From Zancudomyces culisetae HAW-14-8 (Eukaryota; Fungi; Kickxellomycota), in the NCBI GenBank assembly GCA_052426225.1, contig JBNJNM010000006.1, positions 2,356,001 to 2,420,000 on the forward strand: a DNA stretch of 64,000 nucleotides, read 5' to 3'. Both the position numbers and the translations under genes were made by a program. The notes beneath the pieces are model-generated. The model made no database searches. It was not told the origin of the DNA and saw only the letters and a list, made by a program, of their open reading frames with translations. This document shows positions 1 through 64,000 of the stretch, one piece after another. Every line of letters starts with the position of its first letter. Within the stretch, counting starts at the first letter, position 1.

Positions 1-257
1 ATCTTTATTAGTATAATAACGTTACTGAATTAGGAAAAGTCGAACGAGGAACTCCATAGAGTCCTGTTCGTCGCTATATATAAGAGTTTGATAATTATTA
101 AATAAAATAGATAATAAACTAAGTAATTAATGTTAAAACGTTTATGCAATTGATGTACAAGCACTTTGGTTAACAAAGAGTTATAACCTGCTCGGTACAC
201 AATTGCACCAACGTTTTACCCCATTGGCGGTGTAGACTGTCGTTTTTTCATACGACA
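1..257 (-). repeat. E1 3' LTR (partial)
   Basis: Direct repeat of 5092-5348, ending TACGACA at 257 next to the PPT. Confidence 0.97.
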
Positions 258-258
258 A

Positions 259-268
259 CCCCCCCTTT
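259..268 (-). other. E1 polypurine tract
   Basis: Minus strand AAAGGGGGGG, 1 nt from the 3' LTR. Confidence 0.9.
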
Positions 269-3200
269 AAGGCTCGATCGTCCCGGTTGAGCGTCGTAAT
301 TCCCTCCGATCTTGAAGAGTAGATCTTAAGCTTGTATCACTAACTACGGGTATCTCATTTGGTTTGTTATAATATTTCAGCCTGTCACCATTTACGATAT
401 CGTAGTTGCTACTTGAGTCAGATATCAGGTATGTGCCATTTCCCGTGTTTCTCACTATATAATAAGGACCATTCCATTTTTCTTCGAATTTGGATGATGG
501 TGTTTCATTTACTTTTCAGACTAATTCACCATTGTTGAATGTTACCGGTGTCACTTTCGCATTATACCTACGTTTCTCATATTCCTTGTTTAAAGTAATT
601 TTATCTACTGCTAACTTCCTTATTAATGGTATATCGTTTTCAGTATATAGTATTCTCTCTTTTATAGATTCCTCAATATCCACGTTCGTATCTAAATTAT
701 TAAAAGATAATGGTGTAGTTATGTTAGTTCCGTATAATAATTCGGCTGGGGTCTTTTTTGTTATCCTATTTTTTGTAGTTCTCATAGTTAGTAACAATTT
801 CCACACATATTTGTCCCACTCTTTTTTATTCTGTTGGCAGATGGCAGTTAATATGTTCTTTAATATTTGATTCGTTCTTTCGACCTGTCCATTAGATCTT
901 GGTCTGTATGAAGTTGTTGGTGAATGGTTAATTCCCATAAATTTGTAGAAGTTCAAAATGGCATCACTCAAAAAATTAGCGCCTCTATCCGTTATTAACT
1001 TACTCGGCACGCCAAAATCTTTTACAACATCGTAAACTAAAAAGTTTATTACAGTATCTGAAGTTATGTCTTTCACGGCTTTGCATATTGGCCATTTCGT
1101 CAGATAATCGATTGCCGTCAATAAATATCGATTTCCTTGGTTAGAAGTTGGATTGATTGGACCAACTGCATCTAGACCAATAATTTCAAATGGTTTTTTC
1201 GCAATAATTGGGTTAAATTCATTGTTTAATTTTGGAGATCCTTTATTTCTTTGACAAATATCACAGAAATTTACAACATGTTTGGTTAGCGCAAATAGAT
1301 TTTCCCCTGTATATTTAGTTTTAACTAAACTCCATGTATTGTTTATTCCTAAGTGATTTTCATTGTGCAATTCAATTAACTTTTCTTTAGCCTCCAGCTC
1401 ATTCAAAACTTCTCGTTTTCCAAATTTTTTCGAATAAGCAAATAATTTGTCTCCTTCTAAATTATGTTTTAATGACCATTTTCTAATTTTTTCTCTCCAT
1501 TCACTATTTGCATTACTTGGGTAACTTCCATTAAATAAATAATTTTTTATAGAATTGAATTTCAAAATATCCATTGTAAATAACGATTTAGATATTTCCC
1601 CTTCATCTAAGTGAAGTGTGTTCGCTGCACCAGTAATAATATCTTTTGTCTGTTGAGAGTCATTATTGAAGTAGTTAGCCGAAATCGGTATTACTCTAGA
1701 TAACAGGTCGGCCGGATTAAGTCTACCTGCCCGGTGTTCGAGTGTGTAATCGTATTCTCGAAGAAGAATTGCCCATCTTGCCAATCGCCCTGTTGCCTCT
1801 TTCGAATCGAATAACCTGATCAGTGCCGAGTGATCGGTTACTAGTGTAAACTTCCTACCCCAAACATAGTTTCGGAACTGATTTACTGCAAATATAACTG
1901 CTAATCCCTCGAGGTGAGTTATTGAATAGTTTTTTTCTGATTTTTTTAATCCTCTACTTACAAATGAAATAGGTTTTTCTTTATCTTGTTGAACTTGACT
2001 CAATATCGCACCTACACCATTGTGTGATGCATCTGTAGTTATGATGAATGGCAGATCCCAATTTGGATGTGCTAATACTGGAGCTGTAGTCAACTTTTTC
2101 TTCATTGTTTCAAATGCCTTCTGGCATTCATGTTTCCAACCCCAAGGTATATCTTTTCTTAATAAATCATATAATGGTTTTATAATGCTTGAATAATTAT
2201 TTATAAATTTTCTGTAATAATTTGACATACCCAAAAAGCTTTGTAGTGCTTTAATGTTTGTTGGACTTGGTAATTCACTGATTGCTTTTATCTTTTTAGG
2301 ATTCGTTTCCAACCCTTCTTTTGAAACTATGTACCCTAAATATTCCAACCGTTCTTGTGCGAAACTGCACTTATTAATGTTTAACTTTAAGTTATGATCT
2401 TTTAAAAGTTGAAATACCGTTTCTAGGTCTTTGATGTGACTTTCGATATCTCGTGAAAATATAATGATATCATCCACGAATACAACCGCGGTTTTCCATA
2501 ATATAGGCCTTAAAACCCTCTCCATTAATCTCTGGAAGGTTGGTGGACTGTTACAAAGCCCGAAGGGCATCACATTGTAACAATACAACCCTTCTCCCGG
2601 AATTGTAAATGCTGTTTTGTGTTTGTCTGTTACTTTTAACTTTACTTGCCAAAAACCTGATAAGGCGTCTAAGGTAGTAAAAATTGCAGACCCAGCCAAA
2701 GCTTCAAATATATCAGATATGATAGGTAAAGGATAATTATCTTTTTTTGTAACCTGATTTAATTTTCTATAATCTGAACAGATTCTAAGACTACCATTTT
2801 TTTTCCAAACGGTAACCACAGGTGCGCACCAATCCGATACACATGGTTCAATAATACCCTTTTCCTTCATAACATTAATTTCTTCTCTAACTAACTCTTT
2901 CATAGCTTGGGGAATTCGGTACGGCCTCAACTTTATTGGTTTTGCATCGCCTGTGTCAATGCTATGCTCAACAGTTTCGGTTGCAGTGAGTTGTTTATAA
3001 TCTTGAGCAAATATCTCTTTAAATATTTCTAACAGATCATTTATCTTTGGGTGTATACTGTTATTTAAATCGTTCACTTTAATTTCCTCCTTACCAATTC
3101 CAAAAATTTCCACGCCGTTAGTTTCATAGGTTTCATTTTCATTATTTTCCGACTTGTTTTGCAGTGGTAACATGACTCGATCGTTATTTTTAATTAATGT

Positions 3201-4910
3201 TAAGATATTAGTACTTAAATTCAATTGTGCATTAAATTTAGTTAACCAGTCCATCCCCAGTATGAGTACCTTGTTGGGTAAGTGCATTACAAGTGCTTCA
3301 GTTTCAAATATGATGTTTCCTAAGCTAATAGGTAAATTTTTAATTTTTCCTGCCGTTTTGTGTTTACTACCATCCGCTGTTATAATGTATTCCATAGGGT
3401 TAGAGTCTGTTTGGATGTTTAATTGTTTTGCGGTTTCTGTTGATAAAACACTACAAGCAGCACCCGTATCGATTATTGCGGGTATTGTTTTCCCAAATAT
3501 ATTGACGCTAGTCTTGCAATTTGTTGATTTGCGATTAATTAAGGTGTTTAAGGTTTTTCCTTGTAAATATTTATTATTAAGCATATTTAATTGTGATTGA
3601 ACTATTGGAGCAATATCAATCAACTGTGGAATACTAATTGACGCTTTAACTCTTGACAGATCTTCCAGTAATGAGTAAGGCTTTAAGTAATTATTTTCTG
3701 CTTTACTGGCTACGGCTACTTGTTCCGTATTCTTATTTGCTTGTAATCTTTGAGTTTCCTGTCTAGTATGTATAGAAGAATTACTTTTTTCTCGAGTTGG
3801 TTCTTCGTTCTGATTAATTCTTTTTCGGGTTGACTCAACCTCGTCATTTCCCAGGTTAGTAACGCTCTTGAATTTTCTTTTATCAGCTATATAAACCTCG
3901 TTCTCATTATCTGTACCTGAGTATTCAGTAAAACTGCTAAAAACTTCACTATAGACATCCTTGTCTGTATTGGTTGTGTCGTAGGATTCTACTTCCAAAC
4001 AGTTGACTGCCTTTTCTACAGTAGATGATCGTTGCAATTCATTTGAATTTCCTTCCTGAGTCGACTCTGCTTTAGGATGTCCAGTATGTTCCCATTTATT
4101 GCCTTGTTGTTTATTCTCATATGGTTTATTTCTAGAATTGTATTGTGTTCTAGTACCTTTATTTTCTCGCCTATCCATTTGATTATATGATTGTGTACCT
4201 CTAGGTCTGGGTTCACTGATTTCTTTCAGTATTACTGTGCTTATCTGATCAAACTTTTCAATAAGCGTTTCAATATCAGCTTTTCTCTTAGGGGTTTCGA
4301 CTGCGATTTGATTCTCATTGTTAAAGCATAGTTTATCCATAGTTTCTTCTTCAATAAGTAAGTTAACTGCTTCTTCATATAGTTTAACTTTGCTTTTTAA
4401 TATAAGTTTTCTGTGCTCAGGTGCCACAGCTTTCATCAAGTATTTTATTTTTTCTTTGTCTTCTTTGATGTTTGCACGCCTAGCTGTAATATCGATTCGT
4501 ATTGATAGTGCTTCAATATCCTCTCCCTCTCTTTGGCGTATCTCTTGCATCTCATTCCAAGCCCTGTATTCTTCTTCTTCTCCTGCAAACTTTTCTTTAA
4601 ACTTTTTCTTTGTCTCTTCCCAAGATGTAAAAGTAGGGTACATACGATCGTACCAGGTTCTAGCTTTTCCAACTACGTACTTTTCCAGTTTCTCAATTCT
4701 GTTAGCCTCACTCCATCCATTGTTTTCGGATGCCAGTTCATATCTTTTTAGCCATTTCTTTGGCTCTAGCTCCTCCATTGGGTTAAACTTTTCAGGTTCC
4801 ATAATCGTTCTGTTCATATTACAGAGCTGCTGTAATATCATGTTTTCAAAGTTGGTTTTATCTTCAATTTTAGTCATTTTAGACTTGTTTTTTACCTCTG
4901 GTAATGTCAT
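267..4910 (-). pseudogene. E1 single-frame Gag-Pol polyprotein with an in-frame TGA at 516-518 in the integrase C-terminal region
   Basis: Protease IIDTGA; RT MPFGL and VFVDD; RNase H TTDAS/TDH/ADLLSR; IN HHCC (ELHNENH...CDIC) and DDE (GLDAVGP, LITDRG, QVERTN). The frame continues past TGA as KVNETPSSKFEEKWNGPYYIVR...VNGDRLK to the stop at 267. Confidence 0.93.
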
Positions 4911-4964
4911 TATATAAAGTAAAGATTTTGAAATTATTAATTTAATTCTAAACTAATACTAAGT

Positions 4965-4982
4965 GTCCTGGCTGGATCACCA
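4965..4982 (-). other. E1 primer-binding site (18 nt)
   Basis: TGGTGATCCAGCCAGGAC on the minus strand, complementary to a tRNA 3' end GUCCUGGCUGGAUCACCA; 5 nt from the 5' LTR. Confidence 0.92.
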
Positions 4983-4987
4983 TATTC

Positions 4988-5348
4988 TGTCGTATAAATT
5001 TTTGTAATTAGTAATTTTAGAATATAACAGCACGACGAAACTGTATACTCTTATTAAAGTAGGTTCAGGACTTAAATGTAGTTGTTTTATAATCTTTATT
5101 AGTATAATAACGTTACTGAATTAGGAAAAGTCGAACGAGGAACTCCATAGAGTCCTGTTCGTCGCTATATATAAGAGTTTGATAATTATTAAATAAAATA
5201 GATAATAAACTAAGTAATTAATGTTAAAACGTTTATGCAATTGATGTACAAGCACTTTGGTTAACAAAGAGTTATAACCTGCTCGGTACACAATTGCACC
5301 AACGTTTTACCCCATTGGCGGTGTAGACTGTCGTTTTTTCATACGACA
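4988..5348 (-). repeat. E1 5' LTR (361 bp)
   Basis: TGTCGTA...TACGACA terminal inverted repeat. On the minus strand a TATATA box (about 5167-5174) precedes AATAAA (5095-5100). Confidence 0.97.
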
Positions 5349-5351
5349 ACA

Positions 5352-5749
5352 TGTCGTATAATTTATAAATTATTTTTTAAGTCGAAACTCCATGATGACT
5401 TTATTTAGAATTTTGTTGCCTTATTATACTTTTTTTTAGACAACCAATTTACTAAACACTAAATTTATACTTAACTAACTAATAATTAAATCATACTAAA
5501 TTAAATTATGCTGTTTCCCCGTGTAGTTGATTATTTGCTTTTATCAGGTTATCAAATTCACATGTCGTGGTTGTAACATTCTCAGATTTTCCAGATGTAA
5601 CTTTCTCAGATTTCCAGATGTAACTTTCTCAGATTCCAGATGTAACTTTCTCAGATTTCTTCAATGTTACGTGAATTTAATATTACCAATTTTGGAAATT
5701 ACAGTCATTTTTACTCTTATATAATTTACGGTAATTTAAATTCACGACA
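5352..5749 (-). repeat. E2 3' LTR (398 bp)
   Basis: TGTCGT...ACGACA termini; direct repeat of 10272-10669. Confidence 0.97.
5572..5659. repeat. About 4 copies of a 22-24 bp tandem repeat (TGTAACTTTCTCAGATTTCCAGA) in the E2 3' LTR
   Basis: Read directly; units differ only in T-run length and one substitution. Confidence 0.9.
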
Positions 5750-5751
5750 GA

Positions 5752-5760
5752 CCCCCTCTT
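5752..5760 (-). other. E2 polypurine tract
   Basis: Minus strand AAGAGGGGG, 2 nt from the 3' LTR. Confidence 0.88.
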
Positions 5761-5764
5761 AATT

Positions 5765-8700
5765 TCAGACGTCCCGATCTGACAAGTTAATTGACTTATA
5801 GAACTGTAAGGACGTGCGGAGGTTACTAGGAGCAACATCAGGAATCATATATCCTCTGTCATTATATGGCTTTAATCTGTCACCATTGACATGATCCTTG
5901 TTACCTTCATTATCCATGATAATGTAAGTACCATGATCCAGTACCCTAACTATGCGATAAGGGCCAACCCAGCGAACTGAAAATTTGTGCTGGGGCATCG
6001 CCACGGCTCTAAGTACTTGGTCATTTAATTTGTACTTTGTTGGACTAACTTTTTTATCATAATGTGTCTTTTCGTAGCGCTTATTTGCTACCAACTTAGT
6101 GTACGCTTGGTCTCTTATTACTGGAAGCTCTTCTTTGATAAACTTGAGCCTTTCCAATATAGCTTCTGATTCATTTTCACTGGTTACCACAGGATTCCAA
6201 TATATGGGTGTTATTATTTTTACACCATACAGACTTTCAGATGGACTTATACCTATACTCCGGTGTTTCGATGAACGAATAATTAGGAGGACTTTCCACA
6301 AATACTTATCCCAGTTGGTCTTGTCTTTATAGCACAACTTTGACAAAACATTTTTGAGTGTTTGATTAAACCTTTCTACTTGGCCATTGGCCTGTGGCCT
6401 ATAAGCCGTAGTCGGGTGGTGATCAATACCCAAGAACTTATAAAATTGAACAGCCGTTTCGCTTATGAAATTTGAACCGCGATCGGATATCAATCTCTTT
6501 GGAACACCGTATAATGCGACTACATCATAAATTAAGAAATTAATAACTGTTTCTGTGGTGATGTTAGCCACGGCTCTTGAAATTGGCCACTTAGTGTTGT
6601 AGTCCATGGCGGTCAATAAATACTTGTTGCCGCTGGATGATACTGGGTTTATAGGGCCCATTGCATCAATACCTAGTATTTCGAATGGAGCTGATGAACA
6701 TATTGGACTTAAAGGGTTAACTCTTTTTACATGCCCTTTGTACTTTTGGCATAACTCGCAAAATTTTACGACTTTTTTACTATATCAAACATTCTTGGGC
6801 CAGTGTATAACAACTTCACTTTTTCCCAAGTGTTACCAACTCCACTGTGGCCATCTTCATGAACTCTTCTAACAACTTCTTCTGCGTTTTCTTCATTAAG
6901 AACTTCCCGTTCTCCAAATTTTTTACTTACTGTTACTAGTTTTCCTTCACGCAGTTTGTACGGATTAGTTTGTTTTCTAAACTTTTCTCTTTCTTCTTCA
7001 GTCATACCAGACGGATATGACCTATTGGTTAGGTATGATACTAGAGAGTTGTATCTTAGAATGTCCATAGCAAACAATGCGTTTGAATTCATAGTTTCTG
7101 GAACGTGTGGATCTGGGCTTGATCTAGATAAATAATCAGCGGGATTATTAGTCCCTTTGCGATGTTCAATCTCGTAATCATACTCTTTTAATATCAATTC
7201 CCATCTAGCTAGACGACCGGTAGGCTCTTTGGACTTAAAGATATTAATGAGTGCAGAATGGTCAGTGATAATTTTAAAATGTCTCCCAAGTAAGTAATGT
7301 CTGAAGTGAGTAACTCCCCAAACTACACCTAGTCCTTCTAGGTGAGTTATAGCATAATTTTCTTCAGCCTTTGATAATGTACGGCTTGCATATGCTATAG
7401 GACAATCTTTTCCGTTGTAGTTTTGGCTCAAAATTGCGCCTAAACCTAATTTGGACGCATCAGTAGTGATCGTAAAGGTCATACCCCAATCTGGGTGTTT
7501 CAAAACTGGTGGATTGATAAGGATCTCTTTAAGAGTGTCTACAGCTATCGAACAGCTGCTGTCCCAGTTCCACTGACAATCTTTTCTTAGTAACTTTGTC
7601 AATGGTTTACTTATCTTTGCATAATCTTTAATAAACTTCCGGTAATACCCGGTCATGCCCAAGAAACTTTGAACATCTTTTACGTTTTTAGGGTACGGAA
7701 CTTTTGCCATAGCTAAGGTCTTGTTGTGGTCAGTTTCAATTCCTTTCTTTGAAACTACGTGCCCTAAGTAGGAGATGCGTTGCTGAGCGAATACGCATTT
7801 CTCCTCGTTTAATTTTATTTTTGCGCTCAGTATTAGTTCAAATACTAGTTTTAAATCAATTAAATGTTGATCAAAAGAAGATGAATAAACAACTATGTCA
7901 TCAATAAAGACGACTACTGATTTCCAAAGAAGTGGCTGCAATACGGTCTCCATTAAACGCTGGAACGTGGCTGGACTATTACTCAGTCCGAACGGCATTA
8001 CTTTATAACAAAACAACCCTTCTCCAGGGAAGGAAAAAGCGGTTTTTTCTTTGTCTTGTTCCCTGATTTTCACTTGCCAGAACCCACTTAGGGCGTCTAG
8101 CGTTGTGTAATACTGAGCTCCTGCAAGTGCATTGAAAATATCTGATATGTTCGGGAGTGGGTACGTGTCCCTTTTAGTAACGGCATTTAGCTTACGGTAA
8201 TCAGAGCACACCCTGAGCTTACCGTTTTTCTTCCAGATGGTTACCACAGGAGCGCACCAGTCTGATTGGCACTTTTCAATAACACCATTTTCCAACATTT
8301 TTGAGAGTTCTTCTCTGACTTTCTCTTTCATAGCTTGTGGGACCCTGTAAGGTCGTAGTCTGATGGGCTTGCTATCTCCTGTGTCTATTTCATGCTGAAC
8401 TAGATCTGTACTGGTGAGTTCCTCCAATGACGATGCGAATATCATTTTGTAGTCTGAAATTAACTGGATGATCTCTGTATTGGTTTGTGCTGTGCCTTCA
8501 ATTAACGAAACCTTCTTTGCCCATCCTACCAGTTCATCGCTGCATTTGACCTGAGTAGATATATCCCATGAAATATTGCTGTTTTTGTAAGGTATGGACG
8601 CCTTGTCATTGTTTAAATCGATGATGACGTTGTGTTTCTTTATCCAATCTACGCCTAGCACAAAGGTATCATTGTTATTTCCTGCCATGATCAATACATC

Positions 8701-10179
8701 TGCTGGGAAACTTATGTTTTTGATGAGTACTGGGACTTTCCAAACCTTTCCTAGAGTCACTTGTGGGGTTCCATCGGCCATGAGGAGTATTTCTTGCGCC
8801 GAGTGATCTATACTCAACTGAAATTTATCTGCTAGTGCTTGTGTCATCACACTACAGGCTGCGCCTGTGTCGATTACCACTGTACATTCGCAATTGAACA
8901 GAGATATGGTGGCTTTGCAGTTGGTGCTAGGAGGCTGAGTTATGGTGCTTAGGGCTTTGACATTTTCTAGGTTATCCGTTCCGCATACTTCCTTAAGTTC
9001 TGACCTGACCATCGGCGAGACTTTTATCAGCTGCTCCAAGGTTATACTAGCTTTGATAGATCCTAAGTCTTGTTTAACTGAATAGGTTGGCTTGTCCCTT
9101 GCCTTGGCAATCATTCTTTCCATTGGTTTCCTTTGTCCTTCAGGTGTTTCCTGGTCTGTTTTAAACTGCGGTGCGAGAGAATTAGCTATTTCATATTCCT
9201 CGTTTACTGCTTCATGTTTTTCCAACTTATTTTTCTTTTTTATATTTTTATCATTTTCTGTAATTAGTTTACGCTTCTCGATAATACTGAGCTCTTTCCA
9301 GCGGAGCTCAATATCATCTACTAAGTCATTTTGATGGTCTTGAAATAACTCTACTACACTTAGCTCTTTTCCTTTATTGTTGAAGCTGGGTTGGATGGTA
9401 GGCCTAGCTTTTAGTGGACATTGCGGACTTATATGCCCGACCTCATTGCAGGTGTAGCAGGTAGGTGTAGTGTACTTGAAGGTCATGTTAGCTTCATTAC
9501 TACTATGGTTGGTGGGCTTTGCCTGTGGAGGGTTAGTATCAGCTTTAGGTCTAGGCTTAGTGCGGTGGGATGCCAACTCTTTGCCTGGATGAGTCTGAAT
9601 TCTTGGCTCCTGTCTTCCTTCTGAAACCCTTTTATCCCTTCTTTGGTTGTAGGTGTATACGTTGTCCTGTATAAACCTTTCTAACTCCTCTGTGTCTTTT
9701 GCCTTTTGAATGGCCTCGTCATAGCTGTTGATTCGACTTTTCAGGATCTCAGTTTGGTAACTTGGTAACAGGGCGGTCATAAGGCATTGATACTGGATAG
9801 CTTTGTCCGTGACTTTGGCAGATACAAATAGGCTCTCAAGTCTACTTATAAAGTCTTCTATATCCTCCGAAGGTAACTGTCTGATTCTTTGTAGTGCACG
9901 CCATGAGTTTAATACGGATTCCTTGCTTGTGTACTTCTTCAAAAACGCCTCCTTATACGTTTTCCAGGTAGTTTCTTCACTTTGCACGGACTCATTCCAA
10001 AGTATAACTCTCGGGCCATAGTAGACGTCAATATACTCCAACTTTTGTTCATCAGTCCAACTCTCACTACGGGCGAACAGTTCAAACCTTTTAATCCAGA
10101 TGTTTGCATTCTGGTCTGAGGATCCATTGAATACTGGCGGTTCTGCGAGTCTTGGTACTCTTGCTGAATTTCCAATCAT
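5765..10179 (-). pseudogene. E2 Gag-Pol polyprotein with a single frameshift at the T6 run 6773-6778, inside the integrase zinc finger
   Basis: Gag zinc knuckle CYTCNEVGHISPQC; protease VIDTGA; RT MPFGL and VFIDD; RNase H TTDAS/TDH/ADYLSR. Adding one A joins ORF 6766-10179 to ORF 5765-6661 (IVKKVVKFCELCQK...GID..GP, ISDRG, QVERFN, WVGPY). Confidence 0.93.
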
Positions 10180-10228
10180 GATTTTTGCTTAAATTTGCTG
10201 TTTGTTACTCAATTTCCTTTCTGTTTGT

Positions 10229-10246
10229 GTCCTGGCTGGATCACCA
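10229..10246 (-). other. E2 primer-binding site (18 nt)
   Basis: Same TGGTGATCCAGCCAGGAC as E1, but 25 nt from the 5' LTR. Confidence 0.9.
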
Positions 10247-10271
10247 TTTATTATATATTTATTATAATTAC

Positions 10272-10669
10272 TGTCGTATAATTTATAAATTATTTTTTAA
10301 GTCGAAACTCCATGATGACTTTATTTAGAATTTTGTTGCCTTATTATACTTTTTTTTAGACAACCAATTTACTAAACACTAAATTTATACTTAACTAACT
10401 AATAATTAAATCATACTAAATTAAATTATGCTGTTTCCCCGTGTAGTTGATTATTTGCTTTTATCAGGTTATCAAATTCACATGTCGTGGTTGTAACATT
10501 CTCAGATTTTCCAGATGTAACTTTCTCAGATTTCCAGATGTAACTTTCTCAGATTCCAGATGTAACTTTCTCAGATTTCTTCAATGTTACGTGAATTTAA
10601 TATTACCAATTTTGGAAATTACAGTCATTTTTACTCTTATATAATTTACGGTAATTTAAATTCACGACA
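10272..10669 (-). repeat. E2 5' LTR (398 bp)
   Basis: Direct repeat of 5352-5749, including the tandem repeat at 10492-10579. Confidence 0.97.
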
Positions 10670-10672
10670 AAC

Positions 10673-10895
10673 TGTTATATAGTGGAATTATATACCTGTA
10701 TTTCCTTGTATTTTATTGGTTAATTTAATTAGTATTATTTTATGCATTAAATAGTCTAGTTTTGAATTAATTAATAAATTGTCTTTTTCTCCCACAATAA
10801 TTATAGACCTAATATATAATAATAAAAGTCCCGTCCTGTATAATACTGGGTAATTATATTACTCAGTAGGACGTTAAACATGTAATTATACAACA
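10673..10895 (+). repeat. E3 5' LTR (223 bp)
   Basis: Direct repeat of 11458-11680, followed by the PBS. Confidence 0.95.
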
Positions 10896-10896
10896 G

Positions 10897-10914
10897 TGGT
10901 GATCCAGCCAGGAC
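10897..10914 (+). other. E3 primer-binding site
   Basis: TGGTGATCCAGCCAGGAC(TC), 1 nt after the LTR; same 18-mer as E1 and E2. Confidence 0.93.
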
Positions 10915-11444
10915 TCCACTCTGTTGAGAGGAGTCTTATTGGGCCGAATTCGAATTGAGATTGGCCAAGATGAGATTCGAAATTTCGAAATCTCGAAATT
11001 CAGATTGCGGAATTCGTGCGATTCGAGTAGTTCAGAAGTGGACAATAGGATACTAGAGCTTGTATAAATGGACTAGGCAGATGGTTGGAGCTCACAGGCT
11101 TCAGGTGATGCAAGATGATTTATGTGAGGGACGAGATGCAGATGGGTAATCTGCAGTGTGAAGCATATTGGAACTTGCTAGGGACCGTTGGAAGTGAGTG
11201 TGAGTCGTCCATGGGCCATGTATAGTCTGAATACACCATAGTAGGAAGTCCAGGAAGCGATTTCGAAATCAACAATTTCGACATTTATGAGTTCGAAATT
11301 CGGAATTTCAGTGTGAAGTCACATGATAACTTTAAAGCTTGATAACAACTTAGTTTTAGTTTTATAAGTATTTTATTTACTTAAAATGTCATTTTTTAGA
11401 GACTAAGTAGTTTTGGTGAGCTTGGTCGAGGGCGACTCAAGCTT

Positions 11445-11454
11445 AAAGGGGGGA
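11445..11454 (+). other. E3 polypurine tract
   Basis: AAAGGGGGGA, 3 nt before the 3' LTR. Confidence 0.9.
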
Positions 11455-11457
11455 TAC

Positions 11458-11680
11458 TGTTATATAGTGGAATTATATACCTGTATTTCCTTGTATTTTA
11501 TTGGTTAATTTAATTAGTATTATTTTATGCATTAAATAGTCTAGTTTTGAATTAATTAATAAATTGTCTTTTTCTCCCACAATAATTATAGACCTAATAT
11601 ATAATAATAAAAGTCCCGTCCTGTATAATACTGGGTAATTATATTACTCAGTAGGAAGTTAAACATGTAATTATACAACA
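11458..11680 (+). repeat. E3 3' LTR (223 bp)
   Basis: Direct repeat of 10673-10895. Confidence 0.95.
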
Positions 11681-11688
11681 AATCATAA

Positions 11689-11769
11689 CCGAGAATAGCT
11701 CAGCGGTAGAGCGGGAGACTGTAGTTAACTGTTATCTCTAGGTCCCTGGTTCAAATCCGGGTTCTCGGA
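11689..11769 (+). tRNA. tRNA-Tyr(GUA) with a 9-nt intron (11725-11733)
   Basis: Acceptor CCGAGAA/TTCTCGG with the eukaryotic Tyr C1:G72 pair and A73; D arm GCTC/GAGC; anticodon arm GGAGA-CTGTAG^A-TCTCT; T arm CCTGG-TTCAAAT-CCGGG. Confidence 0.96.
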
Positions 11770-11772
11770 AAC

Positions 11773-11786
11773 TTTTTAATTTTTTT
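11773..11786 (+). terminator. RNA polymerase III oligo-T terminator
   Basis: T5 then T7, starting 4 nt after the tRNA 3' end. Confidence 0.8.
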
Positions 11787-14246
11787 ACACTTTTTATTAT
11801 TTAATTACTATTTCTTAGCGAATTAAGTTTTACTTAACTTCAACTACTACCAATAGTAGCAATTTAAATATACACGAATAACTTTTTATTATTTAGTTTG
11901 ATATTGTAATGTAGTATAACAGCTAGATTTTGTTTTCTGCGAATCAATTGCGATTCCTGAACGTATGATAATCACCAATGCGAGCAAACACGATCAATAG
12001 TTAAAACGATAGAATACAATAAAGTTAATAGAAAACCGAATATAGAGATATGTGACTACAAAAAGAAACATCTTTATTCTTTCTTAACTGAATATACTTT
12101 CATATACTTTTATATAAATATCTAGTACTTCTAGTAATTATTAATTGATTTAGTTTACCTGGTGTTTATTATTATTATTCAATAGTAAATAAGTTCGAAA
12201 ATTCGTATGATGGCAATCAGAAAAGTGAAGTGATCCACGACCTGAGTATTACTGACATAATCAGTTTTATATCTAACTCAGCCATCACATTAGCTGAAAA
12301 TTATATTTGATAAACTATAATATCTACAATATAATACATTAACATTATCAAATTAACCGAGGTTGGTTAGTGCCATATTTATTCCAACCATTCTGTATTT
12401 GTTTCTGTATTTAATTCTAATGATGTTTTCAGTTTATTTTTTTATTGTGGGTACTATTTATTAAACTAATCATAATATGATGAAACTATTAAATATTTTA
12501 TTACGAATAATAAAGATAATGAGAATAAGAAACTAGACGATGCCTCCGTATTTCCAAACATTGTCTGTCCCTCGATGAGTGTTGCGTCTCATATATGTAG
12601 GTGTGTTGTAATCCTTCGTTTGTTTTTTATTTTTATATCATAGTTTTATATTCACCTCAATTTATATATTTACTTTCCTATTTTTATAATTGTGATATAC
12701 ATTTCATGATGGTATTATGCGGTCTTGGTTTAAGTTGTGAGCCGTTTTTTAGATAATCACAAACTTGTTTCAGTTAAAATTGTGGTGTTGGCGATTGATT
12801 TATTGTCTCTGATTTTTTGGTGGTAATTAACTGTATTATATATTACGTTAGAAATTGTGATAACTAGTACTTATTAATTGGTGAAAATATTAATTTATTT
12901 TACTAGATACTAGCTTTTTAGCTTTTTGTAATTTTCTTCTTAATGTTAGCATTTTATATAATTACTCCAAACAGCAAAACGGAAATGTTTAGTGATCCTA
13001 GGTCTGCGTATAAAGATCATGAGTGTTATTTAAATTCACCTCACATTATCTAAATATTTTATTAGCTTGTATATTTCATCAACTGTCTAATACCAAATAT
13101 TAATATAACACAGTAAATTAGAAATAGTTAGCTGTTATAATTATAAACCAGTCTATTTCATATTTTAACTATACTTTAATTGTTTTTAATGATTAATATA
13201 TTTTATTTACTTCGTTATCTATCTTTATACTAGTTACGATACTAGTTTAAACATTTCATACTAAACTAACTAGAGATAATATAACCTTTGATAACTGCAA
13301 ATAAACCATACCAAACTCAGCTATCCTTTGATTGAAATTTTATGATATATAGTTTATTATCAACATTACACATTTGTAATTTTTCGCATTTTTAATCTTA
13401 CCTTTTAATTTTTTGTACAAAATGATGTATGATCGTTTACTAATGATTTTGTTTTTTATTCAGTGCCAATGGTCTACTTTCTATTTTATTTCAATAATAT
13501 TAATTAGTAACTACCTAATAATTCATATAACTGTATCTCTACTTACAAAAATTGACAATTCTTTTTACTAAAAGCAATCTTTATTATCTACTTTTCCTAA
13601 CTCGCTTTACCAACCCTAATTCCAGTTGGAGTTCTTTTCATGTCAAAAGAAAGGATATGCACCCATGCATATAATTAACTCACTAACAATTTGTTTTTTC
13701 ACTATACATTAACATTTGTTTTAGTATCTATTCAAACTATTTTTAGATATTGGGTTTTTTTTTCACTTCAATCAGAATGTGACTGGATTGAAAATGATAC
13801 AATATTAAAATAGTTAGATATTCATAATATTTAGTGAATTTTGTATAATTCTAGTTGCTTAACAAGTGTAATAGCTTGTAATATTTATAAGATTTATAAG
13901 ATTTTAAATATTCTTAATAAAATGATATGTTATATACACTGACTATATTCTAATTATAAAGCATCGATATAGTACATATTACCACTCAATAACTAGTGAA
14001 TCGATAAAAAATTTTAATGGATGATGAGATTAACATTTTAACAGGTTCTCTATTAAATAGATTGAGAATCAGATGTTTGATTATTCGAGTCAACCCATTT
14101 ACTTTTTTATTAACATATTTTTATTACAGCCATTATGATATATTGTAATCCCTACTTTACTATGTTTATAGGTTGTAATAAATTATTTTATCTAGGACAT
14201 ATTTTTCCATAAAATAAAAATTTGGTAAAACTGAATCAGGTAAATA

Positions 14247-15386
14247 TTAAACTAAATTTAGTTTTTTCAAAACAACTCTTGCAATAGATGGACCAATATT
14301 CATTGAAGATTCACCTGCTTTTTCGCTGCCTAATCCCGCGAATTGCTTTGCTTCGTCCATATTTTTGCAACATAAAATCGCAGATTCGCATACAGCCTTG
14401 TTATTGTAAACAATGTTTGCTATGGCAACTTCGGCGGCATCCTTAATGTACTTGAAGTGTTTTGTTCCACCTTTTATGAGCGAGCCTACACACACCACTG
14501 CATCCACAGGCGATGGTGCTTTTCCAGAACCCTGTTGAATTTTGGTAAGATGAGCCTCATAATCTCTTGTTCTGGATACTTCAATAATGTAGTTTGCAAG
14601 ACCTGGTAGTTCATAGGATCCTGCTGCGCTATATACCTTTACATTCTCTGGGTTCACACCTGAGTTGATCATTTCATTTGCAATTCCCAATAAGATCTCG
14701 CTATTTATTTCCATATTCCATTGTGCACACAAAATTGCAACGTTTGGTTGTTTAGAAATATTGTGCTGAGTGACATTTTCTGTAAAGGCTTTCGTGATTT
14801 CAGTGTCAGATTCACCTTCACAAAACATTTTTCTTGTCTTAATTTCAGAAAGAGCTGCTGTAGCCCAAAAGTATCCATGATTAGCTCCCTTTTCTACTCT
14901 ACCTATTCCGGCCCTTTCCAATCCTTGTTCGTAGTTAATACAGGTCAAAATTCCCAAAATACATGGTACATTGGTTTCGAGAATAATTTCATGAACCTCA
15001 TTATATGATTTCTCGCACTTTGCGTCAAATTCTCCCGATTTTTCTTCCTCTTCAATAAATATTCCAACACAAATCACTGCATCGTACTTGTAAACATGTT
15101 CTACATTTAGATATGCTCTATTGGCTCCCAACTCACTGATCTGTCCATCAGCGCATTTTCTGCTTTGCAGAAGTATTTTTTTTGTCTCTTGAGGAATCAG
15201 GGCAGGATCTGTTACATTTTCAAAGTGAATATTTGATTTAGCAACACCAGCTTTTGTGAGACCATCGACTACTCCATCCACAAGGGTTTTTACAATGATC
15301 GTTTCCTTTTGCGCCGAAACGATTAAAATGTTCGGATTTAAATCTCCAGCTTCAATTTGTGTTTTTGGGGCATCTACGTACGGCAT
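14247..15386 (-). CDS. RIB4: Tandem two-domain 6,7-dimethyl-8-ribityllumazine synthase (379 aa)
   Basis: Two lumazine synthase repeats, aa ~18-185 and ~214-376. Domain 2 has AQWN, GSYELP and LIKGGTKHF; domain 1 has PCILGILTC, EQGLERAG and NHGYFW. Confidence 0.9.
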   Translation of the reverse strand: MPYVDAPKTQIEAGDLNPNILIVSAQKETIIVKTLVDGVVDGLTKAGVAKSNIHFENVTDPALIPQETKKILLQSRKCADGQISELGANRAYLNVEHVYKYDAVICVGIFIEEEEKSGEFDAKCEKSYNEVHEIILETNVPCILGILTCINYEQGLERAGIGRVEKGANHGYFWATAALSEIKTRKMFCEGESDTEITKAFTENVTQHNISKQPNVAILCAQWNMEINSEILLGIANEMINSGVNPENVKVYSAAGSYELPGLANYIIEVSRTRDYEAHLTKIQQGSGKAPSPVDAVVCVGSLIKGGTKHFKYIKDAAEVAIANIVYNNKAVCESAILCCKNMDEAKQFAGLGSEKAGESSMNIGPSIARVVLKKLNLV

Positions 15387-18300
15387 CTTTTAACTCTGCT
15401 TTTTATATGTTGTTCCTTTGTGATCTCGCTAGGTATATTTTGTAATAATATAATTATAGACCGTTATTTTTAAGAACCGCCTTCGTTACTTTATTTTTGG
15501 TTTTGTATTAAAAAACTGACCAGTAAATTAAAAATATTACTAATCAAAATATTTCAATTTGGTTTGTTCAAGTTGATTCCAAATTAAATTAGCTAAAAAC
15601 CTGTGTATAGCTATAAAAAAAGCTGTATAATGAGTAAACAAAATATAATTTCGCTAATTCTCATTAAACTTTCACATTAACACAACTAATTGATAGGTTT
15701 TGGCTTGATTACAATCATCCAATGTGTTTTTATTATGCTTTTTCAGCAAATCATTTTTATTAGGGCGTGTGCCAATATTGTATTTACAGAATCTCTAAAT
15801 GAGGAGTTAAAGCATACTCCCACTTTGCTTGTGGGGGAGGAGAAGAGGAATAATGAAGGGGAAGGGGGAATTAAGCAAAAATCTAGAAACATAGATATAC
15901 ATCAAATTGGTAACTTTCTGGAATAGAATACCCCACCTTGTATATTTTTTACAATAGTTTGAGCTATTTACTCTTTTTCATTTTGCCTTGTTCATGGAAT
16001 TAGTCTAGTTTAAATGATATAAAAGAATATATCAATCAAATACATATAAATCAAAAATAAATTGATGATGTGAAATGTAAATAGACTCAACATCATGGTG
16101 GACTGCTGGTGATTTCTACAGAAAAACTTTGTATTCACGAAGATTGTAACTCCTCACTCAGCAGTTATTTAATTCGAATCTATTCGTGTTAAATACCATA
16201 ACTATCAAGTACTAAAATTGAACAATAAATGAAATATCATGCGGGAATCATAATACACCTCTATAACATTTCTATTTGGTTACAAAAAAGATACTTGATA
16301 ACCCTACATAATTAGGTAATATCTATTCAGCGATTGCTTATACCCTAAAGTACCAATACAAACGTACTGTGGAATTAGTTCAAAGACTATGTATTTACTT
16401 TTCAGTTTTTACTCCCTGTATATTATATCTGATTTGTACATTGTAGAAAAATATTAAAAAATCAATTTATCATCTACAGTACCAAGTATATGCTGTAAGA
16501 TTTGTTTACAAGAGTCGTGTATTATTTATTTTGAATTAGATTAGCTCATATTATACTTTAGTGTTCGACCTTATGAAAACATTAAAGCCACTAGTCATAC
16601 AAAACCATACGCAATAATAAAAAAAGTACTGCTACAATAACTATGAAACACAATTCATTGATGCTTGAAGCCTATTGAACATAATACCATTTTTATCCAC
16701 GAACCATTTTGTATGTACTGGCCAGGAGAAAATTATATGAGTTTAAGGAGGCGTGTTACCTAAGATCAATAATTGATTTTTGCCAATAAAATTTTTTACT
16801 GCTTTCAAATGAATCCACATGTACTAATTTTTAGCTCGTATTGGTTGAACAGACTAACGAACCAATTGTGGTATATGAGGCTGGCTTTGCACAAAAAAAA
16901 AATAGTTCCTACTTGCTTGGGTGATTAAAATTATAAAGCACGTATAGCAACATTGCATGATACCAGGATCATCTCGATTACTACATCCATAGTTGATTAC
17001 AAAAAAATCCTTATCTCTTTTATATTTTTAGAAATTAGAACAGTTTATTGTTGGAAGCGTAATCAAATGTTAATTAAATATTCCCCCACCCCAACCTTTT
17101 ATACACCGTTTATTTCTTAACTTTAGGGAAAAAAGATCGCCAAGCATAGGGTGTAGCGACTAGTTGATACCAATGTATTTCTTATGTAATAGTAAAAATC
17201 AAAAAATAATAATAATTGGTTCTGTTTATCATCAGAATGACTTTCATGATCCCAATATTAGCTTAATATTTGAAGTATTTGAAATATAATACCAGATGCC
17301 ACAAGTGTAAACAAGTATCTCTTTCAAAGTACACCTATTTTTATCTGTACTCATAAATTTATTTTGACTACTATTGTAAATGTTTGAAAATATAATATTA
17401 ATAAGGATGATATGACTTTTATTGTAATGGTGTGTTGACAATTTATTTCTGTTCCAAATTTAATTAATTAGCATGAACATAGTATAATAATAAAAAACAA
17501 AAATAGAAATAACAAACCAAGTTGAAGTTAAAAAACTCAAAGTAAAGCTAAAACGCATCGATAGAAAGAGATTGAGTTAGTAAAAAGTATTACCGACTTT
17601 ATACCCAACATTATTCAAACTACAAGAAACTGGGTATAATTTCATCAAAGTATTATAAATCGGCACTCGTTGTGAGAGAGTAACAGGGATTACGGAATAG
17701 CACATTCTCAATAGTCATTGAAACAGAAGGTTATTCTCAGAAGCGCTTTTAGAGATTACTGAAAGGTAACTGACTTTATAGCCTTATCTACATTTTGATG
17801 GTATTTTACTTTATACTTTCTTGGCGTTGCATAATTTTTTCGTTTCTTTGAAACGGTATTTTGGGAAATGGAGGATATATGTTGAAAATATGCTATGAAT
17901 GTGTGATGATTTTATTTTAGTTGTCATAAACATGTCTTTTACTTGACTGTAATTTGCAAACTACACAAGGATTTATTTTAATTTACCCATTTCCAGAAAA
18001 CGTCATTGCCAATGGGTTTTATTTAATTGGCAAAAAGGCTAATAATTGTAAAGTCGTGTATTTGATATGAGATCGTGACACATCTCAAATTGGTGTGACA
18101 AAAAGAATAAACAAAGCCAATCTGGCTGGGCATCTATAAGAAGCCTTCCACAATAACATACAATATTAACATGAAAATTTTATTCTCCCCCTCCAATGAC
18201 GTCTTTGAAAAAAGACTTGCTTTGAATTACCTCAGCTTGTACCAATTAAACAAGAGGAGCTGATGTTTTTATTTATGTATTTTAAAATTACGGGATGCCA

Positions 18301-18802
18301 TTGCCTTAAATCAACGCAATCACAAGAGAACGATTATCAAAAGCGTTGGGAATTAACAGACAAAATATAATGATGTAGAGAGAAAAGAAAAAGACAATCA
18401 AGGTATTATTTTTGAAGAGTTTTCAAAGATAATTGAGGATTGGTTGGCTTATGTTGTAACGTGTTTACCTTTGCAACAGACAGTTTTACACTATTTGTTC
18501 TAAACCTATGATTTCTAGCCATCAAAACATATCTATTGGCAATTTACTAAACCAGCTTAAAATTAAAATAGGCAATAATATCAAAAAATCTTTGTAGTAG
18601 TAGCCGGTTACTGAATCATAACCAATTGGTACTAGACAAACAACCATAACGGTGTTTACGCTGCCAAGGAATTTTTTTTTTGAATAATTGCTATATAAAA
18701 GGCAAACGCCCTGCAATTAGCGACTTTTCACGAGTTTAGTTCGAGAGAACAAAAATCATAATAGTAAGACTTTCAAAAAGTCACCAGGTATTAGCTTAGA
18801 AA

Positions 18803-21800
18803 ATGAGTGTATCCATGGGCTTCAAAGGCTCGAATAGCACGGGCGATGATGGAGAGATAAGGATTAATAGGAGTGTGCTATCTAAAATGGTAGCACACAA
18901 GGAATTTAATACATTTAAAATTCTTGGAGGAACACAATCATTAGTCAAGGGATTGCGAACTGACGAGAAATTTGGTCTCACTACATTAGTACCAGAGCAA
19001 ATCCCTAGTGGGGAGTGGACAAACCCGATTGATTTCGCAAAGGAGTACGAACATGAAATAGCGAAAGAGAGGCCAAGAGGTACGATAGCGGCTGTCAAGG
19101 TAGGGACAAGCTACCAGAAGGGCGAGCTTGAATGGGTTGATGAGCTTGAAAAGCTACAAACCACATTCGAGACTAGAATCAAAGAGTTTGGTATCAATTA
19201 TATACCACAAGAAAAACCCAAATCGTTTATCCAAGTATTATTGATAGCACTGAATGATAAGATGATTATACTCTTATGTATTGCGGCAACCGTATCGCTA
19301 GCACTAGGAATATATCAAGACGTCACAGGAAAAGATGACGATCCAGATACAGGATTGAATTGGATAGAAGGATTCTCAATTCTAGTAGCAGTGTTGGGTG
19401 TAGTTTTAGTCTCGTCCGTTAATGATTTTCAAAAAGAAAAACAGTTCAAAAAACTTAACAACAAAAAACAAGATCGTACAGTGTACGTGACACGAAATGG
19501 AACAAAACAAGGAGTTTCAGTCAACTGTGTAATGGTTGGAGATATTCTACATGTTGAAGCAGGAGATGTATTATGTGCAGATGCTATTGTGATAAGCGGT
19601 TCGAATTTGGAGGCGGATGAGAGTTCGGTTACAGGTGAAAGTGATCCAGTTAGAAAATTGACTCTTGAGGAATTGGAGGCCAAGGAGGCTGAAGAACAAG
19701 AGTACAAGAAAGCTGTTGCCGAAGAAAACGGCGAAATCCTTGAAAGTGCGGAGGCAAAGAAAAAGCATGATATTATTAGACACACTGATCCGTTTTTGAT
19801 TTCAGGAAGTCTTATTGTGAATGGTATTGGAGAATGTGTGGTAGTTGCAGTTGGAGAAAATTCGTCACATGGAAGAATAATGATGTCATTTAGGACTGAA
19901 GACGAGGCCACACCTCTTCAAGAAAAATTAAATGTGCTTGCTGAAGTAATAGCAGTAATTGGTGGTGTTGCTGCAGTTCTTATGCTTTTGATTCTTCTTC
20001 TTAAGTATGTTTTACAACTGATAAAAAACATAGTCCCGAGAGATGCGAGCTCCATTATTGGTGCATTGATTGCCATTATTATTGAGACATTGACCATTAT
20101 AGTAGTAGCGATACCCGAGGGGTTACCACTAGCAGTTACACTTACGCTAGCAGTGGCAACGGTGCGTATGCTTAAGGACAATTGTTTGGTTCGACAGCTA
20201 GCGGCATGTGAAACAATGGGAAATGCCACAACAATTTGTTCAGATAAAACGGGAACATTAACTCAAAATGTTATGACGGTAGTTGCAGGTACAGTAGGAA
20301 ATGGTGTTGGGTTCAAAGTATATCCAAAGGATACCATGAAAGCTATGCCTGGAGAAAAGAACACAGGTATGTCACTGGACAATGCGACTTTAAAAGGAAT
20401 AGAATCAGAGAGCACCGAGGTAGGGTTTCATGAGTTTGAAGGAAAAGTACCAGCGCATACTCTGGAGTTGATTACCAACGCGATAGCAGTAAACAGCACA
20501 GCATTTACCATGGCTGTAGAGGACTCCAAGACAAAACCAGAAGGTGAAAAAAGAAAATCTGTGTTTGAGGGGCTACTTCCAAAAAAGAGGAAGGATACTG
20601 CAAAGAACGACGAAGAGTTGAAAATAACTGCGACTGATGACCACGGAACTGGTAGAAAGGTAGATTCATTTACAGGATCAAGTACAGAGGTGGCGCTTTT
20701 ACAATGGGCACAGCGAATGGGATTCACAGACGTCATCAAGCGAAGGGAAGAGTCCGATACTGTTTCGGTTTATCCATTCAGCTCGCTGAAAAAATCAATG
20801 AGTGTGTTGGTAAAGTTAGTAGATCCCAAAGATGACACAGAATTCTATAGATTATACATTAAAGGTGCGCCGGAAGTATTGTTGAAAGGGTGTACAAAGA
20901 TCTTGAATGTCAGTGGTGGGTACTTACAGGAGAGTGCGGATAGTACTGAGGATACACGAGAGAGTATACCAGTAACTCAGATGGACAATCAAGAGATTGA
21001 ACGTATCGAAGGAATTATTGAAAGGTATGCGTCGCAGGCGCTGAGAACAATTGGACTTGCATATGTTGATATCAAAGACATCCATGACATCGACATGGAC
21101 TCAACAGATAGTGATGATGTAATTAAAAGTACCGATGGGATGACATGGCTAGGTGTGTTTGGAATTGAAGACCCACTTCGTGACGGTGTGACAGCTGCAG
21201 TAAATCATTGTCAGCGTGCTGGAATCATGGTTAGAATGGTTACCGGAGATAACTTGTTGACAGCAAAGGCCATAGCCAAGCAATGTGGAATATATACACC
21301 TGAACTGGGAGGAGTTATTCTTGAGGGGCGGCACTTTAGGAAGCTGTCGCCAGAAGAGATGAAAGTAGTGGTACCGAGATTGCAAGTTTTGTCACGCTCA
21401 AGTCCTGAAGACAAGCGGGTTTTGGTTAATTGGTTGAAAGAGAATGGAAATGTAGTTGCAGCAACTGGCGATGGAACTAACGATGGACCAGCACTTAAAG
21501 CAGCAAATATAGGATTCAGTATGGGTATGAGTGGGACAGAGATAGCAAAAGAGGCTTCTGACATTATATTAATGGACGATAACTTCACTTCGATTGTGAG
21601 TGCGTTGATATGGGGAAGATGTGTCAATGACTCGGTTAAGAAATTCCTTCAATTCCAGTTGACTGTCAATATAACAGCTGTCTTTATTGCGTTCATTACA
21701 AGTGTTACTAGTGAAAACAGAGAGTCGCTGTTTACCTCAGTTCAATTGTTGTGGCTGAATCTAATCATGGACACACTTGCAGCATTGGCGTTAGCAACGG

Positions 21801-23023
21801 ACCCACCATCACCTGATCTATTAAATAGGTTTCCGGAATTGCCAGATGCGCCTCTCATTACTTTTAATATGTGGAAAAACATATTTGGCCAAGCTCTGTT
21901 TCAAATTGGAGTCACCTTCTTTACCTTTTATATTGCGGATAATATATTTGGGCTTGACGATAGCAACCCGGCAGACATCAAAGTGTTGAAAACGATTACT
22001 TATAACACCTTTGTATTTATGCAACTATTTAACGAGTTTAACAGCAGAGTTCTTGGATCTCAGATTAATTGTTTCCGTGGTATTCTCAAAAACAACATTT
22101 TCATTGCGGTTGTAGTCAGTAGTGCAATTATACAGGCCATTATAGTTACCTATGGTGGTGTAGTCTTCCGTACTACAAAGATTACTCCCATGATGTGGTT
22201 GTACTGTATAGGTGTTGCAGCAATCACTTTGCCTGTTGGTTTGGTTTTGCGCGTCCTTCCTAACAGATGGTTGTGGTGGATGCTTCCAATTGTGTCACAA
22301 GATGTTTACCGAGAACAGGATCAAATGTATTGGGAGCCACCAGCTCAAACTGTTCAACGACAACTGGCATTCTTATCTATGGTTAGAGGTGGAAGACTCC
22401 GATCCACAAATATTCTGTCTCTCCGGTCTAGAAAAGCCTCAAAAGAAGGTGGCGGTCATGCTTCTGACAAGCAAAATGGAAGCGCATACCACGGTGATAT
22501 GGCTAAGAAGGGTATGTCACCCAGCGGTCATCAACAAAAACAGCGGGAGGCTATTTTACGTGTAGTGGCCGAGCTACCAAAGGACAGTCCTGAGGATATT
22601 AAAGCGAATCAGCTGGTAAAAACCTTATCTGGTGGAGCTGTTGCTGGTTCGCCTTCGGCTCTCCAACAAAAACTAACTGCTAGAGCTGTTGAGAGTAGTA
22701 AAGATACTGAGTATTACTACAACAAGCTACTCAAGTATCGTCCAAAACAAGACATAAACCTAGGTCTCCCAGGTGGTCAAGACGCTGATAATGGAAGCTC
22801 ATCTGGCATGTTGTCTAAGCTCAAGCTTGGACTCGGTTCTAAGGGGGACAAAAAGAGGGCGAATGGTGGTATCTCTGCAAGCCAGGGTGGGTTCAGTTTT
22901 GCGGCGGCGTTGGTGCCTAGTATGGTTGGTGCTAGTGTGGGTGCTGGAATGTCAGCCTCAAGCGCACCAAAGACTGATGAGATTTCAGATCTGATAGCCA
23001 AATTGTTGGATGAAAAAGAATAA
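18803..23023 (+). CDS. PMC1: P2B-type (PMCA/Pmc1) Ca2+-transporting ATPase, 1406 aa, intronless
   Basis: TGES, PEGLPLAVT, CSDKTGT, KGAPE, MVTGDN, TGDGTNDGPAL, QFQLTVN, WLNLIMDT, FNEFNSR. Confidence 0.96.
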   Translation: MSVSMGFKGSNSTGDDGEIRINRSVLSKMVAHKEFNTFKILGGTQSLVKGLRTDEKFGLTTLVPEQIPSGEWTNPIDFAKEYEHEIAKERPRGTIAAVKVGTSYQKGELEWVDELEKLQTTFETRIKEFGINYIPQEKPKSFIQVLLIALNDKMIILLCIAATVSLALGIYQDVTGKDDDPDTGLNWIEGFSILVAVLGVVLVSSVNDFQKEKQFKKLNNKKQDRTVYVTRNGTKQGVSVNCVMVGDILHVEAGDVLCADAIVISGSNLEADESSVTGESDPVRKLTLEELEAKEAEEQEYKKAVAEENGEILESAEAKKKHDIIRHTDPFLISGSLIVNGIGECVVVAVGENSSHGRIMMSFRTEDEATPLQEKLNVLAEVIAVIGGVAAVLMLLILLLKYVLQLIKNIVPRDASSIIGALIAIIIETLTIIVVAIPEGLPLAVTLTLAVATVRMLKDNCLVRQLAACETMGNATTICSDKTGTLTQNVMTVVAGTVGNGVGFKVYPKDTMKAMPGEKNTGMSLDNATLKGIESESTEVGFHEFEGKVPAHTLELITNAIAVNSTAFTMAVEDSKTKPEGEKRKSVFEGLLPKKRKDTAKNDEELKITATDDHGTGRKVDSFTGSSTEVALLQWAQRMGFTDVIKRREESDTVSVYPFSSLKKSMSVLVKLVDPKDDTEFYRLYIKGAPEVLLKGCTKILNVSGGYLQESADSTEDTRESIPVTQMDNQEIERIEGIIERYASQALRTIGLAYVDIKDIHDIDMDSTDSDDVIKSTDGMTWLGVFGIEDPLRDGVTAAVNHCQRAGIMVRMVTGDNLLTAKAIAKQCGIYTPELGGVILEGRHFRKLSPEEMKVVVPRLQVLSRSSPEDKRVLVNWLKENGNVVAATGDGTNDGPALKAANIGFSMGMSGTEIAKEASDIILMDDNFTSIVSALIWGRCVNDSVKKFLQFQLTVNITAVFIAFITSVTSENRESLFTSVQLLWLNLIMDTLAALALATDPPSPDLLNRFPELPDAPLITFNMWKNIFGQALFQIGVTFFTFYIADNIFGLDDSNPADIKVLKTITYNTFVFMQLFNEFNSRVLGSQINCFRGILKNNIFIAVVVSSAIIQAIIVTYGGVVFRTTKITPMMWLYCIGVAAITLPVGLVLRVLPNRWLWWMLPIVSQDVYREQDQMYWEPPAQTVQRQLAFLSMVRGGRLRSTNILSLRSRKASKEGGGHASDKQNGSAYHGDMAKKGMSPSGHQQKQREAILRVVAELPKDSPEDIKANQLVKTLSGGAVAGSPSALQQKLTARAVESSKDTEYYYNKLLKYRPKQDINLGLPGGQDADNGSSSGMLSKLKLGLGSKGDKKRANGGISASQGGFSFAAALVPSMVGASVGAGMSASSAPKTDEISDLIAKLLDEKE

Positions 23024-23265
23024 CTGAATATGTTTTATTATGTTTTATTTTTTATTTTTTTTCGCGCTTTATTTTATATCCCCATTATTATTTTCTTTTT
23101 TACATATCAATATCTCACTTTTTATATACGATTTATTTGTGATCATGTATGACACAAATACGTTAACTATTCTCTATGTGGAACTAGGTTGATGATAACT
23201 ACTACTATTTTTAGTAATTAAAATCTTACCAAATTGTAAAATAAACTAAGAAATAGATTACCAAC

Positions 23266-23297
23266 AACACCAACACCAATACCAACACCAACACCAA
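23266..23297. repeat. (CAACAC)n microsatellite between convergent genes
   Basis: caacaccaacaccaataccaacaccaacacca read directly. Confidence 0.7.
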
Positions 23298-23413
23298 TTG
23301 CTATTACTAAAACTATTACTTGTTATTTGTTATTTGTAGTTATTGAGAATGCAAATATTCAAACAAATGTTAAACACAATCAAAGTAAAAAAAAAGAAAA
23401 AGCGAGCCAAATA

Positions 23414-26400
23414 TTATTCCTGACTGTATCGTAGGTTGGAAAACTCATTAGTCACAAAATAATCTGATCCATACTCATCATAAATCTTTCTGGTCAGAAA
23501 ACTAGTACTACAATTAGCCTTGGAGTTGCTCCACAAACTGGCGCCTTTCCAACCGTCATTTGGCGAAGAACTGGTGGTAATATTGATTTTGTCACCAACC
23601 GGCCATATTTTGATCAGCTCAGCACGTAGCCTTTCCTCGAATCCTTTAATTGAACTTGGCTCCATCACTCCAGCTCCTCCATTCATATTTATAAATATAT
23701 TTCTAGTGCCTTTTCCGTTGCCTGATGTTGACCTATTGCTGCTGGCAATTTTGGGATAAATGTGGCTAATCAGTTCAATAAGTCCCATTTGTTCAACTCC
23801 GATAATCGATGGATCAAAAATAATTTCAGGAACACGGATTCTCTCAACATTCAGGTGCATCTGGAAACTTCTAGCCAGCAGTTCATTGCTGCTGCTAACA
23901 TCGTTGTCTGTACCGTTTTTGTTTGTCTCGGGAAGTGCTGGGTCGTCAAGTATAGGCTCGAGGTTTCCGTAGTAATATCGGTACATCAGGCTAGATCGGA
24001 TTTCGTCTTTGGCTTTGTCATCCAGCTTTCGCAAGTATTCGGCGTCGTACTGGCACAGCTTTTCATTAAGCTGTACCAACTCTGCCTGGATATCTTCTTC
24101 GTCGGATCCCACCCCTTCCTCTTTACTAATGTCCAAATAAATATCCCAGTCACTATCGTTTTCTCCAAACTTGTCATCATCATCATCACCCCTACCGTTC
24201 CCGGCATTGTAGCGTCTCCGCGTGCTACCGCCCCTTCCCACGCCCCCACCCCCACCGCTATTACCTCCACCCCCACCTCCATCGCCTCTGCCCTCGCCTC
24301 CTGCCAAATCAGCTATCGATCGCATCCGCTGTTGCGATGCCGCGCTCTTCCTATCCGACAGTTCCTTCTTCATAGCCCTTTTTTGCCTCATTCTATCCAC
24401 CAACTGTGTCCGCTTATCCTTTAATTGCGATAGCCATACTTCAAAACTATTTATTCTCAACTCTTCATCCTTTCGTCTATCCTCTTCCAACAGTCTCTTC
24501 TCCTCCTCCTTGGCCGCCCTCAACTTATCCCTTGCCTCCATGTTTGCTTTTAGTAGCTTTTGTTTTCGCTTTTCTTTGAGTTCTTCTGGTCCCAGCTGTT
24601 CATCTGGCACATCCACCAAATCAAATACCGGCTGCTCCTTCGTTTCTACAAAATCCTTATCTGTGGCTTTTCTTACCCGTATTTCTACCTTTTTTGCCTC
24701 TGCTTCTAGCTCTGCCCTGGTTTTTATCCCATAGTTTTTTAATTCTTGCTATTTAATATTTTCAATGTTATACATGTGTTTTGTTTTTTTGATTTAAAAC
24801 TAAAGTCTCTGCAACACTCTCTTTATCTAAAAAAAATCATAGAGCATATAAAAGTAAATGCTGAAACCACGTATAATATACCTTGAATCTGGGACTATCA
24901 TCGTCATCGTTTGCCAGGATATCTCTGAGTAACTCCAGTAGCTCTATGTTCCTTTGCAACTTCTCTTTTTGAACTCTCGCTGCTATTTCTGACATTTTCT
25001 TGGCATTCTCTCTTCGTCGCTCTGCTTGCTCCTCTTTCTCCTGCTCAGACTTTTCCTCAATAGCCTAAGGATTCCAAAAAAACAATTAATTGTACGAATA
25101 TGTTTATCTAATAAAAAGTATTACCACGCGCAAACAAAGCCCCCAACCCCTCCGTCTCCAACCTGTCAGGTCGCTGGCCATACAACCTTTTTACAACTCC
25201 TACTTACCTTGTATGAAAACTGGATTATCCGATCTTCCTTCTCCAATTTGTCTCTGCTTAGTATATCTTGAATTTCTCTCTGATAGTCCTTTGCATAATA
25301 TCCATGTTCATACAAAAGTGACTTTGTCTGATACAAATTGATCTTTGTTGGGAATGTTGGGTACTTGAGTTGTAGTAATTTCATCATCGTCTCAATCAAC
25401 ATGTTGCCTCCCACATTTATTCTATTTTGCCGCGTTTGTTAAAAATAAATCGATAGATCGTTAGTATAATCCAACAACTGTAGCAATAACGAGGTATACA
25501 CCAAAAAAAAAGTTAATAAAAACTATAATGATTGTATGTACCTTTTGGCGTCCTTCAATTGTGGAACCCCATCGACAACTGGGATTAAATGAGTTGACAC
25601 ACTCCCTGTGTCTATGATTAGTCCTGTTTTTTCAGGGTCTGCGGCACGTTTGTTATACCAATAATTCCAGGATGGTTCAATTCCATATGCTACTTTAGGA
25701 ATTCTGTATCCTTCAAACAGCAGCTCGCTCATTCCTATTTGTGTATAAATGGCCTGTTAGACTTTTGCATACTTATTTTCCTCCAATACACACACTTTTC
25801 CCAACGAATACGTTTCACAAATAAAGGGTGGGCACTATCGGACAGTTTTTCAATAACATATTACCTTTTCTACAGCTTGTTAAGTTGGATATTGGCTCTG
25901 TCATTACTACCGGATGGTCCACTTTATCTCCTTCGATTCCCAGATTCAAAAATATATAATCCAGTGTGTTTTCCTAGAATATTTAAATTGCACACATATA
26001 TTAAGAATTAATCAATACTAACAAAGATGAACAAGCAGGGTTAGCAATGTTGCTCAACTGTCTAGCTAGTTGTAAAGTATACACCTATCTCCGGTTGTTG
26101 AAAAATACTTTTTTAAAGTTCTGATATTAGGAATGAAACCTTACAACAACGTCAAAGTTATTAATCAAGCCCCCGTCAAAAGCGGTCTTGATGTTGCTGT
26201 ACCCAATCGAATCAACATATATATCGCTCCCCACCAGTACTGTATTTCCTGGACCTCCTTTCTTGTTTCTGAACTTAGATATCATATTTTCGAATACAAC
26301 TATACAATCACAAATACAAATGTAATATAAATATATAACACTTTCAATAGATTTCAAAGATTTATTATTATTTTTTTTACAAAAATTGTTTATACGGAAT

Positions 26401-26745
26401 GCTTCATACAAAGAATGGAGAGAATGAAATGTACACACATATAAAAAAATATATTTCATGGATACTTACGCCGTGGTTCATTTTCGGTGTTCCATCCTGC
26501 CTTGCACACATCAACACCTATTTATTAATCATTTTATATTTATTACTGGAAATGGATTATTTCAACTATATCACTTGTTGCAAATTACACACGAAAGTCT
26601 TCCATTTACTCAAGATAAATCAACACGTACCATAGTCAATAACTATTCCCGTACCGTCTCTGAATTTTGAATAGTCCGTATAAGGCTCTCTATATTTATC
26701 CTGTTTCGGTAATTCAGGCGCCTCAAAAACATTGTGGTTTGTCAT
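23414..26745 (-). CDS. ARP5: Actin-related protein 5 (INO80 complex), multi-exon
   Basis: Exon 1 (26631-26745) ends IVIDYG before gtacgt. Later exons include CKAGW, MSELLFEGYRIPKVAYGI, GLIIDTG and LLQLKYPTFP, then a charged coiled-coil insert with RKSAASQQRM and FGENDSDW, and QMHLNVERIRVPEIIF. Not every internal exon boundary was verified. Confidence 0.9.
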
Positions 26746-27318
26746 TTTGTTGCTTGGAATTGATTTACCGCTAGTTTTACTGATTCTGTTCGATCCTTAT
26801 ACTTTATTCAAAAAGTAAAATTACTAAGATTTTTCTTTTATAAAGTCATGTAATAGGTACTATAGAGAAAAACTTGGTGCAGTACAAAATGGATTGATTT
26901 CTATAAATTATCTCGTTTTTTAGATGCTCAGTCTTTTTTCGAGTTGAACCTTATAACCTAATTATATTGTTTAAATACTCAAAACAAATATAAATACAAC
27001 AAAACGAAAATCCGCACAATATTTTTTTTGTTTACAAACTGTAAAATTATTCAACCTCAATTTTTCGTAAAAATTCTAATTAAACCACCTTCTAAACCTT
27101 TCAACCATAACCCAATTGCTAATTAGCTGTAGATAGGCACGGCTGCTTGTACCAGAAAATTTGATCCAACGCGTTTCTTTGGCCGTGCTTTACCCAACAA
27201 CTTGTTTTATTGTAACATTATCACGTAAACAAGAATAATAATAAACTATTGCAAATGCATTTATGATATGAATTATCATCAAAAATAAAAACTACCACTT
27301 TGAAGTAGAATTGGATAC

Positions 27319-28509
27319 CTATTTGCCCTTGTATATGGGTTTTCTCTTTTCTTTAAAGGCCAAAAGACCCTCATTACGGTCTTCTGTACCAAGAACCGTA
27401 GTGTAGCACTGATGTTCAATGCCCAACCCTGTTTTCAAGTCTGTGTGTGCTCCCATATCAATCGCCTTTTTCGCCATTTTTACAGCAACTGGACCCTGCA
27501 TAGCTATTCTCCGAGCCCATTCCAATGCTAATTCATATCCAGAATTTGACACTCCCTTGGTGTCTGCTATCTGTCTCTTTTCGTTGTTACCCACATAGTC
27601 GCTGATAACTCCGTACTGGTAGCTCAGCTCTGGATTTATTCTAGCACTCGTGTATATCAATTCTTTTGCTTTTGATGCACCTATTAGCTTTGTTAGTCTT
27701 TGTGTTCCGCCTGCGCCGGGTATTATAGCTAACGATGTTTCAGTGAGTCCAAGAATTCCTTTCTTGCCAGCAACTCTCATATCACACGAAAGCGCCATTT
27801 CTAATCCCCCACCGAAAGCGGCTCCATCGAGTGCTGCTATTGTTGGTATTTGTAGTTCCTCGAGTTCGCTAAAAGTCTGTTTCAGGGTATATAAAAAATC
27901 CCAAACTTCCTGTTGGGTCATGGATACTCGCTCTTTTAGATCCGCACCAGCGCAGAACACTCCATCAACTTTACTTTGCAGCACCAGCACCCTTGCCTCC
28001 CTATTTATAATACATTCAGAATTTTGGTTTTGGTTTTGGTTTTGGTTTTTGTTATCGTTCATCCTAATGCTTTCCTTTTTGATAATACTCATTTGAAACA
28101 CCAACTTACGTGTCGTTGCGGATACTTTTTAAATTTTCTTTGAATTCATTTAAGAATTTCCTTGAAATTGCATTTTTAGCTTTTGGTCTGTCCATGCAAA
28201 GTGTTATTATTCCTAGTTTTACCGGTATTATTTGATCCAAATTTACAAAAATTGTTGCTGAACAACGAGTTGTTGATATATAAACAAAAAAAAAACTAAA
28301 AGAAAGATCGAAAAAATTATAATGAAAAATTAGACTTTGTACGTACCTTTGTCGGTGCCCTCGCTTCGAACCAAGTAGCATTCCTTTAAAATACTCTCTG
28401 CCTTTGTTTCCAAATTCCTTCTCGAAATGGTGAGTATTTTCCCGTAGGAGCATCTGCCGAACCTTGTGGTGTACTGAACACTCGATTTTCCAGCCGAAGT
28501 CAATATCAT
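27319..28509 (-). CDS. Mitochondrial enoyl-CoA hydratase/crotonase, methylglutaconyl-CoA hydratase (AUH)-like; exons 28347-28509, 28110-28212, 27319-28000
   Basis: Basic presequence; DRPKAKNAIS, FCAGADLKER, AFGGGLEMAL, ETSLAIIPGAGGTQRL; GT-AG introns keep the frame. Confidence 0.9.
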
Positions 28510-30061
28510 TATTAAATGTAATTCGAATTCTCAATTTCCCGTTTTTTGCACAACTTATTTTTTTTCTTATTGAAACTGGAAATAAAGTGTTAAACATTTA
28601 TTGTTCTACCAATAAACGAAACAATTCTGGGCTATTCTCCATTTACCAAGCGCGCGAATCATTCTTCTTTTGCTGGCCAATGCGGAGTTTCGAATTGGAA
28701 ATTGCACATAAAAGCCGATCGTTTCTTAATTGTGGTCAAAGACAAAAAATCTTAGAGTTTATCATGATAATAGATAATCGTTACCATAAGTATCCAATGA
28801 CGGGATAGATTGATTATTTATAACTCGGATCACCACGATCTTGAGATAGGAGAAATATTAGTGTGCTGTATAAGAACAGGAATAATATGTCCTTGCTATA
28901 AACTCATCAGTATACTCATAGTATGACAAAGACATACTCTTAATTCTGATGGAATATGACATTCATGCATCCGTAAAAGAATATTAACCAATTTTTTAAC
29001 TTATAACTATAAAAACACCCAATACACGTATTTTTATCCGAATGCCTAATTCATTGTGACCTCTTGTTTAATATATCTAAACCTAATAGATGAAAAAAAA
29101 AGATTAATAAAAGTGCAAATGGTCTCACATGGTAATAAACGTATACAAAAAGAAAATACCTAATAATTGGGCATCTAGATACTTAGGTATATTATAATTT
29201 ATTAGGGCTAACATACATTTAACTAAAGTTTTTAAATCAAATATTCGATAATAGTTTCCACCAGTTTATTCTATGATACAAATGACCAATTTAGAGCGTA
29301 TTAGCTACACCGCAGTACAAGTATATTCAAGAAAAGTATTCACCATCTTGCTATAGGTGGAAAAAGATAATTTTTATTTAGACAGGTTCCGAAGTCTAAA
29401 GAAAATGGTGCTTGGATCTAGTCCAAACTATTGTAATACTCTCTTAGGAGCGATCCAAGTGGTGCTGCACACCCCCAGAAGTAAGCTCAAAATAACAGAG
29501 GGGAAAATATCATAACACTGCCTCTCAGAGTCATGAGAACCGCAATAAATTGTAATAACACCCACACGTGAGATGCATAAATAGAGAACAAAGTGCGCGG
29601 CTACTGCAAACACATGTAAACAGCCTATCCAATTCAATTCGATTTGATCGATCACAGCGATTGCATCAAAACAAGCACATCCATTCCCCTGGAGCTCATA
29701 CTTATATGATTCTCACTCGCTCACCCACACTGCCCGACACGAGCACCGCAGACACAGAGAGTCATAAGACCAATAAATATGACTCAAAAACGATCTATAA
29801 ACATTACCTACCGCTATCCACTGCCACATTAATAATGCCTTTTTAAAAAAATTTATTACCAAAAATACAGAAAAATTAAAATGGGGTCGTTGGAAGTTAA
29901 AATAATAAGTGACTAATAATACATAGAAACGGGAGAAAAATCAGTTAATTTCCTGCTTGGATACACCAAAAAGGCGTATAATAAACCAGTAATGTTCAAA
30001 AAGTGACACACACCCTAAAAACACAAATTTGATTCCCTCACACGAGAATAGCTAATCTCGC

Positions 30062-30367
30062 TCATTTCTGGGTAAACTCCTCATCCAAGGATCCCAACTC
30101 ACCCTTCTCAATGAACTCTGCCCAGGTACTTCTAACCGGGACGCCTGTGGTATCGTTCCCAGGAGTCATGCCTCTGGAGACGCCGCCGCTTCCAATAAGG
30201 ATTTGATTTAAAACTTCAGAGTTTATGTTGTCTATCGAACCATATTCGTTGTTCTTTATTTCACTGTGGTGTTCATCACTAGTAAAACGTCTTACACCAC
30301 ATGCTCGAGCACAGGTTGAGGCGGCAGCTCTCGAGACAGTTTTGCTCATTATTCTTGCAGGAATCAT
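30062..30367 (-). CDS. Hypothetical 101-aa protein with a mitochondrial-like presequence
   Basis: GC-richer ORF in AT-rich surroundings. The N-terminus is rich in R/S/A with no acidic residues up to RRF-TS. Confidence 0.55.
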   Translation of the reverse strand: MIPARIMSKTVSRAAASTCARACGVRRFTSDEHHSEIKNNEYGSIDNINSEVLNQILIGSGGVSRGMTPGNDTTGVPVRSTWAEFIEKGELGSLDEEFTQK

Positions 30368-32863
30368 TTCAGCTTTTGTTTTCTTTTTTAAAAGATAGTC
30401 GGTATTAATAAAGTAAAGGCTCTTTGTTTACACAACGATAAGCAGACAAAAACAAACGTCCTAAGTCAATTTAGGTATTCTTTTAGATATTTTAGTTGCT
30501 TTCAACAATAATTATATCCTGTTATTCTGATATTTTCAGGAGTTAGAATACGTTTGATGGAACCTTGTGTTCACTTTCTGTCCTTATATACTTTTCTATA
30601 TCTCTATTTCTCTTTCCATCCTCTTTTCGTCTTTTTCTTTTTTTTCTCTCACCTTCTATCTTTTTTTCCCCCGCTTTTGTTTTGTTGCTCTACCGAATCA
30701 CTATTATAAATTAGTTGCGTTTACAATAAAGCTGTACAATTTGCCCTGCAATAGCAGGTTTTTGATATCATAAAAGCCATTTTTTTCCATTTCCTAAAGT
30801 GACATCGAAAAATCCTGCCTTGATTTCCCATTTATGTATTTACGTAATTCGCTTTGCAACTGTTTTCACTGCAGATCCCGATAAAATCAATTTTACAAAA
30901 CCTTTAAAACGCTGGGTCTTATGACTGCCTTCTTAAAATGCAGCAAATGTTTTTTGTGCCATTTTTGATCGATATGACTTTTACACTCAAGTAGTGCCTC
31001 AATATGAGATAGTATCCAACCACAATCGCTGCCATTTTCATAGGCCAGGTTTTTTCTCTCTCAAACAGAAAGAAGATGCATTTTTTTTGTTTGCAAGAAA
31101 GGAAATTAAATATCCCATTAACACATTTAGAAAAGTGAGTTGTTTGAACCAAACAAAGTTAAAAAAAATTCCCTTTTGATTCGCCTAAGGTCCAAACATT
31201 GTTAATTTTTTTATTGCTGGCTATCTCGCTTTTGTTGATCACACATACGTTTTAAACAACAAAATCAAGGCAAAAGGGAATCCCATGATTAACCATTGTT
31301 TTTTTTTTCGTCGGCTTTAAACATTTTTTTCTCTAGTAATGGAAATATGCTCCATATTTTGTGTCTGAAGAACGGTGTAAATCATAACCTCTCCCCACTC
31401 TGTTCTGAACTCTGCCCTCATGCCACCAGCACACAGAAAAAAAATAGAGACAAAATGGGGGGGATGAAGCGGGAGGAAAAATGAGAATGTCCTACGTGTT
31501 TTAATAAAACTTTGTTTATCTGAAAATCGAGCTTTGCATATTGCTTTTTTCGACGCCATGACCAGTAAAATTACACACATATTCATCAGCTGGAGAACAT
31601 GGTTTGAATGTACCAGTTGCTAGATGGATGGCAATATAAACCGTGTTCGTGGTGCTCGTTTCAAAAATTACGTAATTGCGTATATTACATAATTTTTAGT
31701 ATGCTATCCTATTATTAACCAAGTTCATGCTGGTGACATATCAATGCTCTTATCAATTGGGGATCATATCACTGTAAATATTTAACTATTGGTTTTTGAG
31801 GTTGATATTATGTATTGAGCTTGTTGCATTTGTGTACCATTCTATTAAAACCAAGCACGGAAACTCGGTTCCTGGAAATGCATCTTTACGAACCTATGAA
31901 AAAGCAACATTAGTGAAAAGCGTATATACATTTATTTTTTAGAGAATTGGAGAACAGATCTGTTTGGCTAAGCATAAATCTCGCACAATTCCGGGATGTC
32001 ATAGCTTTTATCAACGTATTAAGCGGTGATGTTCTTATCGATTTTAGATCAGTCAGAGACCCATCTCCAAATCAGAAAATATATTTTTTGTAAACCACGC
32101 GGTGTAGTACAAAACTTCATATGCCACAGATACATAATTCACATAGATTTACACGGTTAAAGCTTTCAAAAGCGTCAAAAGCGAAATATATACAGTATGA
32201 ATGCATTCATTTATTTTCTGGCTCTTTTTAGCTGCTGTTTTTTGCATAAGACAAGTTGAGTTACATCAATTATCTGAACATTGTAAAACTTTATCGATTT
32301 GAATTTATCTAAACCTTGATAATAAACGTAAACAGCCATTTTGGCTAAATCACGCCAGTTTTTTTTTGAAAAAACATCAGCCTTTACAATTTCGTAAGAG
32401 AATTATGCAGAAAAAGTAAGGTAAATAGAGGTCACATGTGGTTCATGCAAAATGAAAAGAAAACAAAAAAAAACGATAATAATGTTAGCGATAATAAAAA
32501 GCATAATGATTGGACATAAAGGCAGTTAAGTAGATGCTCTGTTACCGGAACGGATCTCTTTTTAAATGTGTTTACTTTTGCATGATGTAACAAAGCAAAC
32601 TGAAACAGAACTGAAACAAATAGACAAAAGCACAAATCAATACCGTGATAGTCTCAGAGATCGTTGAAGGAAGGGAGGGAGGGAGGAATGAATAAAACAA
32701 GATCAATGTAAAATCGCCGAGCAGACAGTTAGCCATTTAAACACTCCAGTGTTTGACCCTTCCAGGCCTCCTAACTGCTGACGATTTCCACATTGTGGAG
32801 CTACGCCCCGCCTATTATTATTTTTCTTTTAGTGCAGACGGGTTCTTGGAGCATTCTATCAAA

Positions 32864-35800
32864 CTAGAGTCTTGCTTTTCGTTCCGCCTCAAGAGAAACT
32901 GCCTCGTTCCACGTGTTTTTTGACAGGCTAGGTTCAAGTTTTGCCAATGACAACAGTCTATTGAGTATTCAATTAAACCAATACAGTTTAAGTACACCTT
33001 CAATCGAATATACTCCAAACACCATACATTGTCAACAAAGCAACAAGCATGTGCAAAGTGAATAGCATCTTACCTAGCAACCGTCAGCGTCGCAAACAAA
33101 TCGTCCTGAGTTGGTAGTGGGCTTCCCGAAGCTTTGGCTGATTTTCTTGCGCTGGCAAAGCTTTCGGAGATCATCTATGTAAAGGTAAATATATTCCCTA
33201 AATCAGCACTCTGCACAATGTTGTTTTATGTATATATTTAAGTTTCTTGTTTATATTTGGGATAAACATATCCGAGTTATACAGGCACCAAATGGGATAG
33301 TCCTAAAGATGGTGAGAAATGTGAAATTAGAATTACATCTGAAACGTCTTGGGGAATCGTAAAGGCGTACGAGGATGCAGCTGTGACATATTCTCTGAAC
33401 CTGTTGATTAGCAGGCTATCTTTGCGATTTAAACCTGCCATCTTCATAGCACTACTTGCCTGCGGAGATAAAGGCAAGATAATATCGGTCTATTACGATT
33501 TATACATTGTCAGTACTACAAGTCGAGTTTAGCGTATAGTATAGTAAATTATTGCATAAAGAAAAAGGCTTAATAAGCGAAAAGTCGTCTAATTACCTTC
33601 AGTAGCGATTTTGCATGTGAAAGAACTAAGATACGCGTATCCAGGTCTATTTCAATACTCTGGAACGGGTAAATAAAATCCAATTTTTGCTCCTTGATCA
33701 GGCGCTGCATAGCATCAAGATTTTTTAAACCTATTTTTCATGCACGAATTTAAAAAGAGACCATTACTGATGGCACTGAATAAGTGGGTATTTGAGAAAT
33801 GGCTAATAAATAGGACACCACGAACCTTGTTCTTTAAGCTCTCCTTCATCCATTGTGGTTTCATCAATAGCCAAAAGTGTTAGGGGGCATACTTGCAAGA
33901 GCCCTGAACGCAAACCACACACTTCATTGCTGGGGGTGCACGGGTGTCTGCTTAGTAGAGAGATAGAAAGAGGAATAGTTACAACAGCCGGCAACAAAGA
34001 CTTCAAAGTAGTTAGTATGTTTTGGATTGCAACACTATGGCTGTCGAGCGAGCCTACTCCAAATGAAGACGGTGCCGCAGCAGGGGCTTGGATCCTGTTT
34101 GCATTGGGATCAAGTGGTAGTCCTGTCAGATTTATGGTCAGCTTTCCTGCGTTTTCGGCTCTTGTGTTCCTATAGTCGGTATATGGTATAATTTCTTTTA
34201 GAAAATTTCAAATGGAACGCAAATGAGATTACTTTACAAAATCAACATACGCCCTGGATAAAAGAAGTAACAGCAAATATTTTGCTACCAGACTGTCCCC
34301 ACCGACTGACTTGGCTATGTACTCGGTTAGTTCTTCTCTAATGTGCTCATCTTCTATAAAGTCATAGTAGGAATATAAGCTTAGGGTATAAATTCAGTCT
34401 ATTTGGGTACTTACTTTCAGAACATTTGGGTGGCTGGTATGGAAAAAGTAAGGGAAGTGGTGCAGAACACAGGACTTTTATACACGGGTATTCGAGTACT
34501 TTTGAGTTTTCATCACAGTACTGACTCCAGTCAAAAATTCCAATAACCTGGATTGCTTGGTTGGCTTTATAGTCAATATTATCCCCATAAAACTATTTTT
34601 TTTATGTTTGTTACATGTTTGTACTAGTTGTGTATTGACATCTTGATTGTTTGAACGAATGCTCAAATGGTTGGATTTGAAAGGAAAATAGAAAATGTTT
34701 AATTCTGCAACTCCAAACGTAAGCTACAACATCTCATATCGTAAAAACGGGATGAGGTTTGTTTCTGTTGGTATTCAGAATTCATCTTCATAAATGACGC
34801 AAATGGCTGTTTATAAATATTTCAACTTGTTACCTTCAAGATAGCTGATGAAAACTCTATTTGAGGTAGCGGGAATCGAGATCTAGTCTCGACCATAAAC
34901 TCCTGGTATACTTTGTCATCAACATGTTCTTCATGATCGCAGCTAACATCGTTCCTACTTTATTTTATTTTAGTTGTTAATGTTATTGGCATTTCAAACA
35001 CTTTTCATTTTGAAAGTTTTGTGTAAATAAAAATAATAGCAACAGGTGAATTTTAACACATACACTAGCCATTCAGATCTACCCGGAATACTCGTACAGA
35101 ACATTGCCTCTGTATCCAACGCCAATCTCAAGTTGAAATTCGCACTTTCCTTCCATCCATTGTCCAACTTCTATAATAATACAAATAAAATCTTGTATTT
35201 CTTGTCGCAAGGCTTATCTACTCTTCAAGCTTTTTGTAATATCAATCCAAGATTTATTATCGCAAACTTTTATATTAGTGTAGTACATATGGCAGGTAAG
35301 GTTTACCTTATTATCGATCGTATACTGAATAAACTCATATTTCTATTTATTATATTCGGTTGTTAATTGAGAAAAAGGGAGATACTATTAATATAAAACC
35401 AGCAAATAAGGTACCTTTTCATTCGATTCTTCATTTTCAAGTTCAACACCCATTAGTTGCATTTCTTTTGCAAGATTTGGATCCTGGACCATGCATTCAA
35501 ATCTTACAAGTGTTCCTGGTTTTATTTTTTTAAGGTCTGCTCCATCATAATTAAAAACCTATTAAATTAGATGCTGCTTGTTATTTCGATCCAATTTATA
35601 ATGAGACAAGTATAAATATTTTCATACTGTTCCTAGAATCAGTTGTTGACATAACCCAAAATATAATAAAAGTTTACAAATCATTTTTACAGTTCTCTTA
35701 CTCCACCCCTCATATAACAAAATTAGGTGTTAATATAGGAAATTGCAAAGCAGTTTTATACCTTTTCATATAGCTCAGGCTCCGAAAAAATGCTTTTATA

Positions 35801-36015
35801 GTACTCTTTTACACGCTCACTAGTTTTTTCTATTGCCTCGATCCCGTCATTATGTAGTTCGATTTGTTCAGCTATATGTATTCGAAGTTGAGAAATATTT
35901 TTCTTGAGTTAAATATCGATATTTCAGATTTCAATCCTTTTAATCGCTATTTACCATAAATTTCGCGGATAAATGCCTGTGAGTCGTTAATACTTTTAAG
36001 ATTCTGTGATTTCAT
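32864..36015 (-). CDS. MCMBP: Mini-chromosome maintenance complex-binding protein (MCM-BP), many short exons
   Basis: Exon translations PGTLVRFECMVQD, GDSLVAKYLLLLLLS, LRSGLLQ...IDETTMDEGELKEQG, RFREY, and C-terminal RLLSLAK...WNEAVSLEAERKARL* (stop 32864-32866). Start at 36015 is inferred. Confidence 0.85.
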
Positions 36016-37535
36016 TTTTATCCCATAGACCAAATGTGTGTGCTGGACTGATTCTTTATTAATACTCTATAACAACAAAAGTGTGCAAAGTAAATCTGCA
36101 GATTAAAAATACTGAATTTCTTTAAATAAACACAAAAAATTGTTGAAGAGCTATTTTTATTGGCGGGGTTTATTTACAATTACACATACAAATTGGCTGG
36201 TCGCTAGTAGCATCAGTAATAATTAATCGATGACTTAAATTGCACAGGGTTTATACAAGCCGTGTTCTTAGGGGAGGAGGGCTAGACAGGCGTGAATATT
36301 GGTACATAATAACACATACTAGCTCAACATATTGATGTTTCACAGTATGCTACACTACCAATACCGATGGATAACTGTATGCGAACCACAGATCAAGGTT
36401 ATTTTCTATTTGCACATAACCAATAAATCGAGTTTACACTCCTCGGTAGTAGGAATAAATGACGATTGCTGCTTTTACACTGCAATAGAAACATTGATAT
36501 GATAAGTGTACTAAGATATTTTGCTTGTGAAGGTTTGGTTATGATACCGGATCATATTTTCTTTATCCAATATTTTTCATAGCATCTTCAACAGTAATTA
36601 GTTGTGATGCTACTTTTAGGTTCGCAAAAAATATTTTATATAGAGTTTAGGTTTCACTTGTCTCTTTATCCTGTATGAGTATGTGAGAAAATACACAACT
36701 TTTTAACTCCAAGATTAGCAGAGGTAGGAAATAGATAAAGGAAGAAAGGTGTGATGGAAACTACAGTTGCTTCCCTATAGTCGTGTTTATCAAGTTGATA
36801 ATTGGGTACAACGTATGGTGTATAAAGACAAAATCTATAGGCATACCATCATTATATTATTATAACTACAGATAAGAAGTAAGGGATAAAAGGTTTTTAT
36901 GGATTATACAATCTAGATACGATGGTACAATCGTCATTAGCAGCTGGAATGTATGTGTTTGGTGGTTGAGGACTATGAGAGCAATTACTTCAGAGAAAGT
37001 AGTTCCTCCTTGTACAAACTTCGTTTGATGATTTGGTGTTTGACACTTGATTTTCTCTGCTGGAGTCTTGTTTGTCATATATGTGTAAGTGATAATGCAA
37101 AGAACATACTTTGATCTCACAGGCACGTGGCCCAATATTGGATTACTGGAAAATAGCAAATAAACAAGGAGAAAAGACACTGAATATTTTACAAGTAATT
37201 TATTGGACCAGTTACATGTCGATTTGGTGAGCTCGGCTGTTTATTTTTTTTTTTGAGCAATATAACGGGAATGTGATAAAAATGACCTGGATAATCCCTT
37301 TAATCCTTGCACTGTACTTTGTGGGTATTAAACAATTTCAATTAGCTTAGCCTTAATTTGCTCAATTAGCAGATTTCTTAGATTCTCCATATTGTAGTCC
37401 ATAAGTGGGTTTAATAATTTGAAAACTCATTTCATTTGAATGCGTAATTAAATTCAATATACTAGCCCCTATTTAGCTACAAACTACAAAACAATAATAA
37501 GAGCAATAAAAGTAAAACAATAAAAATAAAAATAA

Positions 37536-38573
37536 ATGGCAAACAAAACATCGACTGACCGGGAAGTCCGAACAAATTCTGAGCAACACAAGGGCTTCAG
37601 AGGGGATAAGCACGGAAATTTAAATTCTAACGGAAAAAACGCTGTGAGAAAGCGGAGGAGTTATAACAAATTCGAAAGAAAGGCTAAAAAGGAACATGAG
37701 GCGATAATCGAGCACAAGTATGCTGAACGCGTGATAAAATGGGACCAGCTCCCGGCTTGGATGAAGGATAACATCTATATTCTATCAGGATACAGAGCCC
37801 CAACAGGGTCATATAAGAAGTGTATTGCATCATTGTTGTATCTACACAATGAGTTTGTGAATGTATGGACGCATTTTTTGGGCTTTTTAGGCTTTATTGT
37901 GCTGATGTTTACTACAGCTATTTGGGGTTTCCCAAAGCTAGAAACCGTAACTTGGAGCGATGTAGTGGTAACATACATATTTTTGGTGGGTGCAGCCGGT
38001 TGTTTGCTACTATCCTCTACTTACCACCTGTTCTCATGCCATTCTCATGGAGTTTCCAAGGCATTAAACAAATGCGACTACATTGGGATAACGTTACTCA
38101 TTACTGGGTCATTTGTGCCTGTATCTTTTTATGCGTTCTACTGTCACGAGATTTATAAAATTATATACATAGGCATAATATCAGTACTGGGTATTATTGT
38201 GGGATATTGTTCGATTAGCCCAAAGTTTGCACTTCCAGAATGGCGGGTCTTTCGTGCCACTACATATGTCGCAATGGGAGTATTTGGAGTAGTGCCTACA
38301 GTTCACTCGTTGTGGGAATTTGGGTATACCCACTCGATTCAGTCCTTGCAGCTGGAGTGTTTACTAAAAATGGCATTCTTTTATATTTCTGGTGCAGCAA
38401 TATATGGATCTCGAATTCCCGAGCGCTGGTTTCCAGGAAAGTTTGATATATGGATGCATTCGCATTCGATTTTTCATTGTTTTGTCCTGGTCGCTGTTGG
38501 GTATCATTATATAGGTGTACTTAAAGCATTAAATTGGACCCACTCAGTTGTTGCTAACACATGCCCTGTATAG
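37536..38573 (+). CDS. PAQR/IZH family (adiponectin-receptor-like) 7-TM protein
   Basis: LPAWMKDN.YILSGYR, HNEFVNVWTH, STYH, DYIGI, RIPERWFPGKFDIWMHSHSIFH. Confidence 0.95.
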   Translation: MANKTSTDREVRTNSEQHKGFRGDKHGNLNSNGKNAVRKRRSYNKFERKAKKEHEAIIEHKYAERVIKWDQLPAWMKDNIYILSGYRAPTGSYKKCIASLLYLHNEFVNVWTHFLGFLGFIVLMFTTAIWGFPKLETVTWSDVVVTYIFLVGAAGCLLLSSTYHLFSCHSHGVSKALNKCDYIGITLLITGSFVPVSFYAFYCHEIYKIIYIGIISVLGIIVGYCSISPKFALPEWRVFRATTYVAMGVFGVVPTVHSLWEFGYTHSIQSLQLECLLKMAFFYISGAAIYGSRIPERWFPGKFDIWMHSHSIFHCFVLVAVGYHYIGVLKALNWTHSVVANTCPV

Positions 38574-38994
38574 GTTACTAAATCCATGCGTTTGTCAATC
38601 CCCAAGTCATTTGCGGGCTACCTTTTTCTTTATATACGAAATTTTCAGCTCTTTGAGAAATGGAACAGGGAAGTATCTGCGTTCCAATGAATGTTGCTAT
38701 GCTTGAAAGAATACTTATTATATTTTATTTGCTTAGCTTGGTTTTCCATTTTTCTGTTTATCCTCAAAATGGTCTTTTTTGATATTTAATTGTGAGTAGT
38801 ATTTAAGATATGGATTTAAGCATTGTAATAAACAGCGCTCATAATAAGAAAGAGTGATGAGCTTGGATCGATTCCTAGTATTTTTAACATACAATCATAC
38901 ACCATAAAGCCCTTAAGACATTTTAATTCACATTACCCAAGCTATACTAAAAGCAAATGCAGTTTTCAGCGGCAAAAAAAAAAGTAAATAACTA

Positions 38995-41900
38995 TTATCT
39001 ACGCCTTTTAATACTATCTCTTTGACTATCCGTGCTTTGCTTCCGACGTTTATGTGAATAGTCATCTCTGTAGCGGCCGCGGCTACGGCTGCGACTACGG
39101 CTATAGTTGCTACGACGACGATCGTAGTCGCGGCTATTACTGCGACTGTTACTGCGACTAGGGCTGTTTCTTCGTTTACGAGTATAACTGCGATCGCGAC
39201 GGTTGTCTTGATGGCGTTTGTAGGAGGTTCTGCGGGTAGATGAGTATGGTGACGTATCACGATATCTCGTATTTCTGGAAGACTTCAGGCCAGAATGTGA
39301 ATGTGAACGCGAGCGGGAATCGGCAGAATTGGTTGAATGCTTGGCCTTGTGATTGCTAGGTCTAGAAGGGCTGTGGTGGCGAGCCTTTCGTTCTGGGGAT
39401 TTTTCATTGTCATCTCGAGAATCAGCCGAATGGCTGGGCGATCGAACATTTACATGCAGCTTCTCAACAGATGGACCAGATTTTTCATCTGCAGCAACTA
39501 AGGTTTGCCGAGTAGGTGCTGGTGATGACTGAGGGAAAAGAGTGGATGCTGAGATCGTGGAAATTGGTCGAGATGCGATGGTTCTGTGCGGTCGAGATCC
39601 CCTTCCAGCTGACGAGCCTCGTCTACCTGAAGAGGTGCTTCTGCGAGGGTTGCTACGGTCACGAGTGGATTTGTCGTTTTTCTTGGGCTGATAACGTGGG
39701 TGTGGTGAGGATCTTGATGAAGATGATGAAGAGGGTGATCGTGCTTGATATTTTTTATATCGAGAGGAAGGAGATCTAGATCGAGTTCTTTCATCAGAAG
39801 AATAGCTATGCCTTCGTTTTGGTTTTGGTTTTGGTTTTTGTTCTGGTTTTGATTTTGAAGTTGATTCTCTGTCTTTAATAGACGAGCGCACAAGTTTAGA
39901 TCGTGTTTTACTTTTATATTTAGAATCTGAATCAGAGTCAGACTCGGACTCAGACTCGGACTCGGATTCAGAATCTGACTCAGATTCGGATGCAGAGCTG
40001 GATTCTGACGTAGATCCATCACTAGAACTAGAGTCAGAATCGCTACTAGAATCAGAATCAGATGTTTTTTTTGTGGCATTCTCGCTTAGCCACTCTCTTA
40101 AATTTTCAGTTAAGGCACCCAAGCCAATACTTGTATAGTAATTGATAGCAAATCTACAGTTTTTAAGACTATCCTTGGGAAACATCCCTGAAGATACCAA
40201 ATCAAACACCTCAGGATCATGTAACCGCAAGTACAAATTTTCAAGGCCCATATTTTCAGCTAAATCCTGCAAAAGAATCTTTACAAAAATTCTTGATGAT
40301 GGTGTTGTGGCCTCTTCTGTTAATTCAACACAGGTCAGGATGTTGAATGGAACGGCATCACGTGACAACAAATGTCCGAAAAATCTCGCAATATGGCGTA
40401 GATGGTTGGTTTCGTACTGGTGAATATTTACATAACATTCTACAAATGAACGGCAGAAGGCATCTCTTATTTTCCTATTAACTTTACACAGTCTTTCACC
40501 TGTCAACCCATAGAAAGATTTGTATGCTCTTTCTTGAGAACAACATTCAATAACCATTTTGCACAGTTCACCGAGGTCGTTGTCAGGTATTTGTAATTTC
40601 AAAAGCTTGTGGGTTGCCTCCTCAAATCCCAAACTCGACATTAAAGTCAAGTATACTGTTCTTCGAAGGTTGAGAAGTTCGGTTTCTGTAAGGTCTTTGA
40701 TAACATTTTCCTCCTCCTTACCCTTTCCTGCCTCACCCTCCCCTTCTTCCTCATCATCGCTGTTTTCTTCCTCTTCACTGCTACCTTCTGCCCCCTCCTC
40801 ACCCTCCTGATCACTTTCATCACTCTCTCCAAGAATCTCTCTCTTAATGGAGTTATACTTTTCTTCGTTGACCATATACTCCTCGTCAAATTTAAAGACA
40901 TCGAGTTCATTTTGAACGTCGATTTCCTCATCATCCAAACTCACCTCGTGAACTATCTGATCCTGCTCCTCTACCAAATCAAGCCCCTCTGGAACTGACA
41001 CGTTGTCTTTAAAGCCGTCTCGTCGTATCTGAAACAGAACCTCGATCATGTACTGCACCCGTTTATCTATTTCTGCCTCGTGTAAAATCGAGCGGAATGT
41101 TTCCATTACCGCCCCAAGTACTTTTGGTGCAAGTTCGTTTAAAAACGCACCCACTTCCTTTAGAAATCCAATAGCTATTTCTACACTATCATCTGTTGGC
41201 CTAACTAGCAGCAATTCTAGAATTTGGAATGCCAATATCTCATGCACTACTCTTTGGTTTGTTAAATGTGCCAAAAACTGTGTCGCTGCCAAACACCGCG
41301 CTTTGTCATCTCGTTGAAATGCCTTTCTGAATTGTACCACCAATCTTGACACCAGTAGATCACCCACTGTTGGTAGTCTGGTGTTTATTATAGCCACAAG
41401 GGATGCATATACTGGCGTATATGTGGGTGACAAGGACTGTGCCCTGATAATTATTCTGCAAAATAGACCTCTACCCCTAATCAGATTTAAGCCGAACAAC
41501 TCACCAACAACATCTCGGATATTCGTCTTGTTTACTTTATTTATTAGGCCTTGAACTTTCTTTTTCAGTTTCTCCCACTCTTCTTTCTGTCTTTTAACGC
41601 TCATTTCCTTGTCACCTTCCGTTTGATCCTTCTCTTGCTGTGCTTGCAACTCTCTAAGCTTTGCAGGTGGAATATAATTCCCAACTGTGCTAACTACTCT
41701 TTTAGTTTCGACATTTCTATTTTGGAGCTCTCCATTTCCTTGTACTCTTTCTGGTGCGCTGTACTTGTGTCGTTTGTCACTTTCATCGCGCCCATACCTT
41801 CGTTCAGTGCTTTTTCGTCGGGTGTATTCTCTGTCCCTGCTCCTATCCCTGTCTCTATCTCTGTCTCTACCCCTGTCTCTATCTCTGCTTTTCCCTCTGC

Positions 41901-42159
41901 GCCTATCTCTACTCCTGTCTTGTTTTCTATACTTGCTGCGATCTTCATCTCGTAAAGCCTTTTTCTCGCTTCTTTCTTCATCTCTACTACGTTCCCTTGT
42001 TCTCTCATTTCGTTCTCCCTTCATTCGTCTATCCTCACCTGGTTCTCGACTAATACTCGCATCATCTTTCATTTCTTTTTTACCTGACCTTTTCTCACTT
42101 GTACCCCTATCCGAGTCATCACTTTCAGACCCCGCATTTATTGGGCTCCGCGAATTCAT
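38995..42159 (-). CDS. CWC22: Pre-mRNA splicing factor Cwc22 (MIF4G and MA3 domains) with long RD/RS and SE/SD tails
   Basis: YIPPAKLR, GLINKVN, RGRGLFCR, PTDDSVEIA, LRRTVYLTLMSSL, ECCSQE, RFAINYYTSIGLG. Confidence 0.96.
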   Translation of the reverse strand: MNSRSPINAGSESDDSDRGTSEKRSGKKEMKDDASISREPGEDRRMKGERNERTRERSRDEERSEKKALRDEDRSKYRKQDRSRDRRRGKSRDRDRGRDRDRDRDRSRDREYTRRKSTERRYGRDESDKRHKYSAPERVQGNGELQNRNVETKRVVSTVGNYIPPAKLRELQAQQEKDQTEGDKEMSVKRQKEEWEKLKKKVQGLINKVNKTNIRDVVGELFGLNLIRGRGLFCRIIIRAQSLSPTYTPVYASLVAIINTRLPTVGDLLVSRLVVQFRKAFQRDDKARCLAATQFLAHLTNQRVVHEILAFQILELLLVRPTDDSVEIAIGFLKEVGAFLNELAPKVLGAVMETFRSILHEAEIDKRVQYMIEVLFQIRRDGFKDNVSVPEGLDLVEEQDQIVHEVSLDDEEIDVQNELDVFKFDEEYMVNEEKYNSIKREILGESDESDQEGEEGAEGSSEEEENSDDEEEGEGEAGKGKEEENVIKDLTETELLNLRRTVYLTLMSSLGFEEATHKLLKLQIPDNDLGELCKMVIECCSQERAYKSFYGLTGERLCKVNRKIRDAFCRSFVECYVNIHQYETNHLRHIARFFGHLLSRDAVPFNILTCVELTEEATTPSSRIFVKILLQDLAENMGLENLYLRLHDPEVFDLVSSGMFPKDSLKNCRFAINYYTSIGLGALTENLREWLSENATKKTSDSDSSSDSDSSSSDGSTSESSSASESESDSESESESESESDSDSDSKYKSKTRSKLVRSSIKDRESTSKSKPEQKPKPKPKRRHSYSSDERTRSRSPSSRYKKYQARSPSSSSSSRSSPHPRYQPKKNDKSTRDRSNPRRSTSSGRRGSSAGRGSRPHRTIASRPISTISASTLFPQSSPAPTRQTLVAADEKSGPSVEKLHVNVRSPSHSADSRDDNEKSPERKARHHSPSRPSNHKAKHSTNSADSRSRSHSHSGLKSSRNTRYRDTSPYSSTRRTSYKRHQDNRRDRSYTRKRRNSPSRSNSRSNSRDYDRRRSNYSRSRSRSRGRYRDDYSHKRRKQSTDSQRDSIKRRR

Positions 42160-43051
42160 CTTCGCCTTATTTTCTGTATTGCTATTAGGTAGGTGTTCCG
42201 ATTTTAAACAGGTCTTTATAATCCACTTTTTATCCCTCTTCTGTTTTTATTCTATTCCTCCACAGGTTGTTATTCTCTAGAAATACACCAATTTCCTTAT
42301 TTTTATTTCCACTTGCTTATTTTTTTTCAAGCAATTCGCAACAAAAAAAAATATTTTTTTGAATAATTGCGCTGTTTTCGCGAAAATACCTGAGAAAAAA
42401 ATCCAATGAAAAAATAATACCTCTGTTCAAACATTGCCTTTATAAACCATTAGGAAAATATTTTGAGTTGGTATACCTGATGTAACTGTACATATCTACA
42501 CACCATTACTAAAGGATTCTTATCTCCGACTACATCTTTATTAGAAGAAACAGTATCATTTGGAACACTCACTAGATTATTGCCCAGGCTCTAATCTCGC
42601 CTCCCTCCCTCTCAATACCTCGACTTTTTTTTTGTTCGGCTCACTCTCTGGTGGCGATTCCTCAAAGGTTTGGGCATCCTATTATTGTTATTTTTGCCTG
42701 GATACTTTTTGATATTTCTTCACGCTATTTATGCTCATTTTTTCAGCAAAAAAAATTTTTTTGATCCAACCTGGCCCAGTATTTACACTATTTTTTTATT
42801 TAACCTGAAAATGCTGGGACATTCATAATTTAAAAAATATGAAAGAAACTTTGTCTGAGTAGTCGAAAAAAAAGATTAATCAACTCCAGCTGTTGGAACA
42901 ATTATTGCTTTTCTGATGTTTGCAGTTGATAAAGAAAAATATTTGTGCAAAATCAATCAATTTGTTTTCTAGTTTATTTTTTATTTACTCGATTAGATTT
43001 CAATACTCTTTAATAGATTCACAATAGTAGTATATAGAAAATACGAAAAAA

Positions 43052-43798
43052 ATGTTCGGGAGGATCTGGGGAGCGGCAAAGGTTGTCCGCAGTGGACTAA
43101 ATACAAACGTACAACTGCTAAAATCGACTGCACCTAAAAACAGTATAAATCTCAGTTCGATTGTGCAATCTAAAATCCAATCCACCTCAATTCTTCAAAA
43201 ATCAATACACACACATTCAAAAGGTGTGGTATCCAGCCTTTTTTCATTAAAAACAACAAAAAATAACACATATCAGCGCCAATCTACTAGAGCATTCAAT
43301 ACCCTGCAACCCAGATTTCGAAAGCACAAAAAGGCACAAAAGGGAAGGGTCCCAGTTCGTGTAGGAGGAAGTACAAAAGGAAATTATTTGGCATTTGGAA
43401 AATACGGCTTGCGTATATTGGAAGGATGTAGAATTCACGCAAAACTGCTAGTTAGTATTTATGCCACACTTCGTAAAGCCACCAAATCTTTTAAAGGTGC
43501 AAAGATTTTTCTTCGCGTTTTCCCAGATATCCCTGTTTCTTCCAAGGGCAGTGAAGCAAGAATGGGTAAAGGTAAAGGCAACTTTGACTACTACGCATGT
43601 AGAGTGCCTAAGAACAAGATTCTTATTGAACTAAGTGGTGGTGAGAACGACAGCATCGGCGTGGAGGTGGCGAAAGAAGCCTTCCGGCTGTGTAAGTATA
43701 AATTACCAGTTAGATCAAAATTTATAGTTTTGAATGAGCGAACAAAACAGCCTGAAGTGCTTCCACCAACTACCGTTCCTTTCAAACACGCAAAATAA
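43052..43798 (+). CDS. MRPL16: Mitochondrial ribosomal protein uL16m
   Basis: Presequence, then RKHKKAQKGRVPVRVGGS, FGKYGLR, RMGKGKG, KLPV. Confidence 0.95.
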   Translation: MFGRIWGAAKVVRSGLNTNVQLLKSTAPKNSINLSSIVQSKIQSTSILQKSIHTHSKGVVSSLFSLKTTKNNTYQRQSTRAFNTLQPRFRKHKKAQKGRVPVRVGGSTKGNYLAFGKYGLRILEGCRIHAKLLVSIYATLRKATKSFKGAKIFLRVFPDIPVSSKGSEARMGKGKGNFDYYACRVPKNKILIELSGGENDSIGVEVAKEAFRLCKYKLPVRSKFIVLNERTKQPEVLPPTTVPFKHAK

Positions 43799-44299
43799 GC
43801 TTTTAATTTGTGATAATGTTTCTTTTTTGATTTTTTTCTGTTTTATTCGTTAAGTATATTCTACAAAAATGCTGCTAAAACTTTTGCCTGTGCATTTTTA
43901 CCATACTATTACCTTTGGCGAGAGGTATTGATAAATAAATAACTATTTTGATTATACAGTATCCTCTGTGGGGGGTACTTTTATATTTCTTGGTTCAGCA
44001 AGTCTATGTATCTTGTGTGTTTATGGTTTAGAGCTTGGGCTTAAATCTTGCTTATTTCAAAAAGGATCCATCCACTCTAAAAATATCTAAGCTATTGAGC
44101 TTATTTGTAATCTTGTGGAGGGCCAGTATAGATTCAACAACATTTGCTAGAGCTCTGAGTAGTTGAGAATTCACGGTGCGGGCTTGATCTGGATATGTTA
44201 GTATTTAGAAGCATGTGTAAATGCCTTTTCAGTCCCATGGTACAGAGTATATGTTGAATTCTTGCTTTGCCTGTACATCCCAGATTATCAATGTGTGTT

Positions 44300-44816
44300 T
44301 TATCTCACAAAATACTGTGGCGGAAAGGTGATAGCTTCGTGGTATTTTGGTGGATTTATGTACGCATCATAGTTTAGTGTTTCTACACTATATGCCGGGG
44401 AAAGTGTTGGGCTATACCCATCAATGTTGACCAGAGCATTTTCTGCATTGATACTGTATTGATCCATATTTTGTGTAGACACTCTTTTAAATTGTGTTCG
44501 TATATCCTATTTAAGTGTATGCTTGTATTATTAGTATATTAAACATTGAAGATGTGTATAAATAAATAAATAATCTGACATCTTTGCAAATAATTACCTG
44601 TATTTTCACTAACAAAAGCAAGGAAAACGATATAAACAGTATCATTGATAGAATGAGTTCCATATAACCTTTGGAATAGATATCACCATCATCGGCTCCT
44701 AATAGTGTTACAAAGTCGTATATGAATAGTCCTAGTGAAACTATCACACCAACAAGATACACCGAGCAATGGAGGTATCCATTATTCCACTTTAATTTGC
44801 GAAGCAATGATATCAT
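44300..44816 (-). CDS. Hypothetical 141-aa two-TM protein with a PY-motif tail; exons 44598-44816 and 44300-44506
   Basis: Phase-0 intron (GTAATT...ACTAAT...TAG) joins two ORF-track fragments in frame; tail contains SPAY, PPKY, PPQY. Confidence 0.7.
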
Positions 44817-46765
44817 TTCGGTAAAAATATATTTCTTGTGTATTTAATTGCTGTCGTTCTGTGTTTTCGTCTTATTACAATATTCTCATTCTACAATACT
44901 TTACAATGAAGGAATAACCATCCATTAGAAAAACGAAATAGCAAGATGTCCAGCTCTAAGAAAATCTTTTTTCTTGTTTGTGCAGGTTGCCTTATATTCC
45001 ACTGCACCACCGTTGTTCTCTGTATCTTTCAATGTCGCTGTATGGAAAGTAAGTTCGTTTTTTTAAAAAAATAAAGCTAAGTCGGCTAAAACACTTGATT
45101 TATTCACCCATTAATACTATATTGGAAAGATATTGAAGAAACATGTATTTTTTTAAGAAGGTGATTTTCAGTTTTACCCTTTACAGCTCAATATTAACAC
45201 TTGTATAAATATTCTTTTAGTACAGACCCAAAAAAAGAACGAGTATTTTGGTATGAGAAACATGAATAGTATTTTTTTTTCCTGTTTTTCCTGTTTTGCC
45301 TGTGTTTTATACTATGAACACTTACACCATTAGGTCAGTTAATTCTCACATTAGAATTCTAGGTGCTCTTTGAAATAAATAAAAACGCAGTTTGTTAATG
45401 GCTTGAGTGTGATATTGTAGCATAAAAGGCAAGTGAAAATGGAATACATACACACTGAGAAATCTAAAACAAAACCTGAAAATTCTAGGATGCTGTTAAT
45501 ATGATAGAAAGGGAAAAACAGACAATTTACCCACACAAAATAAAGAATGAAATGCAAAAATTACGAGGGTATTGCCTACAAAACAACATCAGGCTACATA
45601 AAAAAGGTGAGTGCAATTATAAGCAACCAATTCAAACTATTAGCTGAGTAACCCGCATCAGTATCCGCGGGTGAAAAAAAAGTTTGCTATGCTGAATACA
45701 GCCCTGTTTCGGAACAAATTATTTATTAGCCACTGTTTAGGAAAGGGTATAAAACTAGCTAGAATAACTATTAAATTTTATTTAGAAGGCTCGAGAGCAG
45801 ATTGTTTTTTTGTGTCTGGGCATAAAACCTAATAAGGCAATTATGCCATACATTTCCAATTTTAGAGTCTCTCCCCCACTATTACCCTTCGCTCTTAGCT
45901 TCTTCCCATTCTATGCCCAAAATTTTTTCTATTGGATAAATGTTAGTAGCTGAACTCTAGTTGGGACATCACGTTCTAGGTCAGCTCGCCCTTATAATGT
46001 TGGGGGGGGGTATAGTACATATATATCTGTAACCATTTATAATAAATTAGGGTATTCTAATAGTTACTAAACTCCCTTTATTATGGTTTTCTCACTGCTG
46101 CTGAGTTCAACTTGTGCTTTGTAAAAAGCGAAAAAAAAAAGAGATGCAGCTTCCTGGGGTGGAAGTGAACAGACTATCTATCGATGAGTGTAAAGCCCAG
46201 TTTGAAAGATAGTGGTATCCTGGTATTTTAAACACATTTTATACAAGATATTATAAACTTGACATTTTTTTATAGCTCGCGAAAAACACACAAGAGTTTC
46301 ATACCATGAATCTTCTAGGATAGTTTAACATTGTAATGTTTATCAAGTCGTGATCATTTCCTAGAACTCCATGTTTTTTAAATGCATCTTTTGCTCAATT
46401 TTTTATATATGTACTAAACAATTTCATAAAATGAACTATTAGCCGAAATATTAAAGCGCGACTCTGAGCAAGTTCCAACAACACCTCCCCAAACGATTCG
46501 CTAAACACCGCTATATATTTACTTTTGGTAATCAGAGCTTAGACGCAAATAAAACACATATGTATCATGGATAACATATAAGTGGTGATAAAAAATACGT
46601 TTAAAAACTGTACCGTTCAATATATAATTTATTCTCAGCATGGCTATATAAGGAGTAGGTTGATAACCCCTTAGTTGCAAGTAGTTGTCATTCTTTACTA
46701 TATATATATTTTTTATTCTGAGTACTATACAATATAAATTGTTGGTTAACAATAAGCAAGAGGCT

Positions 46766-47321
46766 ATGGAACCAGATCTGAAAAATAAACTAAAGTTTCT
46801 TAATACCCAGCACAGGGAGGATGGGTTGAGTAGTAGACACAGGGCTGAGAGAAACGTAGGGCGTATTTACACATGTAAGAGCTTTATATTACTTGTGGTA
46901 AATATAGTGCTGATCGCATTGGTGTTTTCACTGTTTGTGTACACAATTTGCTCGTATTCAGGAGAACCCGTGGAAAAACGAGGAGCACCAGTCGGAATAG
47001 TGCTATCATCAGTATTATTACTGTTATTTTTGATTATTTTGATCGTTTCATTTAAGGTAAGATTGAGTTGAAAGTAGGTTGATGTGATACCAGGGTAAAA
47101 AGTACTAATTGAGCATAATTACATAGGCGTATAAGACGTATAAGGTAAAACGAAACGTCGAGATTGCAATGGCTGAAAGTGGAGTCAACACCAGTGTAAT
47201 CGGAGGTAACTATGAAGGCACTTCCATTAATGGTAGTATGTACAGAAACCGCGAAAACCTAGTAAAGAAATCAGTAGACACTGTAATTTCTTTTGATGAA
47301 TCAGTTTGTACATACTGTTGA
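46766..47321 (+). CDS. Hypothetical 161-aa two-TM protein; exons 46766-47056 and 47127-47321
   Basis: Two hydrophobic helices; phase-0 intron (GTAAGA...TACTAAT...TAG); open frame to TGA at 47319-47321. Confidence 0.7.
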
Positions 47322-48117
47322 TGTTTATTGTTCTCGTTAAACATTCGATTATCTTTTGAGCGATTCTAAGCCCTAAAAATAAATTCGTTATAACACATGG
47401 GATTCTTCCTTCCTCAAAGAAGGATCGGCCACCGGTATTTTGCGTAAAATCAGCGATGCTAGAGTATCTCATAGAAAGTTCATTTTAAAACCCTCTGATC
47501 TCTGTGAATGTGCCGCTTGGTGGCTATAGATGTACAACACCACTTCAATTGAAAATGAAAACTCAAGCACCTGTTCTGGCTAGAATCAGCCATATTTGGC
47601 CTTACTTAAAGCGGTTTAAGAATTTTGAAGCCAAATCATTTTATTCGCACTTTTTATGCAGTATTGAATCGCCAGATTGCTGAAATAGAGCATTTTAGCT
47701 CTTCTCATTTGTTATTTTTTATTAGTTAATAGGCACCTTTAATGGATACGAAATATATCAGCCATTTACCATGCATAAACCGCTTAGTTCATTAACCAAA
47801 TGTTAGCAGGTGGAAAGGCTGTCCAAATTATTCCACAAGTTTTTTTTTTTACCAATTTGCGATTTAATGGTATTTAAAATGATCAAGTTTAACTGCTGGA
47901 CAAATAGAATTGGTGGAATTCTTCATTCTAAGCATATGCGACTATTATCAAATCGCAAATTGAAATACTCTATTAAATCATTGAATTTTGGCGTTTCTGA
48001 GCTCTAACCTGAACTATATAACTGTAAAGTGCCAAACTTTACAACAAAAAATTTTTTATTCGCCAACAACTACATTTTACACATTCAAGTATCTGTTGGA
48101 ATTTTGAGTTTTGGAAA

Positions 48118-49160
48118 ATGGCAAGAGAGTCAAATGGAATGGTAAAGAGCTACCTGATTGCTTACAACGTAATCTCGAGTTTGGCCTGGGCATATATTTT
48201 GCAGGAAACGATAAAACATTATATAAGCGGAAATGGTAAAGATACCCTTTTCGAAACAGTTGGAGCAAATCTGATTGCTGTGCAAACCATGGCAATGCTA
48301 GAGGTAAAGCATCATACTTGCATTTGTGTGTTCAATCTTGATATAAACTAGCCAACTAACCTCCTTTGCGGAAAATAAATAGATTGTACACGCATTTACA
48401 GGTAAAATTCCATTCAAATGGGTTATTTTTCCCTATTGAGTTTGTTTTTTATTATGGCTATACTTTGTAACCCGCTAATAAACTATGGATTAGTAACAGT
48501 AAATTGCTATAAAAAAAGTAAACTGTTGTTAATAATTAGGTATCGTAAGAAGTGGCCTAGCAACCACTGTTCCACAAGTATTCTCGCGCGAACTGATTGT
48601 TTGGGGCATTCTATATTTGTTCAAAGAGAGTGATGTTGTTGAAAGTGTTGGATTGACCATTGTTATCGTTGCATGGGGTATAACAGAGGTTGTACGGTAT
48701 GCCTTCTACGCAGCAGCGATTCTGAAGCTCGAGATATACCCAATTGTATGGGCTAGGTACAGTCTATTCTATGCCCTTTACCCACTCGGTGTATCTGGTG
48801 AAATGACACTCATATATGCATCGCTAGCAGAAGCATATAAACTCTCGCCAATATACTACTATTTCTTGGTTGCTTCGCTTCCACTATACATTCCAGGTGA
48901 GTTTTTTTCTATACCTAAAAACTGAATCACTTAATAGAAACGGTCGTATCATATTTATTTAGATTGCTAATGGGAAATGGTATGCTCATAATCAACGTTT
49001 GATAAATATATAAACACACGCATATTGTACAATAGGTCTTGCTGCTCTTTATACACATATGATCAAACAAAGAGGAAAGGCGCTTGGAAAAATTTCCAAA
49101 TCTGGCCAAGAAAAGACCGCATCCGGTAAAAAGGGCTCTGATAAGAAGAAGAGAGCATAA
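48118..49160 (+). CDS. PHS1: Very-long-chain 3-hydroxyacyl-CoA dehydratase (Phs1/HACD); exons 48118-48303, 48383-48401, 48540-48896, 49036-49160
   Basis: YLIAYN, QTMAMLE-IVH, QVFSR, WGITEVVRYAFY, RYSLFYALYPLGVSGE, LYTHMIKQR; ER-retrieval-like KKRA end. Confidence 0.92.
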
Positions 49161-49665
49161 TATAGCTGATATTTCACTTTTTTAGCCTATCATTTTCTGG
49201 TTTTGAGATTATTTAACAACTAATGGCCTTGAAAACCGCAAATTCAATAAAGAAAATGAAAACAAAAACGAAAACAAATAATAGAGGATTGGTGGGTACA
49301 ACAGGTAATATGATCATTGAACCCTGGGGGGTTTTGGTCAATATGAGCAGAGTATGAGCCATTCTACTTCAAAAAAATTTTGTTTATTGCTCATCTATTT
49401 GCTAGTTTTCTGTTTTTCAGGATTAAACAATAGCAGTAGCTACTATATATATTCTGGTGGCAATAAACATCCTATGAAAAGCAGATGTAATGACAGTACA
49501 GTCAAAAAAAAGGAGTATCATTAAAGTATAAGTACTTATACAACTCAATAATTTCATCTATGGGTGAGTCTATCTATTAACAGGTGAGTGATTGTAAAAA
49601 AACACGGATTAAATGATGCGTTTAGTTGGTGCTCCTAAAAGCTGGGTATAAAGATCCAAGTATAT

Positions 49666-50668
49666 CTAAGGAAGCATCTCCACTAAAATAGAGAGAATCT
49701 TCTTTTGCTTCATCATCAACTCCTTATCGCTTGTAACTCGAAATAAAGGAATTCCTAGCTATTTTTTAAAGTATAAGTTTCATGTTTAGCCGCAGCAAAG
49801 TGGAACAATATCAATGGGTATTAAAAATGCTTACCTTTTCAAGAGATTGTTGCTGATGCGTGATTATTTGCTGGAATTTGTTTCCAAGTTCAAGATCCAC
49901 ATCAAGCGCGCTTTTTTCATTGTTTTTCCATCCAGTGCCCTTGCTTGATGATACTGTCATGTTTTTTATTCTCACTGACCGGGAAAGAAAAGCTTTATGT
50001 TCGAAATCAGCCTATTTTTGAGAATTATAAATTCGTTCTGATAAAACCATACAAAAAAAGCATGTAGATCCACACGGAGACTTTGAACTCTTAAGAAAAA
50101 AATGTTTTAGTCGAAGATTACCTGTTGTTGTGCAAGCTGGCGAATTTCTCTGACCAAACGTGGGTTTCGCATAATACAGGCCAGCTTTATTAAGGCTTCA
50201 GGCGTTATATCGTTGAGTTTAGTCCAATCGGGCTCGTGAGAGTCTTCCAGTGCCGTTGTATCTTCTAGAACTTTTCTCTTTTTCCTATCGTTTCCATAAT
50301 ATTCTTCAGAACCTTGTGAAGGAGGATCAGCACGAGTATAGGAAAATTCGAGTTGTTCGGCAGGTTGCATATGTGCCACATTTACACTTTCAAGATTTAT
50401 TTGCATCTGGTTGCCCCGAAATTCACTTTCATTGTGTGATTCACATTTTCTTTGATTCTCCTCCTAGAAAACAAATTGAAAAAGTCGAGGATTAAGTATT
50501 TAAACTGGCTCTACAAATATGGAACGCTAAAGTGTAGTATGTTGAGAACGGCATTATTAACTGAAAGCTTACCCCGGAACGCTGTTGCAACCTGATATTC
50601 GAAGGCTTGTTGTTTATTTTTTCGAGAAAAGTGAGAACATTGTTCAGGTTATTGATTCCATCGGCCAT
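49666..50668 (-). CDS. Conserved fungal hypothetical protein, DUF2458-like, 4 exons
   Basis: Spliced reading gives ...IRQLAQQQADFEH...HQQQSLEKLGIPLFRV...KQKKILSILVEMLP*, which resembles my recollection of the DUF2458 C-terminus; donors GTAAGC/GTAATC/GTAAGC. Confidence 0.6.
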
Positions 50669-51195
50669 ATTAAATCTAAGGGAAAACAAATATGACGGAG
50701 CAAATCGAGATCCTAGATGAATAAAATCGATACTAAAAGAGAATCCACTATATTTCCAATCTGGTATGTTTGTGCATGTAACTGCGGCTCGTAGATCCTA
50801 ACCTAGCCGGGTAGAGGGATATGAATAATACTCGAACTTGATGTGAAAAAACTAGCTAAAAAAGATTAGTATTGGGTAAAGTTGGATAAATCATCAACTT
50901 ATTTTGGGTTTTAGAATGTGAATGATTATATTTGTACTTAAACTAAAAATGATTGGCAAATACAGCGACTAATTTACATGAGGTTGGCGTGGTTTTATGG
51001 GAATAAAATTGATCGTTTGTCCTTAAAGCAGCCGCCACTCTCAAACAAAATTAAAGCGATTAAAGATACACAAGACTAGTTTACTTTGTAAGCTGAATGA
51101 TTTCATACAGACAGGGAAAAAGTCTATTTACATACACTAAATTTTTAGGTAAAGATAAGCGATATATATTTAATAGTGTTACAACTTTAAAGAAG

Positions 51196-52573
51196 ATGAG
51201 CGAAATTACTGAGCAACCTGTTGAACTTCACAACAATGAGGAAAGGGATGTCGAAATTGAACATAACCTCAAGGAGGTGACTGAACTCTTGGAGAAGCAC
51301 AAGACCACGCCGGTAAGACTATTTTTTAAAAAAAGTAAAAATAAAGGATAGGAACAATTATAAAGATAGAGTGATGATTGATAGCACAAGATAAATCATT
51401 TCAAAAATAAAAAATAGAATTGCAGGTTAGTCTGCGTATCTAAAACTAAACCGGAAAGCGACATATATTCCGCCTTCAACAGGGGATATTCTCATTTCGG
51501 TGAAAACTATGTATGTTTCTTTTAACTTCTACTTTAAATATATCACTTTTAAAAAAAGTATAGTACAACACACTCACTCACAATGTCCTTATCAGGCCTA
51601 TTCAAGAGGAAACAATACGTTTATTGGTGTGGGTGAGGCAGTGAATTATCCATTTTGGTTTGATGTGTATGTTTAATGTATTGATTGTAATTTCTTATTG
51701 TGAAAATGATAGCTTCAAGAGTTGGAAAGAAAAGCAAAAAACGTAAGTTCTAACTATCTACGCTCTACTGGATAAATTTATTCCTTATATGATCTATGCA
51801 ATCAATATAGTTACCTAAAGAGATAAAGTGGCATTTTATTGGGCGTCTTCAAAGCAACAAGATCAAGTCGTTGGCAGGTACGTCCTTAATAACAGCATAC
51901 TCAACTGTACGGGTGTACTATCAATGAATGTCCTTTCAAAGTCTCAATAGCACTTAAAAGTAACAAAAATTTGATTATTCCACGTACTTGGACTAACTAG
52001 CTATTTCAAATCTGTGGGCTGTTGAAACAATTGATTCTTTGGAAAAGGCGAAAAAGTTGAACGCTGCCTGGATTGCTCAAAACCCTTCAACTAAGCTTAA
52101 CATTTATGTACAAGTAAATACAAGCGAGGAACCAAGTAAGTTCCTTCAATTTATTTTTATATATCTTTCCAACAAAAAAAAACTGTTACTTGACATCTGT
52201 TTACCCAAATAATAATTGCTGAACTTAAACCAATATTTAAACGAGCTTTGTTTTCTGGAAAAAAAATGAAATAGACAAAGGAGGACTCGAGGCTGACGAC
52301 TTAAGCACCACTTTAGGATCTATCGTAAAAGAGTGTTCAGGCCTTAATCTACTAGGATTGATGACTATTGGATCAGTAGAAAACTCTAACACCATTCCCA
52401 ACCCAGACTTTATCAAATTGGGTGCCTTGAGGGATAAATACCAATCCGAGCTTGGTGTTAGTTTAGAAGTCAGTATGGGAATGTCAGATGACTTTGTACA
52501 TGCGCTGGAGCTGGGCAGCAACAATATTCGGGTTGGATCCAAAATATTTGGTCGCAGAAACTACAACGCATAG
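51196..52573 (+). CDS. PLPBP: Pyridoxal-phosphate homeostasis protein (YggS/PROSC/PLPBP), multi-exon
   Basis: Exon translations RLVCVSKTKP, FGENY, WHFIGRLQSNK, VQVNTSGE, GLMTIG, SMGMSDDF, RVGSKIFG. Confidence 0.93.
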
Positions 52574-55083
52574 AAACACTCAAACTGACTGCAATCCAGT
52601 CATAACCCACCTAGCGATTTTTAGCTTTTTGCTGTTTTATTTATCATTCTTTTTTATGGTTTTTTTTGGGGGGTTGTTGATACTTTTGTAGTCGTAGGAG
52701 GGTGAGAAGGGGGGGCGCTCAAGGCTATTCTATCTCTAAATAAAGAGGCATGCAGTAGTGTGAAAATTGCGATGTGTTCCAATTGTTGGCCAACTATTAG
52801 TATATTTGCCACAAACATGCCTGTTCACTTGGGTCCGAAAATTAAATATGATTGCTCGAGGCTTGGAGCCAAGGAAACCTGAAATCTGAAATCTGAAATC
52901 TAACATAAAATCTGTTCCTACAAAAGTCAATATTCAGGGTTTGCTAGAAATTGTTTTGACCCTTCTTTGGTAATGGTTTGGTTTATATGAAAAAAAATGC
53001 ATTTTCGTAATTGAAAACGCACAAATATTCTTTCGTTTTTTCATTTGCCAGTTTTGTTTGAATTAACAGTTTTCGTGTTTGGTGATTGTTTGTACAACAG
53101 AGTTTATTAATATTTTTTTAATTTATGTCCACTTCCTAAATTGGATAAAACTAAAATAGCACAAAGTTCTTTGTATCTAATTTGCGTCTTCAAACAAATA
53201 AAACTCGAGAATTTTCAATTGAATTAATATGAGAAAGCTAAGCTAAATTCCCCTAGGTTTCACTAGATTTCGCTGGACTTGGCTGGGTTTGCCGAAGCTT
53301 GAAAAAAATGAAAGCAATGCTGACGGGAAACTGACAGGAATGAATGTTTGTTTGTAATAGCGAGATTAAGCACAGCATAGCAGTATGCTAGTGAGTAGGT
53401 AAAAGTGTGAGCGTGCGGTATGGATAATGATAATGGGTTGTTGTCCAGGATCACATCCTATTTTTTTCTGAACAACTTGTGTGTTTTTATGGGCAGAAAA
53501 TGTTGTACTTTTATGAGCTACTGTTTATTCGCTTATACCTCAAATGATGAATCAAACAGACATAACAAATATGGAAATGGAGTTTACTAAGCCAAGTTAT
53601 ATCCGCTAAATGATTAGTTGTAAATTAGTAAAGATTTTCTTGCATTCTTTCAAAGAACGCAAATATTTAACCATATGTAGTTGATTCCCAACACAGCAAG
53701 AAATAAACAAATCGACTGAAGTGCATTCATCGTTGTATAGCAGCAGTTTGGTATGGAAAGTATTATTTTTGAAGTAAATGTTTTGGATATTAATCCAACT
53801 TTCTATAAATTGAAATTAACTGGAAGAAAGCAGCTGAAATAACGGTAGTGTGGAGTAATCTGGATGAAAACAATCGGGCAAAGTTTTTTTTTTGGGGGGG
53901 GGAGACCAAATCCACATCCAACTCTGGTATTTTTTTTATAGGAAAGCGTGCAATGCTTGAATTTTCAAACCAGTTTAACAAAAAAAGAGAGCGGTTTTAA
54001 ATTGGAATGTTGCCCTACTAAATTGATAAGCATGGTGTCAATGGGCAAAGGTATCAAGAAAAGAACCAAACCAGCCAATCTGCCATTAAATTATTATCCT
54101 CGATACCACTCCTAATAGCGCTGCAATATTTTGTTTAACTATGGGTCTAGTGAGTGTTTTTGTCGATCCTTGCCTTACATTGAAGCTAAAGGACAGTTTC
54201 AACATTTGTACACATTTCTAACTATTTCTAAAAAAAAATTAAAAAAATAACAATAATACTCGCGAAAAATTATAGTAAACAAACTGTTTGGATAAACACA
54301 ACATTTTTGGAAGTTTTGTTTTCCATATTAAAAAAATTAGTGAAAATTAGAGTTAATGAGAGTGTTGCTGAGACACATGAAAAATTATGAATAAGCTCAA
54401 GACGAACTAGCAAAAAAAAAATTTTGAGTATACTGCTAATGCTAGATTCAAGCAATATTTTTTTTTGAGCATTGGACAATTGTAAAAGCAACGTAAAAGG
54501 TATTTTGGGGCAAAGCGAAAGTAAAAGCACTGAGCACGAGCAGTTGTATCTAATCGGATATAGGTTAAAGGAAAAATCCTAAAAAGCGGCGCAATCGGGT
54601 TATAAAAGTAAGAGGTAAATAGTACAACTTTCAGAGGCAGTGTTGGATCAGAGAACAAGTTCCGTGTTCGCTGCATAATTTACCTGTTGTGCAAATTTAA
54701 TTTATACATCCGATTCTAAAAAAAACTACGCCATTCAAAAGTAATTATATTTTGTTGCCTGGTTCGCAAGAAAGGAATAAAAAACAACATAAATCGATAA
54801 GAGAACATTTACAATTTAAGCATTCTAGGCTGTGTGATAGCAACGACCTATTTATAAGTGCGATAGAATAGAGGATCGAGTTTAAAGTGCTGTATTTTCG
54901 AATTCGACTATTGACAAAAGGAACAGCTAGAAATAAGCGGCATACGAAAAGGGATAAGTAGCATCAAGGAAAGGAACTGTAATCGGATATCGTAAATAAA
55001 CGATACCAAAAGGATGTAAAAGGCCCCTTCTTTCTTTGTTTTAGGCTATTTCTTATTATTTGGTAGAAAAAAAAACGAATAAT

Positions 55084-58000
55084 ATGGAAGTACATACGGG
55101 CAGAGTATTAAGAAAGGAATTTATAGGCAAGGAAGACACACTTATAGAGAGAGGTTTGGTATCAGAAAAATCATTAAGTCGGGACGCAGAGTACCAACTT
55201 TTTTATGATAACTATGCCAGGACAAACAAAAAATCAAATAATATAATGGATAGTAAACTAGACGAAAGCATAGACAACTATAATGGAAAAAATAAAGCGA
55301 GAGTGAACCAGGAATCAAGACCCGCCCTAAGTAGTTACATTGACAACACTAGTATGTATGGCAGCGAGATATTTGATGGCGATGGCGATGGCGATGAACT
55401 AGGGCTTAGTTTGAAGGATGATCCATTATTTGACAATAATGCGATAATTCGGCGAATAATGACAAATCAAACCAAAAATCAAAAGTATATAGATGGAGGG
55501 GGTGGGCATACCGACGAAAGTCGCAGCTATGATATCTCCAAAATTAAGGAAAGGCATATACCTTCTAAAATCGAAAAAAATGTCAAGAGGGCTGAAAAGA
55601 AGGAGACACCTAAAAGTGAACCTGTGGCTGAGAGTGCGAATGGGGATAAGGAAAAGGCAGCGACCGTTACGGGTGCCAGTAAGAGGCGCGTGGTTCCGAA
55701 ACGGATATTCGAAAAGGAATATCGGGAAAGTTTTCGGCCCAAGGTGATTCCAGAGGAAGTTCAGAGGCGCAGATTAAAAACAAAAAGCAGGTCGACAAGC
55801 TTAGTAGTTGCTCCAGGCCAGAATGACGGTGGAAAAGAGGTTGAGATGGGCAAGCTGGACACTTTAAGTGCAATGGAAGCAATGAATGAACAGATAGACA
55901 AGCAAATGGCGTTAATAAACGGCAGAAATATTCAAAAGAAGGATAATGGCGAAAGCACCACTAATAGCAAAAACGGTAACGGTAGCAAACAGAATGGTGG
56001 GGAACAAAAAACGGGGCGGGAAGTGTATGCGGTGCCGGATGACAGTGTAGCGGTGGTTCAGGATGAAGAAAAAATTAAGGCGTTGGTGAGCAATGCAAAA
56101 AGGATTATTAATATGATGAGAAGTAAGAAAACCCCATTTAGTGATGAGGCGGAAAGCATGGGGGAGGAAAGTAAAGAGCGCAAGGAGATCCAGCTTAATA
56201 GGTTTGCAGTTACCGATTCTGAAGAACAAGATGATGTGGATAACGGAAGTGAGCCAGATATATCTGTGGATGAATCTCGAAACGATACAGATGATCGATA
56301 TGGTGGTGAAAGTAACCCAACGACAGACGATATGACAGGAGTAAGCCAAATTCATGCGTTTGACAGCTTTCCATCCCTAAACAGGTACGGAAGCATCAAC
56401 AGCGTTAATGATGTACAAATATATGGACGGGATAATAGTGTGGGGATAGGACTGAGCAATTACGGACTAAAAGCGATACAGGTTGGACGTAGTAACAGTA
56501 GTAGTGTTGCTGACAGGGCAGGGAGTGATAAGAACAAGAACAGGAAAAATAGAACGTTTGCAGCTAGAGGGGGCAAAGGCGACTATTTTAGGTCTTCGAC
56601 GTTCAATATAGGAAATGGTGATACCGAAGATGGACAAGCTACAAGAAAAAACAATAGGTATAACGGCGGAGTCAAACAAAGCGGCTCAGAAAGGTTACTC
56701 GAAAAGCTTGGTAATTTTAGCGTTGAGGATATACATAGTGGAAAAGGGGAGGTAGGAGCTAACCAGAGTGACAGTAGCTCGGATTTTGTCAAGAGAGACC
56801 GAGCAGGCAGTGAAAACAAGCACCATCGACATAACAAACACGAAATTTATGAAGGTGAGAAATTAAAGCCTACTGCAAACAAACTAAAGGGTGGCTTGAA
56901 CCAAAAAGGCAACAGTTCGGTTGACTTTTATCGGGAAAGTACAAACAGCCCAAATATAAAACAAATGGCTCTTTTAAACAATGGGGGAAAGGGTGTCAAT
57001 ACATTACCCAACGATAGCCAACTTGACTTTTACGATCCGTTTTCAGTTAACAGTATAGACCGACATGATTTACACGATGAGAAGTTAAGTGTGTTCGATG
57101 ACCACAAGTCAACCAATATGCTTGGTGGGCTAATAGCAGACCCTAAATCTGGAAGACTTGGTAGTGAGTACGCACCGAACCAAAGAGGGCTGAGGGCAAA
57201 TATTGCTGCCAAAAAGGATAACCAAGCTGATAATTCAGGCGGAAAACAAAAGCAAGGATTTCGCAGGCTCCAGGTAATAGAATCATATTCGATGGCTTCC
57301 GAACAGGGTGGTGAAAACCATCAAGATTATGACGAAGATGGCGCCGAAAGTGAAAGCGGTGATTACACAGATGGGAGCGAATATGAAACCGAAGATGAAA
57401 GCCAAAACGAGGCTGAGGGCAGCGATGTTTTATCGACGTCACAACTAGCAAGAATCACGTCACCATCGGCTCGACCGCGGTTACAGACACTGGCAAGTCA
57501 TGTATCAACACAAAGCCATTCCAGCTATAGTGTGGAACGAGTCGGATCACCAATTAATCGCAGCTTGGTGCCTCCAAGAATTGAGTCGGCAAACGCGCTA
57601 ATAAATGGATTATCACCAAACACATCCCGAAAGGTATTGTTTTCGTCATCATCCAACATCTCTAGTGAGGTGCTTGGTCTTTCGTTTACCAGCAGCATTG
57701 ATAAGCTGTCACCGTTTTCCAACAGCATGCTTCCACTTGACAATAACGTGAATGCAAGTGGCGCTTCGTCGTCAATAAGCATTGAAAACAATATATATCG
57801 TAAAGCGCAACGAAGACATGTAGGAATCCAGGTAAACACGAAAAAGCAAGGACCTGATGAGATTACCGCTCGGACTGCAGAAAAAGCCAATAAACAGTTG
57901 TATACAATGTTGGTGACCTTACACCACCAATTTGGTGAGTTGAAAACCAAATACTTTACCGATGTTACAAGACTCAAAAACCTGCTAGACGAATCTAACA

Positions 58001-58710
58001 ATAGCAACAAGATTTTGATTGAAAAGACCAAAACATTGGAGGATCAGCTGTATGTTGCCTCGAGGCTTGTAAATGATAATAATGTTGATACCAACAAAGA
58101 GTCCAACAAGGGTCCCGAAAAAGAGTCATCCAGTGGTAGTGCTAGTAATGCAGATAAGGATAACGGTGTGGCAAGTGATGAGAATGGCCGTGTTGGCAAT
58201 AGTGATAACAGTACTGATAACGATGACTATTTAGATCTTGATGCTAGGCTCGCCCTCATTTACGAAAAAATTACTGGTTCTTTAACGCAGGCCAAGGAGA
58301 GAATGGTTGATGCGACCACTTTTAAGGTTGATTTGGAAGCCACGGACACAACCGAACTTGAAAATCTCCATGGTACGACACAAACGACCAGTCTTGACGA
58401 TAACAGCAAGAACAACAATGATAACAATGATAACAATGATAACAATACAAATAACGATACTAATACTAATAACCAGAGTCTTTATAACTCAAACACTGAC
58501 TTGTTAGACTCCAGATTATTCAACCATACCTCCAAGCCCCCTATCCCGAACAAAGCTCTACTGAAAAGCAGGCCCAAGCGTCCCAGCAATTTTGGAACCA
58601 ACTCCAATCAGACGCACAACGGCTCTTCTCTTGCAGGCAAATTACCTACCAACCCATCCTCAGGAGCAGCTGACTCCAAAAGCATTTCTGACCAGGTTAG
58701 TATATGTTAG
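55084..58710 (+). CDS. Hypothetical ~1,200-aa low-complexity (N/D/S/K-rich) protein with a C-terminal coiled coil
   Basis: 3.6-kb open frame; first ATG at 55084. A donor-like CAG-GTTAGT near 58696 means the true 3' end may be spliced. Confidence 0.8.
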   Translation: MEVHTGRVLRKEFIGKEDTLIERGLVSEKSLSRDAEYQLFYDNYARTNKKSNNIMDSKLDESIDNYNGKNKARVNQESRPALSSYIDNTSMYGSEIFDGDGDGDELGLSLKDDPLFDNNAIIRRIMTNQTKNQKYIDGGGGHTDESRSYDISKIKERHIPSKIEKNVKRAEKKETPKSEPVAESANGDKEKAATVTGASKRRVVPKRIFEKEYRESFRPKVIPEEVQRRRLKTKSRSTSLVVAPGQNDGGKEVEMGKLDTLSAMEAMNEQIDKQMALINGRNIQKKDNGESTTNSKNGNGSKQNGGEQKTGREVYAVPDDSVAVVQDEEKIKALVSNAKRIINMMRSKKTPFSDEAESMGEESKERKEIQLNRFAVTDSEEQDDVDNGSEPDISVDESRNDTDDRYGGESNPTTDDMTGVSQIHAFDSFPSLNRYGSINSVNDVQIYGRDNSVGIGLSNYGLKAIQVGRSNSSSVADRAGSDKNKNRKNRTFAARGGKGDYFRSSTFNIGNGDTEDGQATRKNNRYNGGVKQSGSERLLEKLGNFSVEDIHSGKGEVGANQSDSSSDFVKRDRAGSENKHHRHNKHEIYEGEKLKPTANKLKGGLNQKGNSSVDFYRESTNSPNIKQMALLNNGGKGVNTLPNDSQLDFYDPFSVNSIDRHDLHDEKLSVFDDHKSTNMLGGLIADPKSGRLGSEYAPNQRGLRANIAAKKDNQADNSGGKQKQGFRRLQVIESYSMASEQGGENHQDYDEDGAESESGDYTDGSEYETEDESQNEAEGSDVLSTSQLARITSPSARPRLQTLASHVSTQSHSSYSVERVGSPINRSLVPPRIESANALINGLSPNTSRKVLFSSSSNISSEVLGLSFTSSIDKLSPFSNSMLPLDNNVNASGASSSISIENNIYRKAQRRHVGIQVNTKKQGPDEITARTAEKANKQLYTMLVTLHHQFGELKTKYFTDVTRLKNLLDESNNSNKILIEKTKTLEDQLYVASRLVNDNNVDTNKESNKGPEKESSSGSASNADKDNGVASDENGRVGNSDNSTDNDDYLDLDARLALIYEKITGSLTQAKERMVDATTFKVDLEATDTTELENLHGTTQTTSLDDNSKNNNDNNDNNDNNTNNDTNTNNQSLYNSNTDLLDSRLFNHTSKPPIPNKALLKSRPKRPSNFGTNSNQTHNGSSLAGKLPTNPSSGAADSKSISDQVSIC

Positions 58711-59172
58711 AGAGACCCACACCTGAACTCTGTTGGTTTTTTATCAACCCCCTGTGGATCGGTTGAATGTATAATCATTGGCTTTTCGCGTCATAGTATA
58801 TTAAATTTGTTGTTATTGGTACAACTTCCTTCCAATACCTCTCTTGTATTTAGATTTTTGTTCTTCCCTCCCTTCTCTTTTTCTTTGTTTTTTCTAAACA
58901 TCCTCACTTTTTTTTTTGGAGGGAGCGAGATGCCAACTCTTAGTTATATCATACAAACAAACCACGCGTATAGCATGTCTTAGAAGTTGTGTTTATAAGA
59001 ATTACGACCAATGTACTAATAAACCTTTTCTTTATTCTTGCCATATTCATTAAATACTTTTTACTTTTAGGGTATGCGCAAGATAATTATGTATATAGAC
59101 AATAATAGCAAACTTTGTATAGGTCAAATTCAGTTAACAAATGTAATTTGATTATAAATATAAAAAGTATAT

Positions 59173-62100
59173 CTAATTAATGGCTTCAATGCATCTCGGA
59201 CAGAGAGTGTCTGCGCCATTTTTGATACTATATCTCCAACACCTAGCACACTTTCCCAACTGTGTCTTTTTGGCATGAACTACAATTCCAAAATTCGCAC
59301 CGCTTGCACGCGGATTTATGTTTACCTTGGATACCAGAAAGAGGCCTGGAAGTTCCGTTTCTAAGTTTTAACATAGTTTTAATGTATTTTTGTATTTTAA
59401 TTTATCAGGATTTGCTAGCCAAGGTACAACACAATATCGATAAACAACACAACACGACACAACACAACACACTTACCATATTTTCTCAATACATCCAACA
59501 TTTCCTGGTTGTTCGGGTCATCGTTAATATTTATTTCAATCTCTGCCTCTAGAGAGCTTCCGATTACCCTAATGAATTATAGTTTTCAACACGGGTGTAA
59601 TAAGCGAATGTTGGTCATAACATACTCACTTTTTTCGCCAAACCCAAGCGGGATACGCAAGAAAAAAACACAGCCAAAAATTTAAAAATATATATCAAAG
59701 AAAAAGAGTAAATATACTTACTTGCTCGTCCTAAGCGTTTCGATGGATGCATTTGCCAGGGATCGGATATGCAGCAGATTATTAAACTCGTTCTCAAGTT
59801 CGTTATTGATCCAATTGTTCGTTGGGCCTATCGAGGCATCATCTGTTATATTCACGGCCAAATTATTTTTGAAAAAGTCAAATTGCCCAAACACACTCTC
59901 ATTTTCGTGGTTAATTTCATCTTGGTAAACTTTCGAGCAGCTTTGGTAGACCTCCTGTGCAAAATGTGGTGTAATTGGTGATATTACAAACAAGATATGG
60001 TTCAGTATATGGTAAAGCACAGTGACCGCGGAAAGTCTACTTGCACTGTCAAAGGTGTCGGCATACAATCGATCCTTAACCACATCGAAATACAGTGCCG
60101 AACATGTAGTGTTCAAAAACCTAAATAGCGATTGCATCCCCTTGTAAAACATATACCCATTGTAATTTCCAACGATCTCGCTCATAACCACTTGCAACCT
60201 GTCTAGCATGTATCTATCCAATGGGTTTGATAAATCTTCATATTTTACCTTGTGTGTGTTAACATCGAATTTGTGCAGATTACCAAGTATAAACCTGATA
60301 GCACCACGCAGCTTGCGCATTTGTTGAGATACTATAGATATTATTTGTGGACCTATCATTACATCTGTTGTAGTATCGTGCAGTCCTACCCACAACCTGA
60401 GAACATCCACGCCGTATGCTGGTATCACTATGTTTCCGCCCTTTTTTTCTTCGCTTGATAGCTGTTTTATGACTTTTCCATTAATATATTCCATTGGTGA
60501 AATTACATTACCAATGGATTTTGACATCTTTTCTCCCTTTTCGTCAAGCAAAAATCCATGTGTATACAGTACTTTGAATGGCGATCTTCCCTCAACTGCT
60601 GTACTCAAAACCAATGAGGATTGGAACCATCCACGATGCTGATCACTTCCTTCCAAGTACACATCTGCTACCCTATCCACCACCTTTTCGTTGTCCCCGG
60701 CTACCGCTCTCAGTCTTTCTTGTAACATTGTCCACGAAGTTCCGCTGTCAAACCATACATCCAACGTATCATTTTTTCTATAATATTTCTTGCCGCTTTC
60801 TTTGAGACTCTCTCGATACATAGGTGCTATAAAAGCATTCTCGTCTTTTATACTGAACCATGCTTCACTACCCCCGTTTTTTGACAACACATCAATAATG
60901 TGATCAATTGACTCGAGCGTCATTAATGGCTCGTCTGTCCCCTCTTCATATAACACCGGTATCGGCGTACCCCACGGTCTTTGTCTTGAGATACACCAAT
61001 TATTTCGGCTTTTAACAAAATTCGTTAACCTGGTCTTCCCGCTCTCAGGAACGATTATTCCTACTTCTTTGTCGAGCAAATCCGCCGCTTTAAGCTTGAG
61101 CTCACTGATATCTACAAACCACTGTGGTGTCGCGCGAATAACTATCGGTTGCTTTGTTCTCCAATCGATTGGGTAACTATGAACTATTTTCATTGTTTGT
61201 ACCAACAGATCATTCGTTTTTAAATAATCCAGCAACATTTCGTTTCCTTCACCTAGAACAAACTTTCCCGCATATTCGGCACCTACGTCTTCTGTGAATC
61301 TGCCTTCTCCATCGACTGGTGAATATGGACCTATCCCATGCTCTTTACATACCTCAAAGTCCTCTTTCCCGTGTCCTGGCGCTGTATGAACAAGCCCAGT
61401 ACCCTTTTCCATTACCACATACTTACTTGCTATTATTGGATGCATTTCTCCTGTAAATCCATGTAGATAGCTTAACCCTACCAGTCTTTGACCCATTATT
61501 TGGTCTGATATCACATTTAGCTCTGAGTGTAGTACCATATTTAGCTTTTCCACAAGTTCTGCTGCCACTACAAAGTATTCATCCTTGTCTCTTGGTTGAG
61601 CAAGAACGTATTCACTACTTTCGCTGACTGCAACTGCTTTATTCGCCACATATGTCCACGGTGTAGTTGTCCACACCAGATAGCTCACCTTTTTTCCACG
61701 CAGGTTCTTGCCAAATACTCTGTCTAGCTCGCCGTTTGCATTGTTTGCTTCAAATCTAATATATGCGCTTTTACTTTCATATTTATCATTATACTCTAGT
61801 TCAGACTCTGCCAGGGCTGTATTTGATGAGGGTGACCAGTACACTGGACTATTCTCTCTTTTTATTAGTCCTTGGCGAACCATTTCTCTAAATACCTTCA
61901 ACTCCCGTATCTCATAGTCTACATCCAATGTTTTATAACTATTGTCCCAATCACCAACTATACCCCAGTTTTTAAACTCTTTTTTGTGCTGTTTGACTGT
62001 ATTCAACGCTAACTTTTTTGCCTCTTTTCGCACCCGATCTATGTTGTACGACTCCTTTTTTGCTTTGAGCATGCTCACAACCTTGTGTTCAATCGGAAGC

Positions 62101-62609
62101 CCATGACAATCCCACCCTGGGATGTACAATACCTTTCGCCCTTTTATTATGTGATACCTATTCACGATATCTTTAAGGACCTTGTTGGTGAAATGTCCAA
62201 AATGAAGATCTCCATTGGCATATGGTGGTCCGTCATTAAGTACAAAGTAATCTCCTGGATTTTTTTTTAATTGCCAAAAGTATAAATCTTCTGCACAAGC
62301 TTTTCTGAACTCGGCCTCTCTTACTGCTGCATTTGCTCGCAAAGCAAACGCAGTCTTTGGTAAAAACATTGTTTTGGAATAGTCATTCTCCCCTTTATCT
62401 TTCTTTTCTTTCACTGCATTTTTAGTGCTGTAGTAATTCGTAGAAATGTTCAAAATTCTACCTGCATGGATCGAACCTTGCTGCAAGGAATGAAAGCTCG
62501 TAATTTTATGTCGCGATTTGCACTGTACTTGTGCTTGAAGCCTCCTTGCCCCCTGATTTACTGTGCCCCTAACTCCAAATGCTGAGACATTTTTTAGGAG
62601 AGCACTCAT
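59173..62609 (-). CDS. ISM1: Mitochondrial isoleucine--tRNA ligase with two short 3' exons
   Basis: Presequence; DGPPYANGDLHFGH, PGWDCHGLPIE, WTTTPWT, GTGLVHTAPGHG, WCISRQR, EGSDQHRGWF, KMSKS; last exon KCARCWRY...LCPRC zinc finger, stop 59173-59175. Confidence 0.95.
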
Positions 62610-63736
62610 TCTCGTATGGCAGTTGTTGATTTATTTGATTGATTTGATTGATTTTGAAAGTATAACAGTGAAAATAAACTTTTTTTTTTCTGGCTCTACA
62701 AACTAGATAATATAAGCAGCGTGATTTGAATAATAGTAGTATCTGGTATTTTCTCAGCTTATCTGAGTATTCTGATCCTTTTTTTCCACCAAACTGGCAA
62801 AAGCAATAAAAAAAAGATAAAAGTAAGATCAGCGAATCGGCTGAGCTTAAGCCATTGAAATCCAACCAACCATTTTGTTTTTTGAATGAATTGCTTTTGT
62901 ACTGATTTAGAACTATTATCCATTTAAACTGTTATGAATGAAATTTTAATTTTTTATATCGCCATGCTTACCACAAGAAACATCAATACTGGATATATTA
63001 TGCTTTATGCACTGCACAGAAAAATACAAAAAAAAGTTTTTTTTTCTTCTATGTCTTTCCGTATATAAACAGTGTAGCTGACCCCTATTGAAATGTTGAT
63101 TCCCCCTCATATTTAGAGTAAAAACCGCGTGTAGCATATAGTAGGGCACAATCTAATGCATATCGATATACTAGCTAGAGGGTAGATGTTTTTGTTTTAT
63201 GCATAGCGGTGTTGGAATAAAGAACATGTAATATACTAACTGGTAAACTTTATTTTTAAACCTTGTGAGCATCAATCCATTGATTGTATTTTATTTGTTT
63301 ACTAAAATTGATATATTTCAGCACAATAAGTACATTTATACTCTTTGTTTTTAAACAAATGCCTACCCAACTTAATAACCAAAACAATGTTATACTATTT
63401 AAATGCAAAAATCTAGAGCTGTTTCTATAAAGTGGTTTGACTTTGTGCAGATTTTTGTTTGAGCACACCAATATTTGTATAGTGGTACGGGTATATAACT
63501 TGATCGTTTTGGCAATTACCAACTTTATAGAGACAGATTACTGGTGCGACAAACATAGCCCAGCAATTATTAACTTATTCTAACTAACTTAAGTTCACAG
63601 GTTAATACAGACTGTGTCAATGTACCGTATACTTTAGTGTCTGCTTTTTTGATATAACAATATACTACAACGTAAACATAGTAGATATTATCATATACAG
63701 AAAGGTCATAGGCTTTATTTTATGTTGTGTCAAGAA

Positions 63737-64000
63737 ATGGATACTCGATTTGGAGTTACGAACCAGCCGCCCAATAACCGTGTCACTCAAGTCAAGATAG
63801 TATATAATCCACGTCCGCAAAACGAAATCTCTTTTCAAGTAAAAAGCACCAGGCGCAACATGGCTAGGCTACAAAATATTGAGCAGATGTTTAGACTTTC
63901 AACAGAATTGGGAAAGGGAGTCTCTGGTAGTGTGTACAGAGCAACTACAATAAAAAAACCTGCGAGCCACTTTGTTGTCAAATCTATTCTAAAAGAGAGA
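63737..64000 (+). CDS. Ser/Thr protein kinase, 5' part only (possibly PAS-kinase/PIM-like)
   Basis: Open frame to the window end with LGKGVSGSVYRA (Gly loop) and FVVKSILKER (subdomain II Lys). An in-frame ATG also lies at 63722. Confidence 0.8.
   Translation, partial: MDTRFGVTNQPPNNRVTQVKIVYNPRPQNEISFQVKSTRRNMARLQNIEQMFRLSTELGKGVSGSVYRATTIKKPASHFVVKSILKER

What the first reader, a model, noticed from the sequence alone, without database searches (positions are those of the whole stretch)
14247..15386. Fused double lumazine synthase whose two domains lost complementary halves of the active site
Established: lumazine synthase is a ~150-170 aa subunit with active sites at subunit interfaces. 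One subunit gives the aromatic residue (B. subtilis Phe22, fungal Trp), the GSxE loop and the G-x-T-x-H loop (His88); the neighbour gives the FG(V/L)LT strand, Arg127 and the N(H/K)G segment. Seen: domain 1 has lost the first set (AQKE, TDPALIP, IEEEEKSGEF) but keeps the second (ILGILTC, EQGLER158AG, NH170GYFW). Domain 2 keeps the first set (AQW223N, GSYELP, IKGGTKH310F) but has lost the second (ESAILCC, EAKQFAG, NIGPSI). Inference: exactly one composite active site per chain, with the reciprocal interface dead or repurposed. I know of no described lumazine synthase with this architecture.
Basis: partly seen in the sequence, partly recalled or inferred. Interest (0 to 1): 0.9.

Follow-up and report, generated by a model that had tools for sequence, protein, structure and literature searches.

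The report
Two-domain, one-site fungal lumazine synthase
In insect-gut fungi, the vitamin-B2 enzyme that is normally a ring of five identical subunits has become one chain of two unequal copies, each keeping half of a single active site, and it appears to have given up the ring.

Summary
Confirmed and extended. The intronless 379-aa ORF holds two lumazine synthase (LS) domains, 26% identical to each other. Domain 1 keeps the Arg127 half of the interface active site (R158, NHG) and has lost the Trp/GSxE/TxH half; domain 2 is the reverse (permutation p=7e-5). The same fusion and split occur in seven more Harpellales proteins (Smittium, Furculomyces). It is the only LS gene in this genome (probably Zancudomyces culisetae; the second copy looks like an allele), and genes for RIB1, RIB3, RIB5 and a RibD_C reductase are present. 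AlphaFold gives two canonical domains (pTM 0.88), with indirect signs that the two live faces meet within the chain. New here: the unused faces lost not only catalytic residues but also their packing surfaces, which became charged, so the universal pentamer ring probably no longer forms. An independent parallel turned up: diplonemids carry five LS domains in one chain with unevenly degenerate sites but uncharged interfaces. No paper on either was found in the open-access library. Activity, oligomeric state and expression are untested. A first-stage reader of this scan noted the same gene on another piece of this genome.

The parts
14247..15386 (-). Intronless RIB4 ORF, 379 aa, two tandem lumazine synthase domains
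15366..15386 (-). Invariant N-terminal heptapeptide (residues 1-7); matches the N-terminal arm that reaches the neighbouring subunit's beta3 strand; kept only on domain 1
   Evidence: 7/7 invariant; model residue 5 aligns with S. pombe residue 7; arm role
14820..15362 (-). Domain 1 (residues 9-189): complete LS fold, donor of the Arg127 half-site
   Evidence: VIA Z 22.1, rmsd 2.3, 158/158 residues to 4kq6
15192..15212 (-). Domain 1 degenerate beta3-alpha2 loop (residues 59-65), replacing PGS/AFELP
15027..15056 (-). Domain 1 degenerate phosphate/His loop (residues 111-120), acidic run replacing KGxTxHF
14997..15023 (-). Domain 1 helix alpha3 outer face (residues 122-130); Tyr91, Ala95 and Gly99 positions now polar or charged
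14832..14975 (-). Domain 1 beta5-alpha4-alpha5 (residues 138-185), the retained Arg127 half; most conserved long segment (32/48 invariant, pN 0.13)
14913..14915 (-). R158 = B. subtilis Arg127, phosphate binding
   Evidence: role
14874..14882 (-). N169-H170-G171 = Asn134/Lys135/Gly136
14751..14819 (-). Inter-domain linker (residues 190-212) with a predicted extra helix 195-202
   Evidence: covered without differences by an independent gut-metagenome contig, 14750-14979
14250..14750 (-). Domain 2 (residues 213-379): complete LS fold, donor of the Trp/GSxE/TxH half-site
   Evidence: model 213-379 aligns with an LS-fold chain, Z 15.2
14715..14723 (-). Q222-W223-N224 (Phe22/Trp gate, Asn23), invariant
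14610..14621 (-). G256-S257-Y258-E259 ribityl-binding loop
14454..14486 (-). Residues 301-311 with T308 (Thr86) and H310 (His88)
14391..14432 (-). Domain 2 alpha3 outer face and turn (residues 319-332); positions 97, 101, 105, 110 now polar or charged
14340..14342 (-). F349, the lost Arg127 position of domain 2

Best explanation
This is the working RIB4 lumazine synthase of Harpellales, made by tandem duplication and fusion of an ordinary single-domain gene followed by reciprocal subfunctionalisation. Shown from sequence: domain 2 supplies W223, the GSYE loop, T308 and H310; domain 1 supplies the N-terminal arm, the beta5 strand, R158 and NHG. Inferred: both fold as canonical LS domains, and the linker sets domain 2's beta3/alpha2 edge against domain 1's beta5/alpha4/alpha5 edge, rebuilding one pentamer-type interface inside the chain. 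That single site condenses the ribityl-aminopyrimidinedione with DHBP as usual. Inferred further: the two outer faces became hydrophilic, so the five-membered ring, which a two-domain chain could not tile, is abandoned and the unit is a monomer or a small non-ring oligomer.
For: Reciprocal retention, p=7e-5. Same pattern in eight proteins at 45-57% identity to this one. Only LS gene in the genome, with pathway genes present. AlphaFold pTM 0.88; domain 1 superposes whole on LS chains. Spill-over in structural alignments places the C-terminal end of domain 1's LS match at domain 2 residues 269, 254 and 227, all on domain 2's live face. Of 69 columns uncharged in single-domain LS, 11 became charged in domain 1, 10 of them on its unused face; 5 in domain 2, 3 of them on the unused alpha3 stripe or turn. 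Face stripes are 67% and 48% charged versus 4% in single-domain LS and 0-15% in diplonemid ring domains.
Against: No activity, oligomer or RNA data. The model used only 8 sequences. The face stripes were assigned partly from memory and after seeing the data. In diplonemids the chain runs the other way (half A of domain n with half B of domain n+1), which here would make the live site inter-chain. Single LS active-site residues have weak effects on catalysis, except charge loss at Arg127.
Confidence: 0.6

Rival explanations
1. Same chemistry and same split site, but the live site forms between chains: domain 2 of one chain with domain 1 of the next, in a head-to-tail dimer or an even-numbered ring of 4 or 6 domains, with the dead interface remodelled.
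For: In the diplonemid five-domain chain the sequential direction is A(n)-B(n+1) (r=0.97, best of 24 ring orders), which would place the dead faces together here. Harpellales-specific conserved hydrophobic residues (Y128, I135, F173, M225, L233) could form new contacts. The N-terminal arm has low pLDDT in the monomer model.
Against: The dead faces are charged, with acidic residues on both (E130 on domain 1, E319 on domain 2). Domain 2 lacks the conserved N-terminal arm that diplonemid domains keep. The model appears to dock the live faces within the chain, pTM 0.88.
Confidence: 0.22
2. A permutation-by-duplication intermediate: the conserved central stretch (residues 138-316) folds as one circularly permuted LS domain that still forms pentamers, and the outer halves form a degenerate second domain.
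For: The best-conserved parts are nearly contiguous; a domain2-N plus domain1-C chimera is closer to normal LS (0.32-0.34) than either domain (0.28-0.31) or the reverse chimera (0.23-0.27). Engineered circular permutants of LS fold.
Against: The model has residues 9-189 as one canonical domain, and permuted PDB chains align only to 11-149. The invariant N-terminal arm lies outside the central stretch. Core hydrophobic positions are kept in both canonical domains.
Confidence: 0.08
3. The protein is no longer a lumazine synthase but a lumazine- or riboflavin-binding protein, or has another activity, and the fungus relies on the uncatalysed reaction or host flavins.
For: Long branch; invariant non-canonical residues near the site, such as M225, N228, G307, K312, F173, E181.
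Against: Exactly one full set of catalytic residues is kept, including the phosphate-binding Arg and Thr that serve DHBP. No other LS gene exists, while DHBP synthase and riboflavin synthase genes do.
Confidence: 0.08
4. Artefact: two separate genes or a mis-assembled duplication.
For: No RNA reads were available.
Against: One uninterrupted frame in both copies, the same fusion in independent assemblies of other species, domains only 26% identical, linker matched by an independent contig.
Confidence: 0.02

Closest known systems
Fungal type I pentameric lumazine synthase RIB4 (S. pombe 1kyv, C. glabrata 4kq6, S. cerevisiae 1ejb; nearest single-domain sequence hit Tieghemiomyces parasiticus KAJ1909459.1)
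   Same: Fold (Z 22-23, rmsd 1.5-2.3), fungal Trp gate, NHG segment, insertion after alpha2, one complete set of catalytic residues.
   Different: Those are single-domain homopentamers with five equal sites. Here two 26%-identical domains share one site and the outer faces are charged.
Diplonemid RibB-RibA-(LS)x5 fusion
   Same: Tandem LS domains in one chain, with matched loss of the two halves of individual sites.
   Different: Five domains that probably close a single-chain ring (pTM 0.86) with interfaces left uncharged; opposite chain direction; fused to upstream enzymes; an independent origin is likely.
Engineered circularly permuted Aquifex LS, cpAaLS(84) and cpAaLS(119) (PMC11912573)
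   Same: Shows that LS termini can be joined by a short linker.
   Different: Artificial, single-domain, still ring- and cage-forming.
Trimeric riboflavin synthase (RibC/RIB5)
   Same: Internally duplicated chain whose site lies between an N-terminal and a C-terminal repeat (PMC10366380).
   Different: Unrelated beta-barrel fold and reaction; site between chains.

Membership tests
Lumazine synthase (PF00885 / TIGR00114) | Profile match above the curated cut-off | tested here: met
   Pfam 138 bits vs 26.7; each domain 64-72 bits; TIGR00114 117.5 vs 84.6 for the whole chain, although each half alone is below it
Lumazine synthase (PF00885 / TIGR00114) | Flavodoxin-like alpha/beta/alpha fold with four parallel strands | tested here: met
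   Predicted model; domain 1 Z 22, domain 2 Z 15
Lumazine synthase (PF00885 / TIGR00114) | Phe22/Trp, Glu58, Thr86, His88 on one subunit and Arg127, Lys/His135 on the neighbour | tested here: met
   Met once per chain, split over the two domains; not met by either domain alone
Lumazine synthase (PF00885 / TIGR00114) | Catalyses ARAPD + DHBP to 6,7-dimethyl-8-ribityllumazine | not testable with these tools
   Needs an assay; indirect support from sole-copy status and pathway genes
Type I pentameric fungal LS | Single domain of about 150-200 aa with both interface faces conserved | tested here: not met
   379 aa, two domains; unused faces 67% and 48% charged vs 4%
Type I pentameric fungal LS | C5 homopentamer with five equivalent sites | not testable with these tools
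   Oligomeric state cannot be computed here; the sequence argues against it
Circularly permuted LS | One domain built from the C-terminal part followed by the N-terminal part | tested here: not met
   The model keeps canonical order in residues 9-189; permuted chains align only to 11-149; model-based only
Archaeal pentameric riboflavin synthase (LS fold) | Closer to 2b98-type chains than to LS | tested here: not met
   Z 14-15 and 13-15% identity vs Z 22-23 and 27-32% for fungal LS; a trimeric-type riboflavin synthase gene exists in the genome

The most novel reading that the evidence does not exclude
A natural monomeric lumazine synthase: the first member of the family to work without any ring, with one intrachain site, and one of two independent eukaryotic conversions of the LS homo-oligomer into a single chain (two domains in Harpellales, five in diplonemids).
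Probability: 0.45. Interest if true: 0.85.

Novelty: new variant of a known kind. Interest (0 to 1): 0.74.

Why it matters
The characterised lumazine synthases in the reviews read are pentamers or assemblies of pentamers with equivalent interface sites, and catalysis is attributed mainly to proximity and entropy (PMC2935281, PMC13151069). A natural chain holding one interface tests directly whether the ring is needed for catalysis, and lets each half of the site be mutated independently, which a homopentamer does not allow. It is also a clean natural case of duplication, fusion and reciprocal loss turning a symmetric oligomer into an asymmetric single chain, with the diplonemid five-domain chain as an independent comparison. 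Both could be useful asymmetric building blocks for LS protein-cage engineering.

Tried and rejected
Two separate genes or an assembly artefact: rejected. A hidden single-domain RIB4 elsewhere in the genome: none by Pfam or by a fungal single-domain query at E<=1; a gene cut into very short exons could still be missed. The second copy on contig C12 as a paralogue: rejected as a probable allele, since about 34 kb are collinear at 99.5% and other genes pair the same way. A search with domain 2 alone found nothing (word-index limit), and metagenome contigs gave no relatives. The tree of half-domain chimeras did not resolve the origin because of a long branch, so vertical descent rests on best hits being fungal and eukaryotic. 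dN/dS is saturated, so only pN contrasts are usable (one search failed on an N). No RNA run was available. ESM Atlas and viral fold searches showed no two-domain LS. Literature searches for Harpellales riboflavin, Diplonema LS and tandem or monomeric LS found nothing relevant; subscription papers are not covered. PMC2144189 was not held.

Full report
Observation. The minus-strand ORF 14247-15386 encodes 379 aa in one frame. TIGR00114 and Pfam PF00885 find two lumazine synthase (LS) domains, 26% identical to each other. Against solved fungal LS chains, phmmer matches the N-terminal part of the enzyme to domain 2 (residues 212-325) and the C-terminal part to domain 1 (138-180), which already shows the split.

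Source and context. The neighbours are fungal genes and Ty3/gypsy retrotransposons. The genome has 27.09 Mb in 25 contigs, and contig C12 is 2,524,970 bp, the N50 printed for the Zancudomyces culisetae HiFi assembly (PMC12611240); I infer that organism. The only LS matches in the genome are this gene and a copy on C12 that differs by one residue. C12 is collinear with the window over about 34 kb at 99.5% and other genes pair the same way, so this is probably one locus on two haplotypes. Genes for GTP cyclohydrolase II, DHBP synthase, riboflavin synthase and a RibD_C reductase are present. The pathway therefore needs an LS, and this is the only candidate.

Conservation. Full-length relatives exist in Smittium angustum, S. 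megazygosporum, S. culicis (two), S. simulii, S. mucronatum and Furculomyces boomerangus, at 45-57% identity. Among 1.84 billion representatives nothing else scores below 1e-30, and the next hit is a single-domain LS of Tieghemiomyces with both half-sites intact. The fusion is thus a Harpellales trait. Invariant positions cluster in the N-terminal heptapeptide (7/7), domain 1 residues 138-185 (32/48) and domain 2 residues 215-271 (22/57) and 296-316 (14/21), against 15/130 for the rest of domain 1 and 4/63 for the end of domain 2. pN follows the same order, with pS saturated.

The split site. In canonical LS, Phe22, Thr86 and His88 come from one subunit and Arg127 and Lys135 from the adjacent one; an uncharged residue at the Arg position inactivates the enzyme (PMC2935281, given there in B. 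anthracis numbering). Scored against a profile of 88 single-domain relatives, the first set is kept in domain 2 and lost in domain 1, and the second set the reverse (permutation p=7e-5). Domain 1 has an acidic run in place of KGxTxH. Domain 2 has F/Y/H/S/L at Arg127 and has also lost Pro110, Thr117 and Gln123.

Structure. AlphaFold on the 8-sequence alignment gives mean pLDDT 84.6 and pTM 0.88. Residues 9-189 superpose on whole LS chains in canonical order (Z 22, rmsd 1.5-2.3), and 213-379 on an LS-fold chain. This argues against a circularly permuted fold, although the conserved core is nearly contiguous and a chimera of the kept halves resembles normal LS more than either domain does. Indirectly, when LS-fold chains are laid on domain 1, their last residues spill over onto domain 2 residues 269, 254 and 227, all on domain 2's live edge. 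This fits an intrachain composite site, but it is weak evidence.

Loss of the ring. Of 69 columns that are uncharged in single-domain LS, 11 became charged in domain 1, ten of them in the beta3-alpha2 and beta4-alpha3 region (positions 54-62, 84-99); five did so in domain 2, three at positions 97, 101 and 110. Helix stripes that I assign, partly from memory and after seeing the data, to the two interface faces are 67% (domain 1, unused face) and 48% (domain 2, unused face) charged or amide, against 4% in single domains and 0-3% on the used faces. A two-domain chain cannot tile a five-membered ring with alternating domains. I infer a monomer or a small non-ring oligomer.

An independent parallel. 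The representative search exposed a diplonemid protein, RibB-RibA followed by five LS domains, in Diplonema papillatum, D. japonicum, D. ambulator and Flectonema neradi. Its five-domain part models with pTM 0.86. The strength of the Trp/His half of domain n tracks the Arg half of domain n+1 (r=0.97, best of 24 ring orders), and the N-terminal residue of B. subtilis LS lands on domain 2's beta3 when its body lies on domain 3. This supports placing the N-terminal arm on the Arg-donating face, which would explain the invariant heptapeptide of Harpellales domain 1. There, even catalytically dead faces stay largely uncharged (0-15%), as expected for a closed ring, which makes it a useful contrast. 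Its direction is opposite to the intrachain reading here, which keeps the inter-chain rival alive.

Mechanism and odds. Shown: fusion, reciprocal conservation, sole-copy status, presence of pathway genes. Inferred: LS activity (about 0.9), one site per chain built from both domains (about 0.8), intrachain site with the ring lost (about 0.6). Rivals: inter-chain site 0.22, permuted fold 0.08, changed function 0.08, artefact 0.02.

Comparison and novelty. It is a member of the LS family by profile, fold and one full residue set, but it fails the single-domain, two-faced definition of the type I pentamer. Reviews describe pentamers and assemblies of pentamers only, and searches found no natural tandem LS, nor anything on Harpellales or diplonemid LS; subscription literature was not searchable. 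Databases label these proteins as plain LS or hypothetical. Duplication-fusion with half-site loss is known in other enzyme families (my own knowledge), so this is a new variant of a known kind. No RNA run was available; one gut-metagenome DNA contig matches 14750-14979 exactly, covering the linker.

Noticed in passing
P0158-P0163 and P0014 (L010:3001-8676); Diplonema papillatum KAJ9467862.1: Diplonemid DHBP synthase + GTP cyclohydrolase II + five tandem LS domains in one chain of about 1310-1380 aa, a probable single-chain pseudo-pentamer (pTM 0.86). Only the domain 3/4 site is fully canonical and the 4/5 site looks dead. No paper found; deserves its own study.
   Followed up: partly
window 11677-45524 vs G000:C12: Contigs C6 and C12 look like homologous haplotypes (99.5%), while RIB3 and RIB5 on other contigs are single copy; possibly a disomic chromosome or an unpurged haplotig. 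C12 has about 390 extra bases at window 13435-13439.
   Followed up: partly
window 516-4910 and 5765-10179: Two Ty3/gypsy-type LTR retrotransposons; the first has one long gag-pol frame, the second has its integrase in a separate frame. Repeats at about 10270-11680 occur many times in the genome.
   Followed up: no
window 55060-58710 (+): 1216-aa ORF with no Pfam match at E<=0.01.
   Followed up: no
G000:C21:470625-471056: A second, weaker GTP cyclohydrolase II-like gene besides the main one on C13.
   Followed up: no
L011:10001-11068 (Smittium angustum, P0001): The locus holds 39 N and reads as a 355-codon frame; the annotated 336-aa protein lacks a stretch present in Furculomyces P0007, so its intron may be an artefact of the gap.
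   Followed up: partly
P0057 (ENA contig of 1.8 kb): Bacterial-type LS with two apparently identical tandem copies, both with intact sites; probably an assembly artefact.
   Followed up: no
(BFVD): LS-fold domains inside larger giant-virus proteins (Orpheovirus 572 aa, Indivirus 1101 aa).
   Followed up: no
window 10200-18800: The gene sits alone in an AT-rich stretch (25-34% GC) between a retrotransposon and a P-type Ca-ATPase gene; the neighbours called in the Smittium loci differ.
   Followed up: partly
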